In this document: positions 1 through 64,000 of the stretch, one piece after another
Position numbering within the stretch: position 1 is the stretch's first letter
Layout of the letters: the number at the start of each line of letters is the position of its first letter
Origin: an uncultured Gemmatimonadota bacterium
Lineage (GTDB): Bacteria; Blakebacterota; Blakebacteria; Blakebacterales; Blakebacteraceae
Length of the DNA stretch: 64,000 nucleotides
Assembly: GCA_964576115.1 (NCBI GenBank)
Contig: CAZNUA010000003.1
Coordinates: 15,116 to 79,115, forward strand
Direction: 5' to 3'
Program-made: the position numbers and the translations under genes
Notes under the pieces: generated by a model
The model's input: the letters and a program-made list of their open reading frames with translations, nothing else
Told to the model about the DNA's origin: nothing
Database searches by the model: none

Positions 1-1
1 C

Positions 2-295
2 GCCACCCTGGTACTGGCCTCGCCGACGGTGCTGGTCGGCCCGCATCCCTCGGCCGCCTATGCCGCCCTGATCGCCAATGCGCTGAAACCCAAAACCCGC
101 TTCGGGGCCATCGTCGGTTCCTACGGCTGGGGGGGCAAGATGGTCGAACAGCTCACCGCCCTGACCGGGAATCTGAAACTGGAATGGCTCGACCCGGTCA
201 TGGTCAAGGGCAAGGCGCGGGCCGAGGATTTCGCCTCACTCGAGGCCCTGGCCGAGGCCGTGGCCGCCAGGCACCGGGAGGCGGGGATTCTGTAA
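2..295 (+). CDS. C-terminal flavodoxin-like domain of a flavodiiron-type (FprA-like) protein; 5-prime end lies outside the window
   Basis: The frame is open from position 2. Translation ATLVLASPTVLVGPHPSAAYAAL...GSYGWGG carries the flavodoxin-fold signature SYGWGG typical of the C-terminal FMN domain of type-A flavoproteins. Stop at 293-295. Confidence 0.5.
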   Translation, partial: ATLVLASPTVLVGPHPSAAYAALIANALKPKTRFGAIVGSYGWGGKMVEQLTALTGNLKLEWLDPVMVKGKARAEDFASLEALAEAVAARHREAGIL

Positions 296-371
296 CCGGC
301 ACGGTCCAGTACCGTCCGGCATAGCATGACACAGGCGCCCGTTCCGGTAATCCGGTGCGGGCGTTCGTGCA

Positions 372-902
372 TTGTGCCGGGAGGGGGAGTGTGGCATGCT
401 TGGCGGTGAACCTGGAGGAGGTCTGATTACCGTGACGCAGTTACTGAAGTCATTCGAGAAAGTCATCGTGCTGACCCTGCTTGGTCTCATGATGCTGGCC
501 ATCCTGGCCTCGACGGTCGAATTGGCGATCATCCTGGTCCAGCAGCTCATCAAACCGCCCCTGCTGTTGCTGAACATCGGTGAGATGCTCGAAGTCTTTG
601 GCTTTTTCCTCATGGTGGTGATCGGGCTGGAACTGCTCGAAACGATCAAGGCCTACCTCGAGCAGGACAAAGTCCACGTCGAGGTGGTCTTCCTGGTGGC
701 CATGGTGGCCGTGGCCCGCAAGGTCATCATTCTAGACTACGCCTATATGACCGCCGGAGAACTGCTGGGCATGTCGGCCATCATCATCGCCCTCTCGGCC
801 GGCTACTACCTGGTCAAGCGCGGCCTGCGGCGCAGCTCGGTGATCGGCCCCGATCAGGCCGGCGAACCGGAACAACCGGCACAACCGTTCACGCATTCCT
901 GA
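372..902 (+). CDS. PsiE-like small integral membrane protein; start could instead be M396
   Basis: 176-aa ORF with four hydrophobic helices. Residue pattern (ETIKAYLEQDKVHVEVVFLVAMVAVARKVIILD) resembles the phosphate-starvation-inducible PsiE family. Confidence 0.4.
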   Translation: MCREGECGMLGGEPGGGLITVTQLLKSFEKVIVLTLLGLMMLAILASTVELAIILVQQLIKPPLLLLNIGEMLEVFGFFLMVVIGLELLETIKAYLEQDKVHVEVVFLVAMVAVARKVIILDYAYMTAGELLGMSAIIIALSAGYYLVKRGLRRSSVIGPDQAGEPEQPAQPFTHS

Positions 903-1049
903 GGAATACAAGCGCCAGCCCAAACCTCACCATCGCCGGTTACTCCGACAGGCTCCTGGAGGCATTGCTCGAGGGTATCGCCACCCTCGCTCGCCTTTCC
1001 CGGCTATCGCCGGTGGAACTTTTCCTTGCACGGGCTCGTATTATCTCTT

Positions 1050-1074
1050 AGTATTATACTTAATGTATAATACT
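1050..1074. promoter_or_regulatory. Perfect 10-5-10 inverted repeat AGTATTATAC-TTAAT-GTATAATACT overlapping a TATAAT box; putative PadR operator/promoter
   Basis: Read directly: 1050-1059 is the reverse complement of 1065-1074. The repeat sits in an AT-rich island just upstream of the PadR gene and contains a TATAAT hexamer. Confidence 0.5.
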
Positions 1075-1089
1075 AACGAGGGGATACAA

Positions 1090-1485
1090 ATGGGCACATC
1101 GACCGTCGAATACCTGCTCGCCCGGTGGGAGGAGAGCTACAAGAAGGGACTTCTCAGCTTTTGGCTCCTCCTTCTGCTGGCCCAGCGCCGGGCCTATCCC
1201 TACGAGATGAAGGAAGCGGTTGCGGAGATCAGCCGGGGATCCATCGTCGCCGAGGAGAACAGTATCTACCGTGCCCTGCGACGCCTGGCTGAATCGGGGG
1301 TCGTGGGCAGCGAGGTGCTGCCATCCCAGACCGGGCCCGATCGTCGTTACTTCTTCTTGACCCCGAAGGGGCGGGAGCTGCTGGGTACGTTCACCGAGCG
1401 GAACATCCGCATCTTCCAGGATCCCGAGTTCGCGTTCCTGCTGGAACAGGTTACGAACCCGTCACAGATCAACGAGAAAGGCTGA
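1090..1485 (+). CDS. PadR-family transcriptional regulator
   Basis: Winged-helix signature SIYRALRRLAESGVV...RRYFFLTPKGRELL. Start moved to the ATG at 1090, which has a GAGGGG RBS, because the 1063 ATG lies inside the palindrome. Confidence 0.8.
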   Translation: MGTSTVEYLLARWEESYKKGLLSFWLLLLLAQRRAYPYEMKEAVAEISRGSIVAEENSIYRALRRLAESGVVGSEVLPSQTGPDRRYFFLTPKGRELLGTFTERNIRIFQDPEFAFLLEQVTNPSQINEKG

Positions 1486-1488
1486 GTC

Positions 1489-1830
1489 ATGACGCACGAT
1501 GCATCCGTGTCTGAGAACCCCCGGCACCCGGACGAGATCCGGGCCTCGGAGCGGGGGACGGTACCGATCGAGAAGAAGCTCGAAAACCTGCGCCGGATCC
1601 TGCTGATCGCTTTCTTCGGCGTCACTCTTCCCGTCGCCATCCTGATTGTGCTGGCCTCCTTCTTTCTGGGGAGCGTCGAGGTCGGCAGCGGTCTGATGGC
1701 CGGTCTCAGCGGACCGTTTCTGCTGGGGATGGCCCTGCTCGGCGCCGCGGTCGTCATCGCCGCGGTCTGCCTGGTGATCTATTACGTGGTCAGGGCGAAG
1801 CTCGAACGGGACGAGGAACTGTTCCTGTGA
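1489..1830 (+). CDS. Small membrane protein co-transcribed with PadR; likely the PadR-controlled partner
   Basis: 113-aa ORF 4 bp after the PadR stop, with two predicted TM helices (ILLIAFFGVTLPVAILIVLASFFLG and LLGMALLGAAVVIAAVCLVIYYVV). Confidence 0.6.
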   Translation: MTHDASVSENPRHPDEIRASERGTVPIEKKLENLRRILLIAFFGVTLPVAILIVLASFFLGSVEVGSGLMAGLSGPFLLGMALLGAAVVIAAVCLVIYYVVRAKLERDEELFL

Positions 1831-1877
1831 GGATTGGCGGGCGGCCTCGAGCCTCGAGGCCGCCGGGCAATCCGGTC

Positions 1878-2564
1878 TTACCAGGAGATCGTCGAGAGCA
1901 GGAACTGGTTGTCGGGATTGCGGTCCTCGCCGCCGCTGGTGACGATGATGGCGGCGGGATCGTTGACCGGGCACTTCGTTTCGCAGATGCCGCAGCCGAT
2001 GCAGAGTTCGGCATCCACATGGGGGCGGTGCAGCTCGACCCGCTCTCCGTCGCGGTTCACCACCTCGACATCCTCGAGCCAGATGGCCTTCTCGGGCAGG
2101 GGGCAGTGCTCCTCGCAGACCACGCAGTCGGTGTCGTAGACCCAGGGCAGGCAGCGGGAGCGGTCCACTGCAGCGGTGCCGATCCGCCGTTCCTGCTTAG
2201 TGGCCAGATCGAGTTCCTCAATCGCCCCGGTGGGACAGACCTGACCGCAAAGGGTGCAGTTGTACTCGCAGTAGCCGATGGCGGCGATCATGAAAGGAGT
2301 CCAGAGTCCGGCCAGACCAGCCTCGAGGAGGGTGGGATGCAGGGCGTTGGTGGGGCAGACCTTCATGCAGGCCCCGCAGCGCAGGCAGCGGTCGAGAAAC
2401 TCGTCCTCGGCCAACGATCCCGGCGGCCGGACCAACCGGGGGTTCCAGGTCCGGCCCTGTACCTCGGGGGTGACCTTGAGCAGCAGGGTGGCCGCTACAC
2501 CGGTCCCGGCCGCGGTGACGAAAGAGCGCCGGGAGATACCGGTGGCTTTCTCTTTCTCAGGCAT
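1878..2564 (-). CDS. NapG/MauM-like periplasmic ferredoxin; Tat signal, four 4Fe-4S motifs
   Basis: Twin-arginine motif ISRRSFVTAAGTGVAA. Cys motifs CLRCGACMKVCP, CTLCGQVCP, CVVCEEHCP and CIGCGICETKCP match NapG architecture. ATG at 2564 chosen; a GTG at 2588 is also possible. Confidence 0.75.
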   Translation of the reverse strand: MPEKEKATGISRRSFVTAAGTGVAATLLLKVTPEVQGRTWNPRLVRPPGSLAEDEFLDRCLRCGACMKVCPTNALHPTLLEAGLAGLWTPFMIAAIGYCEYNCTLCGQVCPTGAIEELDLATKQERRIGTAAVDRSRCLPWVYDTDCVVCEEHCPLPEKAIWLEDVEVVNRDGERVELHRPHVDAELCIGCGICETKCPVNDPAAIIVTSGGEDRNPDNQFLLSTISW

Positions 2565-3648
2565 CGGGAGGGCGCTCCTCTCCTTCACCGACAGCGGCTT
2601 TTTTGCCAGCCGGACTGCCGGCGGCGGTAACCTCCGACACCCGGGTATCGGCGGCCGGTTTCTCCCCCTTCGGGGGCCGCTCCGGCAGCGGTCCGAGCAG
2701 GGTTCTCACCCGGCCGAAAAGCCGCCACCGGAAGCTGATCGCCCCGACCGGGCAGCGATCGCGGCAGTTGAAACACACGAAACATTCCTCCCGTTTCCAC
2801 TCCCCCGGCAGGTGCGGATCGCAGGCGCCGTGGCAGTCGAGCACACAGGCGTTGCAGTTGATGCACAGCTCGGGATCGTTGTGGACCTCGATCCGCATGA
2901 CTTTGGCAACCACCCCCAGCAGGGCGCCGAGGGGACAGACGTAGCGGCACCAGAAACGGAAGCGCAGCAGGGCCAGCCCGATCAGGCCCGTGAAGAAGAG
3001 TCCGATGAGAACCCCGCCGCGGTAGACGATCGGATCATAGGGCAGGGCGTGGTCGCGCAGAAAGGCGTAGACCGGTTCGGTCAGCAGGGTGATCCGTACC
3101 GCGCCGACTCCCGGATCCCAGTTGTAGAACCAGGTGAAGAGGGTATCGGTGCCCCAGACGAAAGCCGGGTAGACGCTGGTGGTCATGGTGCGGTAAAAAA
3201 GCGGGATCGGATCGAGAATTCCCCCCAGATGCAGGCCGGTCAGCGCGGCGGCCAGCACGCCGATCAGCACCAGGTACTTGCTGCGCATCCACCGGTTCCA
3301 GACCCCGGTCCGCAGGCGCTCCCGGGCCGGCTCGCGCCGCAGCCAGCTCACCAGGTTGAAGGTCGTTCCCAGAGGACAGACCCAGGAGCAGAAGACACGC
3401 CCCAGGACCAACGTGAGGGCGACGGTCAGAAGCGCCAGGAGCATGCCCTTGAGAACCGTCCCCGAAGCCAGGAAGGTGGTCAGCAGAACCAGGGGATCGA
3501 GATCGAGGAAGAGCCGCCCGATCGAACGGACCTCGTTCTCGCCGATCAGGGTCGTGCGCAGGAAAAGCCAGATGAAGAGAAACAGAAAGAATCCCTGCGA
3601 AAAGCGCCGCAGGAGCGTGATCTTCGACCGGCGTTTACGAGACATCGA
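2557..3648 (-). CDS. NapH/MauN-like integral-membrane polyferredoxin (NapH/NosR/NosH family)
   Basis: Two CxxxCP membrane motifs (CSWVCPLG, CRYVCPLG), multiple TM helices and a C-terminal 2x4Fe-4S region (CINCNACVLDC, CFVCFNCRDRCP). Start set at MSRKRRSK, with a 14-bp overlap with the upstream gene. Confidence 0.75.
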   Translation of the reverse strand, partial: SMSRKRRSKITLLRRFSQGFFLFLFIWLFLRTTLIGENEVRSIGRLFLDLDPLVLLTTFLASGTVLKGMLLALLTVALTLVLGRVFCSWVCPLGTTFNLVSWLRREPARERLRTGVWNRWMRSKYLVLIGVLAAALTGLHLGGILDPIPLFYRTMTTSVYPAFVWGTDTLFTWFYNWDPGVGAVRITLLTEPVYAFLRDHALPYDPIVYRGGVLIGLFFTGLIGLALLRFRFWCRYVCPLGALLGVVAKVMRIEVHNDPELCINCNACVLDCHGACDPHLPGEWKREECFVCFNCRDRCPVGAISFRWRLFGRVRTLLGPLPERPPKGEKPAADTRVSEVTAAGSPAGKKAAVGEGEERPPDA

Positions 3649-4585
3649 GGCGGACGGGCGCCAGGCTCTCGAAATCGCTGGTGCCCAACCCCAGGGCCTC
3701 GCCGGCCCGGGTGGTGTCGATCGACCCGGGCTCGAGACCGAAGAGAGTGGTGGCATAAGCCTCGGCAGCGACCGGATCGGTGGCGGCGATGACCTGGTCG
3801 CGCCGCTCCACGTCGTCCAGGCTGCCCCCGGTGGGGCCGTTGGCGATCAGCACGCGCACGGCGTCGATCACGGTCAGATCGCTCGGGACAAATCTGGCCA
3901 CGTCGGCCATGGCCGGGCCCAGGTTCTGGTGGATCCGCTCCCGCGGGTCGTCAAGCACACCCATCAGGTTCTTGATAGCCAGGGTCAGACGGGTGAAGCC
4001 GTGATGTTTGGCGATCGGCACGTTGATCCGCTTGTCGGCTTCGACGTAGTCGACGTAGATCGGCCAGCGGGGCAGGTGCTCGCCGCCGGTATCCATCTGC
4101 CGGAACTTGCGCCGGTCCATGAAGAAGACCTCGGCCCCCTCGGCCTCGGCGGCGGGCTGAATACCGCTGCGCAGATAGGTGCGGCGCTGGTCGTTGCAGG
4201 GATAGTCGGCGACCCTGACGCGGCGTGCTCCGGCTTCGTAGCACAGACGCACCAGGGTAGCGACCACGTCGGGATTGGTGCAGGCGGCCTGGCGGGGATT
4301 CTTGTCCCAGCCGATATTGGGTTTGACGAAAACGGTCTCGCCGCTCCCCACGAACCGGTTCATGCCGCCCATGGCCTCGACCGCCTTCTCGGTCAGGCGG
4401 ATCGCTTCGGCTTTGATCGCCTCGTCATCTTCGGCGGGATCGGTCCACCGGGCGATTGCCAGGGCGGGTTCGGCCGGCGGTTGCAGACCGGAGGGCAGCA
4501 GAAGCCCGCCCGGCGCCAGGCCGGCGGCGGTTGCTCCCCGGGCGGTGGTTTCGAGGAACGATCGACGCGTGATCTGGTGCGACAT
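3635..4585 (-). CDS. Tat-exported DUF362-domain protein
   Basis: RRSFLETTARGATAAGLA twin-arginine leader. Core VFVKPNIGWDKNPRQAACTNPDVVATLVRLCYEAGARRVRVADYP matches the DUF362 pattern (V.KPN...TT.P.v..al...). First gene of the DUF362-napH-napG-like operon. Confidence 0.6.
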   Translation of the reverse strand: MSHQITRRSFLETTARGATAAGLAPGGLLLPSGLQPPAEPALAIARWTDPAEDDEAIKAEAIRLTEKAVEAMGGMNRFVGSGETVFVKPNIGWDKNPRQAACTNPDVVATLVRLCYEAGARRVRVADYPCNDQRRTYLRSGIQPAAEAEGAEVFFMDRRKFRQMDTGGEHLPRWPIYVDYVEADKRINVPIAKHHGFTRLTLAIKNLMGVLDDPRERIHQNLGPAMADVARFVPSDLTVIDAVRVLIANGPTGGSLDDVERRDQVIAATDPVAAEAYATTLFGLEPGSIDTTRAGEALGLGTSDFESLAPVRLDVS

Positions 4586-4820
4586 GACTGCCTCCCACCC
4601 GCACGGGCGCGGGTATCCCGGATGTTCTTTCGTACTCCTCAGGATATTGCCCTCTCCACAGTATATAATGATATTTCCCGGAATGACCTCATCAAAGGAT
4701 GAGCCCGGGATTACCTGCGGGCATCTGTGGCACCGGTGAAGGAGGGTATAGTATCATACTCCGCCGGCGAGCGCGGCATAGGGCTGCCCGACTTCGACCG
4801 GCAGGGGAGAAAACCGGTCC

Positions 4821-6854
4821 ATGAGCCAGACCCGACTCAGCAAACAGCTCGGCACCGGAGCGGTCTTTTCGCTCAGCCTGGGACCGATGCTGGCCTCGGG
4901 AATCTTCCTGCTTCCGGCCCTCGTCTATGCCCAGGTCGGCCCGGCGGCCATTGCGGCCTATGCTGCTGCCGGTTTGCTGCTCGTCCCGTCGCTTCTGAGC
5001 AAGACCGAGTTGTCCACCGCCATGCCCCGGGCGGGGGGCACCTACTACTTTCTGGACCGCAGTCTCGGCCCCGTGGTCGGGACCGTCGCCGGAGCCGGCA
5101 CCTGGCTGGCTCTGGCCTTCAAGAGCGCCTTCGACCTGATCGGACTGGGTTTCTACCTCGTTCTCTTCCTCAACCTGGACTTCCGCCCCGTGGCGCTGGC
5201 TCTGTGCGTCGTTTTCGCCGGCCTGAGTATCAGCGGGGTGAAGAACGTGGCCCGGATTCAGATCATCCTGGTCTCGACCGTGGTGGCTCTGCTCGTCTTT
5301 TTCATCGCCCGGAGCGTTCCTGCGCTAAACGGTGCGGCCTTTACGCCATTCTTCACCGCTCCCGCCGGAGCCTTCCTGGGTGCGATCGGGATTCTCTTCG
5401 TCGGTTTCACCGGCATAACCAAGGTCGCCAGCGTCTCGGAAGAAGTAACCGATGTCGAACGGACCCTGCCGCGGGCCATGTTCGCCGCCCTGGGGGCGGC
5501 GACCCTGCTCTATGTGCTCGGCATGATCGTTCTGATCGGACTCATCGGCGGTCCCGCGCTGACAGCCTCCAGAACGCCGATCGCCGATGCCGCCGACGCT
5601 CTGCTGGGTCGTACCGGCCTGGTGGTGATGTCGATCGTGGCGATTATCGCTTTTGTGGCTTCGGCCAATGCCGGGATCACAGCCGCCAGTCGCTATCCGC
5701 TGGCGATGGGGCGCGACAGTCTGGCCCCGGCTGTTTTCGCCCGCCTCGGGCGTTTCGGCACGCCGGTCAATGCCATCCTCGTCACGGCGGGCCTGATCAT
5801 ACTCTTTATCCTCGTTCTCAGCCCGACCGGGATCGCCAAGCTGGCCAGCGGTTTCCAGCTGATGGTCTTTGGACTGATCAATCTGGCCGTGATCGTAATG
5901 CGCGAGAGCGAAATCGCCTCCTACGATCCGGGCTTCCGCTCGCCCGGTTATCCGTGGGTGCAGATCGTCGGCATCATCACCTCCCTGATTCTGATCCCCC
6001 AGCTGGGACTGCTGCCGCTTGTGCTCACCGCGGGAGTGATCGCGCTCAGCTTCCTCTGGTACTACCTCTATGCCCACGAGCGGGTCCAGCGCCGGGGGGC
6101 CCTCTACCACGTCTTCGAGCGGATCGGCCGATCAGCCTCGTCTCATGTCGATCACGAATTGCGGCAGATCATGCGCGAAAAGGGATTGCGCCGGCAGGAT
6201 CTGTTCGAGAACAGCATTCAACGGGCCACGGTCCTGGAGTGCGGCGGGGAGGAGTGTTTCGACGATCTCCTGCATCATGCGGCCCGGACTTTCAGCGAGC
6301 GGCTCGACGTATCCGAGGGAAACATCTACGCCGCCCTGAACGCTTCGAACCAGCTGGGGGAAACTCCGATCGGAAACCATATCGCCCTGCCGCACGCCCG
6401 GGTCGAGGGGATACGCACGCACGAACTGGTGATCGTCCACGCTGCCCGGGGTCTGCATATCGAGGGCAGCGACGAAGAGATCTACGCCATCTTCGTGCTC
6501 GTCGGACCTGTCGACGATCCGGGACAGCACCTGCGTTTCTTGGCCGAACTGGCCAACCGGTCCGAGGGGATCGATTTCGCCGGCGAGTGGCGCCGGATAG
6601 ACGATCCCGTCGAGATCAGGGAGCTCTTCGTCCGCTCGGGTGCGGTGCGGGAGGTAACCGTGACCGCACCCGATATCGTCGGCCTGACGATCAGTGAGGT
6701 ACGCATGCACGAGGAGTGCCTGATCGCCTTCATTACGCGGGGCGAGCGCATGGTCATCCCGCACGGTTCGACCGTGCTCGAGGCCGGCGATCTGGTCACG
6801 CTGGTGGGTGAGGAGGACGTGGTGGCCGACATGGCAGACCGTTTCAGGGCATGA
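4821..6854 (+). CDS. APC-superfamily amino-acid permease fused to a C-terminal PTS EIIA (type-2/Ntr-like) domain and a TrkA_C domain
   Basis: N-terminal ~430 aa has 12 TM helices of APC type (GTGAVFSLSLGPMLASGIFLLP). This is followed by GNHIALPHARVEG, the phospho-His signature of EIIA-2/PtsN, and a terminal TrkA_C-like module (VIPHGSTVLEAGDLVTLVGEE). Confidence 0.7.
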   Translation: MSQTRLSKQLGTGAVFSLSLGPMLASGIFLLPALVYAQVGPAAIAAYAAAGLLLVPSLLSKTELSTAMPRAGGTYYFLDRSLGPVVGTVAGAGTWLALAFKSAFDLIGLGFYLVLFLNLDFRPVALALCVVFAGLSISGVKNVARIQIILVSTVVALLVFFIARSVPALNGAAFTPFFTAPAGAFLGAIGILFVGFTGITKVASVSEEVTDVERTLPRAMFAALGAATLLYVLGMIVLIGLIGGPALTASRTPIADAADALLGRTGLVVMSIVAIIAFVASANAGITAASRYPLAMGRDSLAPAVFARLGRFGTPVNAILVTAGLIILFILVLSPTGIAKLASGFQLMVFGLINLAVIVMRESEIASYDPGFRSPGYPWVQIVGIITSLILIPQLGLLPLVLTAGVIALSFLWYYLYAHERVQRRGALYHVFERIGRSASSHVDHELRQIMREKGLRRQDLFENSIQRATVLECGGEECFDDLLHHAARTFSERLDVSEGNIYAALNASNQLGETPIGNHIALPHARVEGIRTHELVIVHAARGLHIEGSDEEIYAIFVLVGPVDDPGQHLRFLAELANRSEGIDFAGEWRRIDDPVEIRELFVRSGAVREVTVTAPDIVGLTISEVRMHEECLIAFITRGERMVIPHGSTVLEAGDLVTLVGEEDVVADMADRFRA

Positions 6855-7599
6855 GCATACCGCCGTTGACGTGCAGGACCTGGCCGGTGAGATAGGCGGC
6901 ATCGTCGGAGATGAGCCACTTCACTGCCCGGGCCACATCCTCGACCGTCCCCGGCCGCCCCAGCGGAATCTGCTTCATGAAAGCTTCTTTGACCTGGTCG
7001 GAGAGCACGTCGGTCATCTCGGTCTTGATGAATCCGGGGGCCACGGCGTTGACGGTCACGTTACGGCCGGCCAGCTCGCGGGCCACGCTCTTGGTGAAGC
7101 CGATGATCCCGGCTTTCGAGGCGGCGTAGTTGGCCTGGCTCACGTTCCCCATCAGGCCGACTACCGAGGCCATGCTGACGATCCGCCCGTAGCGCTGTTT
7201 CATCATCGGCCGCATGGCGATGTGGGTACAGACGAAGACACTGCGCAGGTTGACCTGGATCACGGCGTCCCAGTCGGCTTCCTTCATGCGCATGAAGAGG
7301 GTGTCGCGGGTGATCCCGGCGTTGTTGATAAGGATGTCGAGCCGCCCCCACTTTTCCATGATGGTATCCACGAAACCCTGTACGGCCTCGTAATTGGAGG
7401 CGTCGAGCCGTTCGCAGAGCACCTCGTGCCCCCGTTCCTCGACGAACTGGATGGTCCCGTCGGCCGAGTCGTCCTCGGGGGGATCGAAGTGATTGAAAGC
7501 CACCTTCATACCCGGCTCGAGAATCTCGGCTATGATCGCCCGGCCGATGCCCTTCGAACCGCCTGTTACGAGCGCCACGCGTCCTTCGCTTTCTGCCAT
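6844..7599 (-). CDS. fabG: 3-oxoacyl-[ACP] reductase (SDR family, FabG)
   Basis: VALVTGGSKGIGRAI Rossmann motif, NNAG, the catalytic S...YAASKAG triad and PGFIKTEM. 251 aa, typical length. Confidence 0.85.
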   Translation of the reverse strand: MAESEGRVALVTGGSKGIGRAIIAEILEPGMKVAFNHFDPPEDDSADGTIQFVEERGHEVLCERLDASNYEAVQGFVDTIMEKWGRLDILINNAGITRDTLFMRMKEADWDAVIQVNLRSVFVCTHIAMRPMMKQRYGRIVSMASVVGLMGNVSQANYAASKAGIIGFTKSVARELAGRNVTVNAVAPGFIKTEMTDVLSDQVKEAFMKQIPLGRPGTVEDVARAVKWLISDDAAYLTGQVLHVNGGMLMP

Positions 7600-7758
7600 G
7601 TCCCGTCTCTCCTTCCGACCGGCTCGACCCGCTGTGAAGATGCCGTCCGGAGTTTCAGCTTTCGTTTCCCCGACAGCAAGTCAAAACCTGCCGGTTGACG
7701 CCGGGGCTGTGCCCCGGTATGACTTGACCGTGCTCATCGTCCGCACGGAGGTCACCTC

Positions 7759-9663
7759 ATGCACGACTTCACCGGTTTCGAGAAAATCCTCTTCATCGTT
7801 CTTCTCATCACGGCCGTGGCGGCCTTTCTCGTCAGCGCCGCCCGGCAATACCGGGTCATCAGGGCGGGGCGTCCCGATCCGGGGCGACTCGACGATATCG
7901 GCAGGAGACTGATCCGATTTCTGGCAGAAGTTCTCGGCCAGGCCCGGGTCATCGGGGGCCGACCCGTAGTCGGCACCCTGCACGCTCTGGTCTTCTTCGC
8001 CTTCATTTTCTTCATGCTCGAGACCACCAGTATGTTCGGCGAGCCTTTCGGACTGGCCTGGCTGCCGGCCCTGCTCGGCGGAACCGCCCTGGGTGTCCTG
8101 CGCTTTGTGGTCCACGTTTTTGCCGTACTCTGTGCGGTCGCGATGTTCGCCCTGACGGTCCGGCGCTTCCTGCTCGTGAAATACTCCCCCGATCCGAAGT
8201 CGTATGAGTCGGGCCTGGTGGCCCTGCTGATCATCCTGCTGATGTTGACCTATATCGATATCAATACCACCCATCTGGTGAGCGCGAAGGTGAACTGGTG
8301 GCTGCATGTCGTCATCATCCTGGGCTTCCCGCTCCTGATCCTGCATTCCAAGCACCGGCACATCTTCCTGGCCCCTTTTGCGGTTTTCCTGCGCCGCCCC
8401 CGGCTCTGGGATGTGCCGCCGCTCAACCTGGATTTCGAGTCGGTCGAGGACGAAGACGACATCGTTCTCGGGCTCGAAACGACGGCGGCCATGCCCTGGA
8501 AGCTCCGGCTCGATCTGCTGGCCTGTGTGGAGTGCAAGCGCTGCACCGACAACTGTCCCGCGGCCCAGGCCGGCCAGGACCTGCGCCCGGCAGATTTCAT
8601 CAAGGCGGGTCAGAAGGTTCTGCTTTCCGGTTCCGGGGATGAAGCCGTGATCGGCCCGATCATCACCGAAACCGCTCTCGGTCAGTGCACCAGCTGTATG
8701 GCGTGCGAGAACATCTGTCCGGTCGGAATCGAACACTCCCAGCTTCTGGCCGGGGCCAAGTACGCCCAGACCCTGGCGATCGGCACCGGTGGAGTGGCGA
8801 CCGAGTTCCTCAAAGCCATGAACAACACCGGCAATCCCTTCTCGGCCGCACCCGACGAACGGACCGACCTCATCACCGAACTCGAGATCCCGATGTATGA
8901 AGCGGGCCGAACCGAATACCTGCTCTGGCTCGGGTGTGTCTGGTCCTACAATCCCGATTTCCGCGGCACCGTCGAAGCGACGGTCACACTGCTGAAACGG
9001 GCCGGGATCTCCTTCGGGGTATTTCGCCGGGAGGCCTGCAGCGGACATCACTCCCGCCGGCAGGGAGAGGAGATGCAGTTCCAGATGCTGGCCGAAGAGA
9101 ACTGCGGGCAATTCATCGAGCAGGGGGTCGGGAAGATCGTGACCGGCTGTCCCCACTGCGTAAACACCTTCCGGCACGAGTATGCTCCCTGGCTGGGAGA
9201 GCATGCTATCGAGGTCCTCCACCACTCCGAGCTCTTCGCCCGGCTCGTGGCCGAGGGTTCGCTGAGCCTGAAGCGGGGGGGTGGCAACGGCGGCTCAGCC
9301 GGGAGCGGAGGGTCCGGGGCAGACGGTTCGGCCGGCCGCCGCCTGACCTATCACGATCCCTGCTACCTGGGCCGGTACGAGGGGGTCTTCGCCGAACCGC
9401 GCGCTCTGATCCGCGCCGCCGGGCATGACCTCGTCGAGACCGGGCAGAACCGGGCCCGTTCCTACTGCTGCGGGGGCGGGGCGGCCGGCTTCATGCTCGA
9501 GGCCGAAGGGGAGAACCGGGTCGACCAGGAACGCAAACGGCACCTCGAAGCCACCGGTGCCGATGCCCTGATCACCGCCTGCCCCGAGTGTCGCATGATG
9601 CTGGCCGGCACCCTCGACGAGACTTTCGATATCGCCGAGATCGTACTCGCGGCAGTGGAATAA
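7759..9663 (+). CDS. Membrane-anchored HdrD/DsrK-like (Fe-S)-binding CCG-domain oxidoreductase
   Basis: N-terminal ~220 aa has 5-6 TM helices with conserved His residues (possible heme b). It is followed by two 4Fe-4S motifs (CVECKRCTDNCP, CTSCMACENICP) and two CCG domains (CSGHH; PCYLG...YCCGGG), joined by a Gly/Ser linker. Confidence 0.7.
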   Translation: MHDFTGFEKILFIVLLITAVAAFLVSAARQYRVIRAGRPDPGRLDDIGRRLIRFLAEVLGQARVIGGRPVVGTLHALVFFAFIFFMLETTSMFGEPFGLAWLPALLGGTALGVLRFVVHVFAVLCAVAMFALTVRRFLLVKYSPDPKSYESGLVALLIILLMLTYIDINTTHLVSAKVNWWLHVVIILGFPLLILHSKHRHIFLAPFAVFLRRPRLWDVPPLNLDFESVEDEDDIVLGLETTAAMPWKLRLDLLACVECKRCTDNCPAAQAGQDLRPADFIKAGQKVLLSGSGDEAVIGPIITETALGQCTSCMACENICPVGIEHSQLLAGAKYAQTLAIGTGGVATEFLKAMNNTGNPFSAAPDERTDLITELEIPMYEAGRTEYLLWLGCVWSYNPDFRGTVEATVTLLKRAGISFGVFRREACSGHHSRRQGEEMQFQMLAEENCGQFIEQGVGKIVTGCPHCVNTFRHEYAPWLGEHAIEVLHHSELFARLVAEGSLSLKRGGGNGGSAGSGGSGADGSAGRRLTYHDPCYLGRYEGVFAEPRALIRAAGHDLVETGQNRARSYCCGGGAAGFMLEAEGENRVDQERKRHLEATGADALITACPECRMMLAGTLDETFDIAEIVLAAVE

Positions 9664-9702
9664 ACCCGCCGCCGCCCTTGACAAATCAAGCGTACCCTGT
9701 AA

Positions 9703-9722
9703 CTTACTTAACGTTAAGTAAG
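9703..9722. promoter_or_regulatory. 20-bp perfect palindrome CTTACTTAAC-GTTAAGTAAG ~20 bp downstream of a TTGACA hexamer (9678-9683); putative TetR operator
   Basis: Read directly; the sequence is self-complementary. It lies 170 bp upstream of the TetR-family gene start. Confidence 0.5.
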
Positions 9723-9894
9723 CACATGTCTCACAGGCCCCGGCCGGCTCCGGACCGCTCCCGGCCGGCTCCGGATTGCTCCCGCCCGCTCCCGCCCAAT
9801 GCAAGCCGGTGGACCGAGAAACAACCGGGAAAGGGAAGAGCCCGGAAATGGAGAGCCGGATCGGCAGACCGGACTCAGAGGAAGGACCGACCGC

Positions 9895-10530
9895 ATGGAT
9901 ACGAAACAGACTCTTGTCCGCGAGGCCCTGCTGCTCTTTCTGCAACGGGGTTACGACACCGTCACTCTGACCGAAATTGCCGCCCGGGTGGGTATCACCA
10001 AACCGGCTATCTATTACCATTTCAGGAACAAGGAGGAACTGGCCGAGGGGGTTCTGGACCATTTCACTCAGGTCATGACCGCCTGGAGCCGGGCCCGTTT
10101 CGGGGGATGTACAACCGCCCGGGAACTGGTCGAGGCATTTATCACTTCGTGGCAGGATTTCGCCCGGGTCGAACGGATTCTGACCAGCGATGAGACGGGT
10201 GTTGATGAACCGGGGGGGGATGAGATCGGGGCCGATGATGCGGGCGGGAGCTTTATCGATTTCGTTACCAGCGCGGCCCGAAGCCAGCCGCGTTTTCGGC
10301 AACGGCTGGGGGAAATCTTCGCCGCCACCCGGCACAACCTGGCCGAGAGCTTCCGGGCCGGTCAGGAGGCGGGTGAGATCAGAACCGATCTCGATCCCGA
10401 CCTGGCGGCGCTACACCTTCACGCCCTGATCGAGGGAATGAGTTTTCTCGACGGCTTCGGAGCGGTCCCCACGGGACCAGAGACGGCTGCCGCTCTCTTT
10501 ACCCGGGTGTGGGAGGGATTACAGGCATGA
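9895..10530 (+). CDS. TetR/AcrR-family transcriptional regulator
   Basis: HTH signature TVTLTEIAARVGITKPAIYYHFRNKEEL. Start set at MDTKQ. Confidence 0.8.
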   Translation: MDTKQTLVREALLLFLQRGYDTVTLTEIAARVGITKPAIYYHFRNKEELAEGVLDHFTQVMTAWSRARFGGCTTARELVEAFITSWQDFARVERILTSDETGVDEPGGDEIGADDAGGSFIDFVTSAARSQPRFRQRLGEIFAATRHNLAESFRAGQEAGEIRTDLDPDLAALHLHALIEGMSFLDGFGAVPTGPETAAALFTRVWEGLQA

Positions 10531-11348
10531 ACGACATACTCGATACCGGTTTGCTTTCGAACGAAAATGGGGCCAGCGCTCGGTCTGATACAAGCGGTGC
10601 CACCGCCGGACGCTCGCGGCCGGTTGTGGCTCTGGTAGCAACTGTCGTCGTCTATACCCTTGCGGTCTTCGTCATCCCCGACCTGTCCCCGCTCAGAGCC
10701 CTCACGAGGGCTCTGCCATGGCTGACCGGGGGGATCATCACCCAGACGGTGCTTCTGCTCTCGGCTCTGCTGCTGATGCGCCTGCTCGGCCGCCGGCCGT
10801 GGCACATGTACGGCTTTCGCTCAGTTCGTCCGGGCTTGCTTCTGGCTCCGCTCGCGGGTGCGGTCGGGGTCGCCCTGGCCGGCCTGGTCGTGGCCGCGAT
10901 CCTGACCCGGTTCCTGCCCGGCCCCGGCCCGGGGACCGGGCAGGAGGGCGGTCTGCACCCGGCTGCGCGGCAGGGCATGGTGCATATCGTCCTCGCCGTC
11001 TGGCTCTACGCCAGCCTGTGCGAAGAGGTGCTCTATCGCGGCTGGCTGCAGAGCGAGCTGGATGTCTGGAAGCGGGGTGAGAGACACCCCGCCTTTTCGA
11101 TCCCGGTCCTCGTCCCCGCCCTCCTGTTCAGTCTGGGCCACCTCTGCCTGATTTCCTCCTTCGGTCCGGGCATGCTCCTGACGGTTCTGCTCACCACCTT
11201 CGGGATCGGCTGGCTGGCCGGGTATCACCGGCAGAAGACGCAGAGTCTGCTGCCGGCTTACCTGGTGCACCTGACGGCCAATGTGGTCGGTTCGGGGCTA
11301 CCCCTGTTGATGGGCCGTCTGATGGGGGGGGGGCCCGGCTCACCCTGA
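10527..11348 (+). CDS. CPBP-family intramembrane glutamic endopeptidase (CAAX protease-like)
   Basis: Motifs EEVLYRG, FSLGH and HLTAN on a multi-TM scaffold. ATGA start/stop overlap with the TetR gene. Confidence 0.75.
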   Translation: MNDILDTGLLSNENGASARSDTSGATAGRSRPVVALVATVVVYTLAVFVIPDLSPLRALTRALPWLTGGIITQTVLLLSALLLMRLLGRRPWHMYGFRSVRPGLLLAPLAGAVGVALAGLVVAAILTRFLPGPGPGTGQEGGLHPAARQGMVHIVLAVWLYASLCEEVLYRGWLQSELDVWKRGERHPAFSIPVLVPALLFSLGHLCLISSFGPGMLLTVLLTTFGIGWLAGYHRQKTQSLLPAYLVHLTANVVGSGLPLLMGRLMGGGPGSP

Positions 11349-11356
11349 ATAAAGAA

Positions 11357-11380
11357 AGGGGCGCCCCAAGGGGCGCCCCT
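11357..11380. terminator. GC-rich hairpin AGGGGCGCCCC-AA-GGGGCGCCCCT; rho-independent terminator for the minus-strand lipoprotein gene and a stem-loop after the CPBP gene
   Basis: 11-bp perfect stem. On the minus-strand transcript it is followed by a UUUCUUUAUU tract. Sits between convergent genes. Confidence 0.6.
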
Positions 11381-11403
11381 GCGCTTGAGGACCTCCAGAG
11401 ACC

Positions 11404-13383
11404 TCAGCGGCTTGGTGGAACCAGGGTGATGCTCAGAGTAGCGCACTCATCTTCATTGTCTTCGTTGAAGTCGTGGCTGTCGTCGTTGCTGAAGAGCGAG
11501 AAGGTGCCGGTGCCGAGGGTGTATTGGAAGGCTGACTTCCAGCCGTCGGCGTTGTCGGTGATGATGACCATATCGCCGAAGATCTCGACCGTGCCGGTGC
11601 CGTTGTCGACCGATTCGCCGGGGAAGGCTATCGAGAACGACATGGTACCGTCGCTGGCGATGTCGATCGAGAAAGAGCCGCCCTCACCGACCATGTCGTA
11701 GATGTCGGCCGGATTGTCGATGCTGGTCAAGAGGAACTGGCTGGCCATCCAGGTGCCGGTGAAATCGCCGATGGTGGCGGGGGTGGTGCTCGAGAAGACG
11801 ATCTCGAGCACGGCGCCCTCATCGTCATAGCCCATCTGACTGAAATCCCAGTGATCGGGCTTGCGGATGGTCCAGGTGCTCCCGCTCACATCGCTCCACA
11901 TGTACTGCGTCCCCGGCTCGCCGACAATGGTGACCATGAGCAGGTCGCCGAAGAGAGCGGTGGTGCCGCTCTGGATCTCAAACGAGTCGCAGGGCCCGGC
12001 CATGAGCATCTGGAAGCTGCCGTCGCTTTCGGCCACCATGGTCGCCATGGCGTGGTTGGCGACCATGTCGAAGGTTTCCCCGACTCCATCGCCGGTGTAG
12101 GTCCAGGCGGTAGCCGTCCAGGAGCCGGCGTAGTCGCTCACCACGCCTGGGGTGATCATTTCAATCGTGATTTCTACATAGGCGGGGTCGTCGACATTGT
12201 CATTATCCCAGTCGTACGATTCGCCCATGCCCCGAAGGTTGACGGTGGAACCGTCGACGGTGGCCTGAAGGACGGTGTCTTCATCTTCGTCGGTGAAGTC
12301 CAGGATCAGAATGTTCCCGACGACGCTCATGGCGGCCGTTTCGGTCTCGACGCCGGTGGTGTCGTCCTCATCGGGTCTGGAGAGGTGGATAATGGTGAAG
12401 GAACCACCGGCTCCGATCTCGATGGTGGAGGCGATATCGGGGGTTTCGCTGAAGCTCTGAGCCGCATTGTCAGGGTTTTTGAGAACGAACGACGTCAGGC
12501 TGTAGTACCCCGCCAGCGAGGTCAGGCTCAGTTCGGTGATCGGCACCAGGTTGATGGTCACCACGGCGGGCAGCTCGGTGTCGCCCCCGAAATTATAGGT
12601 CACGTCGCTGCGGGTCAGGGTGATGTCGGTCCCGACGACCTGCAGGGCGCTGGTACCGTCGCCTTCAGTGCCGGGGAAGTCGACGAAAAGGCTGTCACCG
12701 CCACTGACCAGGGTGCTGGTTCCGGTCTGTACCTGGGCTCCTCCCTCATCGCCGGGGAATCCCATGACGACGGTGGTATTGCCGGCGACATCCAGTTTCA
12801 GGGTGAAGAATCCGCCCATGGCGATCAGGTCCTCGCTGCCGTGCACGCCGCTGGGATCGCTCCAGACGAAGTGAGTGGCCTTGAAGGAACCGGCCAGGTC
12901 GGAGAGATCGAGATCACCGCTGTCCTCGGGGTGCTGGAAGACCATCACTTCGGTGGCTGTTTCATCGGTACCGTCGTCGTTGAAGTCGAAAGATGAGTTG
13001 GTGTAGGTGATGGTCAGGATCTCACCCACCATCAGGTAGGACATCGTCATGGTTTCCGTGTTGGTCGTCAGGGTCAGGGTCGTGTCATCGGCCTCGACCG
13101 TCCCCGAATCCGACCACGATCCGCTCGAATCGACGAAGGCAACCGAAAAATCGCCGTCGGCCTCGATCACGAGGGTGGTCCGTCCCCCGGCGGCATAGAG
13201 ATCGACCTGCTGCGAGGTATTGGCGTTGTTGGTGATGACGTGCTGTGTCGTCACCCAGGTGCCGACCAGAGCGTCGAGATTGCCTGTGTCTTCTTCATCC
13301 TGCGGGAGAAGTTCATCGCACGCGCCTGCGAAGACAACTACGAGCAGGAGAGCCAGGATGAGGGAAAGGCGCCGGGAAAGCAT
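11404..13383 (-). CDS. Large acidic lipoprotein built from five tandem ~115-130-aa modules, each opening with a GxW/GxF/GxY (lipocalin-like) motif
   Basis: Signal plus lipobox LLLVVVFAGAC. Internal repeats start at GTWVTTQH, GSFKATHF, GYYSLTSF, GSWTATAW and GTWMASQF, and each ends in an acidic D(F/W)N(D/E)D-type tail. Start set at MLSRRLSL. Confidence 0.6.
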   Translation of the reverse strand: MLSRRLSLILALLLVVVFAGACDELLPQDEEDTGNLDALVGTWVTTQHVITNNANTSQQVDLYAAGGRTTLVIEADGDFSVAFVDSSGSWSDSGTVEADDTTLTLTTNTETMTMSYLMVGEILTITYTNSSFDFNDDGTDETATEVMVFQHPEDSGDLDLSDLAGSFKATHFVWSDPSGVHGSEDLIAMGGFFTLKLDVAGNTTVVMGFPGDEGGAQVQTGTSTLVSGGDSLFVDFPGTEGDGTSALQVVGTDITLTRSDVTYNFGGDTELPAVVTINLVPITELSLTSLAGYYSLTSFVLKNPDNAAQSFSETPDIASTIEIGAGGSFTIIHLSRPDEDDTTGVETETAAMSVVGNILILDFTDEDEDTVLQATVDGSTVNLRGMGESYDWDNDNVDDPAYVEITIEMITPGVVSDYAGSWTATAWTYTGDGVGETFDMVANHAMATMVAESDGSFQMLMAGPCDSFEIQSGTTALFGDLLMVTIVGEPGTQYMWSDVSGSTWTIRKPDHWDFSQMGYDDEGAVLEIVFSSTTPATIGDFTGTWMASQFLLTSIDNPADIYDMVGEGGSFSIDIASDGTMSFSIAFPGESVDNGTGTVEIFGDMVIITDNADGWKSAFQYTLGTGTFSLFSNDDSHDFNEDNEDECATLSITLVPPSR

Positions 13384-13569
13384 GAGTTCCTCCTCAAGGA
13401 ATCTGCGTCTGCTAGTAAAAGGAGCGCGCACGCGCACCTTCCGGGACCGACAGGTCAAAGGCTGGCTGGCTGTTCCCGTACGGGCCCCGGGAACTGAGGA
13501 CTACCCTCAAAGAGTCGTCATTGTCGGGCTCTGTGTCAAGAACGCCTTCAGTGGTTTTCTGAGTCACAG

Positions 13570-14756
13570 TCAGTCGTTATTAGAGCGATAGATCGCCACC
13601 AGCTCGAGCAGTACTTCCCGGGCGATTTGGCCCAGGTTGGTGGCTCCGGAATTGTAGTTGCGCATCAGGACCACGCTGAGTCCACTCTCGGGCTCGAAGA
13701 GCAGATGCGCGGTATACCCGGACACAGAGCCCCCGTGCCCGGCCAGCAGAATTCCGTCGGGAGTGCGGTAGAGAGAGAAGCCCAGTCCATACCCGGTTAC
13801 CGCGCTCCCGGCGTCTGCTCCGACTTCACGCTCGGGGGTCTGAAAGCTCAGCATTTCGGCCCGGGCCTCCTCGCTCAGGATGGCCCGGCGGCTGAATCCG
13901 CTCACGGCGGCCGCAAATCGAGCCAGGTCGCCGACGGTGGAGTAAATACCGCCGTTGGGAACTTTGTAGCCCCGACCGGCATGCTCGCGGGCGGGCCGTT
14001 CGCTGTCCACCTCGCCGCGCCGGTTGTTGGCGTAACCGACTGCGAGCCGTTCGGCGAGTTCGGGGGTGATGATGAATGTGCTGCCGGTCATGTTCAGGGG
14101 ATCGAAGATATTTGCCTCCACGAGCTGCATGAACCCGATTCCGGCCGCCCGGGAGATGGTCAGCCCCAGGATCCCGAAACCGATATTGGAGTACGAGTAT
14201 TCCTCACCGGGAGCCGAGCGGAAGGCCGTGGTCGGGATCGAGGCCAGAATCTTCTCCTCCCAGCCGGAGATCGGTCCGGCGGCCGCTCCCTCCAGACGGG
14301 GCTCGCGGATCAGGCCGGCGGTATGGCTGGCCAGTTGACGAAAGGTAATCGGCGCCGTGCCGGGAGGGCGTTCGGCCAGATCGGCCAGGGCGGGCAGATG
14401 CTCTACGGCGGTTCTGTCGAGATCGATGACACCGGCGTCCACGAGCTGCATCAGGGCTACGGCCGTGAAGGATTTCGAGATCGAACCGGTTCGGTAAATC
14501 ATGTCGGGCCGGGCGGGGATCCCGTGTCCGGCATCAGCCAGACCGAACCCGCGCTCCCAGATCGCCCGTTCGCCCCGGCTCACCGCGGCGACGATACTGC
14601 CGATCGAATCAGCCGCAACATCGGCGGCCAGGCGTTCACCGAAGCGTTGCAGAACGGGTTCGAACTCGGGCCAGCTGCGGCTGCAGCCGGCCAGGGCAAC
14701 CAACAGCAGGCCGAGACACCAGGCTCTCGTTGCCCCAAACGCGGCTCGGGGCACAA
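13570..14756 (-). CDS. Serine hydrolase of the beta-lactamase/PBP (class C-like) family, probable lipoprotein; start uncertain (no ATG near the signal peptide)
   Basis: Active-site SISKSF (S-x-x-K) and a later YSN motif. Signal plus lipobox LGLLLVALAGC. A GTG start near 14754 is inferred; the longer ORF to 15048 is Arg-rich and unlikely to be translated. Confidence 0.65.
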
Positions 14757-15034
14757 GGTGTCCCCGTCCTCGTCCGTGAGGAAAGATGCGAATTTCCGGT
14801 TGCACTGCGGACTCCTTGCTCCGGTGGGCTCGTCTTGACCGCTGTCGATCGGGAACCCTACCATCGGGTGCCGTCAGACGCGGGCCTGTTTGTATCGAGC
14901 CTATGATGGTCGCCCGGCGATGTCCAGTAATCGGACCGGTCCGGTTCGGTCCGGTTCGATCAAAAGCACGGGCACGGGCGACACCTGTTGCGGGACCGGT
15001 CGTTGGTTCGCAGTACGGTCGCCGGAGAAGGCTG

Positions 15035-15943
15035 ATGAACCCAGACAACGACGCTGTTATTACGGCCGTGTTCGGCGAGCTGGTCGAGCTCGATTTCTCC
15101 GACGGGCGGCGTGCCGCCGCCTTCCGGGCACGGAGTGCGGGCGAAGTCGTGGTCGGCGACCGGGTCAGGGTCCAGCGGGTGGGACCTGAGGGAGCGGATT
15201 CGGACGAGATCGGCTGGCGGGTGATGGAGAGCCGCGAACGGGAGCACTGTCTCTGGCGCTCGTCGCGCCGTCATGCCGCCCAGCTCGTGGTGGCCAATGT
15301 CGACCGGATCGCTGTCGTCACAGCCTGCGATCGCGAACCGCGACGGGGCCTGATTGACCGTTATCTGGTCACCGCCGAGTTCGCGGCGATCAGCGCCGTT
15401 TTGATCCTGAACAAGACCGATCTGCCCGAGGCCGACGACATCGCTGGCAGGCTCGAGATCTACCGCCGGCTGGGCTACGAACTGTTCGCGACCAGCGCGC
15501 TGACCGGGGAGGGAATCGAGGTTCTCGGTACCCATCTGGGATCGGGAATCAGCGTTCTGGTCGGCCATTCCGGAGTCGGCAAGAGCACCCTGCTCAACCT
15601 TCTGGTTCCCGGGGCCGATCTGCGCACCCGCGAGATGAGTACGGCCACCGGCAAGGGCCGACACACCACCAGCGTGGTCACCGCCCACCGCTACGGTAGC
15701 GGTCTGCTGGTGGATACGCCGGGAATCCGGGAGTTCGGACTGGTGGGTGTCGAACCGGAGACGCTCGTCGACGGCTTCCGTGAATTCGCTGCGGTGACCG
15801 GTACCTGCCGCTTTACGGACTGTGCTCACCGGACCGAACCGGGGTGTGCGATCAGGGAAGCAGTCGAAGACGGCCGGATAGATCGGGAGCGCTACGACTC
15901 CTACCTGCGGATCAGGACCAGTCTGGAGGCCGGCGAACGGTAA
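15035..15943 (+). CDS. rsgA: Ribosome small-subunit-dependent GTPase A (RsgA/YjeQ)
   Basis: Circularly permuted GTPase motifs NKTDL...VGHSGVGKSTLLN...DTPG, an OB-fold N-terminus and a C-terminal zinc site CRFTDCAHRTEPGC. Start at the ATG at 15035. Confidence 0.85.
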   Translation: MNPDNDAVITAVFGELVELDFSDGRRAAAFRARSAGEVVVGDRVRVQRVGPEGADSDEIGWRVMESREREHCLWRSSRRHAAQLVVANVDRIAVVTACDREPRRGLIDRYLVTAEFAAISAVLILNKTDLPEADDIAGRLEIYRRLGYELFATSALTGEGIEVLGTHLGSGISVLVGHSGVGKSTLLNLLVPGADLRTREMSTATGKGRHTTSVVTAHRYGSGLLVDTPGIREFGLVGVEPETLVDGFREFAAVTGTCRFTDCAHRTEPGCAIREAVEDGRIDRERYDSYLRIRTSLEAGER

Positions 15944-15976
15944 GAGGCACAGATCGGCTCGCAGGACAGGTGCCGG

Positions 15977-16587
15977 CTACACTCCCGCTTCGGCGTGGGT
16001 GATGTGATTGGCACAATCGGTGCACAGCCCGGGCAGCTCGATGCGCTCGTCCCGCAACCGGCAGTGAAAGATTCTCTCCTCCCACGAAACGGGTTCGAAA
16101 AACGCACACGAGACGCACATGCATTCGGCCGGATTGTGACCGTCCTCGATCTGCTTGTAGAGCAGATGGGTCAGGGTGGCGAGCAGATTGAGTTGCTCCT
16201 TGTCGTCGAGGGAGGCGATGACTTCCTCGATCGGATCGGCCCACGCCATGAGTTTTTCAGCGGTGCGTTTGCCCTTCGGGGTGAGCCGGAAGTACGCCAC
16301 CCGGCCGTCCTCTTCACTCTTGCGCCGGGTGAGGTAACCCTTGCGTACCAGCGCTTTCAGGCTGTCGCTGATCGTCGGCGGAGTGAGCTGCAGGGTATCC
16401 GCCAGAGCGCCCACCGTTCCCCCGTTACCCTCGGTGCCGTGCAGCTGGATCAGCAGCGACGCCTGCAGAGTCGGCAAATCGTGTTTGCGGGCCAGGTGGG
16501 TGCGGCTGTTCAGGGCCGCCCGTCCGCTTTCGATGAAGGTCAGCGCGATGCGGGCCGAGAGGCTTTCAGCCCGGTGATCGGCATCAA
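15977..16587 (-). CDS. MarR-family regulator with a C-terminal Cys-rich extension
   Basis: wHTH core LQLTPPTISDSLKALVRKGYLTRRKSEEDGRVAYFRLTPKG, followed by ECMCVSCAFF...HCRLRDERIELPGLCTDCANH (7 Cys, 2 His). Confidence 0.7.
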
Positions 16588-16596
16588 AAACAGCCA

Positions 16597-18366
16597 TTAT
16601 CCCTGCCCTCCCTGACGGATTTCGGGGCCCCAGGCACCCGCGGCGCGATCCCAGACGATCCGACCGCCCGTGATGGTATAGTCGACGCGTGCCTCGAGGA
16701 TCTCGGCGGGGGGGATCGTGAAGAGATCGCGATCCATGATCACGATATCGGCCAGTCGCCCCGGTGCCAGTGAACCCTTGACGTTCTCCAGATGGTCGGC
16801 ATAGGCGCTTCCCCGGGTGTAGTAGTAGACGCTTTCCCAGACGGTCAGCTTCTGCTCGGGAAACCACCCCGTTTCCGGTTCCATGCGCTGGATGTTGGTC
16901 CGCGTCACGCTCGAGAACACTCCCCGCATCGGATCGAGTGGTTCGACCGACCAGTCGGTTCCGAAACCCAGCACGGCCCCGGCATCGAGCAGGCTGCGCC
17001 AGGCATAGGCGGTCTTGCATCGGTCGTATCCAACCCGCTCCTCGGCAAAGCGCATGTCGGTCGTACAGTGGGTCGGCTGCATGCTTGGGACCACCCCCAG
17101 CTGACCGAAGCGACGGATATCATCGGGGATCAGCAGTTGGGCGTGCTCGATGCGGTGGCGCATGTCGCGTTTGCCGTTTTCGTTGAGGGCCTGCTCGACG
17201 GCATTGAGGACCATGTGCGAACCCCGGTCACCGATGGCGTGAGTGCCGGTCTGCCAGCCGTGCCGGTCGGCGTAGACGATCAGTCCGGTCAACTCCTCCT
17301 GGGTCATGGTGGGCAGACCGTCGAAATCGGGACGGTCGGTGAAGGGCTCGAACATCGCCGCCGAGCCGTCGCCGAGGGTGCCGTCGATGAAAATCTTGGC
17401 CATCCCGATCCGGATCCAGTAATCGCCGTCTCCGGTGCGCAGGCCCTGCTCGACGTAGCGCCTGATACCGCCGATTCCGAGCCAGCCGGTCCAGCGCAGC
17501 GTCTGCAGCCCTTCGGCCTGCAACTCGCGGATGATCTCCATCTCCGCCAGGCTCGAACTGGTCTGCACGCTGGTCAATCCAAGTTCGGCCGCATGCCGGA
17601 AGCCGGCTACGAGATCGTCCTTCTGCCTCTGCTTGAGTTCCGCGGCGCTCAGACGCTCCCCGCCGCCGGTGCGCAGCAGCCCCTGGGCCGATTCGATCAG
17701 GATGCCGGTCGGTTCGCCGGTGCGTGGGTCGCGCTGGATCTCGCCGGCATGCGGGTTAGGGGTCTCTTTCGTGATTCCGGACATTTCGAGGGCCAGTGAA
17801 TTGACCCAACAAGAGTGGCCGCTGGCCCGGGAGAGGCGAACCGGATTGTCGGGAGCGACCCGGTCGAGATCCTCCCGCGTCGGCCAGTCGTCGCTCGAGG
17901 TCCAGAGAGTGTGATCGTAGCGCGATCCGGTGATCCACACTCCCGGCTCGGCCGCGGCCACCTTTTCGGCAACCAGTTCGAGCACCCTTTCGAGGCTGTC
18001 CACCCCATAGAGATTCAGCCGCCGCAGACCCGATGAGCCGCTGCCGAAGTGGCAGTGGGTGTCGTTGAAACCGGGGATCACCAGCCGGCCGGCGGCATCG
18101 ATGACCTGCGTATCGGGGCCGATGAAGGACTCGATTTCATCGGTGGTGCCCACCGCCACGATCCATTCCCCGCGGACCGCCAGGGCTTCGCCCCGCGGCA
18201 GGCGGCTGTCCATGGTGATTATTGTACCGTTGGTGATCACCAGGGTGGCGGGCTCGGGATCGGCGGCCCCGCCGCGTTGGGCCGCGAGGGTGGCCGGCAG
18301 GGCGAGAAACAGAAGGAAAATACCGGCCAGGGATAGACTGCGACGCACCGCACCCAAACGGGTCAT
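16597..18366 (-). CDS. Secreted metal-dependent amidohydrolase (amidohydrolase-3 family)
   Basis: Signal peptide MTRLGAVRRSLSLAGIFLLFLALPATLAAQ. Motifs PGFNDTHCHFG and GTDW typical of the amidohydrolase superfamily. About 590 aa. Confidence 0.7.
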   Translation of the reverse strand: MTRLGAVRRSLSLAGIFLLFLALPATLAAQRGGAADPEPATLVITNGTIITMDSRLPRGEALAVRGEWIVAVGTTDEIESFIGPDTQVIDAAGRLVIPGFNDTHCHFGSGSSGLRRLNLYGVDSLERVLELVAEKVAAAEPGVWITGSRYDHTLWTSSDDWPTREDLDRVAPDNPVRLSRASGHSCWVNSLALEMSGITKETPNPHAGEIQRDPRTGEPTGILIESAQGLLRTGGGERLSAAELKQRQKDDLVAGFRHAAELGLTSVQTSSSLAEMEIIRELQAEGLQTLRWTGWLGIGGIRRYVEQGLRTGDGDYWIRIGMAKIFIDGTLGDGSAAMFEPFTDRPDFDGLPTMTQEELTGLIVYADRHGWQTGTHAIGDRGSHMVLNAVEQALNENGKRDMRHRIEHAQLLIPDDIRRFGQLGVVPSMQPTHCTTDMRFAEERVGYDRCKTAYAWRSLLDAGAVLGFGTDWSVEPLDPMRGVFSSVTRTNIQRMEPETGWFPEQKLTVWESVYYYTRGSAYADHLENVKGSLAPGRLADIVIMDRDLFTIPPAEILEARVDYTITGGRIVWDRAAGAWGPEIRQGGQG

Positions 18367-18468
18367 AACTGACCTCCGGAACATCATCGGGGTGGGCACA
18401 GATGGTCGGCAGCGATCAGAATCTCTCTGTAGGGAAGTAGCAAACCGGCACGAAAAAGTCAAGGAGTG

Positions 18469-19662
18469 CTAATTAATTCCCGACATTACTCGCACCCATC
18501 CGGAGTATCCGGATGGGCACGAACAGTCTACCTGCTGCCTGCCGTCCAGGGGAGGCTCCGGGCGTCCCATCTCGAACAGGTAGCGCTCCAGACGTTCGAT
18601 CATGGTCTCCTCGCGGTAGTGCTCCTCGATACATCGTCTGCCCACGCGGGCGAACCGGCGGCGCAGTTCGGGTTCGACCGCCAACCGGTGGAGTTCGGAC
18701 GCCAGGCCGTCGACCTCGCCGGGGTCGACGAGCAAACCGTTCTGGCCGTGTTTGATGATCTCGGGTATCCCACCGATCCGGGATCCGATGACCGGTACAT
18801 GGAAAGCCATGGCTTCGATCAGAACCTGCCCGAAAGTCTCATACGGCGTGGTCGAAGGCAGGACCAGAACATCGAAGGCGGGCATGACGGCATCGGGATC
18901 GTCAAGGTGACCGGTGAAAACGATCTGCAGGTTACCCCGGGCGACCGCCTCGGCGCGAGTCCTGAGTTCGCTCTCCATCGAGCCCGAGCCCACCAGCACC
19001 AGGGCGGTCAGGGGACGGGTGTGCGCCAGCTGTACGGCCGCCTCGAGCAAGTCCTGGAAGCCCTTGTGCGGTTCCAGACGACCGACGCCGCCGATGACGA
19101 AATGGTCGGGGGTGAAACCGAAGGCGGTGCGGGTGGGACCCCGACCGCCGTAACGGGCGCGAGCCCGATCGACCCGGGCCAGTTCGATCCCGTTGGGGAT
19201 ATTCTGTACCCGCACTCCCTGCATCCAGGGATATGCTTCGATCGTCCGGCGCACCTCCCGGCTGGGGGTGATGATGCCGTCGAGGTGGCGGCGGTAGAGT
19301 CGCTGATGACGGACCGACGTGTCGAGCATCGGCAATACGCTGCGCATGACGAGATGGCGCAGGGGACTGCGGCGCCGGGCTCGTGCGGCCTGGATCAGAT
19401 CCTTGTTGTAGTTGACGATCGCGATGGTGGCTCCGTTGCGGCGGGCGGCCCGGGCCAGGGCGGCCGAACGCAGCGGATCATAGTCGGCTCCTCCGGCCCC
19501 GGCGACGATGGCGAGATCGGCGCCGGCCGAACGCTCTGCCAGCATGCTCCGGGGCCGGGCGCAGATCCCCACGGTGTGACCGCGCGAACTGAGCCCGCGG
19601 GCGGCGCGTACCATCCACTGCTCCACCCCCCCGAATACGTCGGCAGGCGTCGAGTTGAGCAT
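18469..19662 (-). CDS. Glycosyltransferase family 1 (GT4-like)
   Basis: N-terminal GGVEQWMV and the C-terminal GT1 signature EPHKGF...VLPSTTPYETFGQVLIEAMAFHVPVIGSRIGGIPEII. The last ~25 codons overlap the palindromic repeat element at 18495-18517. Confidence 0.75.
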   Translation of the reverse strand: MLNSTPADVFGGVEQWMVRAARGLSSRGHTVGICARPRSMLAERSAGADLAIVAGAGGADYDPLRSAALARAARRNGATIAIVNYNKDLIQAARARRRSPLRHLVMRSVLPMLDTSVRHQRLYRRHLDGIITPSREVRRTIEAYPWMQGVRVQNIPNGIELARVDRARARYGGRGPTRTAFGFTPDHFVIGGVGRLEPHKGFQDLLEAAVQLAHTRPLTALVLVGSGSMESELRTRAEAVARGNLQIVFTGHLDDPDAVMPAFDVLVLPSTTPYETFGQVLIEAMAFHVPVIGSRIGGIPEIIKHGQNGLLVDPGEVDGLASELHRLAVEPELRRRFARVGRRCIEEHYREETMIERLERYLFEMGRPEPPLDGRQQVDCSCPSGYSGWVRVMSGIN

Positions 19663-19747
19663 CAGAAGGCTCAAGCTGTTCCGGGCTCCCTCACCCCCGG
19701 GTGTATCGGGGCGGGCTTCGAGAAGGTTCCCGGTCAGGGGGAAATGA

Positions 19748-20335
19748 TCACGTTGCAGGGTCGGGATTCCCTTCCAGACCGATCTCGGCGGCAATCCCCT
19801 GCATGGCTTCGAGTACGACTCCGACGTGTTCGGCGACCTCGAGTCCCAGTTCTGCCGCACCGGTGGCGATGTCCTCGCGGTTCACCATGGCGGCAAAGGA
19901 ACGGTCCTTGAATTTCTTTGTGACCGATTTCACCTTCACGTCGTGAATCGATTTGCTCGGTCGCACCAACGCCACCGCCACGATGAAGCCGGTGAGTTCG
20001 TCCACAGCGAAAAGAGCTTTGGACATGAGGGTTTCCCGGGGCACGCCGGTGTAGGGAGCGTGAGCCAGCACGGCGTCTATCACATCCTTCGGGTACCCCT
20101 CTTCTTCGAGAACCCGGGCCCCCACTCGTGGGTGCTCTTCAGCCGTCGGGTGCTTCTCGTAATCCAGGTCGTGGACGAGCCCTGTCACGGCCCATCTTTC
20201 CTCGTCTTCATCGAAACGGCGGGCGTAGGCGCGCATTGCGGCTTCGACCGCCAGGGCGTGGTGGAGCAGGTTCTCCTTCTGCGTCCAGGCTGTCAGCAGT
20301 TGCCAGGCTGCCTCTCGGTTCGGTTCCATATCCAT
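19748..20335 (-). CDS. HD-domain (HDIG-type) phosphohydrolase
   Basis: HHALAVEAAM...GLVHDLDYEK His-Asp metal-binding pattern. 195 aa. Confidence 0.65.
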   Translation of the reverse strand: MDMEPNREAAWQLLTAWTQKENLLHHALAVEAAMRAYARRFDEDEERWAVTGLVHDLDYEKHPTAEEHPRVGARVLEEEGYPKDVIDAVLAHAPYTGVPRETLMSKALFAVDELTGFIVAVALVRPSKSIHDVKVKSVTKKFKDRSFAAMVNREDIATGAAELGLEVAEHVGVVLEAMQGIAAEIGLEGNPDPAT

Positions 20336-20379
20336 ACCTCGTTCCCGTCCAGCGAGGGCTCTTCGGGGAGCGTCTGCTT

Positions 20380-20640
20380 CGGGAACACCGCTCGTGCCCG
20401 TCCGGAGTCTCCGGATGAAGACAAGCGCATGTGGCCTCCGTCAGGCGCAGTATAGGCGGTGAGTCCCGAAAGGGTCAACGGAGGCGGAGGCGAAACTGCT
20501 TTACCGGATGAAGCCGGTGTTCGGATTCGCTACACTAGTTCCCGTCCGGAAACGGCTCGTTTCCGCCTCGGGAACCACGCTCGTGTCCATCCGGAGTTTC
20601 CGGATGGACGCTACACTAGGCTCCTGTCCCAAGTGGAGGT
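20380..20640. repeat. Cluster of related short hairpin-forming repeats: two copies of a ~40-bp unit with the palindrome core TCCGGAGT(C/T)TCCGGA, two copies of CGCTACACTAG and an 8-3-8 inverted repeat CGGAAACG-GCT-CGTTTCCG
   Basis: Read directly. 20381-20420 and 20566-20609 align at ~85% identity (gggaacNacgctcgtgYccRtccggagtYtccggatgRa). No credible ORF spans the 400-bp gap 20336-20743. Confidence 0.6.
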
Positions 20641-20743
20641 TTGCGGGCGAACGGCTCCCGAAAAAGCAGGACGCTTCCTGCGTATCAATACCGGTCGGGG
20701 GCATCGGGCTCCGCAATCCGGTCGAAGATGTCAGGAGAAGAAG

Positions 20744-21301
20744 ATGGAAATCGTCCTCATAGTGATCGGTGCGATCGCGGTTCTGATCATTCTCTGGGTG
20801 ATCGGCGTGTACAACGCTCTCGTCGCCCTGCGCAACCGGGTTCGCAACGCCTGGTCGCAGATCGACGTTCAGCTCAAGCGCCGCTACGATCTGATCCCCA
20901 ATCTCGTCGAAGCCGTGAAGGACTACATGGAGTACGAGCAGGAAACCCTGCAGCGGGTGATCGAGGCGCGCAACCAGGCCATCGACGCCGAAGGCGTCAA
21001 AGCCCAGGGCGAGGCCGAGAACATGCTCACCGGGGCACTGCGCCAGCTCTTCGCCCTGGTTGAAAACTACCCCGATCTAAAGGCCAACCAGAATGTGATG
21101 TCGCTGCAGGAGGAACTGACCAGCACCGAGAACAAGATTTCCTTCTCGCGCCAGCACTACAACGACATGGTCATGACCTTCAACACCCGGATCGAACAGT
21201 TTCCGGCCAATATCGTGGCCGGGATGTTTACCTTCGGCCAGGAAGACTTCTTCGAGATCGGCGAGGCCGAGCGCGAGGTCCCCCGGGTCGATCTGCGCTG
21301 A
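20744..21301 (+). CDS. LemA-family membrane protein
   Basis: N-terminal TM helix, then the LemA core (ALVALRNRVRNAWSQIDVQLKRRYDLIPNLVE...ENYPDLKANQNV...SFSRQHYNDMVMTFNTRIEQFPANIVAGMF). RBS AGGAGAAG precedes the ATG. Confidence 0.85.
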   Translation: MEIVLIVIGAIAVLIILWVIGVYNALVALRNRVRNAWSQIDVQLKRRYDLIPNLVEAVKDYMEYEQETLQRVIEARNQAIDAEGVKAQGEAENMLTGALRQLFALVENYPDLKANQNVMSLQEELTSTENKISFSRQHYNDMVMTFNTRIEQFPANIVAGMFTFGQEDFFEIGEAEREVPRVDLR

Positions 21302-21342
21302 CACCGGCCGCAGGGGGCCCGGTGTAAGCCGGGGAGAGGACC

Positions 21343-22278
21343 ATGACACAGGACGACGGTCAGAGAACCATGGGCAGCTTCTACGCCCATATCAGCGCCA
21401 ACAAGCGCAAGTCAACTTTTCTGGTATTCGCTTTCATCGTGTTGGTGGCGGCCCTCGGATACCTGATCGGTGAGGCCTGGATGGGCGAGGGCCCCGGCTT
21501 TCTCGGCATCTTCGGAATCGTCGCCATCGTCTGGAGCCTGGTGGCCTATTTCGCCGGCGACCGGATGGTCCTGGCGGTCTCCCGCGCCCGGCAGATTCAC
21601 AAACCGGACGATCCCGAACTGTGGAACGTCATCGAGGAGCTCTGCCTGGCCGGAGGGCTGCCGATGCCGCGTATCTACCTCATCGACGACACCGCCCCCA
21701 ACGCCTTTGCGACCGGCCGCGACCCCGAACACGGGGTGGTGGCCATCACCACCGGCCTGCGCTCCAAGCTCACCCGCGACGAACTGCAGGGGGTGATGGC
21801 GCACGAACTTTCCCACATCCGCTTTTACGATATCCGCCTGCAGACGCTGATCGGGGTGCTGGTGGGTCTGACCGCCCTGGTGAGCGACATGTTCCTGCGC
21901 GGCCTGTTCTGGGGGGGACGGGGGGGAGCGCGCCGGCGCCGCTCCGGTTCGGGGGGAGGCGAGGGGCTCCTGCTCATCCTGGCCATCCTGGCGGCCGTCC
22001 TGGCCCCGCTCTTCGCCCGCCTGCTGCAGCTTTCGATCAGCCGCAAGCGTGAGTATCTGGCCGATGCCGGGGCGGTCCAGCTGACCCGCTACCCGGCCGG
22101 GCTGGCCGGGGCGCTGCAGAAGATCTCGGGTGATGCCGAGGTGCTCGAGGTGGCCAACCGGGCCACCCAGCATCTCTATATCGTCAATCCGATCAAATCG
22201 TTCGAGAAACGGGCCAAGAACCTCTTCAGTACTCATCCCCCCACCTCGGAACGTATCGCCCGTCTCAAGGCGATGTAA
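21343..22278 (+). CDS. htpX: HtpX-like M48 zinc metalloprotease
   Basis: HELSH zinc motif, downstream EYLAD, and TM helices. Classic LemA-HtpX pairing. Confidence 0.8.
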   Translation: MTQDDGQRTMGSFYAHISANKRKSTFLVFAFIVLVAALGYLIGEAWMGEGPGFLGIFGIVAIVWSLVAYFAGDRMVLAVSRARQIHKPDDPELWNVIEELCLAGGLPMPRIYLIDDTAPNAFATGRDPEHGVVAITTGLRSKLTRDELQGVMAHELSHIRFYDIRLQTLIGVLVGLTALVSDMFLRGLFWGGRGGARRRRSGSGGGEGLLLILAILAAVLAPLFARLLQLSISRKREYLADAGAVQLTRYPAGLAGALQKISGDAEVLEVANRATQHLYIVNPIKSFEKRAKNLFSTHPPTSERIARLKAM

Positions 22279-22280
22279 CG

Positions 22281-23101
22281 TGAATCTCTTTCCGGTCGAT
22301 TTCCGCCCTGCGATCCCGATCCGAATGGTCCTGGTCGGGCTGGTGCTCGTCGGTTTGGCGGCCTTCCCACCGGCCGCGAGGGCCCAGATCGTCAATATCG
22401 AGAGCATCCTGACCGGTCAGCCCCGTTCCGGTGTGCAGGGTGCCCTGCAGCTGGGTTTCAACCTGCAGCGGGGCAACACCGAATACCGCGAACTGGAAGG
22501 CAACGGGATCGTCCGCTGGCGGACCGGAGCCCACCTGCTGCAGCTGGTGGCGGGTGGATCGTACCGGACCGCCCGTTCCCGGAAAGTCTCCGACAATGCC
22601 ATGGGACATCTGCGCTACGGTCTGTTCCTGTCGGACCATCTCCGGTTCGAAGCCTTTGCCCAGCTCCAGCGGGACGCCTTCGTACGGCTGCGTCGGCGCC
22701 TGCTGGTCGGCGCCGGCCTGCGGACCGCTCTTTTCTCACGGCCTGTCACCGATCCGGAGGGGGCCGAACTGGAGCGGCGTTTTGACCTCGGCCTGATCGT
22801 CATGCACGAGGCCGAAGAACTGCAGGGCGGGCTTTCGACCGACGGCTGGCGGGGCTCGATCCTGCTCAGTATCGGCTGGGGCGTGACCGCCGATATCTTT
22901 TTCGGTACCCAGATTTACCTGCAACCGCTCCTGGGCCGCCGGGGCGACTACCGTATGCTCGGCGACGGTTCGGTGCAGATCCGGCTCCTGGGACCGCTCT
23001 CGCTGCAGACCGGTTTCCGGGTCGTTCACGACAGCCGGCCGCCGGCCGGGGTCAAGAACACCGATCTGGCCCTCCGCAACACTCTGGCGATAGTCTTCTG
23101 A
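22281..23101 (+). CDS. DUF481-like outer-membrane beta-barrel protein
   Basis: Signal peptide LVGLVLVGLAAFPPAARAQ, alternating amphipathic beta-strands and a C-terminal aromatic residue (F). GTG start at 22281 or ATG at 22325. Confidence 0.5.
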
Positions 23102-23262
23102 ACTCCCTACTTTCTAGGTACACCGCTTCGTACGTGCGGTAACGTATCGAATGCGAGCGCCATTGCGAAACGGTGTACGAAGGTGAGACCGCGTCGAACC
23201 GGGTGGTGACCGGAGCGTCTCCAGACCTGTGCCCCGCCCCCCCATTCCCGAGGAGTCCCCCG

Positions 23263-24825
23263 GTGGTGACATACCGTATCCCCGCTGTAACCGGCCTCTT
23301 TCTGACGGTTGTTCTGTGCCTGTTCCCCCTCTCCGTCCGGGCCCAGCAGCCCGTCGGGGCTCCCGCTCCGGCGGTTCAGCGCAATCTGATCGTCCTCGAT
23401 CTCGATCAGGCCCTGCGCTTCGCCCTCGACCAGTCATGGCGCATGGAGCGTCTCAGGCTCGATCTGGAGCGGGATACCTACAACCTGGAGGCTTCGCGGG
23501 CAGGTCTGCGCTCGAATGCGAGCATGAGCCTGACCCTGCCCAATTTCGATCAGTCAATCAAGGAAATCATCGATCCCGATACCGGCGATCCGATCGTGCT
23601 CTCCACCCGGGGCGCCCGCTATTCCGGCTCGGTCTCGATCCGCCAGCCCCTGCCCAGCAACGGGGTCATCTCCCTGAACGGGGTGCTGAACCGCACCACC
23701 GACGATCTCTTCAGCTACACCCCCGGCAAGAAGACGTACTACGGCCGGGTTTACCTGCGCTACGAACAGCCGATCCTGCAGCCCAACCGCATCCAGCTGG
23801 CCATCCGCCGGGCCGAGCTGCAGCTCGAGAATACCGAGATCAGCTTCCTGCAGGAGCAGATCGACATCATCAACGACACCTCGAACGATTATTTCGAACT
23901 CTTCGAGCGGACCTACTACGACATCCTCGCCCGCGAGGAGCGCGACCGGCTCGATCAGCTCTATGCCGCCGGGCGCCGGCTTTTTCAGCGGGGGGTCATC
24001 CCCGAACTCGACCTGCTGGCGCTGGAGATCGAAATGACCAGCCGGCGCGACCGGGCCTCGAGCACCGCCGGTCGGCTCACCCGCGAGAAGGCCAACTTCA
24101 AGCTGCAGATCGGGATCCCCCAGGAACGCGATATCGACGTGCGGCCGTTGCTGACCTATACCCCGGTGGCCATCGACGTGGACCTGGCCACCGAGCGGGC
24201 TCTGGAACACCGCCCCGACATGCGCCGCAACGAGATCTCGATGGAATACCAGGTCATGGACCTCGAGGAGCGCCGTTCGTGGGGCTCGATCAAGGGGACG
24301 GTCAGCCTGACCATGGGTCTCGAAGGACGGGATGAAACCATGGCTGATTTCTATCAGGCCATCACCGATCCCGACCAGGCCCGGGGAGCGGCGGTCAACT
24401 TCACCGTACCCCTCTGGGACTGGGGCAAGAACCGGGCTCAGATCAACGCCCGGCTGGCCGAGATGGAAAAGGTGCGTCGTCAGCGGGAACAGACCGAGAT
24501 CAGCATCAGACGGACCATCCGGAACGTGGTCGATTCGGTCATCGAGGCCCAGGACCGGCTGTCGCTGCTGGTCCGCAGCGTCGACGCCTCTGAACGCGCC
24601 TACCGGCAGAGCGTGCAGCAGTTCGAAGCCGGCACTCTCAACGTGCAGGACCTGCTGCTGACCCAGGGGCGGCTGGCCGAGGCCAAGCGTTCCTACCTGG
24701 AAGCGTACCTTTCCTACCGGCGTTCGCTGATCTCCCTGACCCGCAATACCTACTGGGACTGGGAGGAAAACCAGCCTCTGACCCGCACTCTGGCGGCGTA
24801 TATCGTCGAGAATGGAGAGCATTGA
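23263..24825 (+). CDS. TolC-family outer-membrane efflux protein
   Basis: Signal peptide, then two TolC-type repeats of helical and beta segments (LDLDQALRFALDQS...; QNVQDLLLTQGRLAEAKRSYLEAYLSY). GTG start with a GGAG RBS. Confidence 0.7.
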   Translation: MVTYRIPAVTGLFLTVVLCLFPLSVRAQQPVGAPAPAVQRNLIVLDLDQALRFALDQSWRMERLRLDLERDTYNLEASRAGLRSNASMSLTLPNFDQSIKEIIDPDTGDPIVLSTRGARYSGSVSIRQPLPSNGVISLNGVLNRTTDDLFSYTPGKKTYYGRVYLRYEQPILQPNRIQLAIRRAELQLENTEISFLQEQIDIINDTSNDYFELFERTYYDILAREERDRLDQLYAAGRRLFQRGVIPELDLLALEIEMTSRRDRASSTAGRLTREKANFKLQIGIPQERDIDVRPLLTYTPVAIDVDLATERALEHRPDMRRNEISMEYQVMDLEERRSWGSIKGTVSLTMGLEGRDETMADFYQAITDPDQARGAAVNFTVPLWDWGKNRAQINARLAEMEKVRRQREQTEISIRRTIRNVVDSVIEAQDRLSLLVRSVDASERAYRQSVQQFEAGTLNVQDLLLTQGRLAEAKRSYLEAYLSYRRSLISLTRNTYWDWEENQPLTRTLAAYIVENGEH

Positions 24826-24965
24826 GAGGCTCCTGCACCGGAGGTATCACACCCGGGGCAGGAAAGAGCATGGCGGCCGCAAGGCGGTCGGACATACTGT
24901 GGAGTACGGGGGCTCGACGAGAGCCCCTGTTTTTTCTGTGCAACATTCGCAGGGGCCAGGACGCC

Positions 24966-25586
24966 ATGAAGAGTGAACCCGGACAGCGGAGCGATGACCG
25001 GATGGCCCAGGCGGATGCCCAGCTCGTAGAACAGACCCTGGCCGGCGACCTGAATGGGTACGGCGAACTTCACCGGCGGTACTACGACCGGATCGTGAAC
25101 CTCGTGACCGGCATTGCCGGAGATCGAACCCGGGCCGAAGACGTCGTGCAAAACGCCTGGCTGGCGGCACTCGAGGCCCTGCCGCGGCTGACCGACCGCG
25201 ACCGTTTTTATCCTTGGCTGCGCCGGATCGCCGTAAACCGGGCTATCGAGGAGAAGCGGCGCTGCTCCAGCCGGCAGCGCCTGCACACGGCCTGGCACGA
25301 GGACAGAGGCGGGGGGAGAACGGGAACTCCGGGGGCGGTTCTGAATCAGCTCGCGGGCCGGGAACGGGCCGATGAGGTGCAGCGGGCACTGCGAACCCTC
25401 CCGGAGGGGATGCGGGCCGCGGTCGTGCTCCGCTACTTCGACGAACTCTCGATGCGCGAGATCGCCGGAGTGCTGGGATGCGAGGAAGTCACGGCTCGAA
25501 CCCAGGTTTTCCGGGGCCTGCGCAAACTCGGCGCGGTTCTCGGACCTGCCCGCGGAGAAGCCGAAGGATCAGGTGATAATCCATGA
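24966..25586 (+). CDS. ECF (sigma-70 family group 4) RNA polymerase sigma factor
   Basis: Region 2 (RIVNLVTGIAGDRTRAEDVVQNAW) and region 4 HTH (LSMREIAGVLGCEEVTARTQVFRGLRKL). Confidence 0.8.
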   Translation: MKSEPGQRSDDRMAQADAQLVEQTLAGDLNGYGELHRRYYDRIVNLVTGIAGDRTRAEDVVQNAWLAALEALPRLTDRDRFYPWLRRIAVNRAIEEKRRCSSRQRLHTAWHEDRGGGRTGTPGAVLNQLAGRERADEVQRALRTLPEGMRAAVVLRYFDELSMREIAGVLGCEEVTARTQVFRGLRKLGAVLGPARGEAEGSGDNP

Positions 25587-26410
25587 GTGACAGTCATTCA
25601 CACGTCTGCCCGGATCGGGAACCGGATCTGGAGAGATACCTCTTCGGTGAATTGGATCCCGTCGGCCGGGTCGAACTCGAACGGCATCTGCAGGAATGCG
25701 CCGGGTGTCGGACCGCCCTTGGCGAAGCCCGGACCGGTCTCGGGGCCCTGCACGATCTGGCTGTGGCACCGCTTCCTTTCCTCACCGAGAGTCCGACGGG
25801 GCCGCGGCCCTTCAAACGCTACCTGCAGCCGCTGGCCGCAGCGGCCCTCCTGCTGGTCGGACTCGGACTGGGGCGCTGGCTCTTTCCCGCTCCCGACGTT
25901 CGGGGGCGGCAGGGTGAGGTGGGACCGGCAGCCGGGCAGCCGGCGTTCAGCGTCGAAGCCGAGGCGGTCGATGCTCTGGCCCGCGCCGAGCTGCTGGCCG
26001 ATCTGGGTACCACCTGGGTCGAGGGCGTGCTCGAACTGATGGGGACGGTCATGGAGCTGGAACCGGGCTCGACCCGGGAGGCCGAACTGGAGCGGTTGCG
26101 CGGCGCTGCCCGCCGACTCATTCAGGATGGCCGCCTGCTCACCAGGCGGCTCGATCCCGGGCGGGACGCGGTCTTCCTGTCAGCGATCGGCCGGGCCGAA
26201 TTCATCCTCGAAGATGTAGCCGGGATCGGCGGAGGCGAGGAAACCGACTGGAGCCTGGGCCAGATCCGGCACACCCTGGCGATGACCGGCCTCGATGACC
26301 GGCTCATCGCCCTCGATATGGATGCCGCCGTGACCGAGGCCCTCGAGGCGTCGGGTTGGATCGGCGAGGAATACCGGACTGAAATACTGTCACGGGAGGT
26401 GCAGAGATGA
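25583..26410 (+). CDS. Zinc-finger (zf-HC2) membrane anti-sigma factor
   Basis: HLQECAGC H-x3-C-x2-C motif and a central TM helix. ATGA overlap with the sigma gene. Confidence 0.7.
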   Translation: MSDSHSHVCPDREPDLERYLFGELDPVGRVELERHLQECAGCRTALGEARTGLGALHDLAVAPLPFLTESPTGPRPFKRYLQPLAAAALLLVGLGLGRWLFPAPDVRGRQGEVGPAAGQPAFSVEAEAVDALARAELLADLGTTWVEGVLELMGTVMELEPGSTREAELERLRGAARRLIQDGRLLTRRLDPGRDAVFLSAIGRAEFILEDVAGIGGGEETDWSLGQIRHTLAMTGLDDRLIALDMDAAVTEALEASGWIGEEYRTEILSREVQR

Positions 26411-28401
26411 TCTGTCGGACCGAACGGATTACAGGTGTGCTCACGGTTCTGCTCTCAGTCGCCCTGGTGCTCGCCGCCGGCGTACGGGCCGGAGCCCAGG
26501 AGCAGGCCGACGAACTTTACCTGCAGGCCCGTGAAGAACTCATCGAGGAGCGATTGGAGCAGGCCCTGACACTCTTCCGGCAGGTCGTCCGTGATCACGA
26601 GCGCTCGCGGCGGGCGGACGATGCTCAGTACTACATCGGATACACCCTCGAGCGTCTGGGCCGCACAGCCGAAGCAATCACGGCCTACGAGTACCTGATC
26701 GACCGCTGGCCCGATTCCTCACGCGGTGACTCGGCTCGCGACCATCTGCTCGACCTCGCCGCAGAGCGGGCCGGCCGGGGTGAAGGGACCAATCTCTCGG
26801 CTCTCTTCGATGCCCGCACCTCGTGGGAGTTCCGGCGGGATGTGGCCATGACCATGGCCCGTCAGGGCGATCTAAGCGCCGCCGATGTGCTCGAGGATGT
26901 CATGCGGCGGGAATCGTCAAGCCGCCAGCAGGAACTGATTCGGAGTCTGGCGAACCACCTTGGCTCACCCCTCGCCCGGCGGATCGTCGGTCTGGGCTGC
27001 GAGCCGGCCCGTTCTTCGAGTATCCAGCTGCTCGCCCTGCGCACCCTGCGGCCGGTGGCGACCGAGGCGGACGTGCTCACCGCGATCAACGAGGCGATCG
27101 CCCGCGGCAACTCTTCGAGCGTGCAGATCGAGGCCATCCAGACCCTGGCGCCGCACGTTGCCCGTCCCGAGGTGCAGCGGGTCATGGTCCGGGCCCTGGT
27201 CTCGGGCACATCGTCGAGCGTACAGATCGCCGCTCTGCGGGCTCTGCGGGGCCAGCTGCTGGCGCCGGAGGTACGGCCCTCGGTGGTGGCCCTGCTCCGG
27301 CGCTCCGAATCATCGAGTGTGCAGCTCGAAGCCCTGAACGCGCTCGAGGAGGACCTCGACCGGGCCGAGGCGGCCGAGGTCCTGGCTGCGGCTGCAGCCT
27401 CAACCAGTTCTTCGAGCGTACAGCAGCAAGCCCTGCGTCTTGCAGGCCGGTCCTCGCTAGAGGCTGTACAAAGTGTGGCTCGGGTCGGTCTGGCCCGCGG
27501 CAATTCCTCGAGCGTGCAGCTCGAAGCAGTGCGTTCGTTCGCCGGAACCCGTAACGACGAGAATGCCGCCGAAGCCCTGGAGGAGTTGCTCAACTCGGGC
27601 GGTATCACCTCGAGCGTGCAGCTCGAGGCTCTGCGTACCCTGCGTAATCACGCCGAAACCCGGGCCGCTCCCCGGGCGGTGGCCGCCGCCCTGAGCAACC
27701 GCAATTCAAGCTCGGTCCAGCTCGAAGCCCTCGACGTGGGGGCTCTGATGCTGCCAGCCGAACCGATCCTCGCGGCTCTCGATCGACTGCTTTCAACCTC
27801 GGGAACGTCGAGTTCGGTCCAGCTCAAGGCGATCGCCGTTCTGGAAGCCCATGTCGATCGCGATGTCGCCGCCCGATTGATCGGGCAGTCGATTCACCGT
27901 TCCAACAGCTCCAGTGTCAAACTGGCCGCGATCGAGGCTATCGAGCCGGTCTGCAGTCGGCCGGCGGTGCGGACCATCGTCCTCCAGGGACTGGAGCGGG
28001 GCCATTCTTCCTCGGTCGGTCTGGCAGCGGTGCGTGCTCTCGAGGCCTACGTCGGAACCGATGAAGACGTGGAAGGGACCTTCACTGACGCCATGCGCGA
28101 CCGCAATCTCTCGACCACGGTGCGGGTGCGCTGTGCCGATGCCCTGCTGCCAGGCGCCGGGGCGGCCCTGAAGGAACAGATTGCCGACGCCATGGAGGAT
28201 GTGATCGAACGTCGCTGGCAAAATCTGCGTCGCAACCGTTTCCGCTATGACGACAGTGTCCTCGAGGACGCCTTCGATATCGTTCGGGTCATAGATTCCG
28301 AGCGTGCCCGCGAGCTCGAACGACGCTACGGGCCGCCGCCCACCCTGCTGGAGCGGATCTTCGGGGCGGGGAACCGGAGGGTCGAACCGCCGGGGAGCTG
28401 A
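26407..28401 (+). CDS. Secreted TPR plus ~11x HEAT-like (PBS-lyase type) repeat protein; third gene of the ECF operon
   Basis: Signal peptide, then a TPR-like region (AQYYIGYTLERLGRTAEAITAYEYLIDRWPDS). About 11 tandem ~31-aa repeats with the signature (S/T)SSVQ(L/I)(E/A)A(L/I), with a ~93-bp DNA periodicity. ATGA overlap with the anti-sigma gene. Confidence 0.7.
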   Translation: MICRTERITGVLTVLLSVALVLAAGVRAGAQEQADELYLQAREELIEERLEQALTLFRQVVRDHERSRRADDAQYYIGYTLERLGRTAEAITAYEYLIDRWPDSSRGDSARDHLLDLAAERAGRGEGTNLSALFDARTSWEFRRDVAMTMARQGDLSAADVLEDVMRRESSSRQQELIRSLANHLGSPLARRIVGLGCEPARSSSIQLLALRTLRPVATEADVLTAINEAIARGNSSSVQIEAIQTLAPHVARPEVQRVMVRALVSGTSSSVQIAALRALRGQLLAPEVRPSVVALLRRSESSSVQLEALNALEEDLDRAEAAEVLAAAAASTSSSSVQQQALRLAGRSSLEAVQSVARVGLARGNSSSVQLEAVRSFAGTRNDENAAEALEELLNSGGITSSVQLEALRTLRNHAETRAAPRAVAAALSNRNSSSVQLEALDVGALMLPAEPILAALDRLLSTSGTSSSVQLKAIAVLEAHVDRDVAARLIGQSIHRSNSSSVKLAAIEAIEPVCSRPAVRTIVLQGLERGHSSSVGLAAVRALEAYVGTDEDVEGTFTDAMRDRNLSTTVRVRCADALLPGAGAALKEQIADAMEDVIERRWQNLRRNRFRYDDSVLEDAFDIVRVIDSERARELERRYGPPPTLLERIFGAGNRRVEPPGS

Positions 28402-28421
28402 AGCCGCCCGGTTGGAGGCGT

Positions 28422-30785
28422 TCAGCGGTTGAGGAGGGTACGGACCCGGTTACAGAGATCGAAGGTGGAGAACGGCTTGCTGACGATCTCCCGTTTCTGC
28501 TCGTTGAGACCGCGCCGGGCCAGAGCATCATCGGTGTATCCGCTCATGAACAGGACGGGCATCGGGCCGATGAGTTCTTCGATCGTCTCGACCATTTCGA
28601 TCCCGCTCATACCGGGCATGACCACATCGGATATGAGCAGGTCGGGGCGGTCTGCCTCCGGCAGGGTCTGAAGGGCGGCGATCGCTCCGGCCGGATCGGC
28701 ATGGGCCGTGACCGAATATCCCATCTGGGTCAGGATCTCCACGACCAGTTCGCGGACGGCGGTCTCGTCTTCGACGACCATGATTCGTTCCGATCCGCCG
28801 GTCACGCTCGACGAAGTCTCCGAAACCGGTTCGGGTAGGACCTCGGCCGATACGATGGGCAGGAACACCATGATGGTCGTGCCGGCTCCGGGATTGCTCT
28901 CGACCTCGATCAGACCCCTGTTCTGGATCACGATCCCATACACGGTCGCCATTCCCAACCCGGTTCCCTGGCCGGGCTCCTTGGTTGTGAAGAACGGGTC
29001 GAAGAGCCGGGCCTGGTGTTCTTCGCTCATGCCGGTCCCGGAGTCGGACACCGTCAGACGCGCATACGATCCGGGCTCGAGATCCTCGCGGGCCGCCAGA
29101 CGATCGGCCTCGAGCTCGACCGGGGCGGTTGTGATGGTCAGTTTTCCCCCCGCCGGCATGGCGTCGCGGGCGTTGAGGATGAGATTCATGAGGATCTGGC
29201 TCAGGTGAGCCGGGTCGATCATGACCGGCAGTTGGGATGGATCGTGCTCGACAATGAGCGAAATATCCTCGCCGAGGGTGCGTTCGAGAATCTTCAGCGA
29301 ATCGTCGACGGCCCGACCCAGCCGGGTCAGTTCTGGTCGGGCCGTCTGGCGGCTGCTGAAAGTCAGAAGCTGTGAGGTCAGATCGGAAGCGGCTTTGGCG
29401 GCCTTGCCGATGGCGTCGATGCGAGCTTGCAGGGTCGCCAGATCCTGCTCGCGGCGGGCCATCTCGACACTGCCGGAGATCACCGTCAGCAGGTTGTTGA
29501 AATCATGCGCGATCCCGCCGGCCAGGCGGCCGATCGCCTCCATTTTCTGCGCCTGCTGCAGCTGCTGTTCCAGGTCGCGCCGCTCGGTGATATCGGTGCC
29601 CGACGAGATCACCCGCAGAACCCGGCCCTCTTCGTCGTAGAGAACGCTGTTCCGCCAGGCGATCAGTCGTTCGGCTCCGCTCGCGGTCAGGACCGGGTTC
29701 TCGTGTTCTCTGGCGAGTTCGATCTCCCCGGCGATGAGTCGGGAGAAGATCGACGACACCTCCTCCCGGATATCGGCGGGGAGGAAGTGCTCGAACCAGT
29801 TGCGGTCGACGATCTCCTCTTCATCACACTCCAGGATTTCGCACCCCTGCCGGTTGATGACCCCGACCGTTCCATCCCGTTCGAGAACCAGGACGATATC
29901 CCCCACCAGATCGAGGATGGTTCGGATCCGATCCCGTTCGACCCGCAGCGCCTCGGCGATGCGGCGCTGCTCCTCCTCGGCGGCCCGGTGCCGGGAAATA
30001 TCCACGATCACGCCGAGCAGACCGGTCGAACCGTCGGTCGCCGCAAAAGGGATGGAGTGGATCAGAACCGGCAGTTGCTCTCCGGCTTTGGTGTACAGGG
30101 TGTACTCGCTCGGCCCGATATCCTCACCCTGCAGGATCCGCCCGATATTGGCTCGGGCCCGCTCGTGATCGCCGGGGTCGAGCATGTCGATCACGTTGAT
30201 GCCGCGGGCCAGATCCTCGGCCGAATACCCGGTGATCCGATATCCCGCCTCGTTGACGAAGAGCAGGTTGGCGGCCGCGTCGGTTTCGAAGACGATTTCC
30301 GAAATCGAAGCCAGGATCCGGCTCAGACGCTGTTCGGCCCGCCGGCGGTCGGTCAGGTCGAGAGCGTAGGCCAGCAGGGCCACCGGCTCGCCGTCGGGAT
30401 CGGTGATGACCGAGCTGCTCGCCTCGGCCTGAAAGAGGCTCCCGTCATCGCGCTGCATGGTGTACTCGACCGGTTCGAGCATCCCGCCTGCATGGATCGT
30501 GGTCTCGATCCGCTCCCGCAGCCGGGCCCGCTCCCTTTCGGGAAAAAACTCGCCGACATTGCGTCCGACCAGGTCGTCCGGTTCGCCGGAAAGGCCGTGA
30601 AGGTGCATGAAGCGGCGGTTGACGGCCCGGATGGTACCGTCGAGATCGGTATACACGGTGGCGATGGCCGAGAGCTCGAAGAGAATACGGAATTTCTCCT
30701 TGCTCGTCGGGCTCGCCTGTCCGGGCCCGGGAGGGTTGTCGGTCCGGGATTGTTCGCCGGTCTTATTCGGACCAGTATTCGCCAT
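28422..30785 (-). CDS. Hybrid sensor histidine kinase: 3x PAS, HisKA, HATPase_c and a C-terminal receiver
   Basis: H-box GGIAHDFNNLL, N/G boxes (LILNARDAM, DSGTGMS, GQGTGLGMATVYG) and a receiver (RIMVVEDE...DLLISDVVMPGMSG...KPF). Confidence 0.85.
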   Translation of the reverse strand: MANTGPNKTGEQSRTDNPPGPGQASPTSKEKFRILFELSAIATVYTDLDGTIRAVNRRFMHLHGLSGEPDDLVGRNVGEFFPERERARLRERIETTIHAGGMLEPVEYTMQRDDGSLFQAEASSSVITDPDGEPVALLAYALDLTDRRRAEQRLSRILASISEIVFETDAAANLLFVNEAGYRITGYSAEDLARGINVIDMLDPGDHERARANIGRILQGEDIGPSEYTLYTKAGEQLPVLIHSIPFAATDGSTGLLGVIVDISRHRAAEEEQRRIAEALRVERDRIRTILDLVGDIVLVLERDGTVGVINRQGCEILECDEEEIVDRNWFEHFLPADIREEVSSIFSRLIAGEIELAREHENPVLTASGAERLIAWRNSVLYDEEGRVLRVISSGTDITERRDLEQQLQQAQKMEAIGRLAGGIAHDFNNLLTVISGSVEMARREQDLATLQARIDAIGKAAKAASDLTSQLLTFSSRQTARPELTRLGRAVDDSLKILERTLGEDISLIVEHDPSQLPVMIDPAHLSQILMNLILNARDAMPAGGKLTITTAPVELEADRLAAREDLEPGSYARLTVSDSGTGMSEEHQARLFDPFFTTKEPGQGTGLGMATVYGIVIQNRGLIEVESNPGAGTTIMVFLPIVSAEVLPEPVSETSSSVTGGSERIMVVEDETAVRELVVEILTQMGYSVTAHADPAGAIAALQTLPEADRPDLLISDVVMPGMSGIEMVETIEELIGPMPVLFMSGYTDDALARRGLNEQKREIVSKPFSTFDLCNRVRTLLNR

Positions 30786-31830
30786 CGACCTGCTGCCGGC
30801 CGTCGGGATTGTGGATGGTGTAGGAATATCCCCGCCGGACGCTGAACGAGCCGTACTCACCCCGGGCGTTGATGGCCACGGCGTTGTCCGAAAACGAGGC
30901 TTCGCCGTCGTTGGTTTCCTCCACCATGCGCCGGATCGATTCGCGACAGGCTTCAGTCGGGCTCAGTCCCCGCCGCATGTGCTCGCAGACGGTGAACGAG
31001 CCGCAGACCCGGATCACCTCCTCTCCTCGGCCTGTAAAACCGGCCGCACCCACGTCGCGCAGCACATAGAGGCCGGCGCCGATGATGGGTGAATCTCCAC
31101 ACCGTCCCGGGATCTTGCCCGAGAGCCCCGATGTGGTCGTGCAGCCGGCTACCTGCCCCTGCTCATCGACGGCCAGGATATTGATGGTGCCGTAATTGCG
31201 CTCAACTTCCCGCTGGCGCCGCCGGCGCTCGCTGGGGGGCAGGGGCCGCTTCATCTTCTCGGCCCTCTCATCGGCGCTGAGCCAGTCATCCACATCGCTC
31301 CGCTCCCCGATCCAGCGCCGGTACCAGCTCCGACTCCTCTCACTGCTGATGTCGGTGACCTGGTGGCCCATCTTGATCGCGAACTCGGTGGCGTACCGGC
31401 CGACGATCATGCAGTGGTCGGTCCACTCCATGACCGCCCGGGCTACGCTCGATGGGTGTTCGATATCCTCGATGCAGCCGACCGCGCCGCACTGCATCGA
31501 GCGACCATCCATGATCGAGCAGTCGAGCTGGAGCATTCCCGATTCGTTGGGCAGGCCGCCCACTCCGACGCTCGAATCGCGGGGGTAGACCTCGGCCGCC
31601 ATCGCCCCGGCGTGTACCGCATCGAGGGCCTCTCCACCATCGGCGAGCACCTCCCAGGCGGCATCGCTGGCCCAGGTCTTGCCGCCTGAAACCAGCACCA
31701 GGGGCAGGCCGGCGGGAGAACCGGTAGCGTAGGTCAGGTTCAGGTTCGGCATGCCCTTGATCACGGCCGCTCCGGCGGTCGCTCCGGCGGCTTTCTCCAG
31801 GAAATCGCGCCGGCTCACGTTTCTGCTCAT
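30763..31830 (-). CDS. Tat-exported Ntn-hydrolase of the asparaginase-2 / isoaspartyl peptidase family
   Basis: Tat leader SRRDFLEKAAGATAGAAV and the autoproteolytic GTIN...D...GT-type core (TINILAVDEQGQVAGCTTTSGLSGKIPGRCGDSPIIGAG). Confidence 0.7.
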   Translation of the reverse strand: MSRNVSRRDFLEKAAGATAGAAVIKGMPNLNLTYATGSPAGLPLVLVSGGKTWASDAAWEVLADGGEALDAVHAGAMAAEVYPRDSSVGVGGLPNESGMLQLDCSIMDGRSMQCGAVGCIEDIEHPSSVARAVMEWTDHCMIVGRYATEFAIKMGHQVTDISSERSRSWYRRWIGERSDVDDWLSADERAEKMKRPLPPSERRRRQREVERNYGTINILAVDEQGQVAGCTTTSGLSGKIPGRCGDSPIIGAGLYVLRDVGAAGFTGRGEEVIRVCGSFTVCEHMRRGLSPTEACRESIRRMVEETNDGEASFSDNAVAINARGEYGSFSVRRGYSYTIHNPDGRQQVDGEYWSE

Positions 31831-31868
31831 GACGGTTATCCTTCCACTCTGGCTCCAGACCGATCGGT

Positions 31869-33134
31869 TCAGCTTCCGGGGGGACAAAGCCCTTTCTCCC
31901 GGCAGACGTCGGTCAGGATATCGATCGGTATCGACCGGCTTGTGTTCCCGTCACGACCGGTAACGGTCGTGGCCTGCAGAAGGCTGTTCAGAATCGCCTC
32001 TTCGGTGGCATCGATGACGGCTGTGAATAGGGGGCTCATGCCGGTATTGCCCAGCCGGGGACCTTCCTGCAGGAAACTCTCCGCTGAGATCCGCGCGCTC
32101 TCGGCCGTAGAGAAAGCGATCACGAAATCGCCGCTTCCGTTGGTGAAACCCGACCCGGCCCGGGCCATGCCTCCCAGGGCCCGGAAGGCCAGGCGTTCGA
32201 GATTGCGGGCCGACAGGGGGGCGTCGGTGCCGACGATGATCATGCACGAACCCTCCTCGCGATCGGGTTCGTCATCGCCCGCCATCGCAGGGTCGCGTTC
32301 CCGCCAGCGGCGGCGGATCTCGGCCCCGACCGGGGTGCCGTTGATCCGCAGTTCGCCGCCGAAATTGGTCTGCACCAGAACTCCGACGGTATACTCGCCC
32401 GCCTGGTAGACGTTCACCACCCGGCTGCTGGTGCCGATCCCTCCCTTGAAGCCGAGCGCCCGCGTGCCCACACCGGCCCCGACCGAACCCTCAGCGACCG
32501 GACCGCCGGAAGCTGAGCGGAGGGCTTCGAAAACCTCCGGCTCGCCGACGTGCCGGCCCCGGATATCGTTCAGGGAACCATCGTTGGTCTCCCCCACCAC
32601 CGGATTGATCGAACGCACGTTCTCCATGCCCTCGAGCCCCATCATCCAGCTCAGCAGCGCATCGGCCACCCGCGGCACGTTCAGGGTGCCGCAGAGCAGG
32701 ATCGGCGTCTCGATCTGGCCCAGTTCGACGATCTGGGTCGAACCGACCAGTTTGCCGAAAGCGTTCCCGACATAGACCGCTCCGGGAACCTTCTCGCGGA
32801 AGAGGTTCCCGCCGTGCGGCAGGACGGCCGTTACTCCGGTCCGGATATCATCGCCCCGGATGAGCGAGACCTGGCCCACCAGCACCCCGGGCACGTCGGT
32901 GATGGCGTTGTGCGGTCCGGTCGGGTAGCGTCCGATAACGATTCCCAGATCGCGGGCCCGGGGCCGGGTTGCCGGATCGGCTGTCTGAGCTCCGGCGGCG
33001 GGAGCGATGAGCAGCAGCATGAGCAGGCCTCGCAGAAGGAGTCGGAATCCGGGGTGTGACCCGGACCGAACAGCGGGCGATGCGGTGGCTGCAGAAAGAG
33101 TTGCGGCGGTCACCACGGCCACGGCCACCGCCAT
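31869..33134 (-). CDS. P1/S58 (DmpA/BapA-like) self-processing aminopeptidase, secreted; start uncertain (33134 or 33020)
   Basis: Hydrophobic leader. Motifs GTDAPLSARNLERLAFRALGGMARAGSGFTNGSGDFVIAFSTA typical of the DmpA/ArgJ-fold family. Confidence 0.6.
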   Translation of the reverse strand: MAVAVAVVTAATLSAATASPAVRSGSHPGFRLLLRGLLMLLLIAPAAGAQTADPATRPRARDLGIVIGRYPTGPHNAITDVPGVLVGQVSLIRGDDIRTGVTAVLPHGGNLFREKVPGAVYVGNAFGKLVGSTQIVELGQIETPILLCGTLNVPRVADALLSWMMGLEGMENVRSINPVVGETNDGSLNDIRGRHVGEPEVFEALRSASGGPVAEGSVGAGVGTRALGFKGGIGTSSRVVNVYQAGEYTVGVLVQTNFGGELRINGTPVGAEIRRRWRERDPAMAGDDEPDREEGSCMIIVGTDAPLSARNLERLAFRALGGMARAGSGFTNGSGDFVIAFSTAESARISAESFLQEGPRLGNTGMSPLFTAVIDATEEAILNSLLQATTVTGRDGNTSRSIPIDILTDVCREKGLCPPGS

Positions 33135-33350
33135 GGCATCGTCGCCGCGCCTGGCCGGTGCGGCGCAGCGGAACCCTCGGTCATTCAACGAACTCATGAC
33201 TCAGAACACTAGCAAAGCCAGAGGAGAAGGGGCAACAGGCAAGCGCTACCCTTTTCCGGTGGCCCCGACCGAACCCGATGTGGTATTGTGGCTTGTCCGT
33301 ATCTTCCTGCAAGCGCGACCCGGAGGCCCTGAGCAGTTCCCGTTCGACCG

Positions 33351-34658
33351 ATGATAGGTAAAGAGATAGAGGGTCTGAAGGATTTCCTGCAGGCTCTCGA
33401 AGACACAGAGAATCCCGACGCGGCTCTGCAGTGTGTCGTGACGAGTGCCGCCCGACTGCTCGCGGCCGACAAGGTTTCGGTCGTCGCCAAGTCGGAGCAG
33501 GGTCTGCTCCAGGTCCGTGCAATGCACTGGCCGGGCCGGGATCCCATGGCCGGGGTCGCCGGTCAGGTTCTCGCTTCGGGTGAGTCGCTCCTGGTGACCG
33601 ATGTCGCCGGTGATCCCCGTCTGGCGGCTGTCCGTTCCCAGCACTACCGCACCCCCTCCTTTTTGAGCGTGCCGATCATCTCCGCCGGACAGCCGGTCGC
33701 GGTGTTGAATATCACTGACCGGCTGGACAGTGAGCCCTTCACGGCCGAGCACCTGAAACTGGCCGAACTGATCGCCCGGGTGGCCGGTTTCTCGCTCGAG
33801 CGGCACCGCTTCCTCGACTCGATCAAAAAGCTTCAGCGGGAATCTGTGACCGACGCTCTGACCGGCCTGGGGAACCGGCGTCACTTTGAGCAGCGGCTGT
33901 CGAGCGAACTCTCGCGGGCCCGCCGGTTCGGACATCCCTTGAGCCTCATCATTCTCGATATCGACGATTTCAAGACCTACAACGATACCCACGGACATCC
34001 CGCCGGCGACCAGGCCCTGCGGGCCCTGGCGACGGTTCTGCAGGAGAACGTACGTACGATCGACGATGTGGTCCGCTACGGCGGCGAGGAATTCGCCATC
34101 CTCCTGCCCCAGACCCCGATCGATCTGGCGACCGTCGTGGCCGAGCGTGTCCGCGCCGCCACCAGCCACATTCAGATCGAGAGCGTGCCCGGTCCGGGAA
34201 GCGGCAGTCTCACCGTTTCTCTGGGCGTCGCCTCCTATCCGCGCGATGCCCGCGATGATGCCGAACTCCTCAATCATGCCGATATCGCTCTCTATCTGGC
34301 CAAAGCCGACGGAAAAGACAGGATCGTCGTTTTCGAACCGCTGACCGAAGACGAACGTCGCAACAGCCGCCGGATCCCCATCCGGCTCAATACCCTCCTC
34401 AAGGGCAAGGACAACGCGGGAACATTCGAAGAACAGACCATCCTTCGAAACATTTCGGCTACGGGAGCGTTCTTCCCTCACCGCCGGGTGCTGCAGCCCT
34501 CCACCTGGCTGAGTCTGAGCATCCACAATCCCTTCACCGAACCGGACGGGAGCCCGGTGATCCTGGAAGTGGACGGCCAGCTCATCCGCCAGGAAGAGAA
34601 CGAAGAGGGACTTTTCGCGGCGGTAGTCTTCAACCGGGAATTGGCCCGCTTCTCCTGA
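33351..34658 (+). CDS. GAF-GGDEF-PilZ diguanylate cyclase
   Basis: GAF N-terminus. An intact GGEEF with an RxxD I-site (RTIDD) five residues upstream. C-terminal PilZ motifs RRNSRR and NISATGAF. Confidence 0.8.
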   Translation: MIGKEIEGLKDFLQALEDTENPDAALQCVVTSAARLLAADKVSVVAKSEQGLLQVRAMHWPGRDPMAGVAGQVLASGESLLVTDVAGDPRLAAVRSQHYRTPSFLSVPIISAGQPVAVLNITDRLDSEPFTAEHLKLAELIARVAGFSLERHRFLDSIKKLQRESVTDALTGLGNRRHFEQRLSSELSRARRFGHPLSLIILDIDDFKTYNDTHGHPAGDQALRALATVLQENVRTIDDVVRYGGEEFAILLPQTPIDLATVVAERVRAATSHIQIESVPGPGSGSLTVSLGVASYPRDARDDAELLNHADIALYLAKADGKDRIVVFEPLTEDERRNSRRIPIRLNTLLKGKDNAGTFEEQTILRNISATGAFFPHRRVLQPSTWLSLSIHNPFTEPDGSPVILEVDGQLIRQEENEEGLFAAVVFNRELARFS

Positions 34659-34685
34659 TCGCGTCCGGAGCACTCAGGAAAGACC

Positions 34686-35882
34686 ATGACGGCAGCTGAG
34701 GCAGAGAATGGGTATCGGAGCGTCCGTCTGAAAAGCGGCCACGATCGTCGCGTGCGGCGCGGTCATCCGTGGATTTTCTCCAACGAACTCGAGGATGGTC
34801 CGGCCGGATACGCCGTCGGCGAGCTGGTGCAGGTCCATTCCGGCAAGGGCCAATTCCTCGGGATCGGTTATATCAACCCTCATTCGCTCATCGCGGTCCG
34901 GCTCCTGCGCCGGGATCCGGGACCGATCGATACCGCCTTTCTCGACGCCCGTCTTGAGCGAGCCATTGTCCTGCGCGATCGACTCTACCCGGCTGCCGAT
35001 GCGGTCCGGCTCGTCAACTCCGAAGGCGACGGTCTGCCCGGTCTCATCCTCGATCGCTACGGTCCGGCCCTGGTCCTGCAGGTTACCACCGCGGGCATGC
35101 AGGCTCTCCTGCCCCTGCTGATTCCCCGGCTCGAGAGCCGGCTCGAGCCGGCCTGCATCGTAGCGCGCAACGATCTTCCGGTCCGCCGCCTCGAAGGGTT
35201 GACAGAAGAGATCGCGGTGCTGGCCGGCGAGCCCGATCCCGACCTGGAGGTGACCTACGAGGGGCTCCGTCTCGCGGTGGATCTGACCGGGGGGCAGAAG
35301 ACCGGTCTGTATCTCGATCAGCGCGACAACCAGCGGCATTTTCTGACCCCTCCCCTCGGCGATGTCCTCGACTGTTACTGCTATCAGGGGACCTGGGCGC
35401 TGCTGGCCTTGCGGGCCGGAGCGGATCGGGCGGTGGGACTGGACACGTCGGCCGAGGGGATTGCCGCCGCGGCCCGGCATGCCGATCGGAACGGGCTCGC
35501 CGACCGGGTCGACTTCGAACGCCGCGATACGATCGAGGCTCTCAAGGCTTTCCGGAGTGCCGGCCGGAGCTTCGATACCGTCATTCTCGATCCGCCCGCT
35601 TTCGTCAAGAACCGCAAGCACCTCCGGGCGGGTCTGCGCGGCTATCTCGATCTGAACCGGAAGGGCTTCGATATCCTTCGGTCGGGCGGCACCCTCATCA
35701 CCTGTTCATGCTCCCACCATGTTTCTCCCGAGACCTTTACCGATACCGTCTCGCATGCCGCCTCACTGGCCGGACGGCACGTCCGCATCACGGGCCGCGG
35801 CGCCCAGAGTGCCGACCATGCGCCCCTGCTCACCGCCCCGGAAACGGCCTATCTGAAATGCCTCGCCCTGCAGGTGGAGTGA
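34686..35882 (+). CDS. rlmI: 23S rRNA m5C methyltransferase of the RlmI/RlmK type (PUA plus class I SAM MTase)
   Basis: PUA-like N-terminus (RRGHPWIFSNEL) and the SAM-MTase motif VLDCYCYQGTW...DPPAF. Confidence 0.75.
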   Translation: MTAAEAENGYRSVRLKSGHDRRVRRGHPWIFSNELEDGPAGYAVGELVQVHSGKGQFLGIGYINPHSLIAVRLLRRDPGPIDTAFLDARLERAIVLRDRLYPAADAVRLVNSEGDGLPGLILDRYGPALVLQVTTAGMQALLPLLIPRLESRLEPACIVARNDLPVRRLEGLTEEIAVLAGEPDPDLEVTYEGLRLAVDLTGGQKTGLYLDQRDNQRHFLTPPLGDVLDCYCYQGTWALLALRAGADRAVGLDTSAEGIAAAARHADRNGLADRVDFERRDTIEALKAFRSAGRSFDTVILDPPAFVKNRKHLRAGLRGYLDLNRKGFDILRSGGTLITCSCSHHVSPETFTDTVSHAASLAGRHVRITGRGAQSADHAPLLTAPETAYLKCLALQVE

Positions 35883-35887
35883 ATCGG

Positions 35888-36742
35888 ATGGCGGGTCTGG
35901 CCCTGGGCAGTCATGTATCGGTGGCCGGCGGTGTGTCCCGGTCTTTCGAGCGGGCCGAGTACTACGGGTGCGAGGTGATGCAGATCTTCGTCAAGAACAA
36001 CAACCGCTGGCGGAGCCCGCCTTTGCGCGATGAAGAGGTCGAACGCTTCGCCGCCGAACGCAAACGCACCGGTATATGGCCTGTCCTGGCCCATAATACA
36101 TATCTGGTGAATCTGGCCAGCGCCGATTCCGCCATCCGGGAACGCTCGGTTGCCTGCACGGTAGATGAACTCGAGCGCTGCCATCGGCTCGGTCTGCCCT
36201 GGCTCGTCCTCCACCCCGGAGCCCACGGGGGGGCCGGGCCGGCCAGGGGGATCGAGCGGATCGCCGCCGCCGTCGGCCGTGTCCTCGACCGCACGCCACA
36301 CATCACGACCCGCCTCCTCTTTGAAACCACCGCCGGAGCGGGAACTCTGCTCGGCGCCACCGCGGCCGAGCTGGCTGCCATTCTCGCGGCCGTCGATGCC
36401 GATGAACGTACCGGTGTCTGCCTGGACACCTGCCATATTTTTGCGGCCGGTTACGAGCTGCGTTCGGCCGACGGGTACGAAGCGACCTGGACGGAGTTCG
36501 ACACCCGGATCGGTCTGGAGCGGATCCCGGCCCTGCATCTCAATGACAGTCTCAAGCCCCGCGGTTCGCGGCGGGATCGCCATGCGCATATCGGCGAAGG
36601 GGAGATCGGCGAGGCGGGATTTGAGCGGCTCATGACCGATCCGCGCCTGCGGACGATCCCCAAGATACTCGAGACTCCGAAAGAGGGTGACGCAGATCTG
36701 CGCAATCTGGCTCGACTACGGCGCCTGGCCGGAATCGAATGA
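35888..36742 (+). CDS. nfo: Endonuclease IV (AP endonuclease family 2)
   Basis: HVSVAGG...HNTYLVNLAS...LVLHPGAH...CLDTCHIFAAGY, the Nfo TIM-barrel zinc-site pattern. Start at the ATG at 35888. Confidence 0.85.
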   Translation: MAGLALGSHVSVAGGVSRSFERAEYYGCEVMQIFVKNNNRWRSPPLRDEEVERFAAERKRTGIWPVLAHNTYLVNLASADSAIRERSVACTVDELERCHRLGLPWLVLHPGAHGGAGPARGIERIAAAVGRVLDRTPHITTRLLFETTAGAGTLLGATAAELAAILAAVDADERTGVCLDTCHIFAAGYELRSADGYEATWTEFDTRIGLERIPALHLNDSLKPRGSRRDRHAHIGEGEIGEAGFERLMTDPRLRTIPKILETPKEGDADLRNLARLRRLAGIE

Positions 36743-36935
36743 AGAGGGCGGGGTGAAACTGCCGCGTGTTTCGAATGGTCACGGAATCTGTGTAACCTCC
36801 TGCAGAGAAATACCGTACTTTCCGTATGTCCGCTTTCGGGACGCCTTTATGCGCAGGCGGACATGACCGATTGCGCCGGGAGAGGGTGGTGGTAGCGGTC
36901 GGCCCGGCCGCTCCGGCAAAGTGAGCCGGATACGG

Positions 36936-36953
36936 GCTTGGCACGGTTTCTGC
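36936..36953 (+). promoter_or_regulatory. Candidate sigma-54 promoter CTTGGCACGGTTTCTGCT (GG-N10-GC) ~110 bp upstream of the efflux operon
   Basis: One mismatch (CTGCT vs TTGCW) to the sigma-54 consensus TGGCACG-N4-TTGCW (-24/-12), oriented toward the HlyD-family gene. A sigma-54 activator is encoded at the end of the same gene block. Confidence 0.45.
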
Positions 36954-37061
36954 TCTTTCTCATCATCACCAGGGTAGTACATGACGACAGGGATCTTTCC
37001 GATCGTGTGAAGGATCTCGAGGCTGAGAAAGAGACACGCAACGTGGGGGAGGTCGGGTTCA

Positions 37062-38312
37062 GTGGATATTCCGCGAGAGCCGAAGAGTAAAAAATCGAAA
37101 TACATCTGGATAACGCTGGCCGTTATTGCGGTGGTGGCGATCACAATCGGTCTGCGCAGTCTCGAACCGGCGGCTCCGACAGTCGATGGAGCCCTGATCT
37201 GGACCGATATCGTCAAGCGGGGGCCGATGCTGCGCCAGGTACGGGGCAGCGGGAACCTGCGCCCGAAGAACATTCTCCATGTGTCCGCCGTTACCGGCGG
37301 GAAGGTCGAGGATGTTCTGGTCGAACCGGGGGCCGAAGTCGAGCCCGATGACGTTCTGCTCATCATGAGCAATCCCGATGTGGAACTGAACGCGCTGGAA
37401 GCCAACCAGCAGCTGGTGGCCGCCGAGGCCAACCTGGCCAATCTGCGCGGCACCCTGGAGACCAACCGGCTGAACCAGGAAGCCAGCGTCGAACGCACCC
37501 GCAACCAGCTCCGTGACGCCCAGCGCACGCTCGAATCCTACAATGCCGCCCGTGAAGAGGTGGCCCGCAACGACCTGGAGCGCACCCAGGACGAGGTCAA
37601 TTTCCTCACCACCCAGCTCGAGATCGAGCAGCGCGCCCTCGATATCATGAATGAGGGCAATCAGCGCACCATTGCGGCCGAGGAATCTCGGGTGGCCAGG
37701 CTGCGCGAGCTGGCCGAGTTCCAGCAGAGCCGGGTCGAGGCCCTGCACGTGCGGGCCGGATCGGAGGGGATCGTACGCGAACTCAATCCCGAAAAGGGCG
37801 AGTGGGTCGGAACGGGACAGGAGCTGGGTATCATCATCCAGCCCGGCGAGCTCGAAGCGGTGGTCAACATCCCCGAAGTACAGGCCAAAGACGTCATTAT
37901 CGGGCAGGAAGCCACGGTGGACACCCGCACCCAGGGGGGACGTGAAATCCCCGGGCGGGTGACCCGTATCGATCCGGCCGCCACAGGCGGACTGGTACCG
38001 GTCGACATCGAGATCCTGGGTGAACTGCCCGATGGCGTGCGGGCCGACATCAGCATCGAGGGTATCATCACCATCGAGCGGCTCGACAACGTCCTCTACA
38101 TGAGCCGACCCACGGTGGGCCAGGCCAACAGCCGGGTGGGGATGTTCAAGCTGGTGGACGACGGGCAGTACGCCGTGCGCATCACGGTTGAAATCGGACA
38201 GACGTCAGTAAACAGTATCGAGATCCGCGGCGGGCTCGAGGAGGACGACGAAGTCATCCTCTCCGATATGGCCCGCTGGGACGAGTACGATCGTGTGAGG
38301 ATCAGACGATAG
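37062..38312 (+). CDS. Efflux periplasmic adaptor protein (HlyD/MacA-like membrane fusion protein)
   Basis: N-terminal TM anchor, a biotinyl/lipoyl-like hairpin (VEPDDVLLIMSNPDVE), a long coiled coil and a beta-barrel C-terminus. Confidence 0.8.
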   Translation: MDIPREPKSKKSKYIWITLAVIAVVAITIGLRSLEPAAPTVDGALIWTDIVKRGPMLRQVRGSGNLRPKNILHVSAVTGGKVEDVLVEPGAEVEPDDVLLIMSNPDVELNALEANQQLVAAEANLANLRGTLETNRLNQEASVERTRNQLRDAQRTLESYNAAREEVARNDLERTQDEVNFLTTQLEIEQRALDIMNEGNQRTIAAEESRVARLRELAEFQQSRVEALHVRAGSEGIVRELNPEKGEWVGTGQELGIIIQPGELEAVVNIPEVQAKDVIIGQEATVDTRTQGGREIPGRVTRIDPAATGGLVPVDIEILGELPDGVRADISIEGIITIERLDNVLYMSRPTVGQANSRVGMFKLVDDGQYAVRITVEIGQTSVNSIEIRGGLEEDDEVILSDMARWDEYDRVRIRR

Positions 38313-38347
38313 ATCCTTGGTAAAGAGGAAAACGGGAAAGGAACATC

Positions 38348-39085
38348 ATGGACAACGTTTCGAAACAGCCTCTGATCCGACTGGAGGGCGTCAGCAAGGT
38401 CTTCTACACCGAAGAAGTGGAGACCCACGCCCTGAACAACATCAACCTGGAAATTCAGTCGGGTGAGTACGTCGCCGTGGCGGGCCCCTCGGGGTGCGGC
38501 AAGACGACCATGCTCTCCATTCTCGGACTGCTCGACACGCCGACCGAGGGAACCTACCTTCTCGACGGCGATCCGGTGCAGAACCTGACCCTGGCCCAGC
38601 GGGCGCGAATCCGCAACCAGGCCATCGGCTTCATCTTCCAGGCCTACAACCTGATCGGCGACCTGACCGTCTTCGAGAACGTCGAGCTGCCGCTGACCTA
38701 CCGCGGCATGCCCTCGGCCGAGCGCAAGAAGCGGGTCCAGGAATCGCTCGAGCGGGTCGGCATGGCTCATCGCATGAAGCACTACCCCTCGCAGCTCTCC
38801 GGAGGTCAGCAGCAGCGGGTCGCGGTAGCCCGGGCGATCGCCGGCCGGCCGCTGATTCTGCTCGCCGACGAGCCGACCGGTAACCTCGACTCGACCAACG
38901 GTGAGGCCGTCATGGATCTGCTCGACGAGCTGCACCGTGAGGGCGCCACCATCTGCATGGTGACGCACGACCCGCGCTACGCGCACCACGCCAAGCGTTC
39001 GGTCAACCTCTTCGACGGTCAGATCGTGGAAGAGAAGAACGGGGAAAAGGTCACGCAGCTCGAAGAGAGCGGCTTCGACATCTGA
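38348..39085 (+). CDS. ABC transporter ATP-binding protein (MacB/LolD-type), paralog 1
   Basis: Walker [10 protein letters not shown], signature [14 protein letters not shown], Walker [13 protein letters not shown] and H-loop VTHD. Confidence 0.85.
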
Positions 39086-39244
39086 GCCACGCTTTCCTCT
39101 TCCCGTACCTGCCTCCGTTGGGGATATTTCCTCCCGACCGGAGTGAGCAGGTCGCCTGATCCGTTGCCGGCTGGAGCGGTGCGGTGGGTGTCCCGCCGCA
39201 CCGTTTCTTTCACCGGCATATAACCACCGGCAAGGCTGTCAGCC

Positions 39245-39919
39245 ATGATTACCGTCAGAGACCTCGAGAAGTACTACCAGACCGGTCCGACCAAGACGTT
39301 CGTCCTGCGCCGGATCAACCTCGATGTGGGCGAGGGCGATTTCATCACGGTGATGGGACCGTCGGGATCGGGGAAGACGACCCTGTTGAGTATCCTCGGT
39401 ATGCTCGACGGAGAATGGAACGGAGAGTACTACTTCGTGGGGCACGAAGTTCACCGCATGAAACCGAAGGACCGCGCGGCTCTGAACAAACAGTACATCG
39501 GTTTCGTGTTCCAGCAATACCACCTGCTCGACAGTCTGACCGTCTACGAAAACCTCGAGATTCCGCTCTCCTACAGGAACATCAAGCACGCCAAGCGGGC
39601 GGGGATGGTGGCCGATATCCTCGATCGCTTCCAGATCGTCGGCAAGAAGGACCTCTATCCCAGCCAGCTCTCCGGCGGCCAGCAGCAGCTGGTAGCCGTG
39701 GCCCGGGCCGTGATCGCCTCGCCGAAGCTGATCCTGGCCGACGAACCGACCGGGAACCTGCATTCGCGGCAGGGTAAAGAAGTCATGGACCTCCTGAAGC
39801 GGCTCAACGAAGACGGCACGACGATCATACAGGTGACCCACAACGAGAAGTGGGCCGCATACGGGAACCGGATCATCAACCTCTTCGATGGCTGGATCGT
39901 CGACGAGCCGCGTGGCTGA
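39245..39919 (+). CDS. ABC transporter ATP-binding protein (MacB/LolD-type), paralog 2
   Basis: Walker [36 protein letters not shown] and VTHN. Roughly 45% identical to paralog 1 by eye. Confidence 0.85.
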   Translation: MITVRDLEKYYQTGPTKTFVLRRINLDVGEGDFITVMGPSGSGKTTLLSILGMLDGEWNGEYYFVGHEVHRMKPKDRAALNKQYIGFVFQQYHLLDSLTVYENLEIPLSYRNIKHAKRAGMVADILDRFQIVGKKDLYPSQLSGGQQQLVAVARAVIASPKLILADEPTGNLHSRQGKEVMDLLKRLNEDGTTIIQVTHNEKWAAYGNRIINLFDGWIVDEPRG

Positions 39920-40302
39920 TCCCGACTGTTTCTGATTGCCTCCTTCCGGGCGGAGCTGCCTCGTTCCGTCCGTCACCGGGACGCCCCGTCCCGACAGCGG
40001 ACACTTCCAGCCTCCCGGGGATCGCGATCCTTTCCGTTCGGATGTCGTCCCCGGTGCATCCGCGGGGCGTGAGCCCGTTGGCATGCCCTTTGCGTTATCT
40101 CCGGTTCAGCTGTCGTGCTGCAGATTGACACGCACGAACCGGAAATCCCCACTGGCCGGCGAGTTCGAGGCCGGCGCGCGAACCCTCACGGGGTGAGGTT
40201 TCGTATTAGAGAAGAGCGATATGGCCCATTGCCGCATCGCGTTACAGACATCACATGCAGTGGGGGGAATTCCTCATGATCGGTGCAGTTGGTTATCAAG
40301 AA

Positions 40303-41949
40303 ATGATGAAGACGATGGCTGAAAAAATCAGACTCCTGCTTCTGGGAACGCTGCTCCTGGTGGCATTACCGGTCGGGCAGGAGCGGGCCGGGGCCCAGCA
40401 GGTCGGGGGTGACACAATGGCGCCAAGCCAGGGGATCTTCACCCGCGATCAGGCCGACCTGGTGCTGACTCTCGACCAGGCTGTCGACCTGTCACTCGAG
40501 AGATCGTTCACAGTGTATAACCTCGGGCAGCAGTACCTGCAGACAAACTACCTGGTCGAGAATGCACGCCGCCAGCTGCGGACCAGGATCAATTTCGATT
40601 CCACCCTGCCCGGGATCACCCAGATGATCACCCCCGACCTGATCAGCGACGGGATGGGAGGTCAGGAACTGATCTTCCTGCGTGACAGCCAGAGCTGGGT
40701 CTATTCCGAAATAAACATCGTCCAGCCGTTGATCACCAACGGCTGGCTGCAGCTCTCGACCGGCCTGGTCGGCTTCGATGTCTTCCGTGAACTGCCCAAC
40801 ATGAATGTCGAGTCCCGTTCAGTCCAGCCCTCGGTCGGGGTGCAGTTCAACCAGCCCCTTTTCCAGTACAACCAGGTCCGGGGAACCCTGCGGAGCGCCT
40901 CGCTGTCCTTCGAGAGCCTCGACCTGCGCTACACCGAGGACGAGCTGCGCACCATCAACGATGTCAGCCAGCAGTACTACAACCTCTATGCCCAGCAGGA
41001 GGCGGTCCGGCTGGCCGATGAGCGCTACCGGCAGAGCGAACGCAACTACCAGTCCGGGCAGCGGCGTCTGGAAGCCGGCCTTTTAGCCGAAACCGACGTG
41101 ATGCAGCTCAGCGTGACCCGCATGAACGACCTTGATGCACTCGAGACGGCCATGAACCAGCTCGAGCAGGCCCAGTTCGCTTTCAACCGGATGGTCGGAC
41201 TGCCCCTCGACCAGCAGGTCTGGGCCGAAGCCCGCCAGGAGTACGAACCGATCGCGGTGGATCTCGAGCGCGCCCTCGAGCTGGCCTTCCAGAACCGGAG
41301 CGACCTGCGGCGCTCCGAGATCAGCCGCGAACAGCTCGACCTGACCCTGCGCCAGACCCGGAGCGACGGGCGACCCGACCTGCAGCTCAACATCGGCTAC
41401 GATCTGACCGGAAACTCCTCTCTGACCGCTCTGCCGACCCAGAGCTGGTACACCCACCTGCAGGAATCGCTCGATCCCGAGAACCGCAGTCCCAACACCA
41501 ATATCTCGATGACTCTCTCGATCCCCCTCTTCGACTGGGGACGCAACCGCTCCATGGTCGAGCGCATCCGCTCCCAGATCCAGGTTGCCGAGCGGCAGAT
41601 CGAGGAGACCGAACAGGAACTGATCCGGACCGTGACCGACCGGGTGCGGGCGGTCGAAACCGCCATGCGCCGGCTCCAGATCCAGGAGGAGAACGTCCAG
41701 GTCGCGCAGACCTCTTTCGATTTCGCGGTGCGGCGGTTCGACCGGGGTGAGATGACCACCACCGAGCTGGCCCGGGCCCAGGACCAGCTCTCCCAGACCC
41801 TGAACAACCGTCTCAATGCCTGGATCTCATTCGAAATGGCCAAGGCCGACCTGAAAGAGATCACCCTCTGGGATTGGGAGACCAACACCTCGGCCCAGCG
41901 CCGGACCGCGCCGCCCGAGCCCTTCGGCTGGCGGCGCAACGGAGGATAG
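40303..41949 (+). CDS. TolC-family outer-membrane channel
   Basis: Signal peptide KIRLLLLGTLLLVALPVGQERAGAQ and duplicated TolC repeats. Confidence 0.75.
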   Translation: MMKTMAEKIRLLLLGTLLLVALPVGQERAGAQQVGGDTMAPSQGIFTRDQADLVLTLDQAVDLSLERSFTVYNLGQQYLQTNYLVENARRQLRTRINFDSTLPGITQMITPDLISDGMGGQELIFLRDSQSWVYSEINIVQPLITNGWLQLSTGLVGFDVFRELPNMNVESRSVQPSVGVQFNQPLFQYNQVRGTLRSASLSFESLDLRYTEDELRTINDVSQQYYNLYAQQEAVRLADERYRQSERNYQSGQRRLEAGLLAETDVMQLSVTRMNDLDALETAMNQLEQAQFAFNRMVGLPLDQQVWAEARQEYEPIAVDLERALELAFQNRSDLRRSEISREQLDLTLRQTRSDGRPDLQLNIGYDLTGNSSLTALPTQSWYTHLQESLDPENRSPNTNISMTLSIPLFDWGRNRSMVERIRSQIQVAERQIEETEQELIRTVTDRVRAVETAMRRLQIQEENVQVAQTSFDFAVRRFDRGEMTTTELARAQDQLSQTLNNRLNAWISFEMAKADLKEITLWDWETNTSAQRRTAPPEPFGWRRNGG

Positions 41950-41959
41950 GAGACAGAAC

Positions 41960-44398
41960 ATGGATGCCATCCGCCAGGACGTGCGCTTCGGTCTTCGCTC
42001 GCTCATCCGCCGACCCGATGTCACTCTTCTCGCCGTCCTGGCGCTCGGCCTGGGGATCGGGGCCTCGACCTCGATCTTCAGCGTCGTCAACAGCGTCCTG
42101 CTGCGCCCCCTGCCGTACGATTCGCCCGAGCGTCTGGTGACCGTATCCGAGCCCGGCGATGGTCAGGACCAGGCCGCGACTTCACCTCTCAATTATCTCG
42201 ACTGGCGCGACCAATCCACCACCCTGGAGTACCTGGCGGGCCACCGCGACCACCATTTCAACATCCTCACCGGAAACGAGCCGGAGCGGATCCGGGGTAC
42301 CAGCGTCTCGCCCTGTTTTTTCGATGTCTTCGGGATCGAGGCGGCCCGGGGACGGGTCTTCCATGAGGGGGAAGGCGAGGCCGAGGCCGTGGCGGTTCTG
42401 CGGCACCGCTTCTGGGTCACCCGTTTCGGGGCCGATCCCGACATCATCGGCTCCGAGATCATCCTCAACGACCGTACCCACACCATCATCGGGGTCATGC
42501 CGGAATCCTTCACCTATCCGGCCCGCACCAATCTCTGGGTCCGCTCCTATTCCTACGGCGTGCCCGAACCCCCCTTCAATTTCGGCGTGGAGCTGAACGA
42601 GGTGCGGGGTCTGGGGTACTTCGATACCGTGGGGCGCCTGCGCCCGGGCGTCACCGTGGCCGAGGCCGATGCCGAAATGCGGGCCATCGGGGAACGGCTT
42701 TTTACCGAATATGCCGAAAATACCTGTAATAACTCTGCCGGGATCACCCCCCTGCGGGAAATCCTGGTGGGAGATGTGCGCAGCCCCCTGATCGTGCTGG
42801 CCGTGGCGGTCGGTCTGGTCCTGCTCATTGCCTGCGCCAATATCGCCAATCTCCTGCTGGCCAAGGCGGTCGGGCGGGGCCGGGAAATGGCTTTACGCAG
42901 CGCCCTGGGCGCCGGACGGCGCCGACTGCTCCAGCACCTGCTCGTCGAGAGTCTGGTTCTGGCCCTGCTGGGCGGGGGCACCGGTCTGCTGATCGCCCTG
43001 TGGGGAGTCGATCTGCTGACCGGTCTGGGATCCGCTGTCATGGTGCAGCTCACAGGAGTTCAGATCGATAATGCCACCCTTCTCTTCAGCGTGGCTGTCT
43101 CGGTCGGTACCGGAGTGCTCTTCGGGATTCTGCCTGCCCTGACCGCGTCACGGGTCGATCTGCAGTCGGCTCTGCGGGAAGGAGCCATGCAGTTCAGCGA
43201 GGGGCGGAAAAGCCGCCGGCTGCGTCAGGGTCTGGTGGCGGTCGAGGTGGCGCTCGCCCTGATGCTCCTGCTCGGTTCGGCGCTGATGCTCAAGAGCCTG
43301 ATGCGGCTGCAGGCTGTCGATGCCGGTTTCGATCCCGAGGGAGTGGCGGTGGCCCGGGCGCAGCTGCCGACCAGCCGTTACCCGGAAGAGGAGCAGATCA
43401 ATCGTTTCTACGCCGATCTTCTGGAGCGGGCCCGGAACCTGCCGGGAGTCGATCGGGCCGGTCTGGTCATGAGTCTGCCCCTGACCGGTTCGGCGGCATC
43501 GCTCACCTTCACGATCGAAGGTCAACCTCTTCCCGAACCGGGGTACGAACCCGTTTCGCTCTATCAGTGCATCAGCGACGGGTACTTCGAGACAATGCGG
43601 ATTCCCCTGCTGCAGGGGCGGTCCTTTTCCGAACAGGACAACAGAACCGATGCGCCACCGGTGGTTATCATCAACCAGGCCTTCGCCGACGAATTCTACC
43701 CCGAGACCGATCCGCTCGGCCGCCGGCTCTCCTGGGGCGATCCCGCCGACGAGACCAGCTGGCACACGATCGTGGGGATCGTGACCGACACCCATCATTT
43801 CCGACTCGATAGAGGCCCCGAGCCCGAGGCCTTTATTCCCTTCGCGCAGGATCCCTGGAACAGCGCTGCGGTCGTCGCCCGTACCTCGGGCGATCCCCAC
43901 GCCCTGCTGCCCCTGCTGCGGGGAGCGGTGCGCGAGATTGACAGCGACCAGCCGGTCTACGGTCTGATGACGATGCCGGAACGGCTCGGCTCGACCCTGG
44001 CCGACCGACGCTTCGTCATCCTCCTGCTCGGTCTCTTCGCCTCTGTTGCGGCACTGCTTGCAGCGGTGGGCATCTACGGTGTTATCTCGTATACGATCGG
44101 CCAGCGGGTGCGCGAGCTGGGCATCAGGATTACTCTGGGTGCCGGCCGGGGCGAGTTGATTGGAATGGTCCTGAGCCAGGGTATGAGACCGGTCGGGTGG
44201 GGCATCGGAACCGGACTGGTTCTGGCGGCCCTGCTGACAGGACAGCTCAGGAGTCTGCTCTTCAATGTCCGTCCGCTCGACATCACCAGCTTCGCCGGGA
44301 TAACGCTGCTCGTGGCCTTCATAGCGCTGCTGGCGACCGCGGTGCCGGCCTGGCGGACCACGCAGATCGCTCCGACCGAGGCGCTGCGGCACGAATAG
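41960..44398 (+). CDS. MacB-like ABC permease with duplicated MacB-PCD plus FtsX domains (ADOP-type, 812 aa)
   Basis: N-terminal TM segment, then a periplasmic domain. The first FtsX is at ~270-400 and the second at the C-terminus (ISYTIGQRVRELGIRITLGAG...). Confidence 0.8.
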   Translation: MDAIRQDVRFGLRSLIRRPDVTLLAVLALGLGIGASTSIFSVVNSVLLRPLPYDSPERLVTVSEPGDGQDQAATSPLNYLDWRDQSTTLEYLAGHRDHHFNILTGNEPERIRGTSVSPCFFDVFGIEAARGRVFHEGEGEAEAVAVLRHRFWVTRFGADPDIIGSEIILNDRTHTIIGVMPESFTYPARTNLWVRSYSYGVPEPPFNFGVELNEVRGLGYFDTVGRLRPGVTVAEADAEMRAIGERLFTEYAENTCNNSAGITPLREILVGDVRSPLIVLAVAVGLVLLIACANIANLLLAKAVGRGREMALRSALGAGRRRLLQHLLVESLVLALLGGGTGLLIALWGVDLLTGLGSAVMVQLTGVQIDNATLLFSVAVSVGTGVLFGILPALTASRVDLQSALREGAMQFSEGRKSRRLRQGLVAVEVALALMLLLGSALMLKSLMRLQAVDAGFDPEGVAVARAQLPTSRYPEEEQINRFYADLLERARNLPGVDRAGLVMSLPLTGSAASLTFTIEGQPLPEPGYEPVSLYQCISDGYFETMRIPLLQGRSFSEQDNRTDAPPVVIINQAFADEFYPETDPLGRRLSWGDPADETSWHTIVGIVTDTHHFRLDRGPEPEAFIPFAQDPWNSAAVVARTSGDPHALLPLLRGAVREIDSDQPVYGLMTMPERLGSTLADRRFVILLLGLFASVAALLAAVGIYGVISYTIGQRVRELGIRITLGAGRGELIGMVLSQGMRPVGWGIGTGLVLAALLTGQLRSLLFNVRPLDITSFAGITLLVAFIALLATAVPAWRTTQIAPTEALRHE

Positions 44399-44410
44399 GA
44401 AGAGGTCCGC

Positions 44411-45790
44411 GTGGAGAGCGGAAGAGATACTCCCCAGGTACTGATAGCGGACGATCAGCCCGACGTTCTGGAAGCTCTCAAGCTCCTGCTCAAAGCCGAA
44501 GGTTTCTCGACCGAGACGGCGATGTCCCCCGGCGACGTTCTCGCCCGGGCGGGGGAAAGAGCTTTCGACGTGGTTCTGATGGATCTCAATTACACCCGCG
44601 ACACGACGTCGGGACATGAGGGATTCGATCTGCTGACCCGGCTCCACGACGACGATCCCACCCTGCCGGTGATCGTCATGACCGCCTGGAGCAGTGTCGA
44701 GGGAGCGGTCGAGGCGATGCGCCGGGGCGCCCGCGATTACGTCGAGAAACCCTGGGAGAACGCCCGCCTGCTGGCAACCCTGAAGACCCAGATCGAACTG
44801 GGCCGGGCCCTGCGCCGGTCCCGGCGACTGGAGGATGAGAACCGGCTTCTGCGCCGCGAGGGCATCCCCGCCCTGGTCAGCGAATCGCGGCCGATGCAGG
44901 AGGTCGTTCAACTGGCGGCGCGTATCGCGCCTTCCGATGCCAATATCCTGGTAACGGGCGAGCACGGGACCGGCAAGGAAGTCATGGCCCGATGGATCCA
45001 CGCCGCCAGCAACCGGGCCGACCGGCCGCTGATCACCCTCAACGCCGGGGCCCTGCCCGAAGGGCTGGTCGAGTCCGAACTCTTCGGTCACGTCAAAGGT
45101 GCTTTCACCGACGCCCGCACCGACCGGGCCGGCTGCTTCGAACTGGCCGATACCGGTACTCTCTTCCTCGATGAAATCGCCACTGTCCCCCTTGCTCAGC
45201 AGGCCAAACTGCTGCGGGTACTCGAAACCGGAGAAATCAGGCGGGTGGGATCGGAGAAGATGCGGCTGGTCGACGTGCGGGTGATCTCGGCCACCAACGT
45301 CGATCCGGGTGAAGCGATCACCGCCGGCACTTTTCGGGAAGATCTTCTTTATCGACTCAATACCGTCGAACTGCACCTGCCTCCCCTGCGGGAACGACGC
45401 GAAGACATCGGGATTCTGGCCGAAGGCTTCCTGGCTGAACTGAGCGGGCACTACCAGCGGTCGATTACCGGATTCTCCCCCGGGGCGCTCGACCTGATGC
45501 TCGGGCATTGGTGGCCGGGCAACGTGCGCGAACTCCGCCACGCCGTGGAGCGGGCCGTGCTCATGGCCCGGACCGACCGCATCGAAGCCGAGGATCTGAG
45601 CCTCAGCAGATATGGCGAGGGCACTCCCGAACTCGAACGCATGACCCTGGATGAAGTCGAAGAGTTTCTCATTACCCGCGCCCTCGAACGGACCGGGGAG
45701 AACGTGAGCCGGGCGGCTGAAGAGCTGGGTTTGAGCCGCAGCGCTCTCTACCGCAGGCTTCAGCGCTTCGGTCTGCAGGAACCGGAGTGA
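44411..45790 (+). CDS. Sigma-54-dependent response regulator (NtrC family: REC, AAA+ and Fis-type HTH)
   Basis: Receiver DVVLMDLNYTRD. AAA+ Walker A GEHGTGKE, the GAFTDA motif, ESELFGH and the sigma-54 interaction region. C-terminal HTH. GTG start. Confidence 0.85.
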   Translation: MESGRDTPQVLIADDQPDVLEALKLLLKAEGFSTETAMSPGDVLARAGERAFDVVLMDLNYTRDTTSGHEGFDLLTRLHDDDPTLPVIVMTAWSSVEGAVEAMRRGARDYVEKPWENARLLATLKTQIELGRALRRSRRLEDENRLLRREGIPALVSESRPMQEVVQLAARIAPSDANILVTGEHGTGKEVMARWIHAASNRADRPLITLNAGALPEGLVESELFGHVKGAFTDARTDRAGCFELADTGTLFLDEIATVPLAQQAKLLRVLETGEIRRVGSEKMRLVDVRVISATNVDPGEAITAGTFREDLLYRLNTVELHLPPLRERREDIGILAEGFLAELSGHYQRSITGFSPGALDLMLGHWWPGNVRELRHAVERAVLMARTDRIEAEDLSLSRYGEGTPELERMTLDEVEEFLITRALERTGENVSRAAEELGLSRSALYRRLQRFGLQEPE

Positions 45791-45815
45791 ATCCGCCCCC
45801 CGTCGGAATCGGCCC

Positions 45816-47123
45816 GTGACGCACGAGCAGCGGGCCATGGGCCTGGCTCTTCTGGCCGGGTTGCCGGCTGTGGCGACGGCTCTGGTCCTGCTCTGGAGCG
45901 GCGGCTACGCCGCCAAACTGCAATGGACCCTGACGGTCGTCATTCTCACCTTCTGGCTCGGTATCGCCGCTCTGCTGCGTGAGTATGTCGTCCGCCCCCT
46001 GCAGATGCTTTCGAATCTGCTCGGGGCCTTGCGCGAAGGCGATTACTCGATCCGGGCGCGGGGCGCCGGGACCGACGAAGCCCTCGAACTGGCTCTACAC
46101 GAAGCCAACACCCTGGCCGGAACCCTGCGCGAGCAGCGGCTCGGCGCGGTCGAGGCCACCGCTCTGCTCGACGAAGTCATGGCCGAGATCGATGTGGCGG
46201 TGTTCGCCTTCGATGACGAAAACCGGCTGCAGTTCGTCAACCGGGCCGGCGAGCGGTTGCTGGCGGCGCCGGCCGGAGGCCTGATCGGCGCCACGGCGGC
46301 CGAGACCGGTCTCGACTTCCTGCTCGAAGGTCCTTCCCATCGGCTGGTCGACGCCGCTTTCGGGATCGGGCCGGGACGCTGGGAGGTACACCGGAGCAGT
46401 TTCCGACAGGAGGGTTTCCGGCATTCCCTGCTAGTGATCTCCGATCTGAGCCGGACTCTGCGGGAGGAGGAACGCCAGGCCTGGAAGCGCCTGGTCGGGG
46501 TTCTGCGCCACGAGATCAACAATTCTCTGGCTCCGATCAAGTCGCTGGCCGCCAGCCTGACCGATCTGCTCGCCCGCCGGCCGCCGCCGGTCGACCGTGA
46601 AGCGGATCTCTCGACCGGACTCGACATCATCGGCGAGCGAGCCGAGGCTCTGAGCCGCTTCATGGCCTCCTACACCCGACTCACCCAGCTTCCTGAACCG
46701 GAGCTACAACCGGTCGAGGTGACCGAGCTGGTGCGCCGGGCGGTCGAGCTGGAGACGCGCCGGGAGGTCGGGATCGAGTCGGGACCGGCGATCACCATTT
46801 CAGCCGACTCCGATCAGCTCTCCCAGCTTCTCATCAATCTGCTGCGCAATGCCGTGGACGCGGTTGGCGAAACCGGCGGCCGGGTGTGGGTCACCTGGCA
46901 GACGACTGACGCCTACCTCAACCTGCGGGTTGTGGATGAGGGGCTGGGGGTGAGCGGAACGGCCAATCTCTTCGTGCCGTTTTACACCACCAAACCCGAC
47001 GGTTCGGGCATCGGCCTGGCCCTGAGCCGGCAGATCGCCGAAGCCCACGGCGGCACCCTGGTGTTGCAGAACCGAACCGGTGCGCCGGGCTGTGAGGCGA
47101 TCCTGAGGCTGCCGCTCACCTGA
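45816..47123 (+). CDS. Sensor histidine kinase (NtrB-like; two TM helices, PAS-like, HisKA, HATPase_c)
   Basis: H-box LRHEINNSLAPI, N-box LLINLLRNAVDA, and G-boxes DEGLGVS and GSGIGLALSRQIAEAHGG. Confidence 0.8.
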   Translation: MTHEQRAMGLALLAGLPAVATALVLLWSGGYAAKLQWTLTVVILTFWLGIAALLREYVVRPLQMLSNLLGALREGDYSIRARGAGTDEALELALHEANTLAGTLREQRLGAVEATALLDEVMAEIDVAVFAFDDENRLQFVNRAGERLLAAPAGGLIGATAAETGLDFLLEGPSHRLVDAAFGIGPGRWEVHRSSFRQEGFRHSLLVISDLSRTLREEERQAWKRLVGVLRHEINNSLAPIKSLAASLTDLLARRPPPVDREADLSTGLDIIGERAEALSRFMASYTRLTQLPEPELQPVEVTELVRRAVELETRREVGIESGPAITISADSDQLSQLLINLLRNAVDAVGETGGRVWVTWQTTDAYLNLRVVDEGLGVSGTANLFVPFYTTKPDGSGIGLALSRQIAEAHGGTLVLQNRTGAPGCEAILRLPLT

Positions 47124-47179
47124 AGAGCGCTCCCGATAGCGATGTTGCCCGTCGAGGTCCCGGTGACTACCATCTCGAT

Positions 47180-47581
47180 ATGTCCGGAACAGGTGACAGA
47201 CGCAAGGGGGGACGTCGCCGGAAAGAGCCGGAGCCCCACGGGCGGGTTGAAGAGACCCTCGCAACGGCTCACACCTGGCTGCGCGAGAACCGCTTTCCGG
47301 GGCCGGCGCGCTGTGTCGGACGGGTGCGCCTGGCGGTCACGATCGTGGGTGACTACCTCAGCGGACGGTATCGACGGATACCGGCACTGACGATCTGGAT
47401 GCTCGTTTTCGCGATCGTGTATATCGTCGGCCCCTTCGACCTGATCCCCGAAGCCATACCCGGTCTGGGCTGGCTTGACGACGCTTTCGTGGTGGGTCTG
47501 GTGTTCCGGGCGTTCGCACGCGACCTGCGCCGTTACTGCGAAGACCGGAACATCGATCCTCACCCGTACGGTCTGGCATGA
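47180..47581 (+). CDS. DUF1232 (YkvA-like) membrane protein
   Basis: Signature IVGPFDLIPEAIPGLGWLDDAFVV. Confidence 0.7.
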   Translation: MSGTGDRRKGGRRRKEPEPHGRVEETLATAHTWLRENRFPGPARCVGRVRLAVTIVGDYLSGRYRRIPALTIWMLVFAIVYIVGPFDLIPEAIPGLGWLDDAFVVGLVFRAFARDLRRYCEDRNIDPHPYGLA

Positions 47582-47856
47582 TCGCCGACGCCGACACAGA
47601 ACTGAACCTCCGGGGGTGCACCGTGGCCGAAGCCCGATCCTTGCTGCGGAATTTCCTGGCCGAGGCCGTTCGGTCGGGTCGTCGGCGAGTCAAGGTCGTT
47701 CACGGCAAGGGGATCAGAAGCCCGGGAGGTGTGTCGGTCGTCCGTACGGCGGTTCAGCGTGATCTCGAGACGGCCCTGCAGCAGGGAACCATCCGGGATT
47801 TCCGGCTGGGGAATCCTGGTGAGGGTTCGGCCGGGGTGACAATCATATGGTTGTGA
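47578..47856 (+). CDS. Smr-domain protein
   Basis: LNLRGCTVAEA...VKVVHGKGIRSPG, the Smr motif. ATGA overlap with the upstream gene. Confidence 0.65.
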   Translation: MIADADTELNLRGCTVAEARSLLRNFLAEAVRSGRRRVKVVHGKGIRSPGGVSVVRTAVQRDLETALQQGTIRDFRLGNPGEGSAGVTIIWL

Positions 47857-47904
47857 AAACAATCCATCCCCGGGACGTATCACTCCATGCAGTGAAGGGT
47901 CGGC

Positions 47905-48471
47905 ATGGCGGTACAGGTTGAACGCGAACTCCTGCTCAAGTGTCGGGCGGGTGACGCCGAGGCTTACGAACCGATCGTGCGGGCGTACGAGGGGCGTCTC
48001 TACGGCCTGGCGATCGGTCTGGTACGCAATACCGAAGATGCCCGCGATCTGGTACAGGACTCCTTCGTGCGGGCCTTCCGCTCGCTCGATCTCTACGATC
48101 TCGAGCGGCCCTTCGTGACATGGATCATGAGCGTGTGCCGCAACCTCTGTATCGATTTTCTACGGCGGCGGCGGTATCCGCTGAGCCTTGACGGGGATGA
48201 TGACGAGAATCCTCCTCAGATCGCGGATCCGGGGGCGGCAACCGACCGGGCGACCCTGTCGGCCGAAACCCGGGATCTGATCTGGAGGGCCCTGGCCCGG
48301 CTCGATGAGGATCACCGGGAGGTGCTCATCCTGAAAGACATACAGGAGCTGGAATATGGCGAGATCGCACAGATCCTGAATATCCCGCAGGGAACGGTTG
48401 CCAGCCGTGTGTATTACGCCCGACGCTCTCTGCGTGATGAACTGGAACAGATGGGGGTCGAGTACCCATGA
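47905..48471 (+). CDS. ECF RNA polymerase sigma factor (second copy in the window)
   Basis: Region 2 (DARDLVQDSFVRAF) and region 4 (LEYGEIAQILNIPQGTVASRVYYARRSL). Confidence 0.8.
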   Translation: MAVQVERELLLKCRAGDAEAYEPIVRAYEGRLYGLAIGLVRNTEDARDLVQDSFVRAFRSLDLYDLERPFVTWIMSVCRNLCIDFLRRRRYPLSLDGDDDENPPQIADPGAATDRATLSAETRDLIWRALARLDEDHREVLILKDIQELEYGEIAQILNIPQGTVASRVYYARRSLRDELEQMGVEYP

Positions 48472-48944
48472 ACAGGACATCGGGAGAAACACCGGCTGCC
48501 CCCCCGGGGGGGGAGGGCGGATGTGAGGACTACCGGGAAGATCTGGTGCGATATGTCGACGGCGAGCTTCACGGTGCGGACCTGCTCCGCTTCGAGGAGC
48601 ACCTGGCCCGGTGTACCGAGTGCACCCGTGAGGTTGCCGTCTTCAGATCTCTGAAAGGAGAGCTGCGAGAGATGGGTCTGCAGGAACCGGACATCCCGGG
48701 CGGAAGTGTCTGGGAAAACGTCAACAAACGTGTCGCCCGCCCGACCGGGTGGCTCTTTCTGGTCATCGGTGCCGTGCTCTACCTGGCCTATGCCGCGTAC
48801 ATCTTCATTACCTCACCGATGGATTTGCTGGAGAAGCTGGCCGTCGGTTTCATCGTGATCGGTTTCGTGGTCCTCCTGGCGACGGTAGCCTACGAGCGGA
48901 TCGTCGACTACCGTACCGATCCCTATAAGGGAGTAGAGAAATGA
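48468..48944 (+). CDS. zf-HC2 membrane anti-sigma factor
   Basis: HLARCTEC motif and two C-terminal TM helices. ATGA overlap with the sigma gene. Confidence 0.7.
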   Translation: MNRTSGETPAAPPGGEGGCEDYREDLVRYVDGELHGADLLRFEEHLARCTECTREVAVFRSLKGELREMGLQEPDIPGGSVWENVNKRVARPTGWLFLVIGAVLYLAYAAYIFITSPMDLLEKLAVGFIVIGFVVLLATVAYERIVDYRTDPYKGVEK

Positions 48945-49261
48945 TCGTTTCCACCTCCGAAACCATCGCCGGCAAGACAATCACCCGCACTCTGGGGCTG
49001 GTGCGCGGCAACACCATCCGGGCTCGTCATCTGGGCCGCGACATCCTGGCCGGCCTACGCGGCATGGTCGGGGGCGAGATCAGCGAATATACAAAGATGA
49101 TGGCCGAATCGCGGGAGCAGGCCATCGACCGCATGCTCGAAGAGGCCCGCACCCTCGGCGCCAACGCCGTGGTGAGCGTGAAGTTCATGACCAGTATGGT
49201 CATGTCGGGGGCGGCCGAGATCCTCTGCTACGGTACGGCCGTCATCCTGGAAGACGAATAA
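48941..49261 (+). CDS. YbjQ/UPF0145-family protein
   Basis: Whole-length pattern match (ITRTLGLVRGNTIRARHLGRDILAGLRGMVGGEI...). ATGA overlap with the anti-sigma gene. Confidence 0.7.
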   Translation: MIVSTSETIAGKTITRTLGLVRGNTIRARHLGRDILAGLRGMVGGEISEYTKMMAESREQAIDRMLEEARTLGANAVVSVKFMTSMVMSGAAEILCYGTAVILEDE

Positions 49262-49334
49262 AACCGAGCCAGGAGTCTGTTGGAGTAACCGGCGCCAGCG
49301 CAGACCGCAGCCGGTGAATTGCTCCGACAGGCTC

Positions 49335-50615
49335 CTAAGGAATCAGATACTCTTCGCTCTCCCGGGCCAGGAACGGTCCCACTTCCCTCTCGACGACGAA
49401 TCGTCCCAGCTCGAGCTGTTGGGCCAGGAAAGCCCGAACGGTGAGTGTCCCCGCCTCGGCGTCCAGATGGACACTCAGACCGGGGTCGGCCGCCCAGTGT
49501 TCGAAGGCATCGGAGGTGTTCGGCGGGGGAATCCGTCGAGCCAGTTTCCGGATCAGGTTTTCCACCTGTTCCCGTTCGTTCGGGCGCAAGCGTCGACGGG
49601 TATCGGGGACGAGCTTCAGGTGCCACCCCGGCCCGATCGGCTGGGGCGGTAATTCCTCGGCCTCGATCAGTTCGGCCAGCGCCTCGAGGGCTTGATTGTG
49701 GGCCAGCGGATCGATGAGATCGAAGAAAGGACTGGTGTCGAGATGGGATTCGACCGCCACGCTGTCCGATACCATGTAGCGGATTTCGCCGCCATCGGCC
49801 ACCATCGGCTGGTTCCCGACGCCAGGTTCCTCCTCCATCGGCAGAAGGGCCTCCAGTGCGACGCGCAGGAGCAGATCGCCGCGGGCCCGATACTGCCTGA
49901 TCATCATTTCGGCTGCGACCGGCCCCTCGAGATCGGTTGGAAAGGTGGTCGAGAGGATGCGATAGGAGGCATCCAGATTGCTGCCATCGGGCAGCATGGG
50001 GATGACCAGCGGCCGGTGAGTCGGATAGGCGACGTTGCCCAGGCGTACGAAGCGGCCGACGACCATATCGGTCACAGCGGTGTCGGGGGGGAGAAAGATC
50101 CGGGGAACGTGCAGCGAGATTTTTTCGAGCGGGGCCAGTTTGAGCCGGACACACCCCGGTCCGTCTTTGGGTAAGGGAGATGCAATCTCGTAAATCCCCT
50201 CATGGCTGCGAAGCATCGCGCGCAGGGTCTGACGGCTGCCGGGGAACACTTCGTCATCCGCGAGGCGCTCGCGGAGCAGCTCGGGGATGGGTTTGCGTCC
50301 TTCGAGGGTGAAACCGTCCAGGATCACACCTTCGAGCCAGAGGAAGGACGCCCACTCGTCCCACTCGTCATAGGCCTGCGCCATGTGGCCCTGTTCTTCA
50401 TCCCGGTACTGTTCCTCCCAGAGCAAATCGCTGTAGGCCTGAAAAACCTGGGCATAGCCGTCGAGGTCCCGGAATTCCTCGAGCGAGGCCGCGACGGAGT
50501 TGAGCCGTTCCAGACGCGGTTCGCAGCAGGCTTCGAAGGTGCGGCCGCTGCCGCAGATACAGGCGGCCTCCGAAGCGATGTCGGGCAGGGGTATGTACGG
50601 TTCAGGAATTCTCAT
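49335..50615 (-). CDS. Hypothetical protein with an N-terminal SEC-C metal-binding motif
   Basis: CICGSGRTFEACC matches the SEC-C motif CxCGSGxxxxxCC. The remaining ~400 aa has no family I recognise. Confidence 0.55.
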   Translation of the reverse strand: MRIPEPYIPLPDIASEAACICGSGRTFEACCEPRLERLNSVAASLEEFRDLDGYAQVFQAYSDLLWEEQYRDEEQGHMAQAYDEWDEWASFLWLEGVILDGFTLEGRKPIPELLRERLADDEVFPGSRQTLRAMLRSHEGIYEIASPLPKDGPGCVRLKLAPLEKISLHVPRIFLPPDTAVTDMVVGRFVRLGNVAYPTHRPLVIPMLPDGSNLDASYRILSTTFPTDLEGPVAAEMMIRQYRARGDLLLRVALEALLPMEEEPGVGNQPMVADGGEIRYMVSDSVAVESHLDTSPFFDLIDPLAHNQALEALAELIEAEELPPQPIGPGWHLKLVPDTRRRLRPNEREQVENLIRKLARRIPPPNTSDAFEHWAADPGLSVHLDAEAGTLTVRAFLAQQLELGRFVVEREVGPFLARESEEYLIP

Positions 50616-50682
50616 CGCGCCCGGTAATATGCAGAAGCAGGTGGTGGAGGTAAACCGTCAGAGAGCAGGTGGAGCGAAAAAA

Positions 50683-51189
50683 TCATGGCGGTGGGATTTT
50701 CGAGGTCAGTCCTTTCGGAATGAGAACCTCCCCCTCGCGGAAGCCGTCGAGAAAGAGATGACGGGGCTCGGCAAGCCCCTCCCACCGCAGGGCGTAGACA
50801 TTGAGCACTCCTCGATCGAGGGGGGCGCCGTAGTGGGTGAAGGGGCAGCAGGTGCCGACATATTCGTAAAAAATGATCTGACCTTCCGGCCCCCAGAGGG
50901 AATTCAGATAGCGGATCTGCCGCTCGATGATCGTTTCCCCGCCGGGAGGGGCAGCGAATCCGCCCGTTGCGACGGGATTGCGGTGGCTCCAGCCGTACCC
51001 GGCTTTGCGGGCTGTTTTCGGCAGATGGCGTACCCTCCCTCGGCCGCTCTCGCCGTACGGCCAGCCCATCCGGCTTTCGGTTTCGTCCACGATCAGGGGT
51101 TGGAGGGCGCCTCCGCGCGACCCGGCACAGCCGGCGGCGATGACAAGGAGCAGGATGAAGCCGGCAAAGGTAACGGGCAAGGTTCTCAT
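50683..51189 (-). CDS. Hypothetical lipoprotein
   Basis: Lipobox LLLVIAAGC; 168 aa. Confidence 0.5.
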   Translation of the reverse strand: MRTLPVTFAGFILLLVIAAGCAGSRGGALQPLIVDETESRMGWPYGESGRGRVRHLPKTARKAGYGWSHRNPVATGGFAAPPGGETIIERQIRYLNSLWGPEGQIIFYEYVGTCCPFTHYGAPLDRGVLNVYALRWEGLAEPRHLFLDGFREGEVLIPKGLTSKIPPP

Positions 51190-51211
51190 CCCTGATTCCT
51201 CCCGGTCGCGA

Positions 51212-52033
51212 TTACCACCACGGTTCCAGGCCTTCGACGAAATTCCGGATGACGGCGTTGACCCGATCGGGCGCTTCGAGGGCGGTGAGATGACCTGCGT
51301 CGGGTATCGTTTCGATGACCGCCGCAGGCAGCTGCGGCGCCCAGGTCCGGGCCTGGGAGGGAGGAGTCAGCAGGTCTTCGGCGCCCGCCAGGACCAGGAC
51401 CGGGACGGTGATCTCGGACAGCAGGGAAGTGGAGTCGCTACGGCCGGCCATGGCCTCCAGAGCGCCGATAACGCCGCCAGCGGGGGCCCGGAGCATCATG
51501 GCGCGGACCTCGGCGACGACTTCGGGCCGCAACAGCCTGGTCTGGTGCCCGAGGACTTTGTCGAGCAGGCTGTCCACGATTGCAGCGACTCCCTCTCGAG
51601 CCACCAGCTGCTGGGACGCGCGCCGGTTGGCCACCGTTTCGGGAGTGTCGGCGAAAGGATGGGTATCCATCAGGATCAGAGCGCCCAGGCGGTCGCTGTG
51701 CCGGCGGGCGAACTCCAGCGCGGTATAACCGCCCATGCTCAAGCCGACCACGACGGCTCGCGTGACGTTGCGGTCGTCGAGCCAGGCCCGGGTGTCATCG
51801 GCCCAGACGGCCAGAGAGTAGCGGGCGGGATCGACCGGCCCCTCGCTTCGGCCCAGACCGCGCAGATCGGGAGCGATCATCCGGGCCGGTTGGGGAAGCG
51901 ACTCGAGCTGAGGGAGCCACTGCGATGAATCGAACGGGAAACCGTGCAGAAAGATGATCGGGATGCCGGAGGTGCCGACAATCCGTGCCTGAAGACGGAA
52001 TCCGTCGGTAGAGATGATGTGGCGTGTCTGCAT
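51212..52033 (-). CDS. Alpha/beta-fold hydrolase
   Basis: HGFPFD oxyanion region, nucleophile elbow GLSMGG and C-terminal DAGHL. Confidence 0.75.
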   Translation of the reverse strand: MQTRHIISTDGFRLQARIVGTSGIPIIFLHGFPFDSSQWLPQLESLPQPARMIAPDLRGLGRSEGPVDPARYSLAVWADDTRAWLDDRNVTRAVVVGLSMGGYTALEFARRHSDRLGALILMDTHPFADTPETVANRRASQQLVAREGVAAIVDSLLDKVLGHQTRLLRPEVVAEVRAMMLRAPAGGVIGALEAMAGRSDSTSLLSEITVPVLVLAGAEDLLTPPSQARTWAPQLPAAVIETIPDAGHLTALEAPDRVNAVIRNFVEGLEPWW

Positions 52034-52121
52034 GTTTGTACCTTTTTCTTGCATCCGCGTCGGTAGATCATGCTATCCTGAAGTGTCTCTGGAAACCTCT
52101 CCTTTTTCAGGAGTACAGGCG

Positions 52122-52526
52122 ATGAGCCAACCGGCTTCCTCTTCGTACGGCAGTTCCGGCCATGCCCCCGACAAGCATCTGGACGGGCTTCCGATCTCTG
52201 GAGCCCTCCGGATTGCGATGGGGATCGGCTTCCTGGCGGTCGGTCTCTATCAGGGGGTGGGAATCATGACCGCCGGCGATCTGGCCGGAGCTGAAGCCGT
52301 TATCGATGGTATCGGCTTTTTCCTGCTCGCTGGTACCGGCGCGACGATGCTGATGGACCGGTTCTACTCCCTCTGGCTCCTGCTTCTCTGGGGCGTTCTG
52401 GGTGTGGTGGGATCGTTCTTCGGGGAAGCGAATGTGGCTTTGCCCGCCCTCTTCGCGAAAATCATGGTCGGCCTGGTGGCCCTGGTCGCTATCCTGCAGC
52501 GAGGGGCAGTGAAAAGAGGACCATAG
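52122..52526 (+). CDS. Small hypothetical membrane protein
   Basis: RBS CAGGAG, then ATG at 52122. Three to four TM helices. Confidence 0.5.
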   Translation: MSQPASSSYGSSGHAPDKHLDGLPISGALRIAMGIGFLAVGLYQGVGIMTAGDLAGAEAVIDGIGFFLLAGTGATMLMDRFYSLWLLLLWGVLGVVGSFFGEANVALPALFAKIMVGLVALVAILQRGAVKRGP

Positions 52527-52627
52527 TCCTATCCGCTTATCGGGTACGGTCGATCGGTGCCGCTTTCTGTTCGACAAAGCGAGCAGGAAGTGCTAAGAAG
52601 AAAGTGGTGCCGGACCTGTAGAGAGAG

Positions 52628-52656
52628 AAGGCCGGTCTGAACCGGCCTTTTCGTCT
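52628..52656 (+). terminator. Rho-independent terminator AAGGCCGGT-CTGA-ACCGGCCTT followed by TTCGTCT
   Basis: 9-bp perfect stem with a 4-nt loop and a T-rich tail, ~100 bp after the 52122-52526 gene. Confidence 0.6.
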
Positions 52657-52937
52657 GATGCTCAAGACGGGTCGGGCTCGCCGCAGGGCTTACGTTCCCG
52701 CGGCGACCGTCGGAGCGCACATACCCGTCCGGCACCCTTTTTCCCCGACGGGCCCCGGTTTCTTCAACCGGGGCCCGTTACATAAGGTATGCAGGCGGGG
52801 TTTCGGAAATCTTCAGACACACCGGGTGTTCTTGAACCCGATTCCTGTCCCTCCGGAGTTCCCGGAGAAGTGCCATTTCGTGACCATCAGGCAGACTGAC
52901 ACCCGGATCGCGGGAAAGAGCCGTTTCTGGACGGGCA

Positions 52938-54101
52938 CTATTTCAGGGTCGCGTCCTGCAGCAGTGAGTTGGCGCTGCCGGTTGCACCGGTGGCGAAGAT
53001 GACATGGGGTACATCCAGACCGTCGACCACGATGGCGAAAACCATCAATCGGTTGCGGTAGCTCTGCCAGGCGGCGTCTTCGAGGACCGGCAGGGCTGTC
53101 GCCCAGTTCGTTCCCGGGTCGTCTGCGGCGCGGGTCAGCAGGTAGAGGTTATAGCGACTGGCGCCCTGGTACTTGCCGACGACCACATAGGGTTTATCCG
53201 CGGCCGTCGTTGTGGCGGCGGAGTGCGAGAGGAAAGGCTCATCGACCGGTACCACCTCGGCGATATTCAGGGTGAGTTCTTCCTGCCAGTACACGACCTG
53301 GCTCACGGGATCGAGTCCTCCGACCAGGCGCACCCGGCCGTCGGACGTGGCGAACATATGTGCGTCCTCTACGGTGTAGATGTCGGGGGGGAAACTCCGA
53401 GTGACGTTGCTGTCAGGACCGGATTTGTTGAAATACATCTTCCCGCTCAGGGAATTCCGGAAAAGCGTGTACCCCATGCCGCTCGCATCGATGTCGAAGT
53501 CATAGGCTTCGGCGTTCGACGTCGAACCGGTGATCTGGGCGAGCCCCCAGCCGGTGTCGGCCAGGGTGGCGCGATACAGAGGCCCGCCCCGTGCGTTGAG
53601 GGCCGCCACCGGACGTCCCGTCGCATCGGCTCCCAGTGCCGAGCCTGTGCTGTCCCACACCGTCTCGCCGAACGGGGGAATGCTCAGGGTGGAATCGGCC
53701 AGCCCTCCGAGCCGGTACAGCCTGACCCCGTCGGTTTCATGGCCGGCCAGTACCCACCAGCCGCCGCCGGCCTGGGGAGCGATATCCACGACCGTCGTCT
53801 GCAGGCCGCTCTCGTCCAGGGTGGCCACCTCGACCCAGGAGCCCGACGTGTTCTCGACTACCGTGATTTCATCCAGGCCGATCCCGATGGCCAATCCCAT
53901 GCGGCCGTCGTCGGTACTGACACCCTTGACACACCAGATTGCTGCAGGGTCGATAACCGGCGTAAAGGTGAAGTCGGCGGTGTTCAGCCGGGCGGATCGG
54001 TCCTCATTGTAGGGATCGCGCGTACAGGCGGATGCCGTCAGAATGAGTCCGATGAAGAGTATCCCGAACACGGTCCCTGTCTGGAATTTTCGCGTCGTCA
54101 T
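52938..54101 (-). CDS. Hypothetical lipoprotein, probably beta-propeller-like
   Basis: Lipobox GLILTASAC. Repeated Gly/Trp/Asp-rich beta-strand segments. Confidence 0.5.
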   Translation of the reverse strand: MTTRKFQTGTVFGILFIGLILTASACTRDPYNEDRSARLNTADFTFTPVIDPAAIWCVKGVSTDDGRMGLAIGIGLDEITVVENTSGSWVEVATLDESGLQTTVVDIAPQAGGGWWVLAGHETDGVRLYRLGGLADSTLSIPPFGETVWDSTGSALGADATGRPVAALNARGGPLYRATLADTGWGLAQITGSTSNAEAYDFDIDASGMGYTLFRNSLSGKMYFNKSGPDSNVTRSFPPDIYTVEDAHMFATSDGRVRLVGGLDPVSQVVYWQEELTLNIAEVVPVDEPFLSHSAATTTAADKPYVVVGKYQGASRYNLYLLTRAADDPGTNWATALPVLEDAAWQSYRNRLMVFAIVVDGLDVPHVIFATGATGSANSLLQDATLK

Positions 54102-54120
54102 GCCGACCTCCGGACCTGCC

Positions 54121-55350
54121 TCACAGCAGGGGCGATTCGTCGCTGGAGAGGTGCAGTAGCCGGGGCAACTGCGGATCCTGTTCCGTATCAGATGCATCGA
54201 CTCCTCCGGTGATCAATAGTATGTGTATCCGTCCCTCCGGGTCACGCACCATTCTGACGTTGAAGGGGTTGAAGGCGTTCTGGAGATCGAGGTCGGTCGC
54301 TACCTGGGCCCGGCCCCACTCACCGTCACCCACCAGCCAGGAATACCAGAGTTCGAAGTAACGATCCCGATAGGGACCAAGCAGGTGCATGACGCCCGGC
54401 CAACCGCGATCGTCGAGGACCAGATCGATCGTCCTCCAATACAGATCCTCGTGTTCCACTACTTCGAAGAGGAACCAGCGGGGTATGCCTTCCTCGATGC
54501 TCAGGCGTTCCTCGGCCAGGTAGATTTTATTCAGACGTCGAGTGGCCAACACACTTGTGCCGTCAGCCCGCATCCGGATCAGGTACGGTGTCGAATGGGG
54601 AATGTCGAGCCGCTGGGTCCAGCCGGTGCTCTCGCTCCAGCGGTAGTACACTCCCCCTCCCGTCGCCTGGAAGACGAGATCCACGTCGTCATAGGCCGAC
54701 ATAACCATATCGATCTGGCTCTGTATCCCCTCGCTGGCTTCTACGGGATGCAGGATCCAGCCGTCGAGGCGCTCGAGAAAGAGCCACAGACGATCGTTCT
54801 CTGCCTCCCGGACCACGGCTCTGAGCAGGCCGTCGCTCGTGAAGGCCAGGGCCGCCGAACTCGGATCCCAGGCGCTCGGTCGTTCTCCTCCGTACGTCTC
54901 GACCTCGAGCGTCAGCAGGGCGAGGTGGCGTTCGCCGCCCGTGCCCCAGGTCGCGATTTCCATGTCACTGCCGTTCCAGAACAGGGCGGCGATGGTCCCG
55001 TCACTGTCAACCGCCAGGTGGGTCGCGGCTTCGGCGCTTGAAACCGTTACAGACGGACCTTCGTACTCCTTCCAGCCCGCCCCCGATTGCTGGCTGATCC
55101 GCAACCGGGTTCCATCCTGAATCCAGGACGCGATGACATCCCCGGTGGAACCGATGACGGCATCGAGCCCGCTGATCTCACCGGAGGCGATGATTTCGTT
55201 GAACCAGCTGATGTCGCTCACCCGGTCTGAGGTCGGCGCCGGTCCCAGTAGCAGACCGCAACCGCTCAGCGACAGGACCACGAACAGCGGGACTGCAATC
55301 CACCCTCGGAGACCGGTCGATCGCAACCCTTTCCTCCACAATTTCGGCAC
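54121..55350 (-). CDS. Hypothetical lipoprotein
   Basis: Lipobox VVLSLSGC; 409 aa, beta-rich. Tandem with the preceding lipoprotein gene. Confidence 0.5.
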   Translation of the reverse strand: MPKLWRKGLRSTGLRGWIAVPLFVVLSLSGCGLLLGPAPTSDRVSDISWFNEIIASGEISGLDAVIGSTGDVIASWIQDGTRLRISQQSGAGWKEYEGPSVTVSSAEAATHLAVDSDGTIAALFWNGSDMEIATWGTGGERHLALLTLEVETYGGERPSAWDPSSAALAFTSDGLLRAVVREAENDRLWLFLERLDGWILHPVEASEGIQSQIDMVMSAYDDVDLVFQATGGGVYYRWSESTGWTQRLDIPHSTPYLIRMRADGTSVLATRRLNKIYLAEERLSIEEGIPRWFLFEVVEHEDLYWRTIDLVLDDRGWPGVMHLLGPYRDRYFELWYSWLVGDGEWGRAQVATDLDLQNAFNPFNVRMVRDPEGRIHILLITGGVDASDTEQDPQLPRLLHLSSDESPLL

Positions 55351-55526
55351 TCATTCCCCTCCCGCTGTGAACTGATACCGGAAGACGCGTCCGGTCCGGA
55401 AACCGTCTACACCGCCGGTGTCCTTCCCGTCACGGATGTTTCCTTCATCCCCGGGGGCGACTTGCGGGGGGTGGGTGGAGGTCGTACGATAATCTCCCCA
55501 TGCCCGCTGTCTGACATCGGAGGCTT

Positions 55527-57419
55527 GTGATGAAATCCGTCAGTACCCTTCCCCACCGTCTGATCAGTTGCCTTTTGCTGCTGCTCCTTCCCCTGCTCCT
55601 GCCCGTCACGGGCCGGGCTCAGGGTGCTGCGGTTGAGCCCGCAGAACGCGGTCGCCCGCCTGTCACCCTTCAGTATACGACGACTGTCCAGGATGGTTCA
55701 TGGGACCAGTATACGGTCTCTATTCTGGTCCGGCATCTGCCTGCTGAGAGAGCGCGCTTCGAATTGCCGCGCTGGGCACCGGGGGCCTACCGGATCGTTC
55801 CCTGGCACAGCGGGGTCGGGAATGTATCCGCCCGTACAGTCGATGGTCGTGCCCTTGACATCAGACCGGACGGGGAGTCGGCGTGGGACGTTGACACCGC
55901 CGGGGCCGGGGAGTTCACCTTTGTGTATACGGTCGCAGCCGGAGTCGGCGAGCGCAACGGCAAGCCGATCCTGAACAACCGTCACTACCTGCATTCCCTG
56001 GGTGGTCTCATAGACGGTCCGCGGAGCTGGATGTATCTCGACGGCGCCACCGACGGACGGATCATTGCTCATTTCGACCTGCCTTCCGGGTGGGACGTCG
56101 CGACGGGTCTGAATCCGACTCCCGATCCGCTCGTTTTCTGGGCCGAGAATTACGACTGGTTGATCGATTGTCCCACCATGGTCGGTGCCGAGGAGAACCT
56201 GCACCGCTGGCATTTCACCTCGTGGGGCGTGCCTTTCGAGATCGCCTGGGATGCGGCGGGCGAAGAGATCGCCTTCGATACCGATGCCTTCGTGGAATCG
56301 ATCAGGCGGGTCGTGGACTGCGAAGCCGCCATTTTCGGCGGATTCCCCTTCGAGCACTACACATTCCTTTACGATAACGGCGGCGGCGGCGGGCTGGAGC
56401 ACCTGCGCTCGACCACGATCGGGGGAGCTCAGGAACGGCTCGTGCGCGATCCCGAATCGCTCTGGAATATCACCGCCCACGAGTTCTATCACGTCTGGAA
56501 CGTCAAGCGTATCCGCCCCAAAGTGCTCGGTCCCTTCGATTATCAGCGTCCCAACCGCACCCAGAGCCTCTGGATCAGCGAGGGCATGACCGAGACCTAC
56601 ACCGCCTTCACCGGGGTGCGGGCGGGTTTCCTGACACCCGAGGAGTATTACGGGACGTTCGCTGCTTCGATCGCTTCATGGATGGGCGACCCCGCCCAAC
56701 CGTGGGCGCCTCCGGCCCGGATGTCGTGGACGACCTGGGATCGCGGCGAGCGCAACCCCCACGGCTTCATCTCGTACTACACCCAGGGCGAGGTGCTCGG
56801 CATGGCCCTGGACCTGATCATCCGTGAGGCGACCGACAACCGGCGCAGCCTCGACGATGTCATGCGCATCCTGATGAACGAACACGGGGGGGCGAACCTC
56901 GAACACCCCGGCTTCGGTACCGAGGAGATGATCTACATCTGTAGCGATGTGGCGGGGCTCGAGCTCTACGATTTTTTCGAAAATCACGTTCTGGGAACGG
57001 TCCCGCCCGACTGGGATCTGTATCTGGGCTACGCCGGTCTGGAGTACGCCGAAGAACAGGAGGTACGCCCCGAACCAGGATTCCGCTTTATCTCTTCACC
57101 CGAGGGGATTGTGGTCAGGTCGGTCACGCCCGACAGCCCGGTCGCTGAAGCTGGCCTCCGCGCCGGGGATCGGATAGTATCAATAGGACGGACGGAAGCA
57201 CAGAACACCGTTGACGTGTTCGGGGCTCTGGGCGACATCGGAGTCGGAGAGCGGGTCAGCGTGACCGTGGCCCGGGAGGGCGCCACCCGTACCCTGACAT
57301 GGCGCATGCCCTCCCGGACCATTCTGAGAGTCCGGATCACCGAGGCGCCTTCAGCCACGGCCCGGCAGCTTCGCATCAGGAACGGCTTTCTGACCGGAGC
57401 CCTCGCGCCGGAAAGGTAA
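55527..57419 (+). CDS. M61-family glycyl aminopeptidase with a C-terminal PDZ domain, secreted
   Basis: Signal peptide. Zinc motif HEFYHVWN with a downstream E. PDZ domain GIVVRSVTPDSPVAEAGLRAGDRIVSIG. Confidence 0.75.
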   Translation: MMKSVSTLPHRLISCLLLLLLPLLLPVTGRAQGAAVEPAERGRPPVTLQYTTTVQDGSWDQYTVSILVRHLPAERARFELPRWAPGAYRIVPWHSGVGNVSARTVDGRALDIRPDGESAWDVDTAGAGEFTFVYTVAAGVGERNGKPILNNRHYLHSLGGLIDGPRSWMYLDGATDGRIIAHFDLPSGWDVATGLNPTPDPLVFWAENYDWLIDCPTMVGAEENLHRWHFTSWGVPFEIAWDAAGEEIAFDTDAFVESIRRVVDCEAAIFGGFPFEHYTFLYDNGGGGGLEHLRSTTIGGAQERLVRDPESLWNITAHEFYHVWNVKRIRPKVLGPFDYQRPNRTQSLWISEGMTETYTAFTGVRAGFLTPEEYYGTFAASIASWMGDPAQPWAPPARMSWTTWDRGERNPHGFISYYTQGEVLGMALDLIIREATDNRRSLDDVMRILMNEHGGANLEHPGFGTEEMIYICSDVAGLELYDFFENHVLGTVPPDWDLYLGYAGLEYAEEQEVRPEPGFRFISSPEGIVVRSVTPDSPVAEAGLRAGDRIVSIGRTEAQNTVDVFGALGDIGVGERVSVTVAREGATRTLTWRMPSRTILRVRITEAPSATARQLRIRNGFLTGALAPER

Positions 57420-57440
57420 TGAGAACGTAAAGGACGGGGC

Positions 57441-59078
57441 ATGAACGAGAACCAGCCGCCCGAACCGCTGACCACTGATGTGAAGAAGGCTGTCGGTGTG
57501 CCGAGTGCTCTCGAAGCACTCGAGCCGGTCATCACCCGCCTGCTCTCGACCATACGGGGTGCGGCTGCGGCGGCGGAAGTGCTGCTTCTTTTCGGAGATC
57601 CCGCCGACGGCGAGGAAGTACGCACCCTCTTCGAGGCTACCGCCCTGAACGGAGACATTACTCCCGTCCCAACCGGCGTACCGACCTGGGACGCCCTCCG
57701 GGAGGATTTCCCCGATATCGGCCCGACTCTGGTCACTCTGACCGACGCCTACACCGCTATCTGGGATGCGGCGGGTTTCGGATCCAGGACCGAAGCCCTC
57801 TGGGTGCCGCTCGTTCTCGACGAGCACTTCCTGGGCGGGCTGCTGCTGACGGGGGGAGGTACGGCCCAGCCGCTTTCGGCGACCGCCGCGATCGAAGTAC
57901 GTACCGCGGCCGAACACCTGACCGGACTGTTGAACCAGGTCATCCGCCTCGAACGCGAGAACGAGAAACTGGTGCAGCTGATCCGCATGCTGCAGGTCAC
58001 GCGGACGCTGATGCGCGAGTCCGAGGCGGGACATCTGGTCAACATGATCCTCAATACGCTCTCCCGGATTGTGGGAAACAGCCGGCTGGCGCTCTTTCCC
58101 ACAACCGTCCTGGGTGAGCCGCGGACCTTCATCCGGCACGTCGAACCCGCCGATGCCGCCGGACTGCACGAGTTCGTCCTCAACCACCTCAATCCACGGC
58201 TCGAAGACCGGGTGCTGGGGCGACAGGTATGCCGTGAAACGAGCCAGGCGTTCCCCGAAAAGACCTTTGCCTCCTTCACCCGGTTCACTCCCTGGATCCT
58301 TCGTGACGCCGGGCGGACCTACCTGGGAACCCTCTATCTGTACGACAACGATCCCGCCCAGGAAGATACTCTCGGGCACGCCGTCATACGCACCATCGTG
58401 GTAGAACTCGAGCGCACCCTGCGGCGCTACCTGATCGAAGACGAAGCGGCTCACGCCATCACCGAACTCCCCTACCGGATCTGGTCGCGGGAGTACTGGT
58501 TGCGCCGTTTCGAAGAGGAAATCGGCCTGACCGGCCGACGCGGCACCCGGGTGACCTGCGGGATCGTGGAACTGCTCGATTACGACAGCCTCCAGGCCGA
58601 GATGGATGAGCTCATTCTCAAGGAGAGCATTCTGACCATGATCCAGGTCATCAAATCCTCGGTCAGGGAGACCGACCTGATCTGCCGTCTGGATCGCAAC
58701 CACTTCGGGATTCTCTTCCTCGATGCGGCCAAGATGAAGGTCATGCCGGCTCTTGAGCGGATCGCGTCGCAGATTCAGCGGGTCGTGGGCGGAGTTGCGA
58801 TGGCTCCGCGCATCAGCTTCACAGCCGGGCTCTCGGAATTTCCCTGGGATGGCGAAGGTGTGCCGGCCCTGATGCGTCGGGCCTGGACGGCCACCGCCAT
58901 GGCTCGCAACCAGGGCCCCTTCACGGTCGCCGTCTACGAGCACGAAGAGGCTCGGGTTTTTCTCGACGCCCACCAGGAGATCAGGGAAGAGATCACGGTT
59001 CACATGGAATTGCTCGGCACTCTCGATCTGCCCTCGACCACGGGCGAACCCTCCGGGGAAGGGGCCGCCGAGCGATAG
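57441..59078 (+). CDS. GAF-domain protein with a C-terminal degenerate GGDEF-like domain (RNHFG instead of GGDEF)
   Basis: C-terminal fold pattern CRLDRNHFGILFLD...A..RA parallels the GGDEF fold but lacks the catalytic motif. Confidence 0.5.
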   Translation: MNENQPPEPLTTDVKKAVGVPSALEALEPVITRLLSTIRGAAAAAEVLLLFGDPADGEEVRTLFEATALNGDITPVPTGVPTWDALREDFPDIGPTLVTLTDAYTAIWDAAGFGSRTEALWVPLVLDEHFLGGLLLTGGGTAQPLSATAAIEVRTAAEHLTGLLNQVIRLERENEKLVQLIRMLQVTRTLMRESEAGHLVNMILNTLSRIVGNSRLALFPTTVLGEPRTFIRHVEPADAAGLHEFVLNHLNPRLEDRVLGRQVCRETSQAFPEKTFASFTRFTPWILRDAGRTYLGTLYLYDNDPAQEDTLGHAVIRTIVVELERTLRRYLIEDEAAHAITELPYRIWSREYWLRRFEEEIGLTGRRGTRVTCGIVELLDYDSLQAEMDELILKESILTMIQVIKSSVRETDLICRLDRNHFGILFLDAAKMKVMPALERIASQIQRVVGGVAMAPRISFTAGLSEFPWDGEGVPALMRRAWTATAMARNQGPFTVAVYEHEEARVFLDAHQEIREEITVHMELLGTLDLPSTTGEPSGEGAAER

Positions 59079-59162
59079 TCCGTTATCCCCGCTCTCCCGT
59101 CCCGGAGATCGGATCGGATGTGACAGCCGGCTTAAACAGGATTAAATTGGTCGGAGTTTAAG

Positions 59163-59195
59163 CGGTACCGGTCCGGAGTGTCCGGACCGGTACCG
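59163..59195. repeat. 33-bp perfect palindrome CGGTACCGGTCCGGA-GTG-TCCGGACCGGTACCG in the sufS 5-prime region; carries the same TCCGGAGTNTCCGGA core as the repeats at 18499, 20401 and 20590
   Basis: Read directly. The arms are exact reverse complements. Confidence 0.6.
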
Positions 59196-59261
59196 GTACG
59201 AACGGATTCCGGCGCCGGCGGACGCCGGCCGGGATCTCGATTCCCCGCTGAGGAGCGACGA

Positions 59262-60512
59262 GTGGCTCGAGAGAGCGTTGCGGCGCCTGCAACACCCCTG
59301 GATATCGAACAGATCCGGAGCGATTTTCCGATACTGAGCCGCGAGATTGACGGACGTCCGCTGGTGTACTTCGACAATGCCGCCACAGCGCAGAAACCGG
59401 CGACGGTGATCGACACCCTGGCCGACTTCTACCGCCACAGCAATGCCAACGTACACCGGGCCATCCACCGGCTGGGGGAGGAGGCCACCGCGGCCTACGA
59501 GGCCGCCCGTGAAACGCTGGCCCGGCTGATCAACGCTTCCGATCCCCACTGCTGTATCTTCGTACGCAATACCACCGAGGGGCTGAACCTGGTCGCCAAT
59601 GCCTGGGGGCGGATCGGGCTTTCGGCCGGTGACGAGATCGTTCTGACCGAGATGGAGCACCACTCCAACATCGTTCCCTGGCAGCTGGTGGCCGAAACCA
59701 CCGGCGCCAGAGTCCGCTACGCACCCCTGACCCCGGAGGGGCGGCTCGATCTGGAGGCTTTCGCCGGTCTGCTCTCCGAGCGCACCCGGGTGGTGAGCCT
59801 GACTCACGCTTCAAATGTGCTGGGAACCATCAACCCGGTACCGGAAATCGCCGCCCTGGCCCGTGAGGCCGGAGCTGTCGTCGTTCTCGATGCGGCCCAG
59901 AGCGTGCCGCATTTCCCGGTCGACGTCGAGACTCTCGAAGTGGACTTCATGACCTTCTCGTCGCACAAGATGTACGGTCCGACCGGATCGGGGATCCTCT
60001 GGGGCCGTCGCGAACTGCTCGAGGCAATGCCCCCATTCCTCGGCGGGGGGGACATGATCGAACGGGTCACGAAGGAGGGCACGACCTTCGCCCCGCTGCC
60101 CTACAAGTTCGAGGCCGGCACCCCCGACATCGGCGAGGCGATCGCCATGGGGGCCGCGGCCGAGTACATGATGGCCCTGGGCACCGAACGGATCGCGGCC
60201 CGCGAAGCCGGACTGGCGGCCCGTCTGCTCGAGCGACTCGGGGATATCGATGGCATCACTATCCACGGCCCGCCTCCACCGCGCACCTCGATGGCCGCCT
60301 TCAGTCTCGAGAGAATCCACCCCCACGACGTCTCGACCTTTCTCGATGCCGACGGCATTGCCGTACGGGCGGGCCACCACTGCACCCATATCCTGCATGA
60401 TGTGCTTGGGGTCGGGGCCACCACCCGGGCCTCGCTGGCTTTTTACAACACCGAAGCGGAGATCGAGCGGCTGGTCGAATCACTGCAGAAAATCGTGGAA
60501 TTCTTCCGGTAG
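59262..60512 (+). CDS. sufS: Cysteine desulfurase SufS (class V aminotransferase, group II)
   Basis: FDNAATAQKP, the PLP-lysine SSHKMYGPTGSGILWG and the active-site loop RAGHHCT. GTG start with a GAGGAG RBS. Confidence 0.85.
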   Translation: MARESVAAPATPLDIEQIRSDFPILSREIDGRPLVYFDNAATAQKPATVIDTLADFYRHSNANVHRAIHRLGEEATAAYEAARETLARLINASDPHCCIFVRNTTEGLNLVANAWGRIGLSAGDEIVLTEMEHHSNIVPWQLVAETTGARVRYAPLTPEGRLDLEAFAGLLSERTRVVSLTHASNVLGTINPVPEIAALAREAGAVVVLDAAQSVPHFPVDVETLEVDFMTFSSHKMYGPTGSGILWGRRELLEAMPPFLGGGDMIERVTKEGTTFAPLPYKFEAGTPDIGEAIAMGAAAEYMMALGTERIAAREAGLAARLLERLGDIDGITIHGPPPPRTSMAAFSLERIHPHDVSTFLDADGIAVRAGHHCTHILHDVLGVGATTRASLAFYNTEAEIERLVESLQKIVEFFR

Positions 60513-60575
60513 GAAACGGCATTTTTCGCGCTGCCGGCGCGGGATCATTTCAGCGCAGAACAGGGGGGCAAAGAC

Positions 60576-61034
60576 CTATTCGGTCGAGATCACCTTTTCG
60601 TCTTCACTGAGAGCCGCTTGCAGGGTGTGCCAGGCCAGGGTGGCGCACTTGACCCGCACCGGGAACTCCCGTACACCGGCCATCACACTCAACTTGCCGA
60701 GTTCGGTGGGCGCCTCCACCTTCTCGGAGGGATCGCCGGTGACCATGTCGTGAAAGGTCTCGAAGAGGGATTCGACCTCGGCGGGCGTCTTTCCCTTCAC
60801 CACCTCGGTCATCAGTGAAGCCGACGCGGTCGAAATAGCGCAGCCCGAACCCTCGAAGGTGATGGCGGTAATGACCCCGTTCTCGGTTCTGACATGCAGG
60901 GTGATCTCGTCCCCGCACAGGGGGTTGTTGCCTTGAGCCTCGTGGTTGGCCCCGGGCAGGGGGCCCGTGTTGCGAGGGTTACGGCTGTGGTCGAGGATGA
61001 CCTCCTGGTACAGTGCTCGCAGATCGGACATCAC
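60576..61034 (-). CDS. sufU: SufU-type Fe-S cluster assembly sulfur-acceptor/scaffold
   Basis: NPLCGDEITLHV and GSGCAISTASASLMTE motifs, plus a C-terminal Cys (KCATLAW). Confidence 0.8.
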   Translation of the reverse strand: MMSDLRALYQEVILDHSRNPRNTGPLPGANHEAQGNNPLCGDEITLHVRTENGVITAITFEGSGCAISTASASLMTEVVKGKTPAEVESLFETFHDMVTGDPSEKVEAPTELGKLSVMAGVREFPVRVKCATLAWHTLQAALSEDEKVISTE

Positions 61035-62383
61035 GATACTCCCTGCCGGACGATCTCACCCTGGGGCAGGCGGTTGACGATGAACCGCTCCAGGGTCTTG
61101 CGCACCGGCCTGAAGGCGATACGGTCGATGAACTCGCCGGCAAAGGCGTAGATGAGCAGGCTCATAGCGGCCTCGACGCCGATGCCACGCGAGCGCAGAT
61201 AGAAAAGAGCATCCTCGTCGAGTTCGCCCACGGTCGAGCCGTGGGTGCATCTGACGTCATCGGCGAAGATCTCGAGCTGGGGCATCGAGAGGGCGGTGGC
61301 CTCGGGCGAGAGGAGAAGGTTGCGGTTCTCCTGCGCGGCGTCGGTCTGCTGGGCGCCGGGATGGACGTGGATGAGACCGCCGAAAACCGAGCGGGCCGAA
61401 CCCTCGAGAATGCCCTTGTAAAGCTGGTAACTGCTGCAGCCGGCCCGGGTGTGATCGACCGTGAGATGGTTGTCGAGGAACTGGCTGTCGTTGAGCACGT
61501 AAAGACCGTTCAGTTCGGCCTCGGCGCCTTCCCCGAGCAGGACCGCCCCGACCTCATTGCGCACGAACGCCCCCCCGAAGGACATCGACTGGCTCGATAC
61601 CCGGCTGGAACCCGAACAGTAGAACTGCGAGGTGGAGAGGTGGCTGGCGACCGGGCTCTCGTGCTGGATGCGGTAGTGCTCGATGTGCGCCCCCTCGCCG
61701 GCCACGATCTCTGTTACCGGCGCGGTCAGGTAGGCGGACTCCGAAGTGCCGGCGTAACTCTCGACCAGCACTACCTCGCTGTTCTCCCCGGCGATGAGGA
61801 GGGTGCGGGGGTAACTCAAGGTGGGTTCGTCGGCGCCGGTGGAGAGGTAGAGGACGTGCAGCGGCTCGCGGATAACCGTGTCCCGGGGTACATAGATGAA
61901 GGCGCCGTCGCGCAGATAGGCGGTGTTCAGGGCGGCAAACGCGTTGGTTTCGAAAGCGGCATAGCGACCCAGGTGGGATTGGACCTTCTCGGGATGAGTG
62001 GTCAGAGCGTCGGCGAGGTTGCCCACCGCGGCCCCCTCGGGCAATTCGCAGCGCGAGCTGAAGGTAGGAGCGAAGTGGCCGTTGATGAAGACCAGCTCGT
62101 TGCATTCGACGTAAGAGAAGGGCACCACGTCGACCGGGCTCAATTCGCTCTCGGCCCGCGTGGCGCGCCGATACGCGGTAGCGGCGATCGGGGTGATGTC
62201 GGAAAAGCGCCACTCTTCGCGATCGGGGGAGGGGAAACCGCTTTCGGTAAAGGCGGCGATGGCCCGGTGCCGCAGCTGGGCCACAGCCGAGGGTTCGTTG
62301 GCCGGCAGCCGGGCGGCGAAGGCGGCGTACTCTTCGAGCCAGGGGCCGAACTGGGCCGAGGTGCGGAGGTCGGTGACAGGCAT
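61031..62383 (-). CDS. sufD: Fe-S cluster assembly protein SufD
   Basis: 450 aa with a SufB/D beta-helix C-terminal pattern (FYLRSRGI). ATGA overlap with sufU. Position between sufC and sufU. Confidence 0.8.
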   Translation of the reverse strand: MPVTDLRTSAQFGPWLEEYAAFAARLPANEPSAVAQLRHRAIAAFTESGFPSPDREEWRFSDITPIAATAYRRATRAESELSPVDVVPFSYVECNELVFINGHFAPTFSSRCELPEGAAVGNLADALTTHPEKVQSHLGRYAAFETNAFAALNTAYLRDGAFIYVPRDTVIREPLHVLYLSTGADEPTLSYPRTLLIAGENSEVVLVESYAGTSESAYLTAPVTEIVAGEGAHIEHYRIQHESPVASHLSTSQFYCSGSSRVSSQSMSFGGAFVRNEVGAVLLGEGAEAELNGLYVLNDSQFLDNHLTVDHTRAGCSSYQLYKGILEGSARSVFGGLIHVHPGAQQTDAAQENRNLLLSPEATALSMPQLEIFADDVRCTHGSTVGELDEDALFYLRSRGIGVEAAMSLLIYAFAGEFIDRIAFRPVRKTLERFIVNRLPQGEIVRQGVS

Positions 62384-62394
62384 CGGAGCCGGCC

Positions 62395-63237
62395 TCAGCT
62401 TTCGGGTGCCGGGGCTGCGGGCGCGGCCGGCTCTTCGGTCCCGGCTGCTCCTTCGTCCGCAGTCGGCTCGCCGCTCTCATTCTCGAGGTCCTCAGGATGC
62501 TTCTCGAGCCAGGTGTAGCCTTTCTCTTCGAGCTCGAGGGCGAGTTCCTTGCCTCCCGACTGCACGATCCGGCCTTCCACCAGAACGTGGACGAAATCGG
62601 GCACGATGTAGTTGAGCAGGCGCTGGTAGTGGGTGATGACGATAAACGCCCGATCGGGACTGCGCATGGCGTTGACCCCGTCGGCCACCGTCTTCAGGGC
62701 GTCGATGTCCAGTCCGCTGTCGGTTTCGTCCAGAATGGCCAGCTTCGGTTCGAGTACGGCCAGGTGGAAGATCTCGTTCCGTTTCTTCTCACCGCCCGAA
62801 AAACCCTCGTTGACCGGCCGGCTCAGCAGCGAGTCGTCGATCTTGACCAGGGCCATCTTGTCCTGGATCAGCTCGCGGAAGTCGAAGGCATCCATCTCGG
62901 GCTCCCCCCGGCTCTTCCGGATGGCGTTCAGGGCCGCCTTGAGGAAGTAGGCGTTGGTCACGCCGGGGATCTCGACCGGGTACTGGAAGGCCAGAAAGAT
63001 ACCTTCGCGGGCTCTGTCCTCGGGGCTCTTCTCGAACAGGTCGGCGCCCTTGTACAACACTTCCCCGTCGGTCACCTGGTACCCCTCGCGACCGGCCAGA
63101 ACGGCCGAGAAGGTACTCTTTCCGCTGCCGTTGGGGCCCATGATGGCGTGAACCTCGCCCGGTCTCACCGTCAGGCTCAGGCCCCGGATGATCTCGCGTC
63201 CTTCGACCCGGATATGCAGGTTTATCACGTCCAGCAT
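62395..63237 (-). CDS. sufC: Fe-S cluster assembly ATPase SufC
   Basis: Walker A GPNGSGKST, signature FSGGEKKR, Walker B LAILDETDSGLD and H-loop ITHY. Confidence 0.9.
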   Translation of the reverse strand: MLDVINLHIRVEGREIIRGLSLTVRPGEVHAIMGPNGSGKSTFSAVLAGREGYQVTDGEVLYKGADLFEKSPEDRAREGIFLAFQYPVEIPGVTNAYFLKAALNAIRKSRGEPEMDAFDFRELIQDKMALVKIDDSLLSRPVNEGFSGGEKKRNEIFHLAVLEPKLAILDETDSGLDIDALKTVADGVNAMRSPDRAFIVITHYQRLLNYIVPDFVHVLVEGRIVQSGGKELALELEEKGYTWLEKHPEDLENESGEPTADEGAAGTEEPAAPAAPAPES

Positions 63238-63290
63238 AGGCTGTCATTCTCCCTGTCGTACTACTATCCCGCCTCAACAGGCCGGGGCGG

Positions 63291-64000
<710 letters not shown>

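Follow-up and report, generated by a model that had tools for sequence, protein, structure and literature searches.

A conserved gene triad encoding a DUF362 protein and NapH- and NapG-like ferredoxins as a candidate quinone-linked periplasmic oxidoreductase

Three co-directional, overlapping open reading frames (ORFs) lie on the minus strand of the window (the whole 64-kb stretch of DNA that was analyzed). They encode a DUF362 protein, a NapH-like protein, and a NapG-like protein, and an ORF check bore out this arrangement, which a sequence-only reading of the DNA had described. The third-position GC of the three ORFs, 0.81-0.85, is as expected in sequence with 64% GC, and we therefore take them to be real genes. 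The features of the locus are as follows.

3635-4585, minus strand: DUF362 protein with Tat signal, 316 aa, LarA-like fold, proposed catalytic subunit
4469-4585, minus strand: twin-arginine signal peptide of the DUF362 protein, approximately residues 1-39, RR at 7-8, cleavage undetermined
2557-3645, minus strand: NapH-like integral-membrane polyferredoxin, 362 aa from the ATG at 3645, proposed quinone/quinol-interacting anchor
1878-2588, minus strand: NapG-like ferredoxin with Tat signal, 236 aa, proposed periplasmic wire between the DUF362 and NapH-like proteins
4586-4820, no strand: divergent intergenic region between the DUF362 gene and an amino-acid permease gene

The end of the DUF362 gene overlaps the start of the NapH-like gene by 11 nt, and the end of the latter overlaps the NapG-like gene by 32 nt (start at GTG 2588) or 8 nt (start at ATG 2564). 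The longest ORF for the NapH-like protein spans 2557-3756. As homologues align only from about residue 37-50, the start is likely the ATG at 3645-3643 and not 3756. Upstream of the triad, the intergenic region had been credited with a promoter box and a palindrome. Both are present (TATAAT at 4664-4669 and AGTATCATACT at 4750-4760), but they cannot be distinguished from chance occurrences and we give them little weight. The 11-nt (5+5) palindrome is by itself too short to carry meaning. The only AT-rich patch of the region is at 4660-4676, and a consensus scan returned one site that resembles a promoter and is oriented toward the DUF362 gene (TTGATG-16-TATCAT, 4695-4668, minus strand; 0.3 expected by chance), which is a weak indication from consensus alone.

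The 316-aa protein is a DUF362 protein, as had been proposed: PF04015 matches it with 164.3 bits (cut-off, 24; E = 4.8e-48), and residues 85-279 cover profile positions 1-199 of 200. Its twin-arginine leader is recognized by TIGR01409 (18.5 versus a cut-off of 16.7) and contains TRRSFL at residues 6-11, so that the predicted Tat signal is well founded, while export itself is inferred. An RR motif occurs in 116 of 132 family representatives, and the signal-peptide region has low pLDDT in the predicted model. The family is large: this subfamily and its relatives alone account for 9,464 matching clusters (50% identity) at E <= 1e-3, and for 836 at E <= 1e-30. Neither the protein nor its family profile matched PDB sequences in a sequence search, and a literature search (DUF362, PF04015, COG2006) found no functional study of a DUF362-NapGH-like module.

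Conservation within the family is concentrated in polar residues. K88-P89-N90, D127, D184, K193, H195, K205, N206, R215, and D241 are invariant; across 133 diverse representatives K193, H195, K205, and D241 are conserved at 100% and H219 at 98%, and a paralogue at 28% identity retains these five. The sequence-only reading had suggested looking for a Cys-ligated cluster. The window protein has three cysteines in total and none is conserved among the aligned family representatives, which excludes an Fe-S or other Cys-ligated cofactor.

The two ferredoxins carry the motifs ascribed to them. The NapH-like protein has about four to five hydrophobic segments, two CxxxCP motifs (C86xxxC90P and C233xxxC237P), two Fer4_5 stretches in Pfam, and two C-terminal [4Fe-4S] motifs (C261xxCxxCxxxC and C288xxCxxCxxxCP). 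The NapG-like protein has SRRSFV at residues 19-24 and 16 cysteines arranged as four cluster motifs, each closed by CP. What did not stand is membership of the curated NapH and NapG families. The NapH-like protein scores 84.9 against NF007013 (NapH; cut-off, 234) and 75.3 against TIGR02163 (NapH/MauN; cut-off, 213), and the NapG-like protein scores 113.8 against NF007012 (NapG; cut-off, 269) and 87.3 against TIGR00397 (MauM/NapG; cut-off, 178.85). All four scores are less than half of the curated NCBIfam cut-offs, from which we infer that the proteins are paralogues of NapH and NapG and use "-like" throughout. In several lineages the two are fused, with the RR motif and a hydrophobic linker retained (loci L005, L167, L168, L170, and L174), which argues that they work in one complex; that all three proteins form a complex is inferred.

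NapGH-type proteins serve several reductases, and in NCBIfam the two ferredoxins indeed match NapH/MauN and NapG/MauM best. The pair could thus be an ordinary accessory quinol dehydrogenase of a Nap, Nos, or Mau enzyme encoded far away, with the DUF362 gene incidental, in keeping with the description of NapH-like proteins as modular connectors to reductases or oxidases (PMC8238504). The low model scores speak against this, and so does the gene context. Pfam scanning was extended to another 47 ORFs, the larger ones predicted in the window, and no known terminal reductase, cytochrome, or Nap/Nos/Mau gene was found among those scanned. The earlier statement that no reductase lies within 5 kb therefore holds for the scanned ORFs of the whole window. 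As partner genes, napA/B/C, nosZ, and mauAB are absent from these ORFs, and none recurs in the flanks of 165 DUF362-anchored loci (85 from genomes and 80 from metagenomes). Neither the window nor the recurrent neighbors of related loci yielded an FMN_bind or ApbE gene. A membrane HdrD/DsrK-like CCG protein encoded at 7759-9663 was considered as a fourth subunit and rejected, as it does not recur in related loci.

The order DUF362, NapH-like, NapG-like is nearly universal. Among loci with at least 2.6 kb of downstream sequence (117, comprising 72 from genomes and 45 from metagenomes), it is found in 115, including all 72 genome loci and 43 of the 45 metagenome loci. Triad loci occur in at least ten phyla, among them Gemmatimonadota, Acidobacteriota, Planctomycetota, Omnitrophota, Hydrogenedentota, Nitrospirota, Thermodesulfobacteriota, Latescibacterota, and Krumholzibacteriota. 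Their flanks are unrelated and no classical reductase accompanies them, so the scenario that would have undone the sequence-only reading, a triad found everywhere beside a known reductase, fails. Because the DUF362 gene is colinear with the ferredoxin genes in these loci, it is not incidental, and the idea of a distant Nap, Nos, or Mau partner is largely refuted and in our view very improbable. The only periplasmic partner that never varies is the DUF362 protein, in agreement with the earlier suggestion that it is the catalytic or terminal component, a role that is inferred. We consider it likely that the triad is a quinone-linked module that functions autonomously and that DUF362 is its specific partner.

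Clues to what the DUF362 protein might do come from its fold. The top 18 Foldseek matches of the protein all belong to the LarA family, whose N-terminal domain has the alpha/beta fold seen in DUF362, and by fold comparison its structural relatives are NPN enzymes only; the relation to LarA was found in this way and not by the PDB sequence search. Profile evidence agrees in part. The Pfam DUF362 model matches Lactiplantibacillus plantarum LarA with E = 5e-5, LarA 83-246 corresponding to profile positions 18-171. PF04015 has precomputed matches on some true LarA proteins, and Pfam clan CL0471 contains both DUF362 and the LarA N-domain (PMC11770544). A gapless segment aligns E182-A-D184...H195...K205 with E-A-D...His174...Lys184 of LarA. 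This register depends on the Pfam cross-match and on local alignments, with no structural superposition, and by it H195 and K205 would be the counterparts of the catalytic His174 and the NPN-tethering Lys184.

The resemblance is incomplete. H219 lies 14 residues past K205, the corresponding LarA spacing (to the nickel ligand His200) is 16, and an 18-residue alignment gap falls there, so that H219 is no more than a possible counterpart of His200. No histidine occupies the position of the second catalytic histidine of LarA, His108, in DUF362, where D127 and C130 are found; some LarA homologues function with a single catalytic His (PMC12611868). Lar_N (PF09861) and LarA_C (PF21113) do not match the DUF362 protein even at E <= 10, and in the identical search true LarA proteins score 184-253 bits. 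The protein is without the LarA C-terminal domain, which closes the NPN site. Comparison of DUF362 and LarA by hhalign gave probabilities below 1%, which is not significant; the profiles were shallow, the LarA homologue set being mostly at least 73% identical to the L. plantarum protein. In one of these comparisons a match to the LarA C-domain appeared that was spurious. An HMM of DUF362 family members remained below significance against LarA, though it reproduced the His/Lys register. The missing C-domain and the missing His108 equivalent count against NPN in DUF362, and the insignificant profile-profile comparisons limit the parallel with LarA.

About 30% of loci add two further genes to the triad, one for a Tat-exported aldo-keto reductase (AKR) and one for a secreted DUF6599 protein. 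Their order is shuffled, and several phyla are represented (approximately 27 of the 85 loci from genomes and approximately 14 of the 80 from metagenomes). The AKR carries the His/Lys substitutions of the NPN-dependent enzyme NphT. It might be argued that this AKR, with DUF6599, is the true partner of the ferredoxins, encoded elsewhere where it is not adjacent, and that DUF362 is a noncatalytic adaptor, docking, or substrate-binding protein. Most triad-linked AKRs have a Tat signal and many have two ferredoxin motifs, and they are apparently built for an Fe-S chain. However, around two thirds of the loci have no AKR nearby, and none of the NphT-like kind is encoded in the 64-kb window. The order of the three triad genes varies far less than whether an AKR accompanies them. 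The fold, moreover, is known only from enzymes, and its dozen invariant polar residues are better explained by an active site than by an adaptor role. We regard a noncatalytic DUF362 as quite unlikely.

The other genomic link to NPN is provided by the lar genes. LarE, LarB, and LarC equivalogues, scoring above curated cut-offs, are encoded beside the triad in loci L047, L038, L083, and L049, and larEBC lies beside it also in L167, L168, L169, L170, L171, and L174/L175; in one lineage the operon of triad, AKR, and DUF6599 genes is completed by larE-larB-larC. None of the lar-linked triad loci encodes LarA. Because these loci fall into roughly two lineages, the number of independent linkage events is small. 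No lar genes were found in the 64-kb window or in the 80 metagenome loci, the latter scanned for more lar-linked examples without the AKR. Adjacent lar genes occur in only 4 of the 165 DUF362-anchored loci, and this scarcity, like their absence from the window, counts against NPN as well.

Sets of K/H/H/D residues are also typical of direct metal sites. The module could accordingly be the same, with a catalytic DUF362 that uses a directly bound metal ion or another small cofactor at a Lys/His/His/Asp site (for example, of the carbamylated-lysine or His/Asp type), the lar genes serving only the AKR. Seven of nine distinct lar-linked arrangements also encode an exported AKR with His/Lys at the NphT positions, so that in most lar-linked loci this AKR could be the sole NPN client; the 161 loci without lar genes, the missing C-domain, and the missing His108 equivalent suit such a site too. 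It accounts less well for L049 and L170, in which larEBC is immediately divergent from the DUF362 gene and no AKR or other NAD-type candidate is encoded within 17-19 kb. Nor does it account well for the exact alignment of the invariant K205 and H195 with the tether lysine and catalytic histidine of LarA, or for structural relatives that are all NPN enzymes. We consider a catalytic DUF362 without NPN unlikely, though it deserves to be kept in mind.

We favor the explanation that the triad encodes a self-contained, membrane-anchored, quinone-linked periplasmic oxidoreductase in which DUF362 is the catalytic subunit and may be loaded with NPN. The NapH-like protein would sit in the membrane and trade electrons with the quinone pool, in line with the use of NapH-like proteins as modular connectors (PMC8238504), and the NapG-like protein, exported folded by the Tat system, would supply a periplasmic relay of four [4Fe-4S] clusters. 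The DUF362 protein would be loaded in the cytoplasm with NPN or a close preformed cofactor and then exported through the Tat system. In the periplasm it would take hydride from, or give hydride to, an organic substrate, for which our guess is a 2-hydroxy acid, an aldose, or a sugar acid. Two electrons would travel singly along the NapG-like and NapH-like clusters, toward quinone or away from it, making the enzyme a net dehydrogenase or reductase, in contrast to LarA, which only racemizes. The sequence-only reading had electrons flowing from quinol to an acceptor; flow from substrate to quinone is also possible, and the direction is undetermined. Catalysis by DUF362, its use of NPN, and the class of substrate are all inferred. 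We know of no described NPN enzyme that is coupled to Fe-S clusters or quinones. We hold this explanation as a whole only tentatively, with confidence that falls just short of an even balance, and the identification of NPN as the DUF362 cofactor is possible but not yet probable. In approximately 15% of genomes larBCE is present but larA is absent, a sign that unknown NPN clients exist (PMC11796402), and lar-adjacent genes, such as that for NphT, have proved to encode NPN clients (PMC13524815).

DUF362 is a large family without an assigned function, and our analysis gives it a concrete, testable role as the proposed catalytic head of a quinone-linked module in mostly uncultured phyla of soil, sediment, and groundwater. 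If the explanation is true, a nickel-dependent periplasmic dehydrogenase or reductase would take part in respiration in hundreds of mostly uncultured species from at least ten phyla. Use of NPN would bear on the missing clients in genomes that have larBCE without larA, would add another protein scaffold for the cofactor, would extend its chemistry from redox-neutral shuttling to net respiratory electron transfer, and would point to a new need for nickel among environmental bacteria. Were NPN not involved, the triad would still be an undescribed and widespread enzyme of respiratory type that is worth characterizing.

The triad resembles several known systems without coinciding with any of them. 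With NapGH (and NosGH and MauMN) it shares a NapH-type membrane protein with two CxxxCP and two [4Fe-4S] motifs, a Tat-exported four-cluster ferredoxin, adjacent and translationally coupled genes, and the presumed task of connecting the quinone pool to an enzyme in the periplasm. It differs in scores far below the family cut-offs, in the lack of a napA/B/C, nosZ, or mauA/B context, in having DUF362 as its constant partner, and in the NapH-NapG fusions of several lineages. In flavinylated systems such as those of NosR and PceC (PMC8238504), a NapH-family Fe-S protein likewise acts as a modular connector, joining the electron pool of the membrane to varied reductases or oxidases in the periplasm, but the relay is an ApbE-flavinylated FMN-binding domain, whereas in the triad it is the NapG-like polyferredoxin.

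LarA and DUF362 share a Pfam clan, aligned counterparts of Lys184 and His174, and, in some genomes, adjacent larE-larB-larC genes. DUF362 differs from LarA in having no Lar_N match, no LarA C-terminal domain, and no His108 equivalent. LarA is cytoplasmic, whereas the DUF362 protein is predicted to be exported by the Tat system. LarA performs a hidden, redox-neutral hydride shuttle, whereas the Fe-S electron carriers encoded alongside DUF362 imply net redox chemistry. NphT (PMC13524815; PDB 9YEB) is a non-LarA NPN client that was found through lar adjacency; it has a Lys tether and a His ligand and acts on sugar-type substrates, similar to the class proposed here. In contrast to the triad, it works in the cytoplasm as a small, soluble monomer, disproportionating sugars with no electron chain, and its TIM barrel fold is not that of DUF362. 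A relative of NphT, with a Tat signal, the H/K substitutions, and often an Fe-S domain, belongs to the extended module elsewhere. Set beside these systems, the DUF362 family may be one of the missing non-LarA NPN clients, and its Tat-exported subfamily, with the NapG/NapH-like partners, the first NPN enzyme to join its hydride chemistry to Fe-S clusters and quinones, a possibility that we put forward with some doubt.

Three co-directional ORFs on the minus strand occupy window positions 1878-4585, and their third-position GC (0.81-0.85) is typical of real genes at the window GC of 64%.

Genes of the triad (window coordinates)
3635-4585, minus strand: full-length DUF362 protein of 316 aa (Pfam PF04015, 164 bits, E = 4.8e-48)
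Longest ORF from 3756, likely ATG 3645, minus strand: NapH-type membrane polyferredoxin, the second ORF of the triad
1878-2588, minus strand: NapG-like protein of 236 aa, with an SRRSFV signal and 16 Cys in four [4Fe-4S] motifs

The sequence-only reading took these genes for an orphan redox module of a Tat-exported DUF362 protein with NapH-like and NapG-like subunits. It was right about the first protein, which matches the family over its full length and carries a twin-arginine signal (TRRSFL) with a TIGR01409 score that exceeds the cut-off. The naming of the other two holds only in part. In the NapH-like protein, Fer4_5 stretches, CxxxCP motifs, and ferredoxin motifs occur twice each, beside four to five hydrophobic segments. 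The closest models to both ferredoxins are NapH and NapG, but their scores against the NapH, NapH/MauN, NapG, and MauM/NapG models fall below half of the curated cut-offs. We therefore consider them paralogues rather than Nap subunits. The NapH-like gene likely begins at ATG 3645, because homologues align to its longest ORF only from residue 37-50; from this start it shares 11 nt with the end of the DUF362 gene.

A TATAAT box (4664-4669) and the element AGTATCATACT (4750-4760) both exist in the region intergenic to the DUF362 gene, as had been pointed out, but the evidence for a promoter there is only weak (one promoter-like site facing the gene, versus 0.3 expected by chance). To characterize the surroundings, another 47 ORFs, the larger ones predicted over the 64 kb, were scanned against Pfam.

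Neighbors of the triad (window coordinates)
372-902: PsiE
1063-1485, plus strand: PadR
4821-6854, plus strand: amino-acid permease fused to PTS EIIA-2 and TrkA-C domains, divergent from the DUF362 gene
6844-7599: short-chain dehydrogenase/reductase (SDR)
7759-9663, plus strand: membrane CCG/HdrD-like protein
9799-10530: TetR
10509-11348: CAAX protease

Among the scanned ORFs of the 64-kb window there is no molybdoenzyme, cytochrome, copper reductase, Nap/Nos/Mau gene, or lar gene, and the lack of a reductase near the triad, already remarked from the sequence, extends to this whole length. The product of 7759-9663 (634 aa) has a membrane domain at its N terminus, a ferredoxin domain with two clusters, and a pair of CCG domains of the HdrD/DsrK-like kind; encoded 3 kb from the triad, it does not recur near the triad in other genomes. 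A PadR-family regulator lies close by on the 3' side of the triad both here and in a related locus (L170:2245-2631), and an ORF in another (L049:11971-12378) resembles PadR by eye only; the recurrence may be a coincidence. Further along the window, transporters, regulators, peptidases, and a SUF cluster were identified, as were two pairs of ECF sigma factor and zf-HC2 anti-sigma genes (24822-26410 and 47905-48944, plus strand) and a MacB-type ABC efflux cluster with two outer-membrane factors (37062-44398). Sizeable ORFs without a Pfam match occur on the minus strand at 11404-13458, 52938-55350, and 50683-51189; one such window ORF encodes a protein of 684 aa, rich in Asp, Thr, and Gly, that has a hydrophobic segment at its N terminus.

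At least 596 species-level genomes contain a relative of the DUF362 protein. The family comprises 9,464 clusters at 50% identity (E <= 1e-3), and an RR signal is present in 116 of 132 family representatives. The best 80 of these loci, nearly all from metagenome-assembled genomes, belong to Gemmatimonadota, Acidobacteriota, Planctomycetota, Omnitrophota, Hydrogenedentota, Nitrospirota, Thermodesulfobacteriota, Latescibacterota, and Krumholzibacteriota. Wherever at least 2.6 kb of downstream sequence is available, the order DUF362, NapH-like, NapG-like is colinear in all 72 genome loci and in 43 of 45 metagenome loci, and the flanks are otherwise unrelated between loci. In several lineages NapH and NapG form one polypeptide, with a linker that retains an RR motif and a hydrophobic stretch.

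NapH-NapG fusions of 544-564 aa (coordinates local to each locus)
L005:11017-12651
L167:4612-6246
L168:4571-6241
L170:4800-6443
L174:4598-6259

The linker sequence suggests an internal Tat-type signal anchor, and is consistent with a NapG domain in the periplasm and with one joint complex. From the constant order, the fusions, and the unrelated flanks, we conclude that the triad is an autonomous module. Rare members of this DUF362 subfamily have RR signals and retain every key residue but lack downstream NapH/NapG-like genes (L147:10007-10891 and L156:662-1573). The ferredoxins do resemble NapH and NapG more than any other model, but a role for the triad as accessory to a Nap, Nos, or Mau enzyme of the classical type is now very improbable and largely refuted; a known reductase always adjoining the triad, which would have undone the sequence-only reading, does not occur in the neighborhoods of related loci that we compared.

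We consider it likely that the triad encodes a membrane-anchored periplasmic oxidoreductase, in which the NapH-like protein would couple to quinone, the NapG-like protein would act as a periplasmic Fe-S wire, and DUF362 would be the catalytic head. Both the complex and this catalytic role are inferences, drawn from synteny, gene fusions, export signals, and enzyme-like invariant polar residues. Electrons may flow in either direction; NapH-like modules are known to serve both reductases and oxidases (PMC8238504).

The putative catalytic head is akin to LarA, the lactate racemase. The AlphaFold model of the DUF362 protein is confident (pLDDT 90.5), and Foldseek matched it only to LarA-family enzymes, which account for all of the top 18 matches. 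The Pfam DUF362 model matches Lactiplantibacillus plantarum LarA (the sequence used is identical to 5HUQ) at E = 5e-5, and precomputed weak PF04015 matches lie beside Lar_N and LarA_C on the Loigolactobacillus LarA proteins P0274, P0275, and P0278; such matches on bona fide lactate racemases independently show that the two families are related at the sequence level. Three different alignment methods, none significant alone, place E182-A-D184...H195...K205 onto E-A-D...His174...Lys184 of LarA. In LarA, His174 acts as a catalytic base, and the nickel-pincer nucleotide (NPN) is covalently tethered to Lys184. Across 133 representatives (<= 50% identity to each other), K193, H195, K205, and D241 are invariant and H219 is conserved in 98%; a 28%-identical paralogue retains all five. 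Whether H219 is equivalent to the LarA nickel ligand His200 is unresolved in the alignment. Pfam places DUF362 and LarA in one clan (PMC11770544). As the DUF362 protein has this LarA-like fold and these residues without a Lar_N signature, a LarA C-domain, or an equivalent of His108, we regard it as a sister family and not as a member of LarA. A structure prediction had been proposed as a way to find a Cys-ligated cluster or a cofactor pocket; a Cys-ligated iron-sulfur cluster is ruled out because no cysteine is conserved in the representatives.

When flanking ORFs of 85 genome-derived loci were clustered, only two neighbors beyond the triad recurred, an aldo-keto reductase (AKR) with a Tat signal and a secreted DUF6599 protein (Pfam PF20244). 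They lie on either side of the triad and are spread over several phyla. They were counted in about 27 of the 85 loci, and tblastn searches with their sequences located them in about 14 of 80 metagenome loci.

Exported AKRs and DUF6599 proteins beside the triad (coordinates local to each locus)
L001:7807-8937: exported AKR with substituted motifs
L069:13478-14740: exported AKR with substituted motifs
L047:12459-14027: exported AKR with substituted motifs; about 25 others are known
L001:8973-9917: secreted DUF6599 protein
L047:13961-14887: secreted DUF6599 protein

One DUF6599 protein (L039:6126-7181) adjoins a second DUF362 paralogue instead of the triad. The exported AKRs often carry two ferredoxin motifs, many in a C-terminal two-cluster ferredoxin domain. 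In all of them, (S/T)-x-H and (A/I)-M-K stand in place of S-N-Y and A-Y-S-P-L, the canonical motifs, which cytoplasmic reductases of these loci retain. The substitutions appear, from motif context only and without alignment to the NphT sequence, to fall at T142/H144 and I199/K200, which bind NPN in NphT, an NPN-dependent reductase described in 2026 (PMC13524815), and so at its apparent nickel-ligand and tether positions. No exported, Fe-S-fused NPN-type reductase was found described in the literature searched.

LarE, LarB, and LarC, the NPN biosynthesis proteins, adjoin the triad in L047, L038, L083, and L049, and exceed the curated equivalogue cut-offs in L047 and L049. A conserved operon (L047:9983-17578; also L038, L083, L167, L168, L169, L171, L174, and L175) encodes DUF362, NapH/NapG (often fused), the Tat AKR, DUF6599, LarE, LarB, and LarC, combining NPN biosynthesis, two exported candidate clients, and an Fe-S chain. 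Sampled homologues of the L049 LarC supplied further contexts: L167, L168, L169, L171, and L174/L175 have this order with fused NapHG and unrelated flanks, and L170 repeats the L049 arrangement, with larEBC divergent from DUF362-NapHG and no AKR or DUF6599 within 17 kb. LarA is absent from every lar-linked triad locus. The sampling also yielded published types (L172 and L173), in which a small cytoplasmic reductase, with or without ornithine cyclodeaminase, adjoins larEBC; in L172:6562-11188, the lar cluster follows a 285-aa AKR and, side by side with it, an ornithine cyclodeaminase/mu-crystallin gene; non-LarA NPN or NPAD clients of both kinds were published recently. A 13-kb contig (L166) encodes LarB and LarC with no DUF362 nearby.

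That DUF362 itself carries NPN is a tentative proposal, to which we give somewhat less than even weight. It rests on the observations that its only structural relatives are NPN enzymes, that the tether lysine and a catalytic histidine are retained, that it is exported by the pathway for cofactor-loaded proteins, and that lar genes adjoin it in two lineages, including two genomes without another candidate client. Weighing against it, lar genes seldom adjoin the triad (in 4 of 165 DUF362-anchored loci and 0 of 80 metagenome loci) and do so in few lineages, the H/K-type AKR (with the NphT-like His and Lys) explains most lar-linked cases, and the 64-kb window has no lar gene, whole genomes being outside our scope. 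In one rival reading the module is unchanged, but DUF362 binds a metal directly or holds another cofactor; the rarity of lar adjacency speaks for it and the exclusively NPN-type structural relatives against it, and it seems to us rather unlikely. Less probable still is that DUF362 is merely an adaptor for an exported AKR encoded elsewhere; the recurrence of the AKR beside the triad speaks for this, the enzyme-like invariant residues of DUF362 against it. The substrates of DUF362 may be 2-hydroxy acids, aldoses, or sugar acids, an extrapolation from the chemistry of LarA and NphT and from CBM9-DUF362 fusions that have been reported (PMC5742341).

No paper found in the literature searched gives DUF362 a function or describes the triad, and unknown NPN clients are being sought in the field (PMC11796402). 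DUF362 could be the first respiratory-chain-linked NPN enzyme, a prospect to which we give a substantial, though less than even, chance. The electron-transfer part is of a known kind, a NapGH-type modular connector with its NapH-like and NapG-like pair; the catalytic partner, DUF362, and its possible cofactor are new. DUF362 differs from LarA in the signature, C-domain, and His108 equivalent that it lacks, and the exported AKR of other loci resembles NphT in having His and Lys at the apparent NPN-binding positions.

Follow-up and report, generated by a model that had tools for sequence, protein, structure and literature searches.

The minus-strand gene at 11404-13383 encodes a very acidic, predicted lipoprotein that consists of five tandem lipocalin-like barrels, and we consider it probable (roughly 0.6) that the product is a lipid-anchored chain of the Lipocalin_4/calycin kind that serves as a Ca2+-stabilized binder or spacer. 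The gene belongs to an uncultured Gemmatimonadota bacterium (GCA_964576115.1, contig CAZNUA010000003.1, 15,116-79,115 of the forward strand); the window is this whole stretch of 64,000 nt, and all positions are counted from its first letter. The domain type is known, and the five-barrel layout and an acidic hairpin loop within the barrels were previously undescribed.

Gene Boundaries and Lipoprotein Features

The minus-strand ORF ended at 11404, and its longest form began at 13458. We accept the ATG at 13383 as the credible start because a GAGGAGG Shine-Dalgarno sequence was read 5 nt 5' of it (13389-13395, minus strand) and the start of the ortholog coincides with it; the product comprises 659 aa plus the stop codon. 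The close ortholog (L001) carried AAGGAG at the position that matches this Shine-Dalgarno sequence. An intrinsic-terminator-like hairpin (11357-11380, minus strand; 10-bp stem with nine GC pairs, T-rich tail) lay 24 nt past the stop codon, giving the gene its own terminator. The ORF was confirmed as a genuine gene.

Bacterial lipoproteins are recognized by a positive n-region, a hydrophobic h-region, and a lipobox of the form [LIVMFWSTAG](2)-[LIVMFYSTAGCQ]-[AGS]-C with the Cys in the first 35 residues. The N-terminus (MLSRRLS, LILALLLVVVF, and AGAC in succession) matched this PROSITE PS51257-type pattern, and the protein is accordingly classed as a putative lipoprotein with a signal peptide at aa 1-22 (MLSRRLSLILALLLVVVFAGAC; 13318-13383, minus strand), a predicted lipidation site at Cys22, and Asp at +2. 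Cys22 and Phe18/Gly20 were invariant across eight homologs, in agreement with the lipobox FAGAC named in the first-pass annotation. A short acidic tether followed (aa 23-32, DELLPQDEED, D+E 6/10; 13288-13317, minus strand), and residues 16-33 had a pLDDT below 50 in the full-length AF2 model. The protein had also been described as acidic, and its 637 mature residues indeed include 107 D+E versus 11 K+R, for a net charge of approximately -96.

Five Tandem Modules and Their Predicted Fold

The tether leads into five modules of ~125 aa, all on the minus strand: module 1 (aa 33-156; 12916-13287), module 2 (aa 157-283; 12535-12915), module 3 (aa 284-411; 12151-12534), module 4 (aa 412-534; 11782-12150), and module 5 (aa 535-659; 11407-11781). 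Their first strands open with GTW, GSF, GYY, GSW, and GTW, respectively, which bears out the G-x-(W/F/Y) openings reported earlier. The internal repeat on which the first-pass annotation's five consecutive modules depended was strong in a shuffle-calibrated Smith-Waterman comparison, in which all 10 module pairs scored above all 300 shuffles (z = 4.7-16.4), and a module HMM recovered five full-length copies. Plain self-BLAST of the protein gave the diagonal only, with no off-diagonal matches, indicating that the repeats are old (~20-25% identity). Homologs at 42-72% identity kept the five modules collinearly, and modules 3 and 4 evolved fast (mean identity 0.39-0.41 vs. 0.56-0.61 for modules 1, 2, and 5). 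Across five-module proteins, distant ones included, each module paired with the module at the same position, which suggests a single origin of the five-barrel form followed by inheritance.

Module 5 was modeled singly by AF2 as a nine-stranded barrel (pLDDT 96.2, pTM 0.86). All of its 50 top Foldseek matches in the PDB were calycin-type barrels, and none was Ig-like. They included the lipocalin-like Bacteroides structures 4iab, 4i95, 4gzv, and 4qrl, as well as Bla g 4, L-PGDS, FABPs, nitrobindin, YedD, and ToxS; the lowest E-value was 3.7e-4, and the best matches reached TM scores of only 0.5-0.6. The full-length model (pLDDT 82.4, pTM 0.65), built from an alignment of eight sequences only, repeated an identical helix-plus-strands pattern in all five modules, with about four residues between successive modules from 2 to 5 and residues 153-156 as the sole low-confidence linker; the inter-module geometry that it draws is best taken as a prediction. 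A helix after the last strand was absent from both models. The predicted models thus showed the 8-10-strand antiparallel up-and-down barrel that characterizes the calycin superfamily and resembled solved calycins. The earlier assignment to a lipocalin/calycin fold therefore survived, since neither an Ig-like fold nor a generic sandwich was obtained, and the models support modules that are lipocalin-like, that is, divergent Lipocalin_4/calycin barrels, and not kernel lipocalins. When the full-length model was compared with PDB structures, none matched it globally, and the TbpB and sliding-clamp matches (TM 0.1-0.17) were meaningless.

An Acidic Hairpin Loop

The strongest motif of the family, read from the alignment, is a D-x-D/N-x-D-G-x-x-D/E hairpin loop, which corresponds to the acidic segment that the first-pass annotation placed at the end of every module. 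That segment was intact in module 1 (DFNDDGTDE, aa 133-141; 12961-12987), where it was conserved in all orthologs, in module 3 (DWDNDNVDD, aa 391-399; 12187-12213), and in module 5 (DFNEDNEDE, aa 638-646; 11446-11472), where it forms the hairpin joining the last two strands (all DxDxDG-type, minus strand). On the other hand, module 2 has a shortened, non-acidic version (NFGGD-TELPA) and module 4 a degenerate one. Because these two modules lack the loop, it is not essential for the fold. The pattern D.[DN].[DN][GN]..[DE] occurred three times in the protein, at homologous positions, compared with a mean of 0.03 in shuffled sequences, none of which (0/20,000) reached three. In the module-5 model, the motif fills the loop at residues 104-111, flanked by strands 93-103 and 112-121.

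Conservation of the loop in single-module proteins was high (D104, 98%; F105, 91%; D/N106, 92%; D108, 79%; G109, 80%; E/D112, 90%; A114, 92%), and the pattern was intact in 185 of 256 modules family-wide. Besides GxW (G9 and W11, 93% each), the hallmark of the family is (F/Y)-D-F-D-x-D-G-x-(D/E)-(E/D)-P-A, which joins the last two strands. No other position in the family alignment clearly co-varied with the state of the loop; the acidic residue at position 29 (Asp29) was as well conserved in modules with the loop as in those without it.

Calcium-binding DxDxDG loops occur in EF-hands, Excalibur domains, integrin FG-GAP hairpins, and thrombospondin type 3 repeats. The loops described here resemble them in sequence, with acidic residues at positions 1, 3, 5, and 9 and Gly or Asn at position 6, and, as in integrin propeller blades, they sit in a beta-hairpin. 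EF-hands have Glu at position 12, which these loops lack, and the context here is a calycin barrel. The Excalibur motif, as quoted in one source, reads DxDxDGxxCE (PMC2761259). The acidic closing segment would thus be better read as a calcium-binding hairpin of the EF-hand/integrin type. The literature search yielded no report of a DxDxDG-type loop in a calycin barrel.

Family Membership and Comparison with Known Proteins

Searches of Pfam and NCBIfam with the whole protein and with each module gave no match at E ≤ 10, or noise, and the PDB gave nothing significant when searched by sequence with the module profile or the single-module family profile. Lipocalin_4 (PF13648; gathering cut-off 22.4 bits) was the only Pfam family that recurred among relatives. 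Orthologs P0003 (25.6 bits) and P0006 (35.3 bits) and the two-module protein P0017 (58.1 bits) scored above its cut-off, and 54 of 90 single-module relatives matched it (E ≤ 0.01). Membership in PF13648 therefore holds for the family and not directly for the window protein.

An exhaustive search of representatives (E ≤ 1e-3) found the module in at least 1110 representative clusters; a word-indexed search for homologs that used the module profile found four proteins only. The first-pass annotation had raised the question of one versus many modules in homologs, and one to five were found: among the best-scoring 157 proteins, 100, 36, 6, 3, and 12 contained one, two, three, four, and five modules, respectively. 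A lipobox was present in 73 of the 100 single-module proteins, the multi-module members listed were acidic, and the members belonged mostly to Gemmatimonadota. Their database names were "hypothetical protein" throughout, or absent, and a literature search on PF13648, on DxDxDG with lipocalin, and on tandem lipocalin-like lipoproteins in Gemmatimonadetes yielded nothing relevant. The proteins that share the module form an unnamed family of very acidic, mostly one-barrel lipoproteins.

The best structural matches (4iab, 4i95, 4gzv, and 4qrl) and PF13648 likewise represent small lipoprotein barrels of bacteria whose first strand carries G-x-W, yet sequence identity to these structures was only 13-16%. 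Furthermore, known PF13648 members are single-domain, whereas the window protein has five domains in tandem, and the DFDxDG loop and final strand at the C-terminal end lie beyond the reach of the PF13648 model matches. Kernel lipocalins (PF00061; Bla g 4, L-PGDS, and Blc) share the eight-stranded up-and-down barrel, are secreted or lipid-anchored, and matched module 5 at TM 0.5-0.6. Each module also has the SCR1 feature of a short N-terminal helix followed by its GxW-type strand. However, kernel lipocalins possess a C-terminal alpha-helix, TDY (SCR2), and a conserved Arg (SCR3), all of which are missing here, and the modules are ~40 residues shorter. PF00061 did not match the window protein or its modules, and a conserved TDY or basic residue was absent from the family profile, in keeping with so few K+R in the mature chain.

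Two further groups carry several barrels per chain. DUF4822 (4nw4), DUF3598 (2o62), and TbpB-type bilobed lipoproteins are tandem bacterial barrels and gave the top matches to the full-length model, but they contain two barrels or lobes only, and the TbpB handle domains are absent from the window protein; the global TM of 0.13-0.32 (TMq 0.13-0.15, TMt 0.16-0.32) indicates a different arrangement. Insect polycalins, such as the Bombyx chlorophyllide-binding protein and Plutella polycalin, string numerous lipocalin-like barrels together in a single membrane-anchored chain, with 15 domains in the latter (PMC10145054). With five barrels, the window protein is polycalin-like in the sense of at least three per chain, an architectural analogy that does not imply homology beyond the fold; polycalins are eukaryotic, GPI-anchored, and composed of true lipocalin domains without the DxDxDG loop.

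Bacterial lipoproteins commonly contain lipocalin-like barrels, of which, to our knowledge, almost none has a known function; we know of characterized multi-barrel chains from insects only. The unnamed family that this locus defines exceeds 1000 clusters and combines a sharp, testable signature (GxW plus the DxDxDG hairpin loop) with a natural copy-number range of 1 to 5, and the intact and degenerate loops within a single protein provide built-in controls for calcium-binding tests. The locus would also supply a tractable envelope component for Gemmatimonadota, in which few envelope proteins have been studied. Its importance is modest as long as no role in transport or spacing has been demonstrated.

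Possible Functions

The proposed envelope protein would comprise a 22-residue lipoprotein signal peptide, a 10-residue acidic tether, and five ~125-aa barrels, each built of 8-9 antiparallel strands, the first of them a G-x-W/F/Y strand preceded by a short N-terminal helix. Each intact loop may bind one Ca2+ through positions 1, 3, 5, 7, and 9, comparable to EF-hand and integrin FG-GAP loops, so that about three Ca2+ would be held per protein (modules 1, 3, and 5) and would stiffen the barrels. The short linkers between modules 2 to 5 suggest a mostly rigid chain, which would jut from the membrane and display five small binding barrels. The protein is presumably not an enzyme; its most likely role would be that of a Ca2+-stabilized spacer, or of a binder of small molecules, hydrophobic or amphipathic, from the envelope or environment. 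The first-pass annotation had put forward binding of hydrophobic ligands and an envelope scaffold as candidate functions.

It is less probable that the protein carries hydrophobic molecules at several sites in the manner of classical lipocalins or insect polycalins, with a lipid, isoprenoid, carotenoid, or quinone in each cavity, cargo relayed or stored along the chain in the periplasm, and an acidic loop that is structural or incidental. The calycin-type fold, the lipocalins and FABPs among its structural matches, and the predicted N-terminal lipid anchor fit such a carrier, five short-linked barrels could extend far from the membrane, and multi-domain lipocalin-like chains do serve ligand binding in insect polycalins (PMC10145054). 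Nevertheless, the barrels are small (~120 aa) and devoid of the C-terminal helix and SCR2/SCR3, the most conserved residues occupy the loop and turns instead of lining a defined cavity, conserved lipid or pigment genes are absent from the neighborhood, and the extreme acidity would be left unexplained.

Another alternative is that the barrels are structural beads and not ligand pockets, in a surface or periplasmic scaffold that binds cations or carbohydrates: it would buffer or bridge divalent cations, bind polysaccharides or minerals in a Ca2+-dependent manner, or act as a spacer or adhesin. We regard this as somewhat more doubtful than a carrier. The strongly negative mature charge, shared acidity of the listed multi-module relatives, and prominence of the DxDxDG-type loop agree with it, as does the fast evolution of the central modules 3 and 4, as often seen in exposed variable parts. 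The best PDB match, 4iab, is annotated as a monosaccharide-binding protein, but that annotation is itself putative, and genes for glycan utilization, S-layers, or adhesion are not conserved nearby. In E. coli, Asp at +2 of the lipidated Cys is an inner-membrane retention signal, which also speaks against a surface location, although this E. coli-derived rule may not hold here.

A bolder extension of the Ca2+-stabilized binder or spacer, which we consider a long shot, is that the family represents an undescribed calcium-binding branch of the calycins and that its five-barrel members are bacterial "polycalins" in the form of rigid, membrane-anchored, Ca2+-dependent rods. If so, the rods would be long enough to reach across a large part of the periplasm, and in Gemmatimonadota they could relay hydrophobic cargo or determine the spacing of the envelope. 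Finally, the notion that the modules are a compositional artifact of Thr/Ser/Gly/Asp-rich sequence, or that the ORF is spurious, was refuted and has practically no chance of being right, because despite the skewed composition (T 12.7%, D 11.0%, G 10.2%, and S 9.3%) and the bare self-BLAST diagonal, the observed scores were never attained by composition-preserving shuffles, the modules are collinear in homologs, the AF2 models are confident, and the ORF is flanked by a strong Shine-Dalgarno sequence and a terminator.

Gene Neighborhood

The neighboring gene had been assigned to the beta-lactamase family, and PF00144 matched it at E = 9e-64; the interval originally given for it (13570-14756) has a length that is not divisible by three. 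Neighbors shared by L002, a more distant locus with five modules, and by 20 further loci of the family were limited to promiscuous two-component, BTAD, and BNR families, and a functional link of the lipoprotein to the beta-lactamase or the Rce1-like protease was therefore rejected; the beta-lactamase adjacency is incidental and not conserved. None of the family loci compared had a conserved neighbor that would point to a ligand or pathway.

Synteny was confined to the close ortholog L001 (72% identity), from a Gemmatimonadota MAG, with MarR/amidohydrolase genes upstream and convergent TetR and Rce1-like genes downstream. A conserved block upstream of the gene (13449-13484, minus strand), which starts with the palindrome CCCGTACGGG and is a candidate promoter or operator, was common to the window locus and L001 despite a different upstream gene.

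The lipoprotein gene and its flanks

The sole plausible long ORF in the interval 11404-13458 lies on the minus strand, and its ATG at 13383 opens a translation of 659 residues plus a stop. This start is supported by a GAGGAGG Shine-Dalgarno sequence 5 nt 5' of the ATG, by the same start in a 72%-identical ortholog, and by the N-terminus, MLSRRLSLILALLLVVVFAGAC, which conforms to the PROSITE-type lipoprotein rule (Cys22). The mature lipoprotein is extremely acidic (D+E 107, K+R 11), and Thr, Gly, and Ser are abundant. The +2 residue after the lipidated Cys is Asp23 (13315-13317). In E. coli, an Asp at this position signals retention in the inner membrane, a rule that may not hold in Gemmatimonadota. 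The close clade kept C-D-E-L at this point, and relatives usually carried C-G-D-D or C-D-D-D. A terminator-like hairpin on the minus strand (11357-11380; 10-bp GC-rich stem and T-rich tail) lies within the 55-bp gap separating the convergent lipoprotein and Rce1-like genes. It is probably the lipoprotein gene terminator, and its position 24 nt 3' of the stop would make this gene the end of its transcription unit.

Five tandem calycin-type modules

The protein was split at five G-x-aromatic sites into module 1 (aa 33-156), module 2 (aa 157-283), module 3 (aa 284-411), module 4 (aa 412-534), and module 5 (aa 535-659), all encoded on the minus strand. Plain self-BLAST of the protein gave no off-diagonal match. 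In Smith-Waterman comparisons, all 10 module pairs outscored every one of 300 composition-preserving shuffles (z = 4.7-16.4). A module profile located five full-length copies, all of them in this ORF, and no others anywhere in the 64-kb window. The five tandem modules claimed by the first-pass annotation were thus borne out.

Neither the whole protein nor any single module matched Pfam or NCBIfam. Module 5 was modeled with AlphaFold2 from an alignment of 35 modules (pLDDT 96.2, pTM 0.86) as a short N-terminal turn followed by nine consecutive strands. The top 50 Foldseek matches of this model in the PDB were all calycin-type barrels, including Bacteroides lipocalin-like proteins (4iab, 4i95, 4gzv, and 4qrl), the cockroach lipocalin Bla g 4, L-PGDS, FABPs, UnaG, nitrobindin, YedD, and ToxS, with E-values down to 3.7e-4, TM-scores of 0.5-0.6 for the best matches, and identities of 8-18%. 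No Ig-like or sandwich fold occurred among these 50 matches, so the alternative of a non-calycin fold does not overturn the lipocalin/calycin-type fold proposed earlier, which is supported. True lipocalins possess a C-terminal helix and the SCR2 and SCR3 motifs, whereas the modules here have none of these and count as lipocalin-like rather than as kernel lipocalins. In the full-length model (pLDDT 82.4, pTM 0.65), a helix-plus-strands pattern recurred five times, with linkers of approximately four residues between modules 2 to 5 and a sole low-confidence linker at the junction of modules 1 and 2 (residues 153-156). Nothing similar to the whole chain was found in the PDB.

Family, distribution, and origin

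Eight homologs of the protein were found in an index of 5.8 billion proteins; seven were full-length (655-688 aa) and shared its five-module layout, and the eighth, of 483 aa, ended inside module 4. A precomputed match to PF13648 (Lipocalin_4) was present in two of the eight, and the orthologs P0003 and P0006 scored above the Pfam cut-off for this family. An exhaustive search of 1.84 billion representatives with the module profile yielded 1110 proteins at E <= 1e-3, of which 412 reached E <= 1e-10. The best-scoring 157 of the 1110, a list biased toward multi-module proteins because module scores add up, comprised 100 proteins with one module, 36 with two, six with three, three with four, and 12 with five. 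Among these 157, a recognizable lipobox was found in 73 of the 100 single-module proteins, and acidity was common to the multi-module members listed. PF13648 was matched by 54 of 90 single-module members (E <= 0.01), among which no other Pfam family recurred. Source databases name members "hypothetical protein" or leave the name blank. These proteins form an unnamed family of acidic lipoproteins with one to five barrels. The window gene is genuine and encodes a lipoprotein in which five divergent Lipocalin_4/calycin barrels, a known kind of domain in variant form, follow one another in tandem. The overall reading of the first-pass annotation is supported.

When one genome per species was scanned, relatives belonged mainly to Gemmatimonadota MAGs, with one relative each in Ignavibacteriaceae, Calditrichaceae, a flavobacterium, and Eisenbacteria. 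The Gemmatimonadota MAG CAYSYY01 contained three multi-module paralogs (L004, L005, and L006). One is the five-module ortholog (72%), another likewise has five modules (43% identity), and the remaining one has four. Multi-barrel proteins have therefore multiplied in that lineage, to which the window is assigned by synteny and by an amidohydrolase of 86% identity.

Each module of the window protein usually found its best match in the module of the same position, even in distant five-module proteins; this held for module 2 in every other five-module protein and for modules 1, 3, and 5 in most. The exception was module 4, which in more distant five-module proteins usually matched module 5 or module 2 best. 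Because of this mostly positional matching, the five-module architecture most likely arose once and was then inherited. Within the close clade, mean pairwise identity is 0.56-0.61 for modules 1, 2, and 5, which are conserved, against 0.39 and 0.41 for the fast-evolving modules 3 and 4 (11782-12534).

The acidic loop and possible roles

The most conserved stretch of the entire domain in single-module proteins is (F/Y)-D-F-D-x-D-G-x-(D/E)-(E/D)-P-A (D 98%, F 91%, D/N 92%, D 79%, G 80%, E/D 90%, A 92%), which forms a hairpin loop joining the last two strands of the module model (residues 104-111). The DxDxDG calcium-binding signature is acidic at positions 1, 3, 5, and 9 and has Gly/Asn at position 6. 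The pattern D.[DN].[DN][GN]..[DE] occurred three times in the window protein, once each in modules 1, 3, and 5 and at equivalent positions; shuffled versions averaged 0.03 occurrences, and not one of 20000 had three. The acidic segment that had been described as closing every module is intact in these three only; module 2 has a shortened version and module 4 a degenerate one. Close orthologs kept the loops of modules 1, 3, and 5 with single substitutions at most; their module 2 loop is one or two residues shorter and their module 4 loop is degenerate. In other five-module clades, four or five of the modules retain the loop. Family-wide, it was intact in 185 of 256 modules (80/99 in one-module and 36/60 in five-module proteins), and no second alignment position clearly co-varied with it. 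The loop resembles the DxDxDG loops of EF-hands, Excalibur (motif as quoted in PMC2761259), thrombospondin type 3, and especially integrin FG-GAP hairpins.

A non-acidic alternative, DFG(A/S/T/E)G--(E/Y)V(P/L)A, two residues shorter, recurs in place of the DxDxDG loop at varying positions across multi-module proteins (module 2 of the window clade, d5 of P0009, d2 of P0014, and d3 of P0059). Module 2 of the window protein carries the related NFGGD-TELPA, one residue shorter. These variants suggest a second stable loop state.

From the loop motif, we assign a probability of roughly 0.55 to the reading that the DxDxDG loops bind Ca2+ and would stabilize the barrels, with three such sites in the window protein. 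Any specific role for the protein is speculative and rather doubtful; the one proposed would be a Ca2+-stiffened chain presenting binding barrels in the envelope. Rival proposals are a scaffold for binding cations or glycans and a polycalin-like carrier of hydrophobic cargo, insect polycalins being the closest architectural analogue of the multi-barrel lipoprotein. The literature searched contained no account of PF13648, of a DxDxDG loop in any lipocalin, or of bacterial lipocalin-like proteins with several barrels.

Gene neighborhood and upstream block

The lipoprotein gene is flanked upstream by a same-strand beta-lactamase-family gene and, on its other side, by a convergent pair encoding a TetR-family regulator (9799-10530, plus strand) and an Rce1-like/CPBP intramembrane protease (10509-11348, plus strand). 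The 22-nt overlap of this pair suggests an operon, and its synteny was confined to the close ortholog locus. The beta-lactamase family assigned to the upstream neighbor stands (PF00144, E 9e-64), but the extent first given, 13570-14756, is not divisible by three; the ORF spans 13570-15048 on the minus strand. At the close ortholog locus (L001), which is in a Gemmatimonadota MAG, a MarR gene lies immediately upstream instead; relative to it, the window has two additional ORFs between the MarR and lipoprotein genes (13570-15943), namely the beta-lactamase-family gene and a plus-strand ORF at 14786-15943. At a five-module locus further removed (L002), the gene upstream encodes an alkaline phosphatase and the downstream one, of 257 aa, is unrelated. 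Only generic two-component, BTAD, and BNR proteins recurred as neighbors over 20 further family loci. A functional tie to the beta-lactamase was rejected: the adjacency is incidental, being absent at L001 and L002 and not recurrent at the 20 loci. Gene context yields no functional lead.

A 36-nt block upstream of the gene (13449-13484, minus strand), CCCGTACGGGAACAGCCAGCCAGCCTTTGACCTGTC, opens with a perfect 10-bp palindrome, CCCGTACGGG. It is shared with L001 although the upstream gene differs (beta-lactamase versus MarR), and may serve as promoter or operator.

Follow-up and report, generated by a model that had tools for sequence, protein, structure and literature searches.

Probable decayed MITE copies in the divergent promoter region of an HD-domain gene and lemA, from a widespread and apparently unnamed family

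Introduction

The classical bacterial MITEs, such as the Correia/NEMIS elements of Neisseria, ERIC, and RUP, are short, non-coding sequences with terminal inverted repeats and a target-site duplication; they are present in multiple, mostly intergenic copies, form long hairpins, often lie in promoters or leaders, and include internal-deletion variants (PMC10969869; PMC3184786). Another such element, Chunjie, is known from Geobacter uraniireducens Rf4; it measures 178-235 bp and has many partial copies (PMC3184786; PMC10969869), and its 21-bp inverted repeats, A+T-rich sequence, and 9-bp direct repeats (e.g., ACGACCGGT) are reported (PMC3184786; PMC6042816).

In the current study, we describe the 408-nt gap between an HD-domain gene and lemA (positions 20336-20743) within a 64-kb window, that is, the whole 64,000-nt stretch of DNA that was analysed. 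A sequence-only reading of this gap had proposed either a cluster of small mobile repeats, termed REP/MITE-like, or a structured sRNA with repeated stem-loops. Our analysis indicates that the gap very probably holds two internally deleted MITE copies (hereafter units A and B), set in a divergent promoter region and belonging to a family that would be moved by an ISNCY transposase acting in trans.

Repeats, Folding, and Reading Frames in the Gap

The two flanking genes had been called convergent-divergent; they are divergent, with the HD gene on the minus strand and lemA on the plus strand. A repeat finder recovered the two units of about 40 bp, estimated earlier to be about 85% identical, as a 45-nt direct repeat (20373-20417 and 20562-20606) with 84% identity, together with a second related block (20338-20361 and 20535-20558) with 79% identity. 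The cores of the units were found at 20401 (TCCGGAGTCTCCGGA) and 20590 (TCCGGAGTTTCCGGA), and the positions given previously for the repeated CGCTACACTAG (20528 and 20609) and for the 8-3-8 inverted repeat CGGAAACG-GCT-CGTTTCCG (20547-20565) proved exact. The 10-mer CCGGATGAAG does occur twice, but at 20411 and 20504 rather than at 20412 and 20497, and its recurrence is probably due to chance, because the copy at 20504 falls within promoter DNA that is native to the locus and conserved among relatives.

The core TCCGGA-GTN-TCCGGA (TCCGGAGTNTCCGGA) has four exact sites in the 64-kb window, at 18499, 20401, 20590, and 59172. When up to two mismatches were allowed, 9 matches were obtained in the window against 1.3 expected, a count reached by none of 100 shuffles, and the repeat signal in the gap is real and non-random. 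All four exact core hairpins carry their GTN on the plus strand of the window; a strand bias was considered on this account and rejected, being not significant and contradicted by a minus-strand fragment (Table 1). Folding of the 408-nt gap against shuffles gave z = -5.0 for the plus strand and z = -4.2 for the minus strand, and a scan for tRNA and tmRNA returned none. The gap had also been described as devoid of convincing open reading frames. Reading frames do occur there; the one at 20501-20716 on the minus strand (67-71 aa), which overlaps unit B and is called as a gene of 67 aa in a JGI record, has no Pfam match, and this call is probably spurious.

Table 1. Positions of the genes, promoter, element copies, and target-site duplications in the window
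Feature	Position	Strand	Basis or remark
Minimal decayed copy, 45 nt, ATTCCCGAC...CCCATCCGGA-GTA-TCCGGATGGGCAC	18476-18520	+	nhmmer, E = 5e-5
HD-domain gene	19748-20335	-	
Unit A, decayed internally deleted MITE copy, 82 nt	20341-20422	+	nhmmer, alignment, empty site
HD promoter, native sigma-70-type, TTGACC-18 nt-TATACT	20449-20478	-	promoter scan, 10/12
Left target-site duplication TACACTA, 7 bp	20531-20537	+	direct repeat; register fits TARYTA
Unit B, internally deleted MITE copy, 74 nt	20538-20611	+	nhmmer, L066 alignment, fold
Right target-site duplication TACACTA, 7 bp	20612-20618	+	direct repeat; register fits TARYTA
lemA gene	20744-21301	+	M48 peptidase gene next after lemA
Two abutting remnants	52826-52938	both	nhmmer, L066 alignment
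Degenerate right end (within the remnants)	~52826-52875	+	nhmmer, E = 0.025
Left-end fragment GTGCCCGTCCAGAAACGGCTCTTTCCCGCG... (within the remnants)	52883-52938	-	nhmmer, E = 7.9e-6
Perfect hairpin, 29 nt, GTACCGGTCCGGA-GTG-TCCGGACCGGTAC	59165-59193	+	fold, z = -7.1

Anatomy and Distribution of the MITE Family

The full-length element has a modal length of 176-177 nt among 97 copies with both ends and contains no ORF. Its terminal inverted repeats are 16 nt long, with the left end reading GTTTCC(A/G)TCCGGAAAC or GTTTCC(A/G)TCCGGAAACGG and the reverse complement of the right end reading GTNTCCATCCGGAAAC. A further, inward-facing repeat copy lies directly next to the terminal one, which is why the right end (...CCATCCGGA-GTT-TCCGGATGGNNAC) folds into a terminal hairpin, CCATCCGGA-GTT-TCCGGATGG. 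Deletion derivatives of two size classes (51-54 nt and 71-73 nt), similar to the copies in the window, recur among the 97 copies, and minimal hairpins composed of the two end repeats alone also occur in the family. Perfect flanking duplications border 41 of the 97 copies (34 at 6 bp and 7 at 7 bp), all in a single register, and a further 26 copies have duplications with one mismatch, while shuffled pairing of the flanks yields 1.8 perfect ones. The consensus of the duplicated site is T-A-R-Y-T-A.

Had the units been unique to this locus, a chance local duplication would have been the natural explanation in the eyes of the sequence-only reading; instead, the family pattern CCNTCCGGAGTNTCCGGATG matches at least 119 stretches in metagenome contigs (35-68% G+C) and at least 117 stretches in GTDB genomes. 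Among the 117 GTDB loci listed, 105 match the full-length model, several genomes supplying many loci each. The listed matches fall mostly in Desulfobacterota (Geobacter, Desulfuromonadales, Syntrophobacteraceae, Desulfobulbaceae, and Desulfobacterales), and those outside this phylum include a Zixibacteria MAG (L162), a Gemmatimonadota MAG (L156), and a Chloroflexota MAG (L227). Twelve listed matches (in Methanosarcina, Micromonospora, Pseudomonas, and others), none of which fits the full-length nhmmer model at E <= 1e-3, are possibly chance or hairpin-only hits. Four contigs (L156, L162, L002, and L027) end inside the element, as is typical of an assembly-breaking repeat. No description of the family was found in the searchable literature, Rfam, or a plasmid collection, ISfinder lying outside these searches, and the plasmid collection likewise gave no match when searched with the MITE.

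Autonomous ISNCY Partners

Insertion sequences of 1662-1684 bp with the same ends and duplications as the MITE encode an ISNCY-family transposase. In one example (L223), MITE-type ends bracket 1664 bp with a 460-aa ORF that scores 478.7 bits against the NCBIfam model NF033593 (ISNCY family transposase; cutoff 325), contains the Pfam domains DDE_Tnp_1 and DUF772, and has thousands of homologues, for which the NCBI name is ISNCY family transposase. A single genome holds four 1662-bp copies (L246-L249), the transposase of which is named for an uncultured Desulfuromonas sp.; all four have the ends GTGTCCATCCGGAAAC...TTTCCGGATGGACAC, and their perfect duplications are TAGTTA, TACACTA, TAACTA, and TACCTA, with the TACACTA of L247 being identical to that of unit B. 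A relative with 70% identity (L250) has the ends GTGCCCATCCGGAAAC and the duplication CAGTTA. In ISRm17 from Sinorhizobium meliloti, the transposase of which has 49% identity, GTGCCCGTCCATAAAC forms the ends and TAGCTA is duplicated.

No ISNCY transposase was detected in the 64-kb window by tblastn, and none lies between the paired copies in three other loci (L078, L119, and L203), which are independent MITE copies only. The interior of the MITE was not found in the partner insertion sequences examined, the 16-nt ends alone being held in common. We infer that the ISNCY transposase acts on the MITE ends. The partners presumably belong to the ISDol1 subgroup of ISNCY. Members of this subgroup are 1.6-1.9 kb long and generate a 6-7-bp duplication, figures with which the 1662-1684 bp and the 6-7-bp duplications of the partners agree. 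ISDol1-type elements are reported to be abundant in a Desulfobacterales genome (PMC4046663).

Unit B and the lemA Promoter

Unit B consists, in order, of a left inverted repeat (GTTCCCGTCCGGAAAC), a foldback stub (GTTCCCG/CGGGAAC around the inverted repeat CGGAAACG-GCT-CGTTTCCG), a 7-nt linker, and a 13-bp terminal hairpin, GTGTCCATCCGGA-GTT-TCCGGATGGAC(GC); its terminal inverted repeats are GTTCCCGTCCGGAAAC and GCGTCCATCCGGAAAC. It matches a 33-copy full-length model with E = 4.8e-12 (nhmmer). Alignment to L066, a full-length copy, shows that ~105 internal nt are gone, 21 nt being kept at the left end and ~53 nt at the right; the identity is 94% to L066 and 90-92% to the copies in the Zixibacteria (L162) and Gemmatimonadota (L156) MAGs. 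The predicted fold of unit B has a free energy of -45.3 kcal/mol (z = -6.8), with very stable hairpins on both strands.

The repeated CGCTACACTAG at the two edges of unit B was considered as an 11-bp duplication and rejected, since the real duplication is the 7-bp TACACTA; of the extra bases, CGC represents the last three bases of the element, which match the flank, and G is the first base of the element. The left TACACTA coincides with the native -10 box of lemA (TACACT), the upstream context of which is also native, and three relatives (L003, L005, and L006) conserve this -10 region, TTCGCTACA(A/C)T, ahead of lemA. The insertion of unit B thus split and duplicated a conserved lemA -10 box. 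The upstream copy of the box, which keeps the native upstream DNA, would transcribe through unit B. No U-tract follows the hairpin of either unit, so that of unit B is not an obvious terminator. With its perfect TACACTA duplication, unit B is the younger of the two copies.

Unit A and the HD Promoter

Unit A is more degraded: its left end is GTTCCCGTCCAG..., its right hairpin is weakened (GTCCGGA-GTC-TCCGGAT), its right end is mutated, and no target-site duplication is recognisable. The right half matches the full-length model with E = 5.2e-5 (nhmmer), and the assignment of unit A to the MITE family is made by similarity only, at this value. Its fold is unremarkable, with z values of only -1.7 (plus strand) and -0.2 (minus strand). 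With mutated ends and no duplication, unit A is the older copy. Its boundaries are approximate, since the closest genome with an empty site has diverged in intergenic DNA.

Within the 5' leader of the HD gene, unit A separates the HD promoter from the ribosome-binding site (CCTC, plus-strand positions 20337-20340) and comes within one base of the latter. The promoter itself is located outside the mobile element, and both of its hexamers are conserved in four relatives (L003, L005, L006, and L009).

Empty Sites at Orthologous Loci

An identical JGI contig (L001) and syntenic loci in relatives were found via LemA, and the insertion is identical in independent assemblies of the organism. The best named relatives of LemA come from Zixibacteria and Gemmatimonadota MAGs, with ~86% identity, which places the host among uncultured bacteria close to these groups. 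In the closest relative (L003/L004), whose LemA is 96% identical, the sites of unit A and unit B are both empty; the HD-lemA gap there is 297 nt long versus 408 nt in the window, and the two units (82 + 74 nt) account for the extra length. The native parts common to both gaps include the HD promoter and the lemA -10 region, and the native divergent promoter region amounts to ~250 nt. No match to the core or to the family model was found in ~86 kb of orthologous loci of relatives. A comparison with orthologous lemA upstream regions had been proposed as a check, and its outcome favours mobile elements: native promoter DNA is shared, and both units are missing in L003/L004. Because they are missing at the orthologous loci, units A and B are lineage-specific insertions.

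Other Copies in the Window

In total, 5-6 copies or fragments are present in the 64-kb window. When aligned with the full-length L066, the copies in the window match its two ends; units A and B and the minimal copy at 18476-18520 are 45-82 nt long. The minimal, 45-nt copy is decayed and has no target-site duplication, but the TAATTA to its left agrees with the target consensus. This copy sits in the 3' tail of a GT4 ORF, in which GT4 homology stops 32 codons before the stop codon, and neither this segment nor the 32-codon tail has a counterpart in L003. Further downstream, the two abutting remnants are 86% identical to L066 over 51 nt (blastn).

The perfect 29-nt hairpin near the end of the window is probably a diverged relative of the family, a membership that is suggested by its form and not proven. 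It matches the minimal two-repeat hairpin of the family in length, in its GT...AC ends, and in its core; five stem positions differ and are changed on both arms. This hairpin was not detected by the full-length nhmmer model, and it is missing from the orthologous spacer of L027, in which the flanking genes are 70% identical.

Structure of the Full-Length Element

Analysis of 30 diverse copies with RNAalifold predicted that the first 145 nt of the full-length element form a foldback, which is followed by the terminal hairpin, with 96% of cells paired on this structure. Sixteen pairs change on both sides, as compared to 8.5 +/- 1.4 in shuffles (none of the 500 attained 16) and to 2-7 in a control in which the partners were slid by 1-3 columns. 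Two G-U pairs in the foldback are essentially invariant and fit an RNA fold of the plus strand, and the apical hairpin, TTGTGCGGCGTAC-N4-GTACGCCTCCGCGCAA, is almost invariant and absent from the partner insertion sequences. The copies in the window are without this conserved apical part of the family fold. The covariation could reflect selection at the RNA level, beyond the needs of transposition. Covariation in inverted repeats can also stem from symmetric protein binding or from the mode of origin of an element; it is not proof of a function as RNA, yet no other feature sets the element beyond a routine MITE.

Given the compensatory changes across phyla, the G-U pairs suited to one strand, and the near-invariant apical hairpin, one may picture the 177-nt element as a mobile gene for a structured RNA that has its own function, and the window copies as its dead stubs; we regard this as improbable. 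Such an RNA might, for example, recruit a host factor or the transposase, or it might act as a regulatory hairpin processed by an RNase. A search of the window against Rfam 15 at the gathering threshold gave no match, and a permissive search of the gap gave only hairpin noise; nine loci with full-length copies, and one full copy searched at permissive settings, were without a match as well. The Rfam scan that the sequence-only reading had recommended therefore produced no family for the window, the gap, or the full-length copies.

Proposed Mechanism

In the model that we favour, an ISNCY DDE transposase supplied in trans would recognise the 16-nt ends and move the element by a cut-and-paste or copy-in route, with staggered cuts at TARYTA-like sites that would leave a 6-7-bp duplication. 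Inserted copies would subsequently decay through internal deletion and point mutation. Both window copies have lost ~100 internal nt, so that only end-derived hairpins are left, and for that reason the gap appears packed with mutually related hairpins. The duplications and empty sites, taken together, argue that the MITE has been mobile, and the copies in the window are presumably immobile now. Because TARYTA resembles the -10 hexamer, promoters such as that of lemA may be preferred targets, and the two insertions might affect the expression of HD or lemA.

Alternative Explanations

A structured small RNA or cis-regulatory RNA encoded in the gap, with the repeated stem-loops as its functional units, is a very unlikely alternative to two MITE copies. 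The strong predicted fold of the gap, together with the compensatory changes and invariant G-U pairs of the full-length family, is in keeping with such an RNA, but no Rfam family was matched at either gathering or permissive thresholds, the units are missing from orthologous loci, members of the family lie, with target-site duplications, at unrelated positions, the conserved apical part is missing from the window copies, and no promoter or terminator is predicted for an independent transcript. The sRNA proposal of the sequence-only reading is therefore not upheld, the hairpins arising from the inverted-repeat anatomy, while its other proposal, a nest of small mobile elements of MITE type, is supported by the inverted repeats, the duplication at unit B, the empty sites, and the ISNCY partners. 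The REP label fares less well. REP or BIME-type palindromes spread by a RAYT (Y1 HuH) transposase would account for short, GC-rich, intergenic palindromes, for several copies within 64 kb, and for the four core hairpins all on the plus strand; this reading has a negligible probability in view of the true terminal inverted repeats and 6-7-bp duplications, the partnership with a DDE ISNCY insertion sequence whose ends are the same, the minus-strand fragment among the remnants, and the lack of a conserved GTAG-type 5' tetranucleotide. Equally remote is a chance local tandem duplication of ~190 bp, to which the spacing of the units (189-197 bp apart) and their common orientation would conform: the native promoter region that separates the units has not been duplicated, each unit separately matches the family at many other loci (the at least 119 metagenome and 117 GTDB stretches noted above), and unit B carries its own target-site duplication.

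A different possibility adds to the MITE origin and does not replace it, namely, that the fossils have been co-opted, with the hairpins of unit B in the lemA leader or promoter and the reverse complement of unit A in the HD leader modulating transcription, mRNA stability, or translation. Regulatory modulation of such kinds has been reported for Correia and ERIC elements. The placement of unit B exactly in a conserved -10 box, which it duplicates, and of unit A downstream of a conserved HD promoter and a single base away from the HD ribosome-binding site would suit such a role, as would the very stable hairpins of unit B on both strands and the identity of the insertion in independent assemblies of the organism. 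Nevertheless, relatives do without the insertions, the structure of unit A is decaying (z = -1.7 and -0.2), which argues against selection on that unit, and neither hairpin is backed by a U-tract; co-option is thus unlikely. Two further candidates were rejected. An IS200/IS605-derived origin (PATE or a TnpB guide-RNA end), considered for the terminal hairpin, conflicts with the duplications, the true inverted repeats, and the DDE partner. A "guide pairs with target" interpretation of the extended stems fails because the flanking repeats are in-register 6-7-bp duplications; the stems look extended only on account of the TA at either end of the duplication.

Implications

Two decayed MITE copies make for an ordinary locus, and the new part is a widespread family that is apparently unnamed. 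A candidate sRNA or regulatory locus is thereby removed from the window, and MITE copies explain the oversized HD-lemA gap, the spurious 67-aa gene call, and the 32-aa tail of the glycosyltransferase. The family is very common in MAGs of Desulfobacterota and also occurs in several other phyla, with an ISRm17-type ISNCY element as its partner. Its TARYTA target resembles promoter -10 boxes. Elements of this type can rewire promoters and seed false gene calls; they also break metagenome assemblies, as seen in the several contigs of relatives that end inside the element. Sediment and peat MAGs would be better annotated with a model of the family.

Comparison with Known Elements

The family has the hallmarks of a bacterial MITE: it is short and non-coding, has inverted repeats and a target-site duplication, occurs in multiple copies with empty sites, and has an autonomous partner. 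It shares with Correia/NEMIS, ERIC, and RUP the traits given for classical MITEs in the Introduction and differs from them in sequence, transposase family, and duplication. For example, Correia elements duplicate TA. The extra inward-facing end repeat, which creates the terminal 13-bp hairpin, and the distribution over several phyla also set the present family apart from the classical ones. Chunjie is similar in size, in host group (Geobacter), and in its many partial copies; on its published features it was rejected as the identity of the family, its 9-bp repeats and 21-bp ends contrasting with 6-7-bp TARYTA duplications and 16-nt ends.

REP and REPIN elements, which are mobilised with RAYT, resemble the window copies as short, intergenic, GC-rich hairpins in multiple copies, but REPs have neither target-site duplications nor terminal inverted repeats and depend on a Y1 HuH transposase. 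The closest likeness is to ISRm17-type ISNCY elements, with which the family shares near-identical ends (GTGCCCGTCCATAAAC in ISRm17, GTGCCCATCCGGAAAC in L250, and GTTCCCGTCCGGAAAC and GTGCCCGTCCAGAAAC in the window), 6-7-bp duplications at TARYTA sites (TAGCTA, TAGTTA, and TACACTA), and a host range dominated by Desulfobacterota. Unlike these insertion sequences, the MITE (45-82 nt in the window and 177 nt at full length) has no transposase gene, and its copies would be non-autonomous passengers of the ISNCY system.

Constraint on the full-length element

The full-length 177-nt MITE was studied through loci gathered by pattern scans of metagenomes (L010-L128) and of GTDB genomes (L129-L245), such as L030:5311-5486 and L066:3422-3599. 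Its 145-nt foldback is preserved by compensatory changes, with both sides altered in 16 pairs, a number attained in none of 500 shuffles, and the G-U pairs within it are near-invariant. Hardly any variation is seen in the apical hairpin, TTGTGCGGCGTAC-N4-GTACGCCTCCGCGCAA, which was not found in the partner insertion sequences. The constraint on this element is greater than a passive MITE would need.

Remnants and related features in the window

Features of the window related to or neighboring MITE copies
Feature	Position	Strand or sequence	Basis
GT4 C-terminal tail with MITE debris	18469-18567	-	Comparison with the orthologue in L003, a relative
Candidate left-end fragment	18541-18560	TGCCGTCCAGGGGAGGCTC	Likeness to the left end of unit A
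ORF of 67-71 aa	20501-20716 (L001:9360-9563 in the identical JGI contig)	-	Gene call in JGI record
Conserved block in the lemA 5' leader	20655-20700	CTGAAA ... CGTATCA	lemA leaders of relatives (L003, L005, L006)
Abutting MITE remnants	52826-52938	Degenerate right end (+), left-end fragment (-)	Same family
Perfect hairpin, 13-bp stem and 3-nt loop	59165-59193	GTACCGGTCCGGA-GTG-TCCGGACCGGTAC	Upstream of class-V aminotransferase gene

The GT4 glycosyltransferase ORF extends 32 codons beyond the point where homology to its orthologue stops, reading through MITE debris to a stop codon that falls within the following gene's conserved promoter; mobile-element DNA therefore now codes for its C-terminal tail. 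The candidate left-end fragment resembles the variant left end of unit A (CCCGTCCAGCGAGGGCTC), one of the internally deleted copies between HD and lemA, and may be an additional piece of the family adjoining the decayed copy at 18476-18520. The abutting remnants represent either a nested or a rearranged insertion.

The HD-lemA spacer is a site of repeated change: in a relative (L009:9573-9776), a 67-aa dodecin gene lies where the window carries MITE copies. The short ORF of the spacer, for which Pfam returned no match, overlaps the lemA leader as well as unit B, the second deleted copy; it is probably a spurious gene annotation that arose through the MITE insertion. The conserved leader block, which lies outside the MITE and is kept in four lineages despite diverged surrounding DNA, may represent a native motif of the leader or one with a regulatory role.

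Assembly breaks and insertion-sequence partners

Contigs of the window's organism and its relatives begin or end inside the MITE (L002:1, L027:1-80, the contig end of L156, and L162:2-67), showing that the repeat fragments metagenome assemblies. L223:1-1860 holds a complete ISNCY insertion sequence (3-1666) back to back with an oppositely oriented MITE copy (1672-1847); because a single TAGCTA separates the two and another follows the MITE, the sequence suggests that one target was used repeatedly.

The 29-nt architecture of the hairpin upstream of the aminotransferase gene, missing from the orthologous spacer of L027, matches the minimal hairpin of the MITE family, with five stem positions differing on both arms, and may be the sign of a sister insertion-sequence lineage with another end specificity.

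Follow-up and report, generated by a model that had tools for sequence, protein, structure and literature searches.

The stretch of DNA that was analysed, 64,000 nucleotides long and referred to below as the window, carries three co-directional open reading frames on the plus strand that encode, in this order, an ECF sigma factor, an anti-sigma factor and a secreted protein with both TPR and HEAT-like repeats. The three genes form one tightly packed unit, and the Pfam matches and reading frames agree with the preliminary description of this DNA, in which the same three products, the second of them a zinc anti-sigma factor, had been named from the sequence. The features of the locus, all on the plus strand, are as follows:

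24906..24936, + strand: intrinsic terminator of the upstream TolC-like (OEP) gene, with a 10-bp stem, a 5-nt loop and a T run
24939..24965, + strand: predicted ECF-type autoregulatory promoter, TGCAAC-N17-CGCC
25002..25586, + strand: ECF sigma factor gene (Pfam Sigma70_r2, r4_2, ECF)
25583..26410, + strand: gene for a single-pass anti-sigma factor of 275 aa (zf-HC2, profile matches, AlphaFold)
25607-25762, + strand: class I anti-sigma domain, residues ~9-60, C9...H35xxxC39xxC42
25814-25888, + strand: Ala/Gly-rich transmembrane helix, residues ~78-102
25958-26404, + strand: predicted periplasmic helical bundle of the anti-sigma factor, residues 126-274, after a disordered linker
26407..28401, + strand: gene for a secreted TPR and HEAT-like alpha-solenoid protein of 664 aa (Pfam HEAT_2, TPR_16, TPR_6)
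26407-26496, + strand: signal peptide, residues 1-30, an N-terminal hydrophobic stretch
26515-26769, + strand: CpoB/BamD-like TPR, residues ~37-121, from profile matches
26887-28206, + strand: thirteen 33-aa two-helix repeats, residues ~161-600, followed by C-terminal helices

The operon and its boundaries

The stop and start codons overlap as ATGA at both junctions, between the sigma and anti-sigma genes (25583-25586) and between the anti-sigma and solenoid genes (26407-26410), just as first reported, and by this overlap the three genes are predicted to be a translationally coupled operon. Directly upstream are a TolC-like (OEP) and a DUF481 gene, a placement that the Pfam matches confirm. 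The terminator stem (24906-24930) includes 7 GC pairs and is followed by a T run, and an equivalent hairpin with a T run occurs in four other Gemmatimonadota loci (L005, L008, L019 and L021). This strong terminator divides the operon from the TolC-like gene and marks its 5' boundary.

The predicted promoter consists of a -35 element, TGCAAC (24939-24944), a 17-nt spacer and a -10 element, CGCC (24962-24965), with a T-rich tract upstream. An AAC-containing -35 and a CGT or CGC -10, about 16-17 nt apart, are the marks by which an ECF sigma factor's own promoter can be recognized, and both are present here at the proper distance; this sequence predicts that the operon is autoregulated. Moreover, all the related loci have TGCAAC-N17-C(G/A)(C/T)C(T) just 5' of their sigma gene. 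The operon promoter resembles such ECF promoters as the validated sigma-E promoter of S. coelicolor, TGCAAC...CGTCTG (PMC6767563). With a position weight matrix it scores 29 bits, against 4.5 bits for the second-best site of the 64 kb, and a search for further copies across the window gave only chance-level near matches. The promoter thus occurs once, which provides no evidence for placing the TolC-like and DUF481 genes in the regulon. A functional tie between these genes and the operon is further weakened by the terminator that lies between them and by the restriction of this neighbourhood to the Gemmatimonadota loci.

The sigma gene had been taken to begin at 24966, but this ATG abuts the -10 element, which places it upstream of the expected transcription start. 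The start is most likely at 25002, where the Met aligns with the start codons of L004-L007, L019 and L021; in L004 there is an in-frame TGA 6 nt upstream of the sigma start, and in L042 the gene caller gives a sigma factor of 193 aa. An automatic annotation of the sigma factor as a 238-aa protein also appears to be wrong.

Composition of the three proteins

By its domain content, the first product is an ECF (group 4) sigma-70 factor. It scores 51.9, 55.7 and 36 bits with the Pfam models Sigma70_r2, Sigma70_r4_2 and Sigma70_ECF, all above cut-off, and 76.5 with TIGR02937 (cut-off 42.9); the NCBIfam equivalog scan of the sigma factor gave no model reaching its cut-off. The nearest solved relatives are AlgU (6in7_B), RpoE (1or7_A) and SigW.

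The second product is assigned to the class I or ZAS type of anti-sigma factor by its helical domain and its HxxxCxxC motif, and is predicted to bind both zinc and the sigma factor. Its zf-HC2 score is 28.3 (cut-off 22.2), its profile matches include RslA (3hug_B) and RsiW (5wuq_C), and its hydropathy peaks at residues 83-102. Among the orthologues C9, H35, C39, C42, A85-A88, G93 and G97 are invariant, and the AAAA...G..IGR transmembrane pattern is kept also in the wider anti-sigma family described below. The periplasmic domain, which AlphaFold models with pLDDT >90 over residues 126-274, is conserved among the orthologues and homologous to that of the wider family (hhalign 95%, E 2.8e-8). A Foldseek comparison of the model with the PDB gave no significant neighbour for this bundle, the best E being 0.33.

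The HxxxCxxC motif and the upstream Cys, invariant in all orthologues, together with a weak match to the RsrA model, could be taken to indicate a cytoplasmic redox or thiol sensor, whose ZAS motif would lose its zinc on oxidation and free the sigma factor, as in RsrA/ChrR, with the periplasmic parts serving only as anchor and passenger. We consider this quite unlikely. The zinc motif is present in about half of the membrane-bound class I anti-sigma factors and may have a structural role only, as it does in RsiW (PMC7406223), and such a sensor would leave unexplained why the periplasmic bundle is so strongly conserved and why the secreted partner is obligatory.

For the third product, the hydrophobic N-terminus and the TPR_16 and TPR_6 matches bear out the signal peptide and TPR segment that had been read from the sequence, and the protein is taken to be exported by the Sec route; the signal sequence goes with an A-x-A followed by Q that is kept in all orthologues. 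The TPR matches that of CpoB (6g5s_A) at 1e-10 and BamD at 3e-7. Nevertheless, the NCBIfam equivalog scores are so far below their cut-offs (tol_pal_ybgF 34.3 vs 90.1, OM_YfiO 27.7 vs 81.4, CpoB 20.3 vs 383) that the protein is no orthologue of those machines. The Pfam and NCBIfam scans gave TPR and HEAT models only, and no MucB_RseB domain. The repeats that follow, with a HEAT_2 score of 52.5 (cut-off 27.7), are assigned to a HEAT_2/PBS-lyase HEAT-like alpha-solenoid, and they do model as one, as had been anticipated: the AlphaFold model is confident (pLDDT 89.5), with helical pairs throughout, and its Foldseek matches are HEAT/ARM/TPR solenoids only, with low TM scores. Helix A of the repeats starts with serines where canonical HEAT_PBS has Asp. 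The NSS/NST triplets at this position were considered as glycosylation sequons, and this was ruled out, their first residue being variable and the serines standing exactly at the helix start.

The period of these repeats is 33 aa, or 99 bp, and not the 31 aa or 93 bp given previously. The spacings of the motif are 33, 33, 33, 32, 34, 33, 34, 33 and 33, and the DNA autocorrelation has its peak (0.364) at 99 bp and its lowest value (0.275) at 93 bp. Similarly, in place of some 11 near-identical repeats there are 13 units with a mean pairwise identity of 32% in protein (maximum 44%) and 42% in DNA (maximum 57%). The (S/T)SSV(Q) signature does recur, with 10 strict occurrences, but it is not strict in every unit, three being degenerate. 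The three DNA strings quoted as examples are indeed present, at 27112, 27211 and 27310.

A short conserved nucleotide motif does recur every ~99 bp, and the preliminary description had warned of a sequence that could be mistaken for an array and would be an assembly or recombination hotspot. The alternative that the third gene is no stable coding sequence, being a tandem array at the DNA level, a product of misassembly or a stretch prone to recombination, is refuted. Tandem Repeats Finder (minimum score 30) found no such array, exact repeats within the gene reach 19 bp at most, and the units at 42% DNA identity are not the head-to-tail copies, at least ~70% alike, of a tandem array. In addition, an identical 664-aa product is encoded on 6 contigs (JGI and Logan data), the repeat register is common to most of the orthologues (40-75% identical) across two phyla, and the predicted fold is a confident one.

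Conservation among related loci

Synteny of the three genes in related genomes, on which the preliminary description had staked its proposal, is found in all that were examined. The order sigma, anti-sigma, solenoid is kept in 15 of the 15 fully analysed Gemmatimonadota/Acidobacteriota loci, and every locus of these phyla that can be interpreted has the triad in synteny. The sigma/anti-sigma junction is -4 in 11 of the 15, and the gap between the anti-sigma and solenoid genes is -4 to +13 in 13, the other two depending on uncertain start calls.

The same gene order extends to a more distant branch, a wider metagenomic family (61 of 62 metagenome loci, promoter AAC-N17-CGTC). With the periplasmic domain as sole query, a k-mer-indexed database gave only 3 matches, and the wider family was reached by an exhaustive search of representatives; the query of the metagenome scan was a 7-sequence subset of a 22-sequence alignment. 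Roughly 100 loci were gathered for the analysis, with further loci matched by the metagenome scan (176 in all). Among the loci of this family with room for a neighbour, a TPR and HEAT gene lies directly downstream of the anti-sigma gene in 61/62, and a sigma gene directly upstream in 56/62, at GC contents of 33-69%. The third-gene proteins are here canonical HEAT_2/HEAT_PBS proteins (1e-45 to 1e-60). This linkage implies that the two extracytoplasmic proteins, neither of them an enzyme, occur as a pair. In both branches the promoter is conserved in non-coding DNA: in the wider family, G-NN-AAC-N17-CGTCT is found in 36 of 44 upstream regions (0.9 expected), with a -35 element one base longer (GTAAAC/GCCAAC).

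Many lineages of uncultured bacteria have kept the triad, and in the literature searched on ECF sigma and anti-sigma factors with HEAT or PBS lyase we found no description of it. One locus, L012, has kept the promoter, the transmembrane and periplasmic parts of the anti-sigma factor and the solenoid, and has lost the sigma factor and the anti-sigma domain. Either this pattern sits badly with a purely regulatory role, or it is the result of decay.

A candidate sensor and its known relatives

We favour, as a plausible reading based on co-occurrence and analogy, that the solenoid serves the anti-sigma factor as its sensor or partner in the periplasm. The anti-sigma factors of AlgU, RpoE and SigW are controlled by regulated proteolysis, and RseA and MucA have a periplasmic partner that is encoded by the third gene of their operon; that the nearest relatives of the sigma factor have anti-sigma factors under such control counts in favour of a mechanism of this type. 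In its full form, which we hold to be about as probable as its negation, the triad would be an autoregulated ECF module in which the solenoid gates proteolysis of the anti-sigma factor and so the release of the sigma factor. The promoter at 24939-24965, of the AAC-N17-CG(C/T)C type, would drive all three genes. In the periplasm the solenoid would dock on the conserved C-terminal helical bundle of the anti-sigma factor and control the access of site-1 and site-2 proteases to it, an envelope cue perceived by the TPR/solenoid leading to degradation of the anti-sigma factor. The highly conserved Ala-rich transmembrane helix, reminiscent of RsiW with its cryptic Ala degron, may be the element for intramembrane cleavage and degradation, as in RsiW/RseA. 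The freed sigma factor would then transcribe its own operon and a regulon elsewhere in the genome. The third protein would thus play toward its anti-sigma factor the role of RseB/MucB toward RseA/MucA, with no relation in sequence. Counting against this mechanism, the bundle has no significant structural neighbour, and no site-1 or site-2 protease genes and no regulon members were identified in the 64-kb window.

CpoB and BamD, to which the TPR is similar (1e-10 and 3e-7, with weak NCBIfam ybgF/BamD scores), belong to envelope machinery and are not sensors, so the third gene could instead be an output under the control of the sigma factor. Its product would be a scaffold or chaperone of the periplasm, produced together with the sigma/anti-sigma pair once the system is switched on and acting on outer-membrane or peptidoglycan machinery, with the anti-sigma bundle sensing alone. 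Many ECF operons carry output genes downstream, the top non-significant fold matches of the bundle include four-helix periplasmic sensor domains (4k0d, 8bsa, 8f7n), and L012 has the solenoid without the sigma factor. However, in the loci examined the solenoid gene was not seen apart from this type of anti-sigma factor, the gene junctions overlap or nearly do so, and the NCBIfam scores fall well short (CpoB/YbgF 34 vs 90, BamD 28 vs 81). On balance we regard an output role as less likely than not.

Returning to the solenoid as partner of the anti-sigma factor, it is well possible, though in our view somewhat less likely than not, that the TPR-HEAT solenoid and the periplasmic domain of the anti-sigma factor are an undescribed and widespread two-protein sensor for one coherent ECF group. 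The AAC-N17-CG(T/C)C promoter would be the defining mark of such a group, which would range from 33% to 69% GC and include the Gemmatimonadota/Acidobacteriota. In that event, HEAT-like arrays would be a module that recurs in bacterial signalling for the binding of ligands outside the cytoplasm; a BlaR1-like M56 protein of the Gemmatimonadales, which is fused to HEAT repeats (P0044), may be compared.

Among the signal transducers of bacteria, ECF sigma factors form a major class (PMC7826278), and many ECF groups have no known input. Here three genes with a promoter of their own make up a conserved module in phyla whose members abound in soils and sediments and have hardly been studied genetically. 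It offers a specific and testable pair of partners, the periplasmic bundle of the anti-sigma factor and the secreted solenoid, and its promoter motif, TGCAAC-N17-C(G/A)CCT, is a direct route to the regulon in complete Vicinamibacterales genomes, of which the chromosomes OY761475.2, OZ253457.1 and OZ242323.1 carry the operon. If the solenoid is a sensor, it would represent a new class of periplasmic accessory regulator beside RseB/MucB, and would give a function to part of the large set of HEAT-repeat proteins that bacteria secrete.

The triad falls within the well-known envelope-stress type of system, as a variant and not as a new kind. With rpoE-rseA-rseB of E. coli and algU-mucA-mucB of P. 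aeruginosa it shares the order of ECF sigma factor, single-pass anti-sigma factor and secreted periplasmic protein, a sigma factor whose best solved relatives are AlgU and RpoE, and an autoregulated ECF promoter (here predicted). Unlike RseB/MucB, the third protein is a TPR and HEAT-like solenoid that lacks the RseB/MucB domain, and unlike RseA/MucA, the anti-sigma factor has a zinc motif and an unrelated helical-bundle periplasmic domain; equivalents of rseC/mucD are absent, and proteolytic control is here something that we infer. SigW-RsiW of B. subtilis and SigL-RslA of M. tuberculosis are similar in their membrane-anchored anti-sigma factors, whose N-terminal domains (5wuq_C, 3hug_B) match, but both systems lack a conserved third component that is secreted, and they have other extracytoplasmic domains. 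The third protein has the two-helix repeats, above-cut-off HEAT_2 score and predicted alpha-solenoid of the PBS-lyase HEAT-like proteins (HEAT_2/HEAT_PBS), but differs from canonical HEAT_PBS in its 33-aa unit, in the replacement of the D-x-D-x-x-V-R helix start by (N/T)-S-S-S-V-Q, and in being secreted with an N-terminal TPR. Finally, its residues ~37-121 match the TPR of CpoB (YbgF) and BamD, whereas it has neither the coiled coil of CpoB nor a lipobox and its TPR is fused to a solenoid of ~440 residues.

Operon structure, promoter and start of the sigma gene

Three genes run in one direction in this region, encoding an ECF sigma factor, an anti-sigma factor of 275 aa and a secreted TPR and HEAT-like repeat protein of 664 aa (the solenoid), and at both junctions stop and start codons share an ATGA (25583-25586 and 26407-26410). 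The Pfam matches are Sigma70_r2, Sigma70_r4_2 and Sigma70_ECF for the first product, zf-HC2 for the second and TPR_16, TPR_6 and HEAT_2 for the third; the gene immediately 5' of the operon matches OEP and the one preceding it DUF481. The order, junctions and domain content of the preliminary description are thus borne out by the ORFs, overlaps and Pfam matches, as are its TolC-like and DUF481 genes upstream. The features of the locus are:

24906-24930 then a T run, + strand: intrinsic terminator of the TolC-like gene, 10-bp stem
24939-24965, + strand: predicted ECF promoter, TGCAAC-N17-CGCC, kept in related loci
25002-25586, + strand: ECF sigma gene
25583-26410, + strand: anti-sigma gene
26407-28401, + strand: solenoid gene

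When the DNA 5' of the sigma genes is aligned, the related loci share a strictly conserved motif: a T-rich tract, then TGCAAC, a spacer of 17 nt and C(G/A)(C/T)C(T). With a matrix built from 15 such sites, the window's promoter scores 29 bits versus 4.5 bits for the next best site in 64 kb; its exact pattern occurs a single time in the window, and one-mismatch matches are at chance level. Validated ECF promoters are alike in form, for example TGCAAC...CGTCTG at S. coelicolor sigma-E targets (PMC6767563). Judged by this predicted promoter, the sigma appears to be an autoregulated ECF factor. Hairpins with T runs similar to that ending the TolC-like gene stand at the equivalent place in other Gemmatimonadota loci and, because of this terminator and a promoter of its own, the operon can be read as a separate transcription unit. 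No regulatory link to the TolC-like or DUF481 genes was found in the window; among the related loci, this neighbourhood is retained within Gemmatimonadota only.

The preliminary description began the sigma gene at ATG 24966, but this codon directly abuts the -10 CGCC and so precedes the point where transcription is expected to begin. Protein conservation begins only at the Met of 25002, which lines up with start codons in six related loci (L004-L007, L019 and L021) and has a GGAG 10 nt 5' of it, and the gene caller gives a sigma of 193 aa on the related contig L042. On these features we place the predicted start at 25002. In L004 the reading frame contains a TGA 6 nt 5' of the equivalent Met. 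The automatic call in public assemblies starts at ATG 24870 (238 aa), in a frame that would cross both the terminator hairpin and the conserved promoter (24870-25001); it is probably a mis-annotation propagated in databases.

Genes for an HD-domain protein, LemA, an M48 (HtpX-like) peptidase and an orphan TolC-like OEP precede the operon, in that order, in the window (~19750-24825, with DUF481 before the OEP) and on L042 (353-4271), and asparaginase and S58 peptidase genes come after it. L042 has neither the DUF481 gene nor the convergent PAS hybrid histidine kinase, and no pump genes adjoin the TolC-like gene. The window has a second ECF sigma gene (47896-48471, +), overlapping a short ORF (48441-48944, +) that matches anti-sigma profiles weakly; no TPR-HEAT gene was matched at this locus (47896-48944).

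Repeats and predicted folds

The signature [ST]S[ST]V occurs ten times in the solenoid, at spacings of 33, 33, 33, 32, 34, 33, 34, 33 and 33 residues, and with two degenerate units before this run and one after it there are 13 units of ~33 aa (99 bp) each. The preliminary description had counted ~11 near-identical repeats of ~93 bp (31 aa). The three DNA strings that it quoted are present, at 27112, 27211 and 27310, but they lie 99 bp apart, and DNA self-identity is at its maximum (0.364) at a 99-bp lag and at its minimum (0.275) at 93 bp. Nor are the units near-identical: mean pairwise identity is 32% for protein (maximum 44%) and 42% for DNA (maximum 57%). Tandem Repeats Finder, run down to score 30, reported no such array, and the longest exact repeat within the gene is 19 bp. 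The register 33, 33, 33, 33, 32, 34, 33, 34, 33, 33 is common to most of 31 orthologues (in some, divergence of the motif in a unit leaves spacings that are multiples of it, and only one has a larger internal deletion), and the identical 664-aa product is found on six contigs from JGI and Logan assemblies. The low unit identity, lack of a reported array, shared register and identical product on six contigs exclude the suspected DNA array, assembly problem or recombination hotspot; this is an old, fixed protein repeat.

An AlphaFold2 model built on a 31-sequence alignment predicts an unbroken series of helix pairs (mean pLDDT 89.5), with the SSS triplet opening the first helix of each unit, so that the repeats do model as the alpha-solenoid originally proposed. 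Foldseek against the PDB returned only HEAT/ARM/TPR solenoids (condensin, importins, AP2), at low TM-scores, and the likeness is therefore one of fold class only. Residues ~37-121 match the CpoB TPR domain (6g5s_A, 1e-10) and BamD in a profile search of PDB sequences; by the NCBIfam models for CpoB/YbgF and BamD, this protein falls far short of the cut-offs. The signal peptide noted earlier is a typical Sec signal, with a hydropathy maximum at residues 8-26, A-G-A then Q, an invariant Ala30 and equivalents in all orthologues.

The anti-sigma is a membrane protein: on the cytoplasmic side it has a zinc-motif anti-sigma domain, and outside the cytoplasm a conserved helical bundle. Its predicted model exceeds pLDDT 90 in three cytoplasmic helices (residues 10-60), which bear C9 and H35xxxC39xxC42, and in the bundle (126-274); between these lie a transmembrane helix (78-100; hydropathy peak 83-102) and a disordered linker. 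The N-domain matches RslA and RsiW in a profile search, and the bundle has no significant neighbour in a structure search against the PDB. Between the anti-sigma domain and the transmembrane helix, the cytoplasmic linker is of very variable length, the whole protein ranging from 262 to 363 aa; in five Vicinamibacterales loci (L003, L010, L013, L015 and L017) it holds low-complexity, partly repeated Pro/Ala/Gly/Arg-rich segments (~70-170). The window's anti-sigma is the shortest among the Gemmatimonadota-type loci compared (275 versus 290-317 aa).

Close relatives and the wider family

A database of 5.8 billion proteins contains 43 close relatives of the solenoid (E < 1e-50), whose hosts among GTDB genomes are Gemmatimonadota and Acidobacteriota, mainly Vicinamibacteria. 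As to whether the three genes are syntenic in relatives, their order is kept wherever a locus includes upstream sequence; the seeming exceptions (L012 and L019, the chimeric call P0041, and L043 and L044, which are long-read contigs with frameshifts) are broken copies. Among the 15 loci analysed in full, the junction of the sigma and anti-sigma genes measures -4 in 11, and the anti-sigma and solenoid genes are spaced by -4 to +13 in 13; uncertain start calls underlie the other two values. The secreted TPR-solenoid is obligatorily encoded with the sigma/anti-sigma pair.

P0041, on a 2.5-kb contig, was called as a single 639-aa fusion of sigma, anti-sigma and solenoid, L019 carries internal deletions, and in L043 and L044, both long-read contigs of low coverage, the HEAT genes are split; all four are probably assembly or frameshift artefacts rather than genuine fusions. 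On Atribacterota MAG contigs (L026-L032, L039) genes are matched by the TPR part of the query, several of the contigs having an ECF sigma-like match within 1-2 kb 3' of that match, a different arrangement. A Gemmatimonadales protein of 1041 aa (P0044) is a fusion of many canonical HEAT repeats (D-x-D-V-Q-x-E-A-V-E-T-L-G), in a long array, with a membrane signal transducer of the BlaR1-like Peptidase_M56/M48 kind; it is a further example, in the window's own phylum, of a HEAT array joined to a protein of envelope signalling.

When the anti-sigma was used for an exhaustive profile search, 27 representatives came up at E <= 1e-30, along with a second tier of full-length anti-sigmas (E 1e-19 to 1e-10), whose periplasmic domain is homologous to the window's (hhalign 95%, E 2.8e-8). 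A metagenome scan with this tier matched 176 loci, 80 of which were fetched for analysis; their GC ranges from 33% to 69%. A TPR+HEAT gene lies immediately 3' of the anti-sigma in 61 of 62 loci with downstream room, the sole exception being L053 (1550-3523), where a gene for an S9 prolyl-oligopeptidase that has a PD40 beta-propeller lies in between, and an ECF sigma gene lies immediately 5' in 56 of 62 with upstream room. L053 and the window's contig derive from one JGI sample, Ga0180431. The third genes encode proteins that begin with a YfiO/TPR_6 domain and have canonical arrays of HEAT_2/HEAT_PBS repeats, and many of the proteins match the window family's profile over most of its length. 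G-NN-AAC-N17-CGTCT precedes the sigma gene in 36 of 44 distinct upstream regions (0.9 expected), its AAC-to-CG spacing identical to the window's. Because of this synteny, the homologous periplasmic domain and the matching promoter spacing, the window's operon belongs, as a divergent branch, to a three-gene ECF module of wide distribution; the branch has a 33-aa repeat and SSSVQ in place of D-x-D-x-x-V-R. One Acidobacteriota locus of this wider family (L129, DATIPQ010000007.1, 3755-9841) has three HEAT-repeat genes round its sigma and anti-sigma genes: two lie downstream, and the third, upstream, is divergent. Next to this locus is a class A PBP, with a BlaI/BlaR1 pair a few genes upstream.

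Possible mechanism and relation to known systems

The closest solved relatives of the sigma are AlgU, RpoE and SigW, the genes are laid out exactly as in rpoE-rseA-rseB and algU-mucA-mucB, and two non-enzymatic extracytoplasmic proteins co-occur at almost every locus examined. We infer from this that the solenoid may bind the helical bundle and thereby gate regulated proteolysis of the anti-sigma, its TPR/solenoid surface reading the cue. The invariant AAAA...G...G of the transmembrane helix points the same way, being reminiscent of the Ala-rich degron that site-2 cleavage exposes in RsiW. As the main rival reading, the solenoid would instead be an output of the sigma, an induced envelope scaffold. 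In favour of this are its CpoB/BamD-like TPR and a Vicinamibacterales chromosome (L012, CBDEVO010000003.1) that keeps the solenoid, together with the anti-sigma's periplasmic half, but no sigma. There, a precise deletion (~4438-4500) has removed the whole sigma and the cytoplasmic anti-sigma domain, fusing promoter and ribosome-binding site to a GTG before the transmembrane helix and leaving the rest intact. It is also possible that the zinc motif has a purely cytoplasmic redox role, but this would leave the conserved periplasmic parts unexplained, and the motif is carried by about half of membrane anti-sigmas and is structural in RsiW (PMC7406223).

Full-text literature searches found no description of an ECF/anti-sigma/HEAT triad, nor is HEAT mentioned in the main text of the ECF re-classification paper. 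The module is real, widespread and testable, with an architecture that an ECF specialist would expect from an uncharacterised group. The module would work similarly to the RseA/RseB-type systems, yet it stands outside that family: Pfam and NCBIfam scans give no MucB_RseB domain in the solenoid, and the structure search gives no known relative for the periplasmic domain of the anti-sigma.
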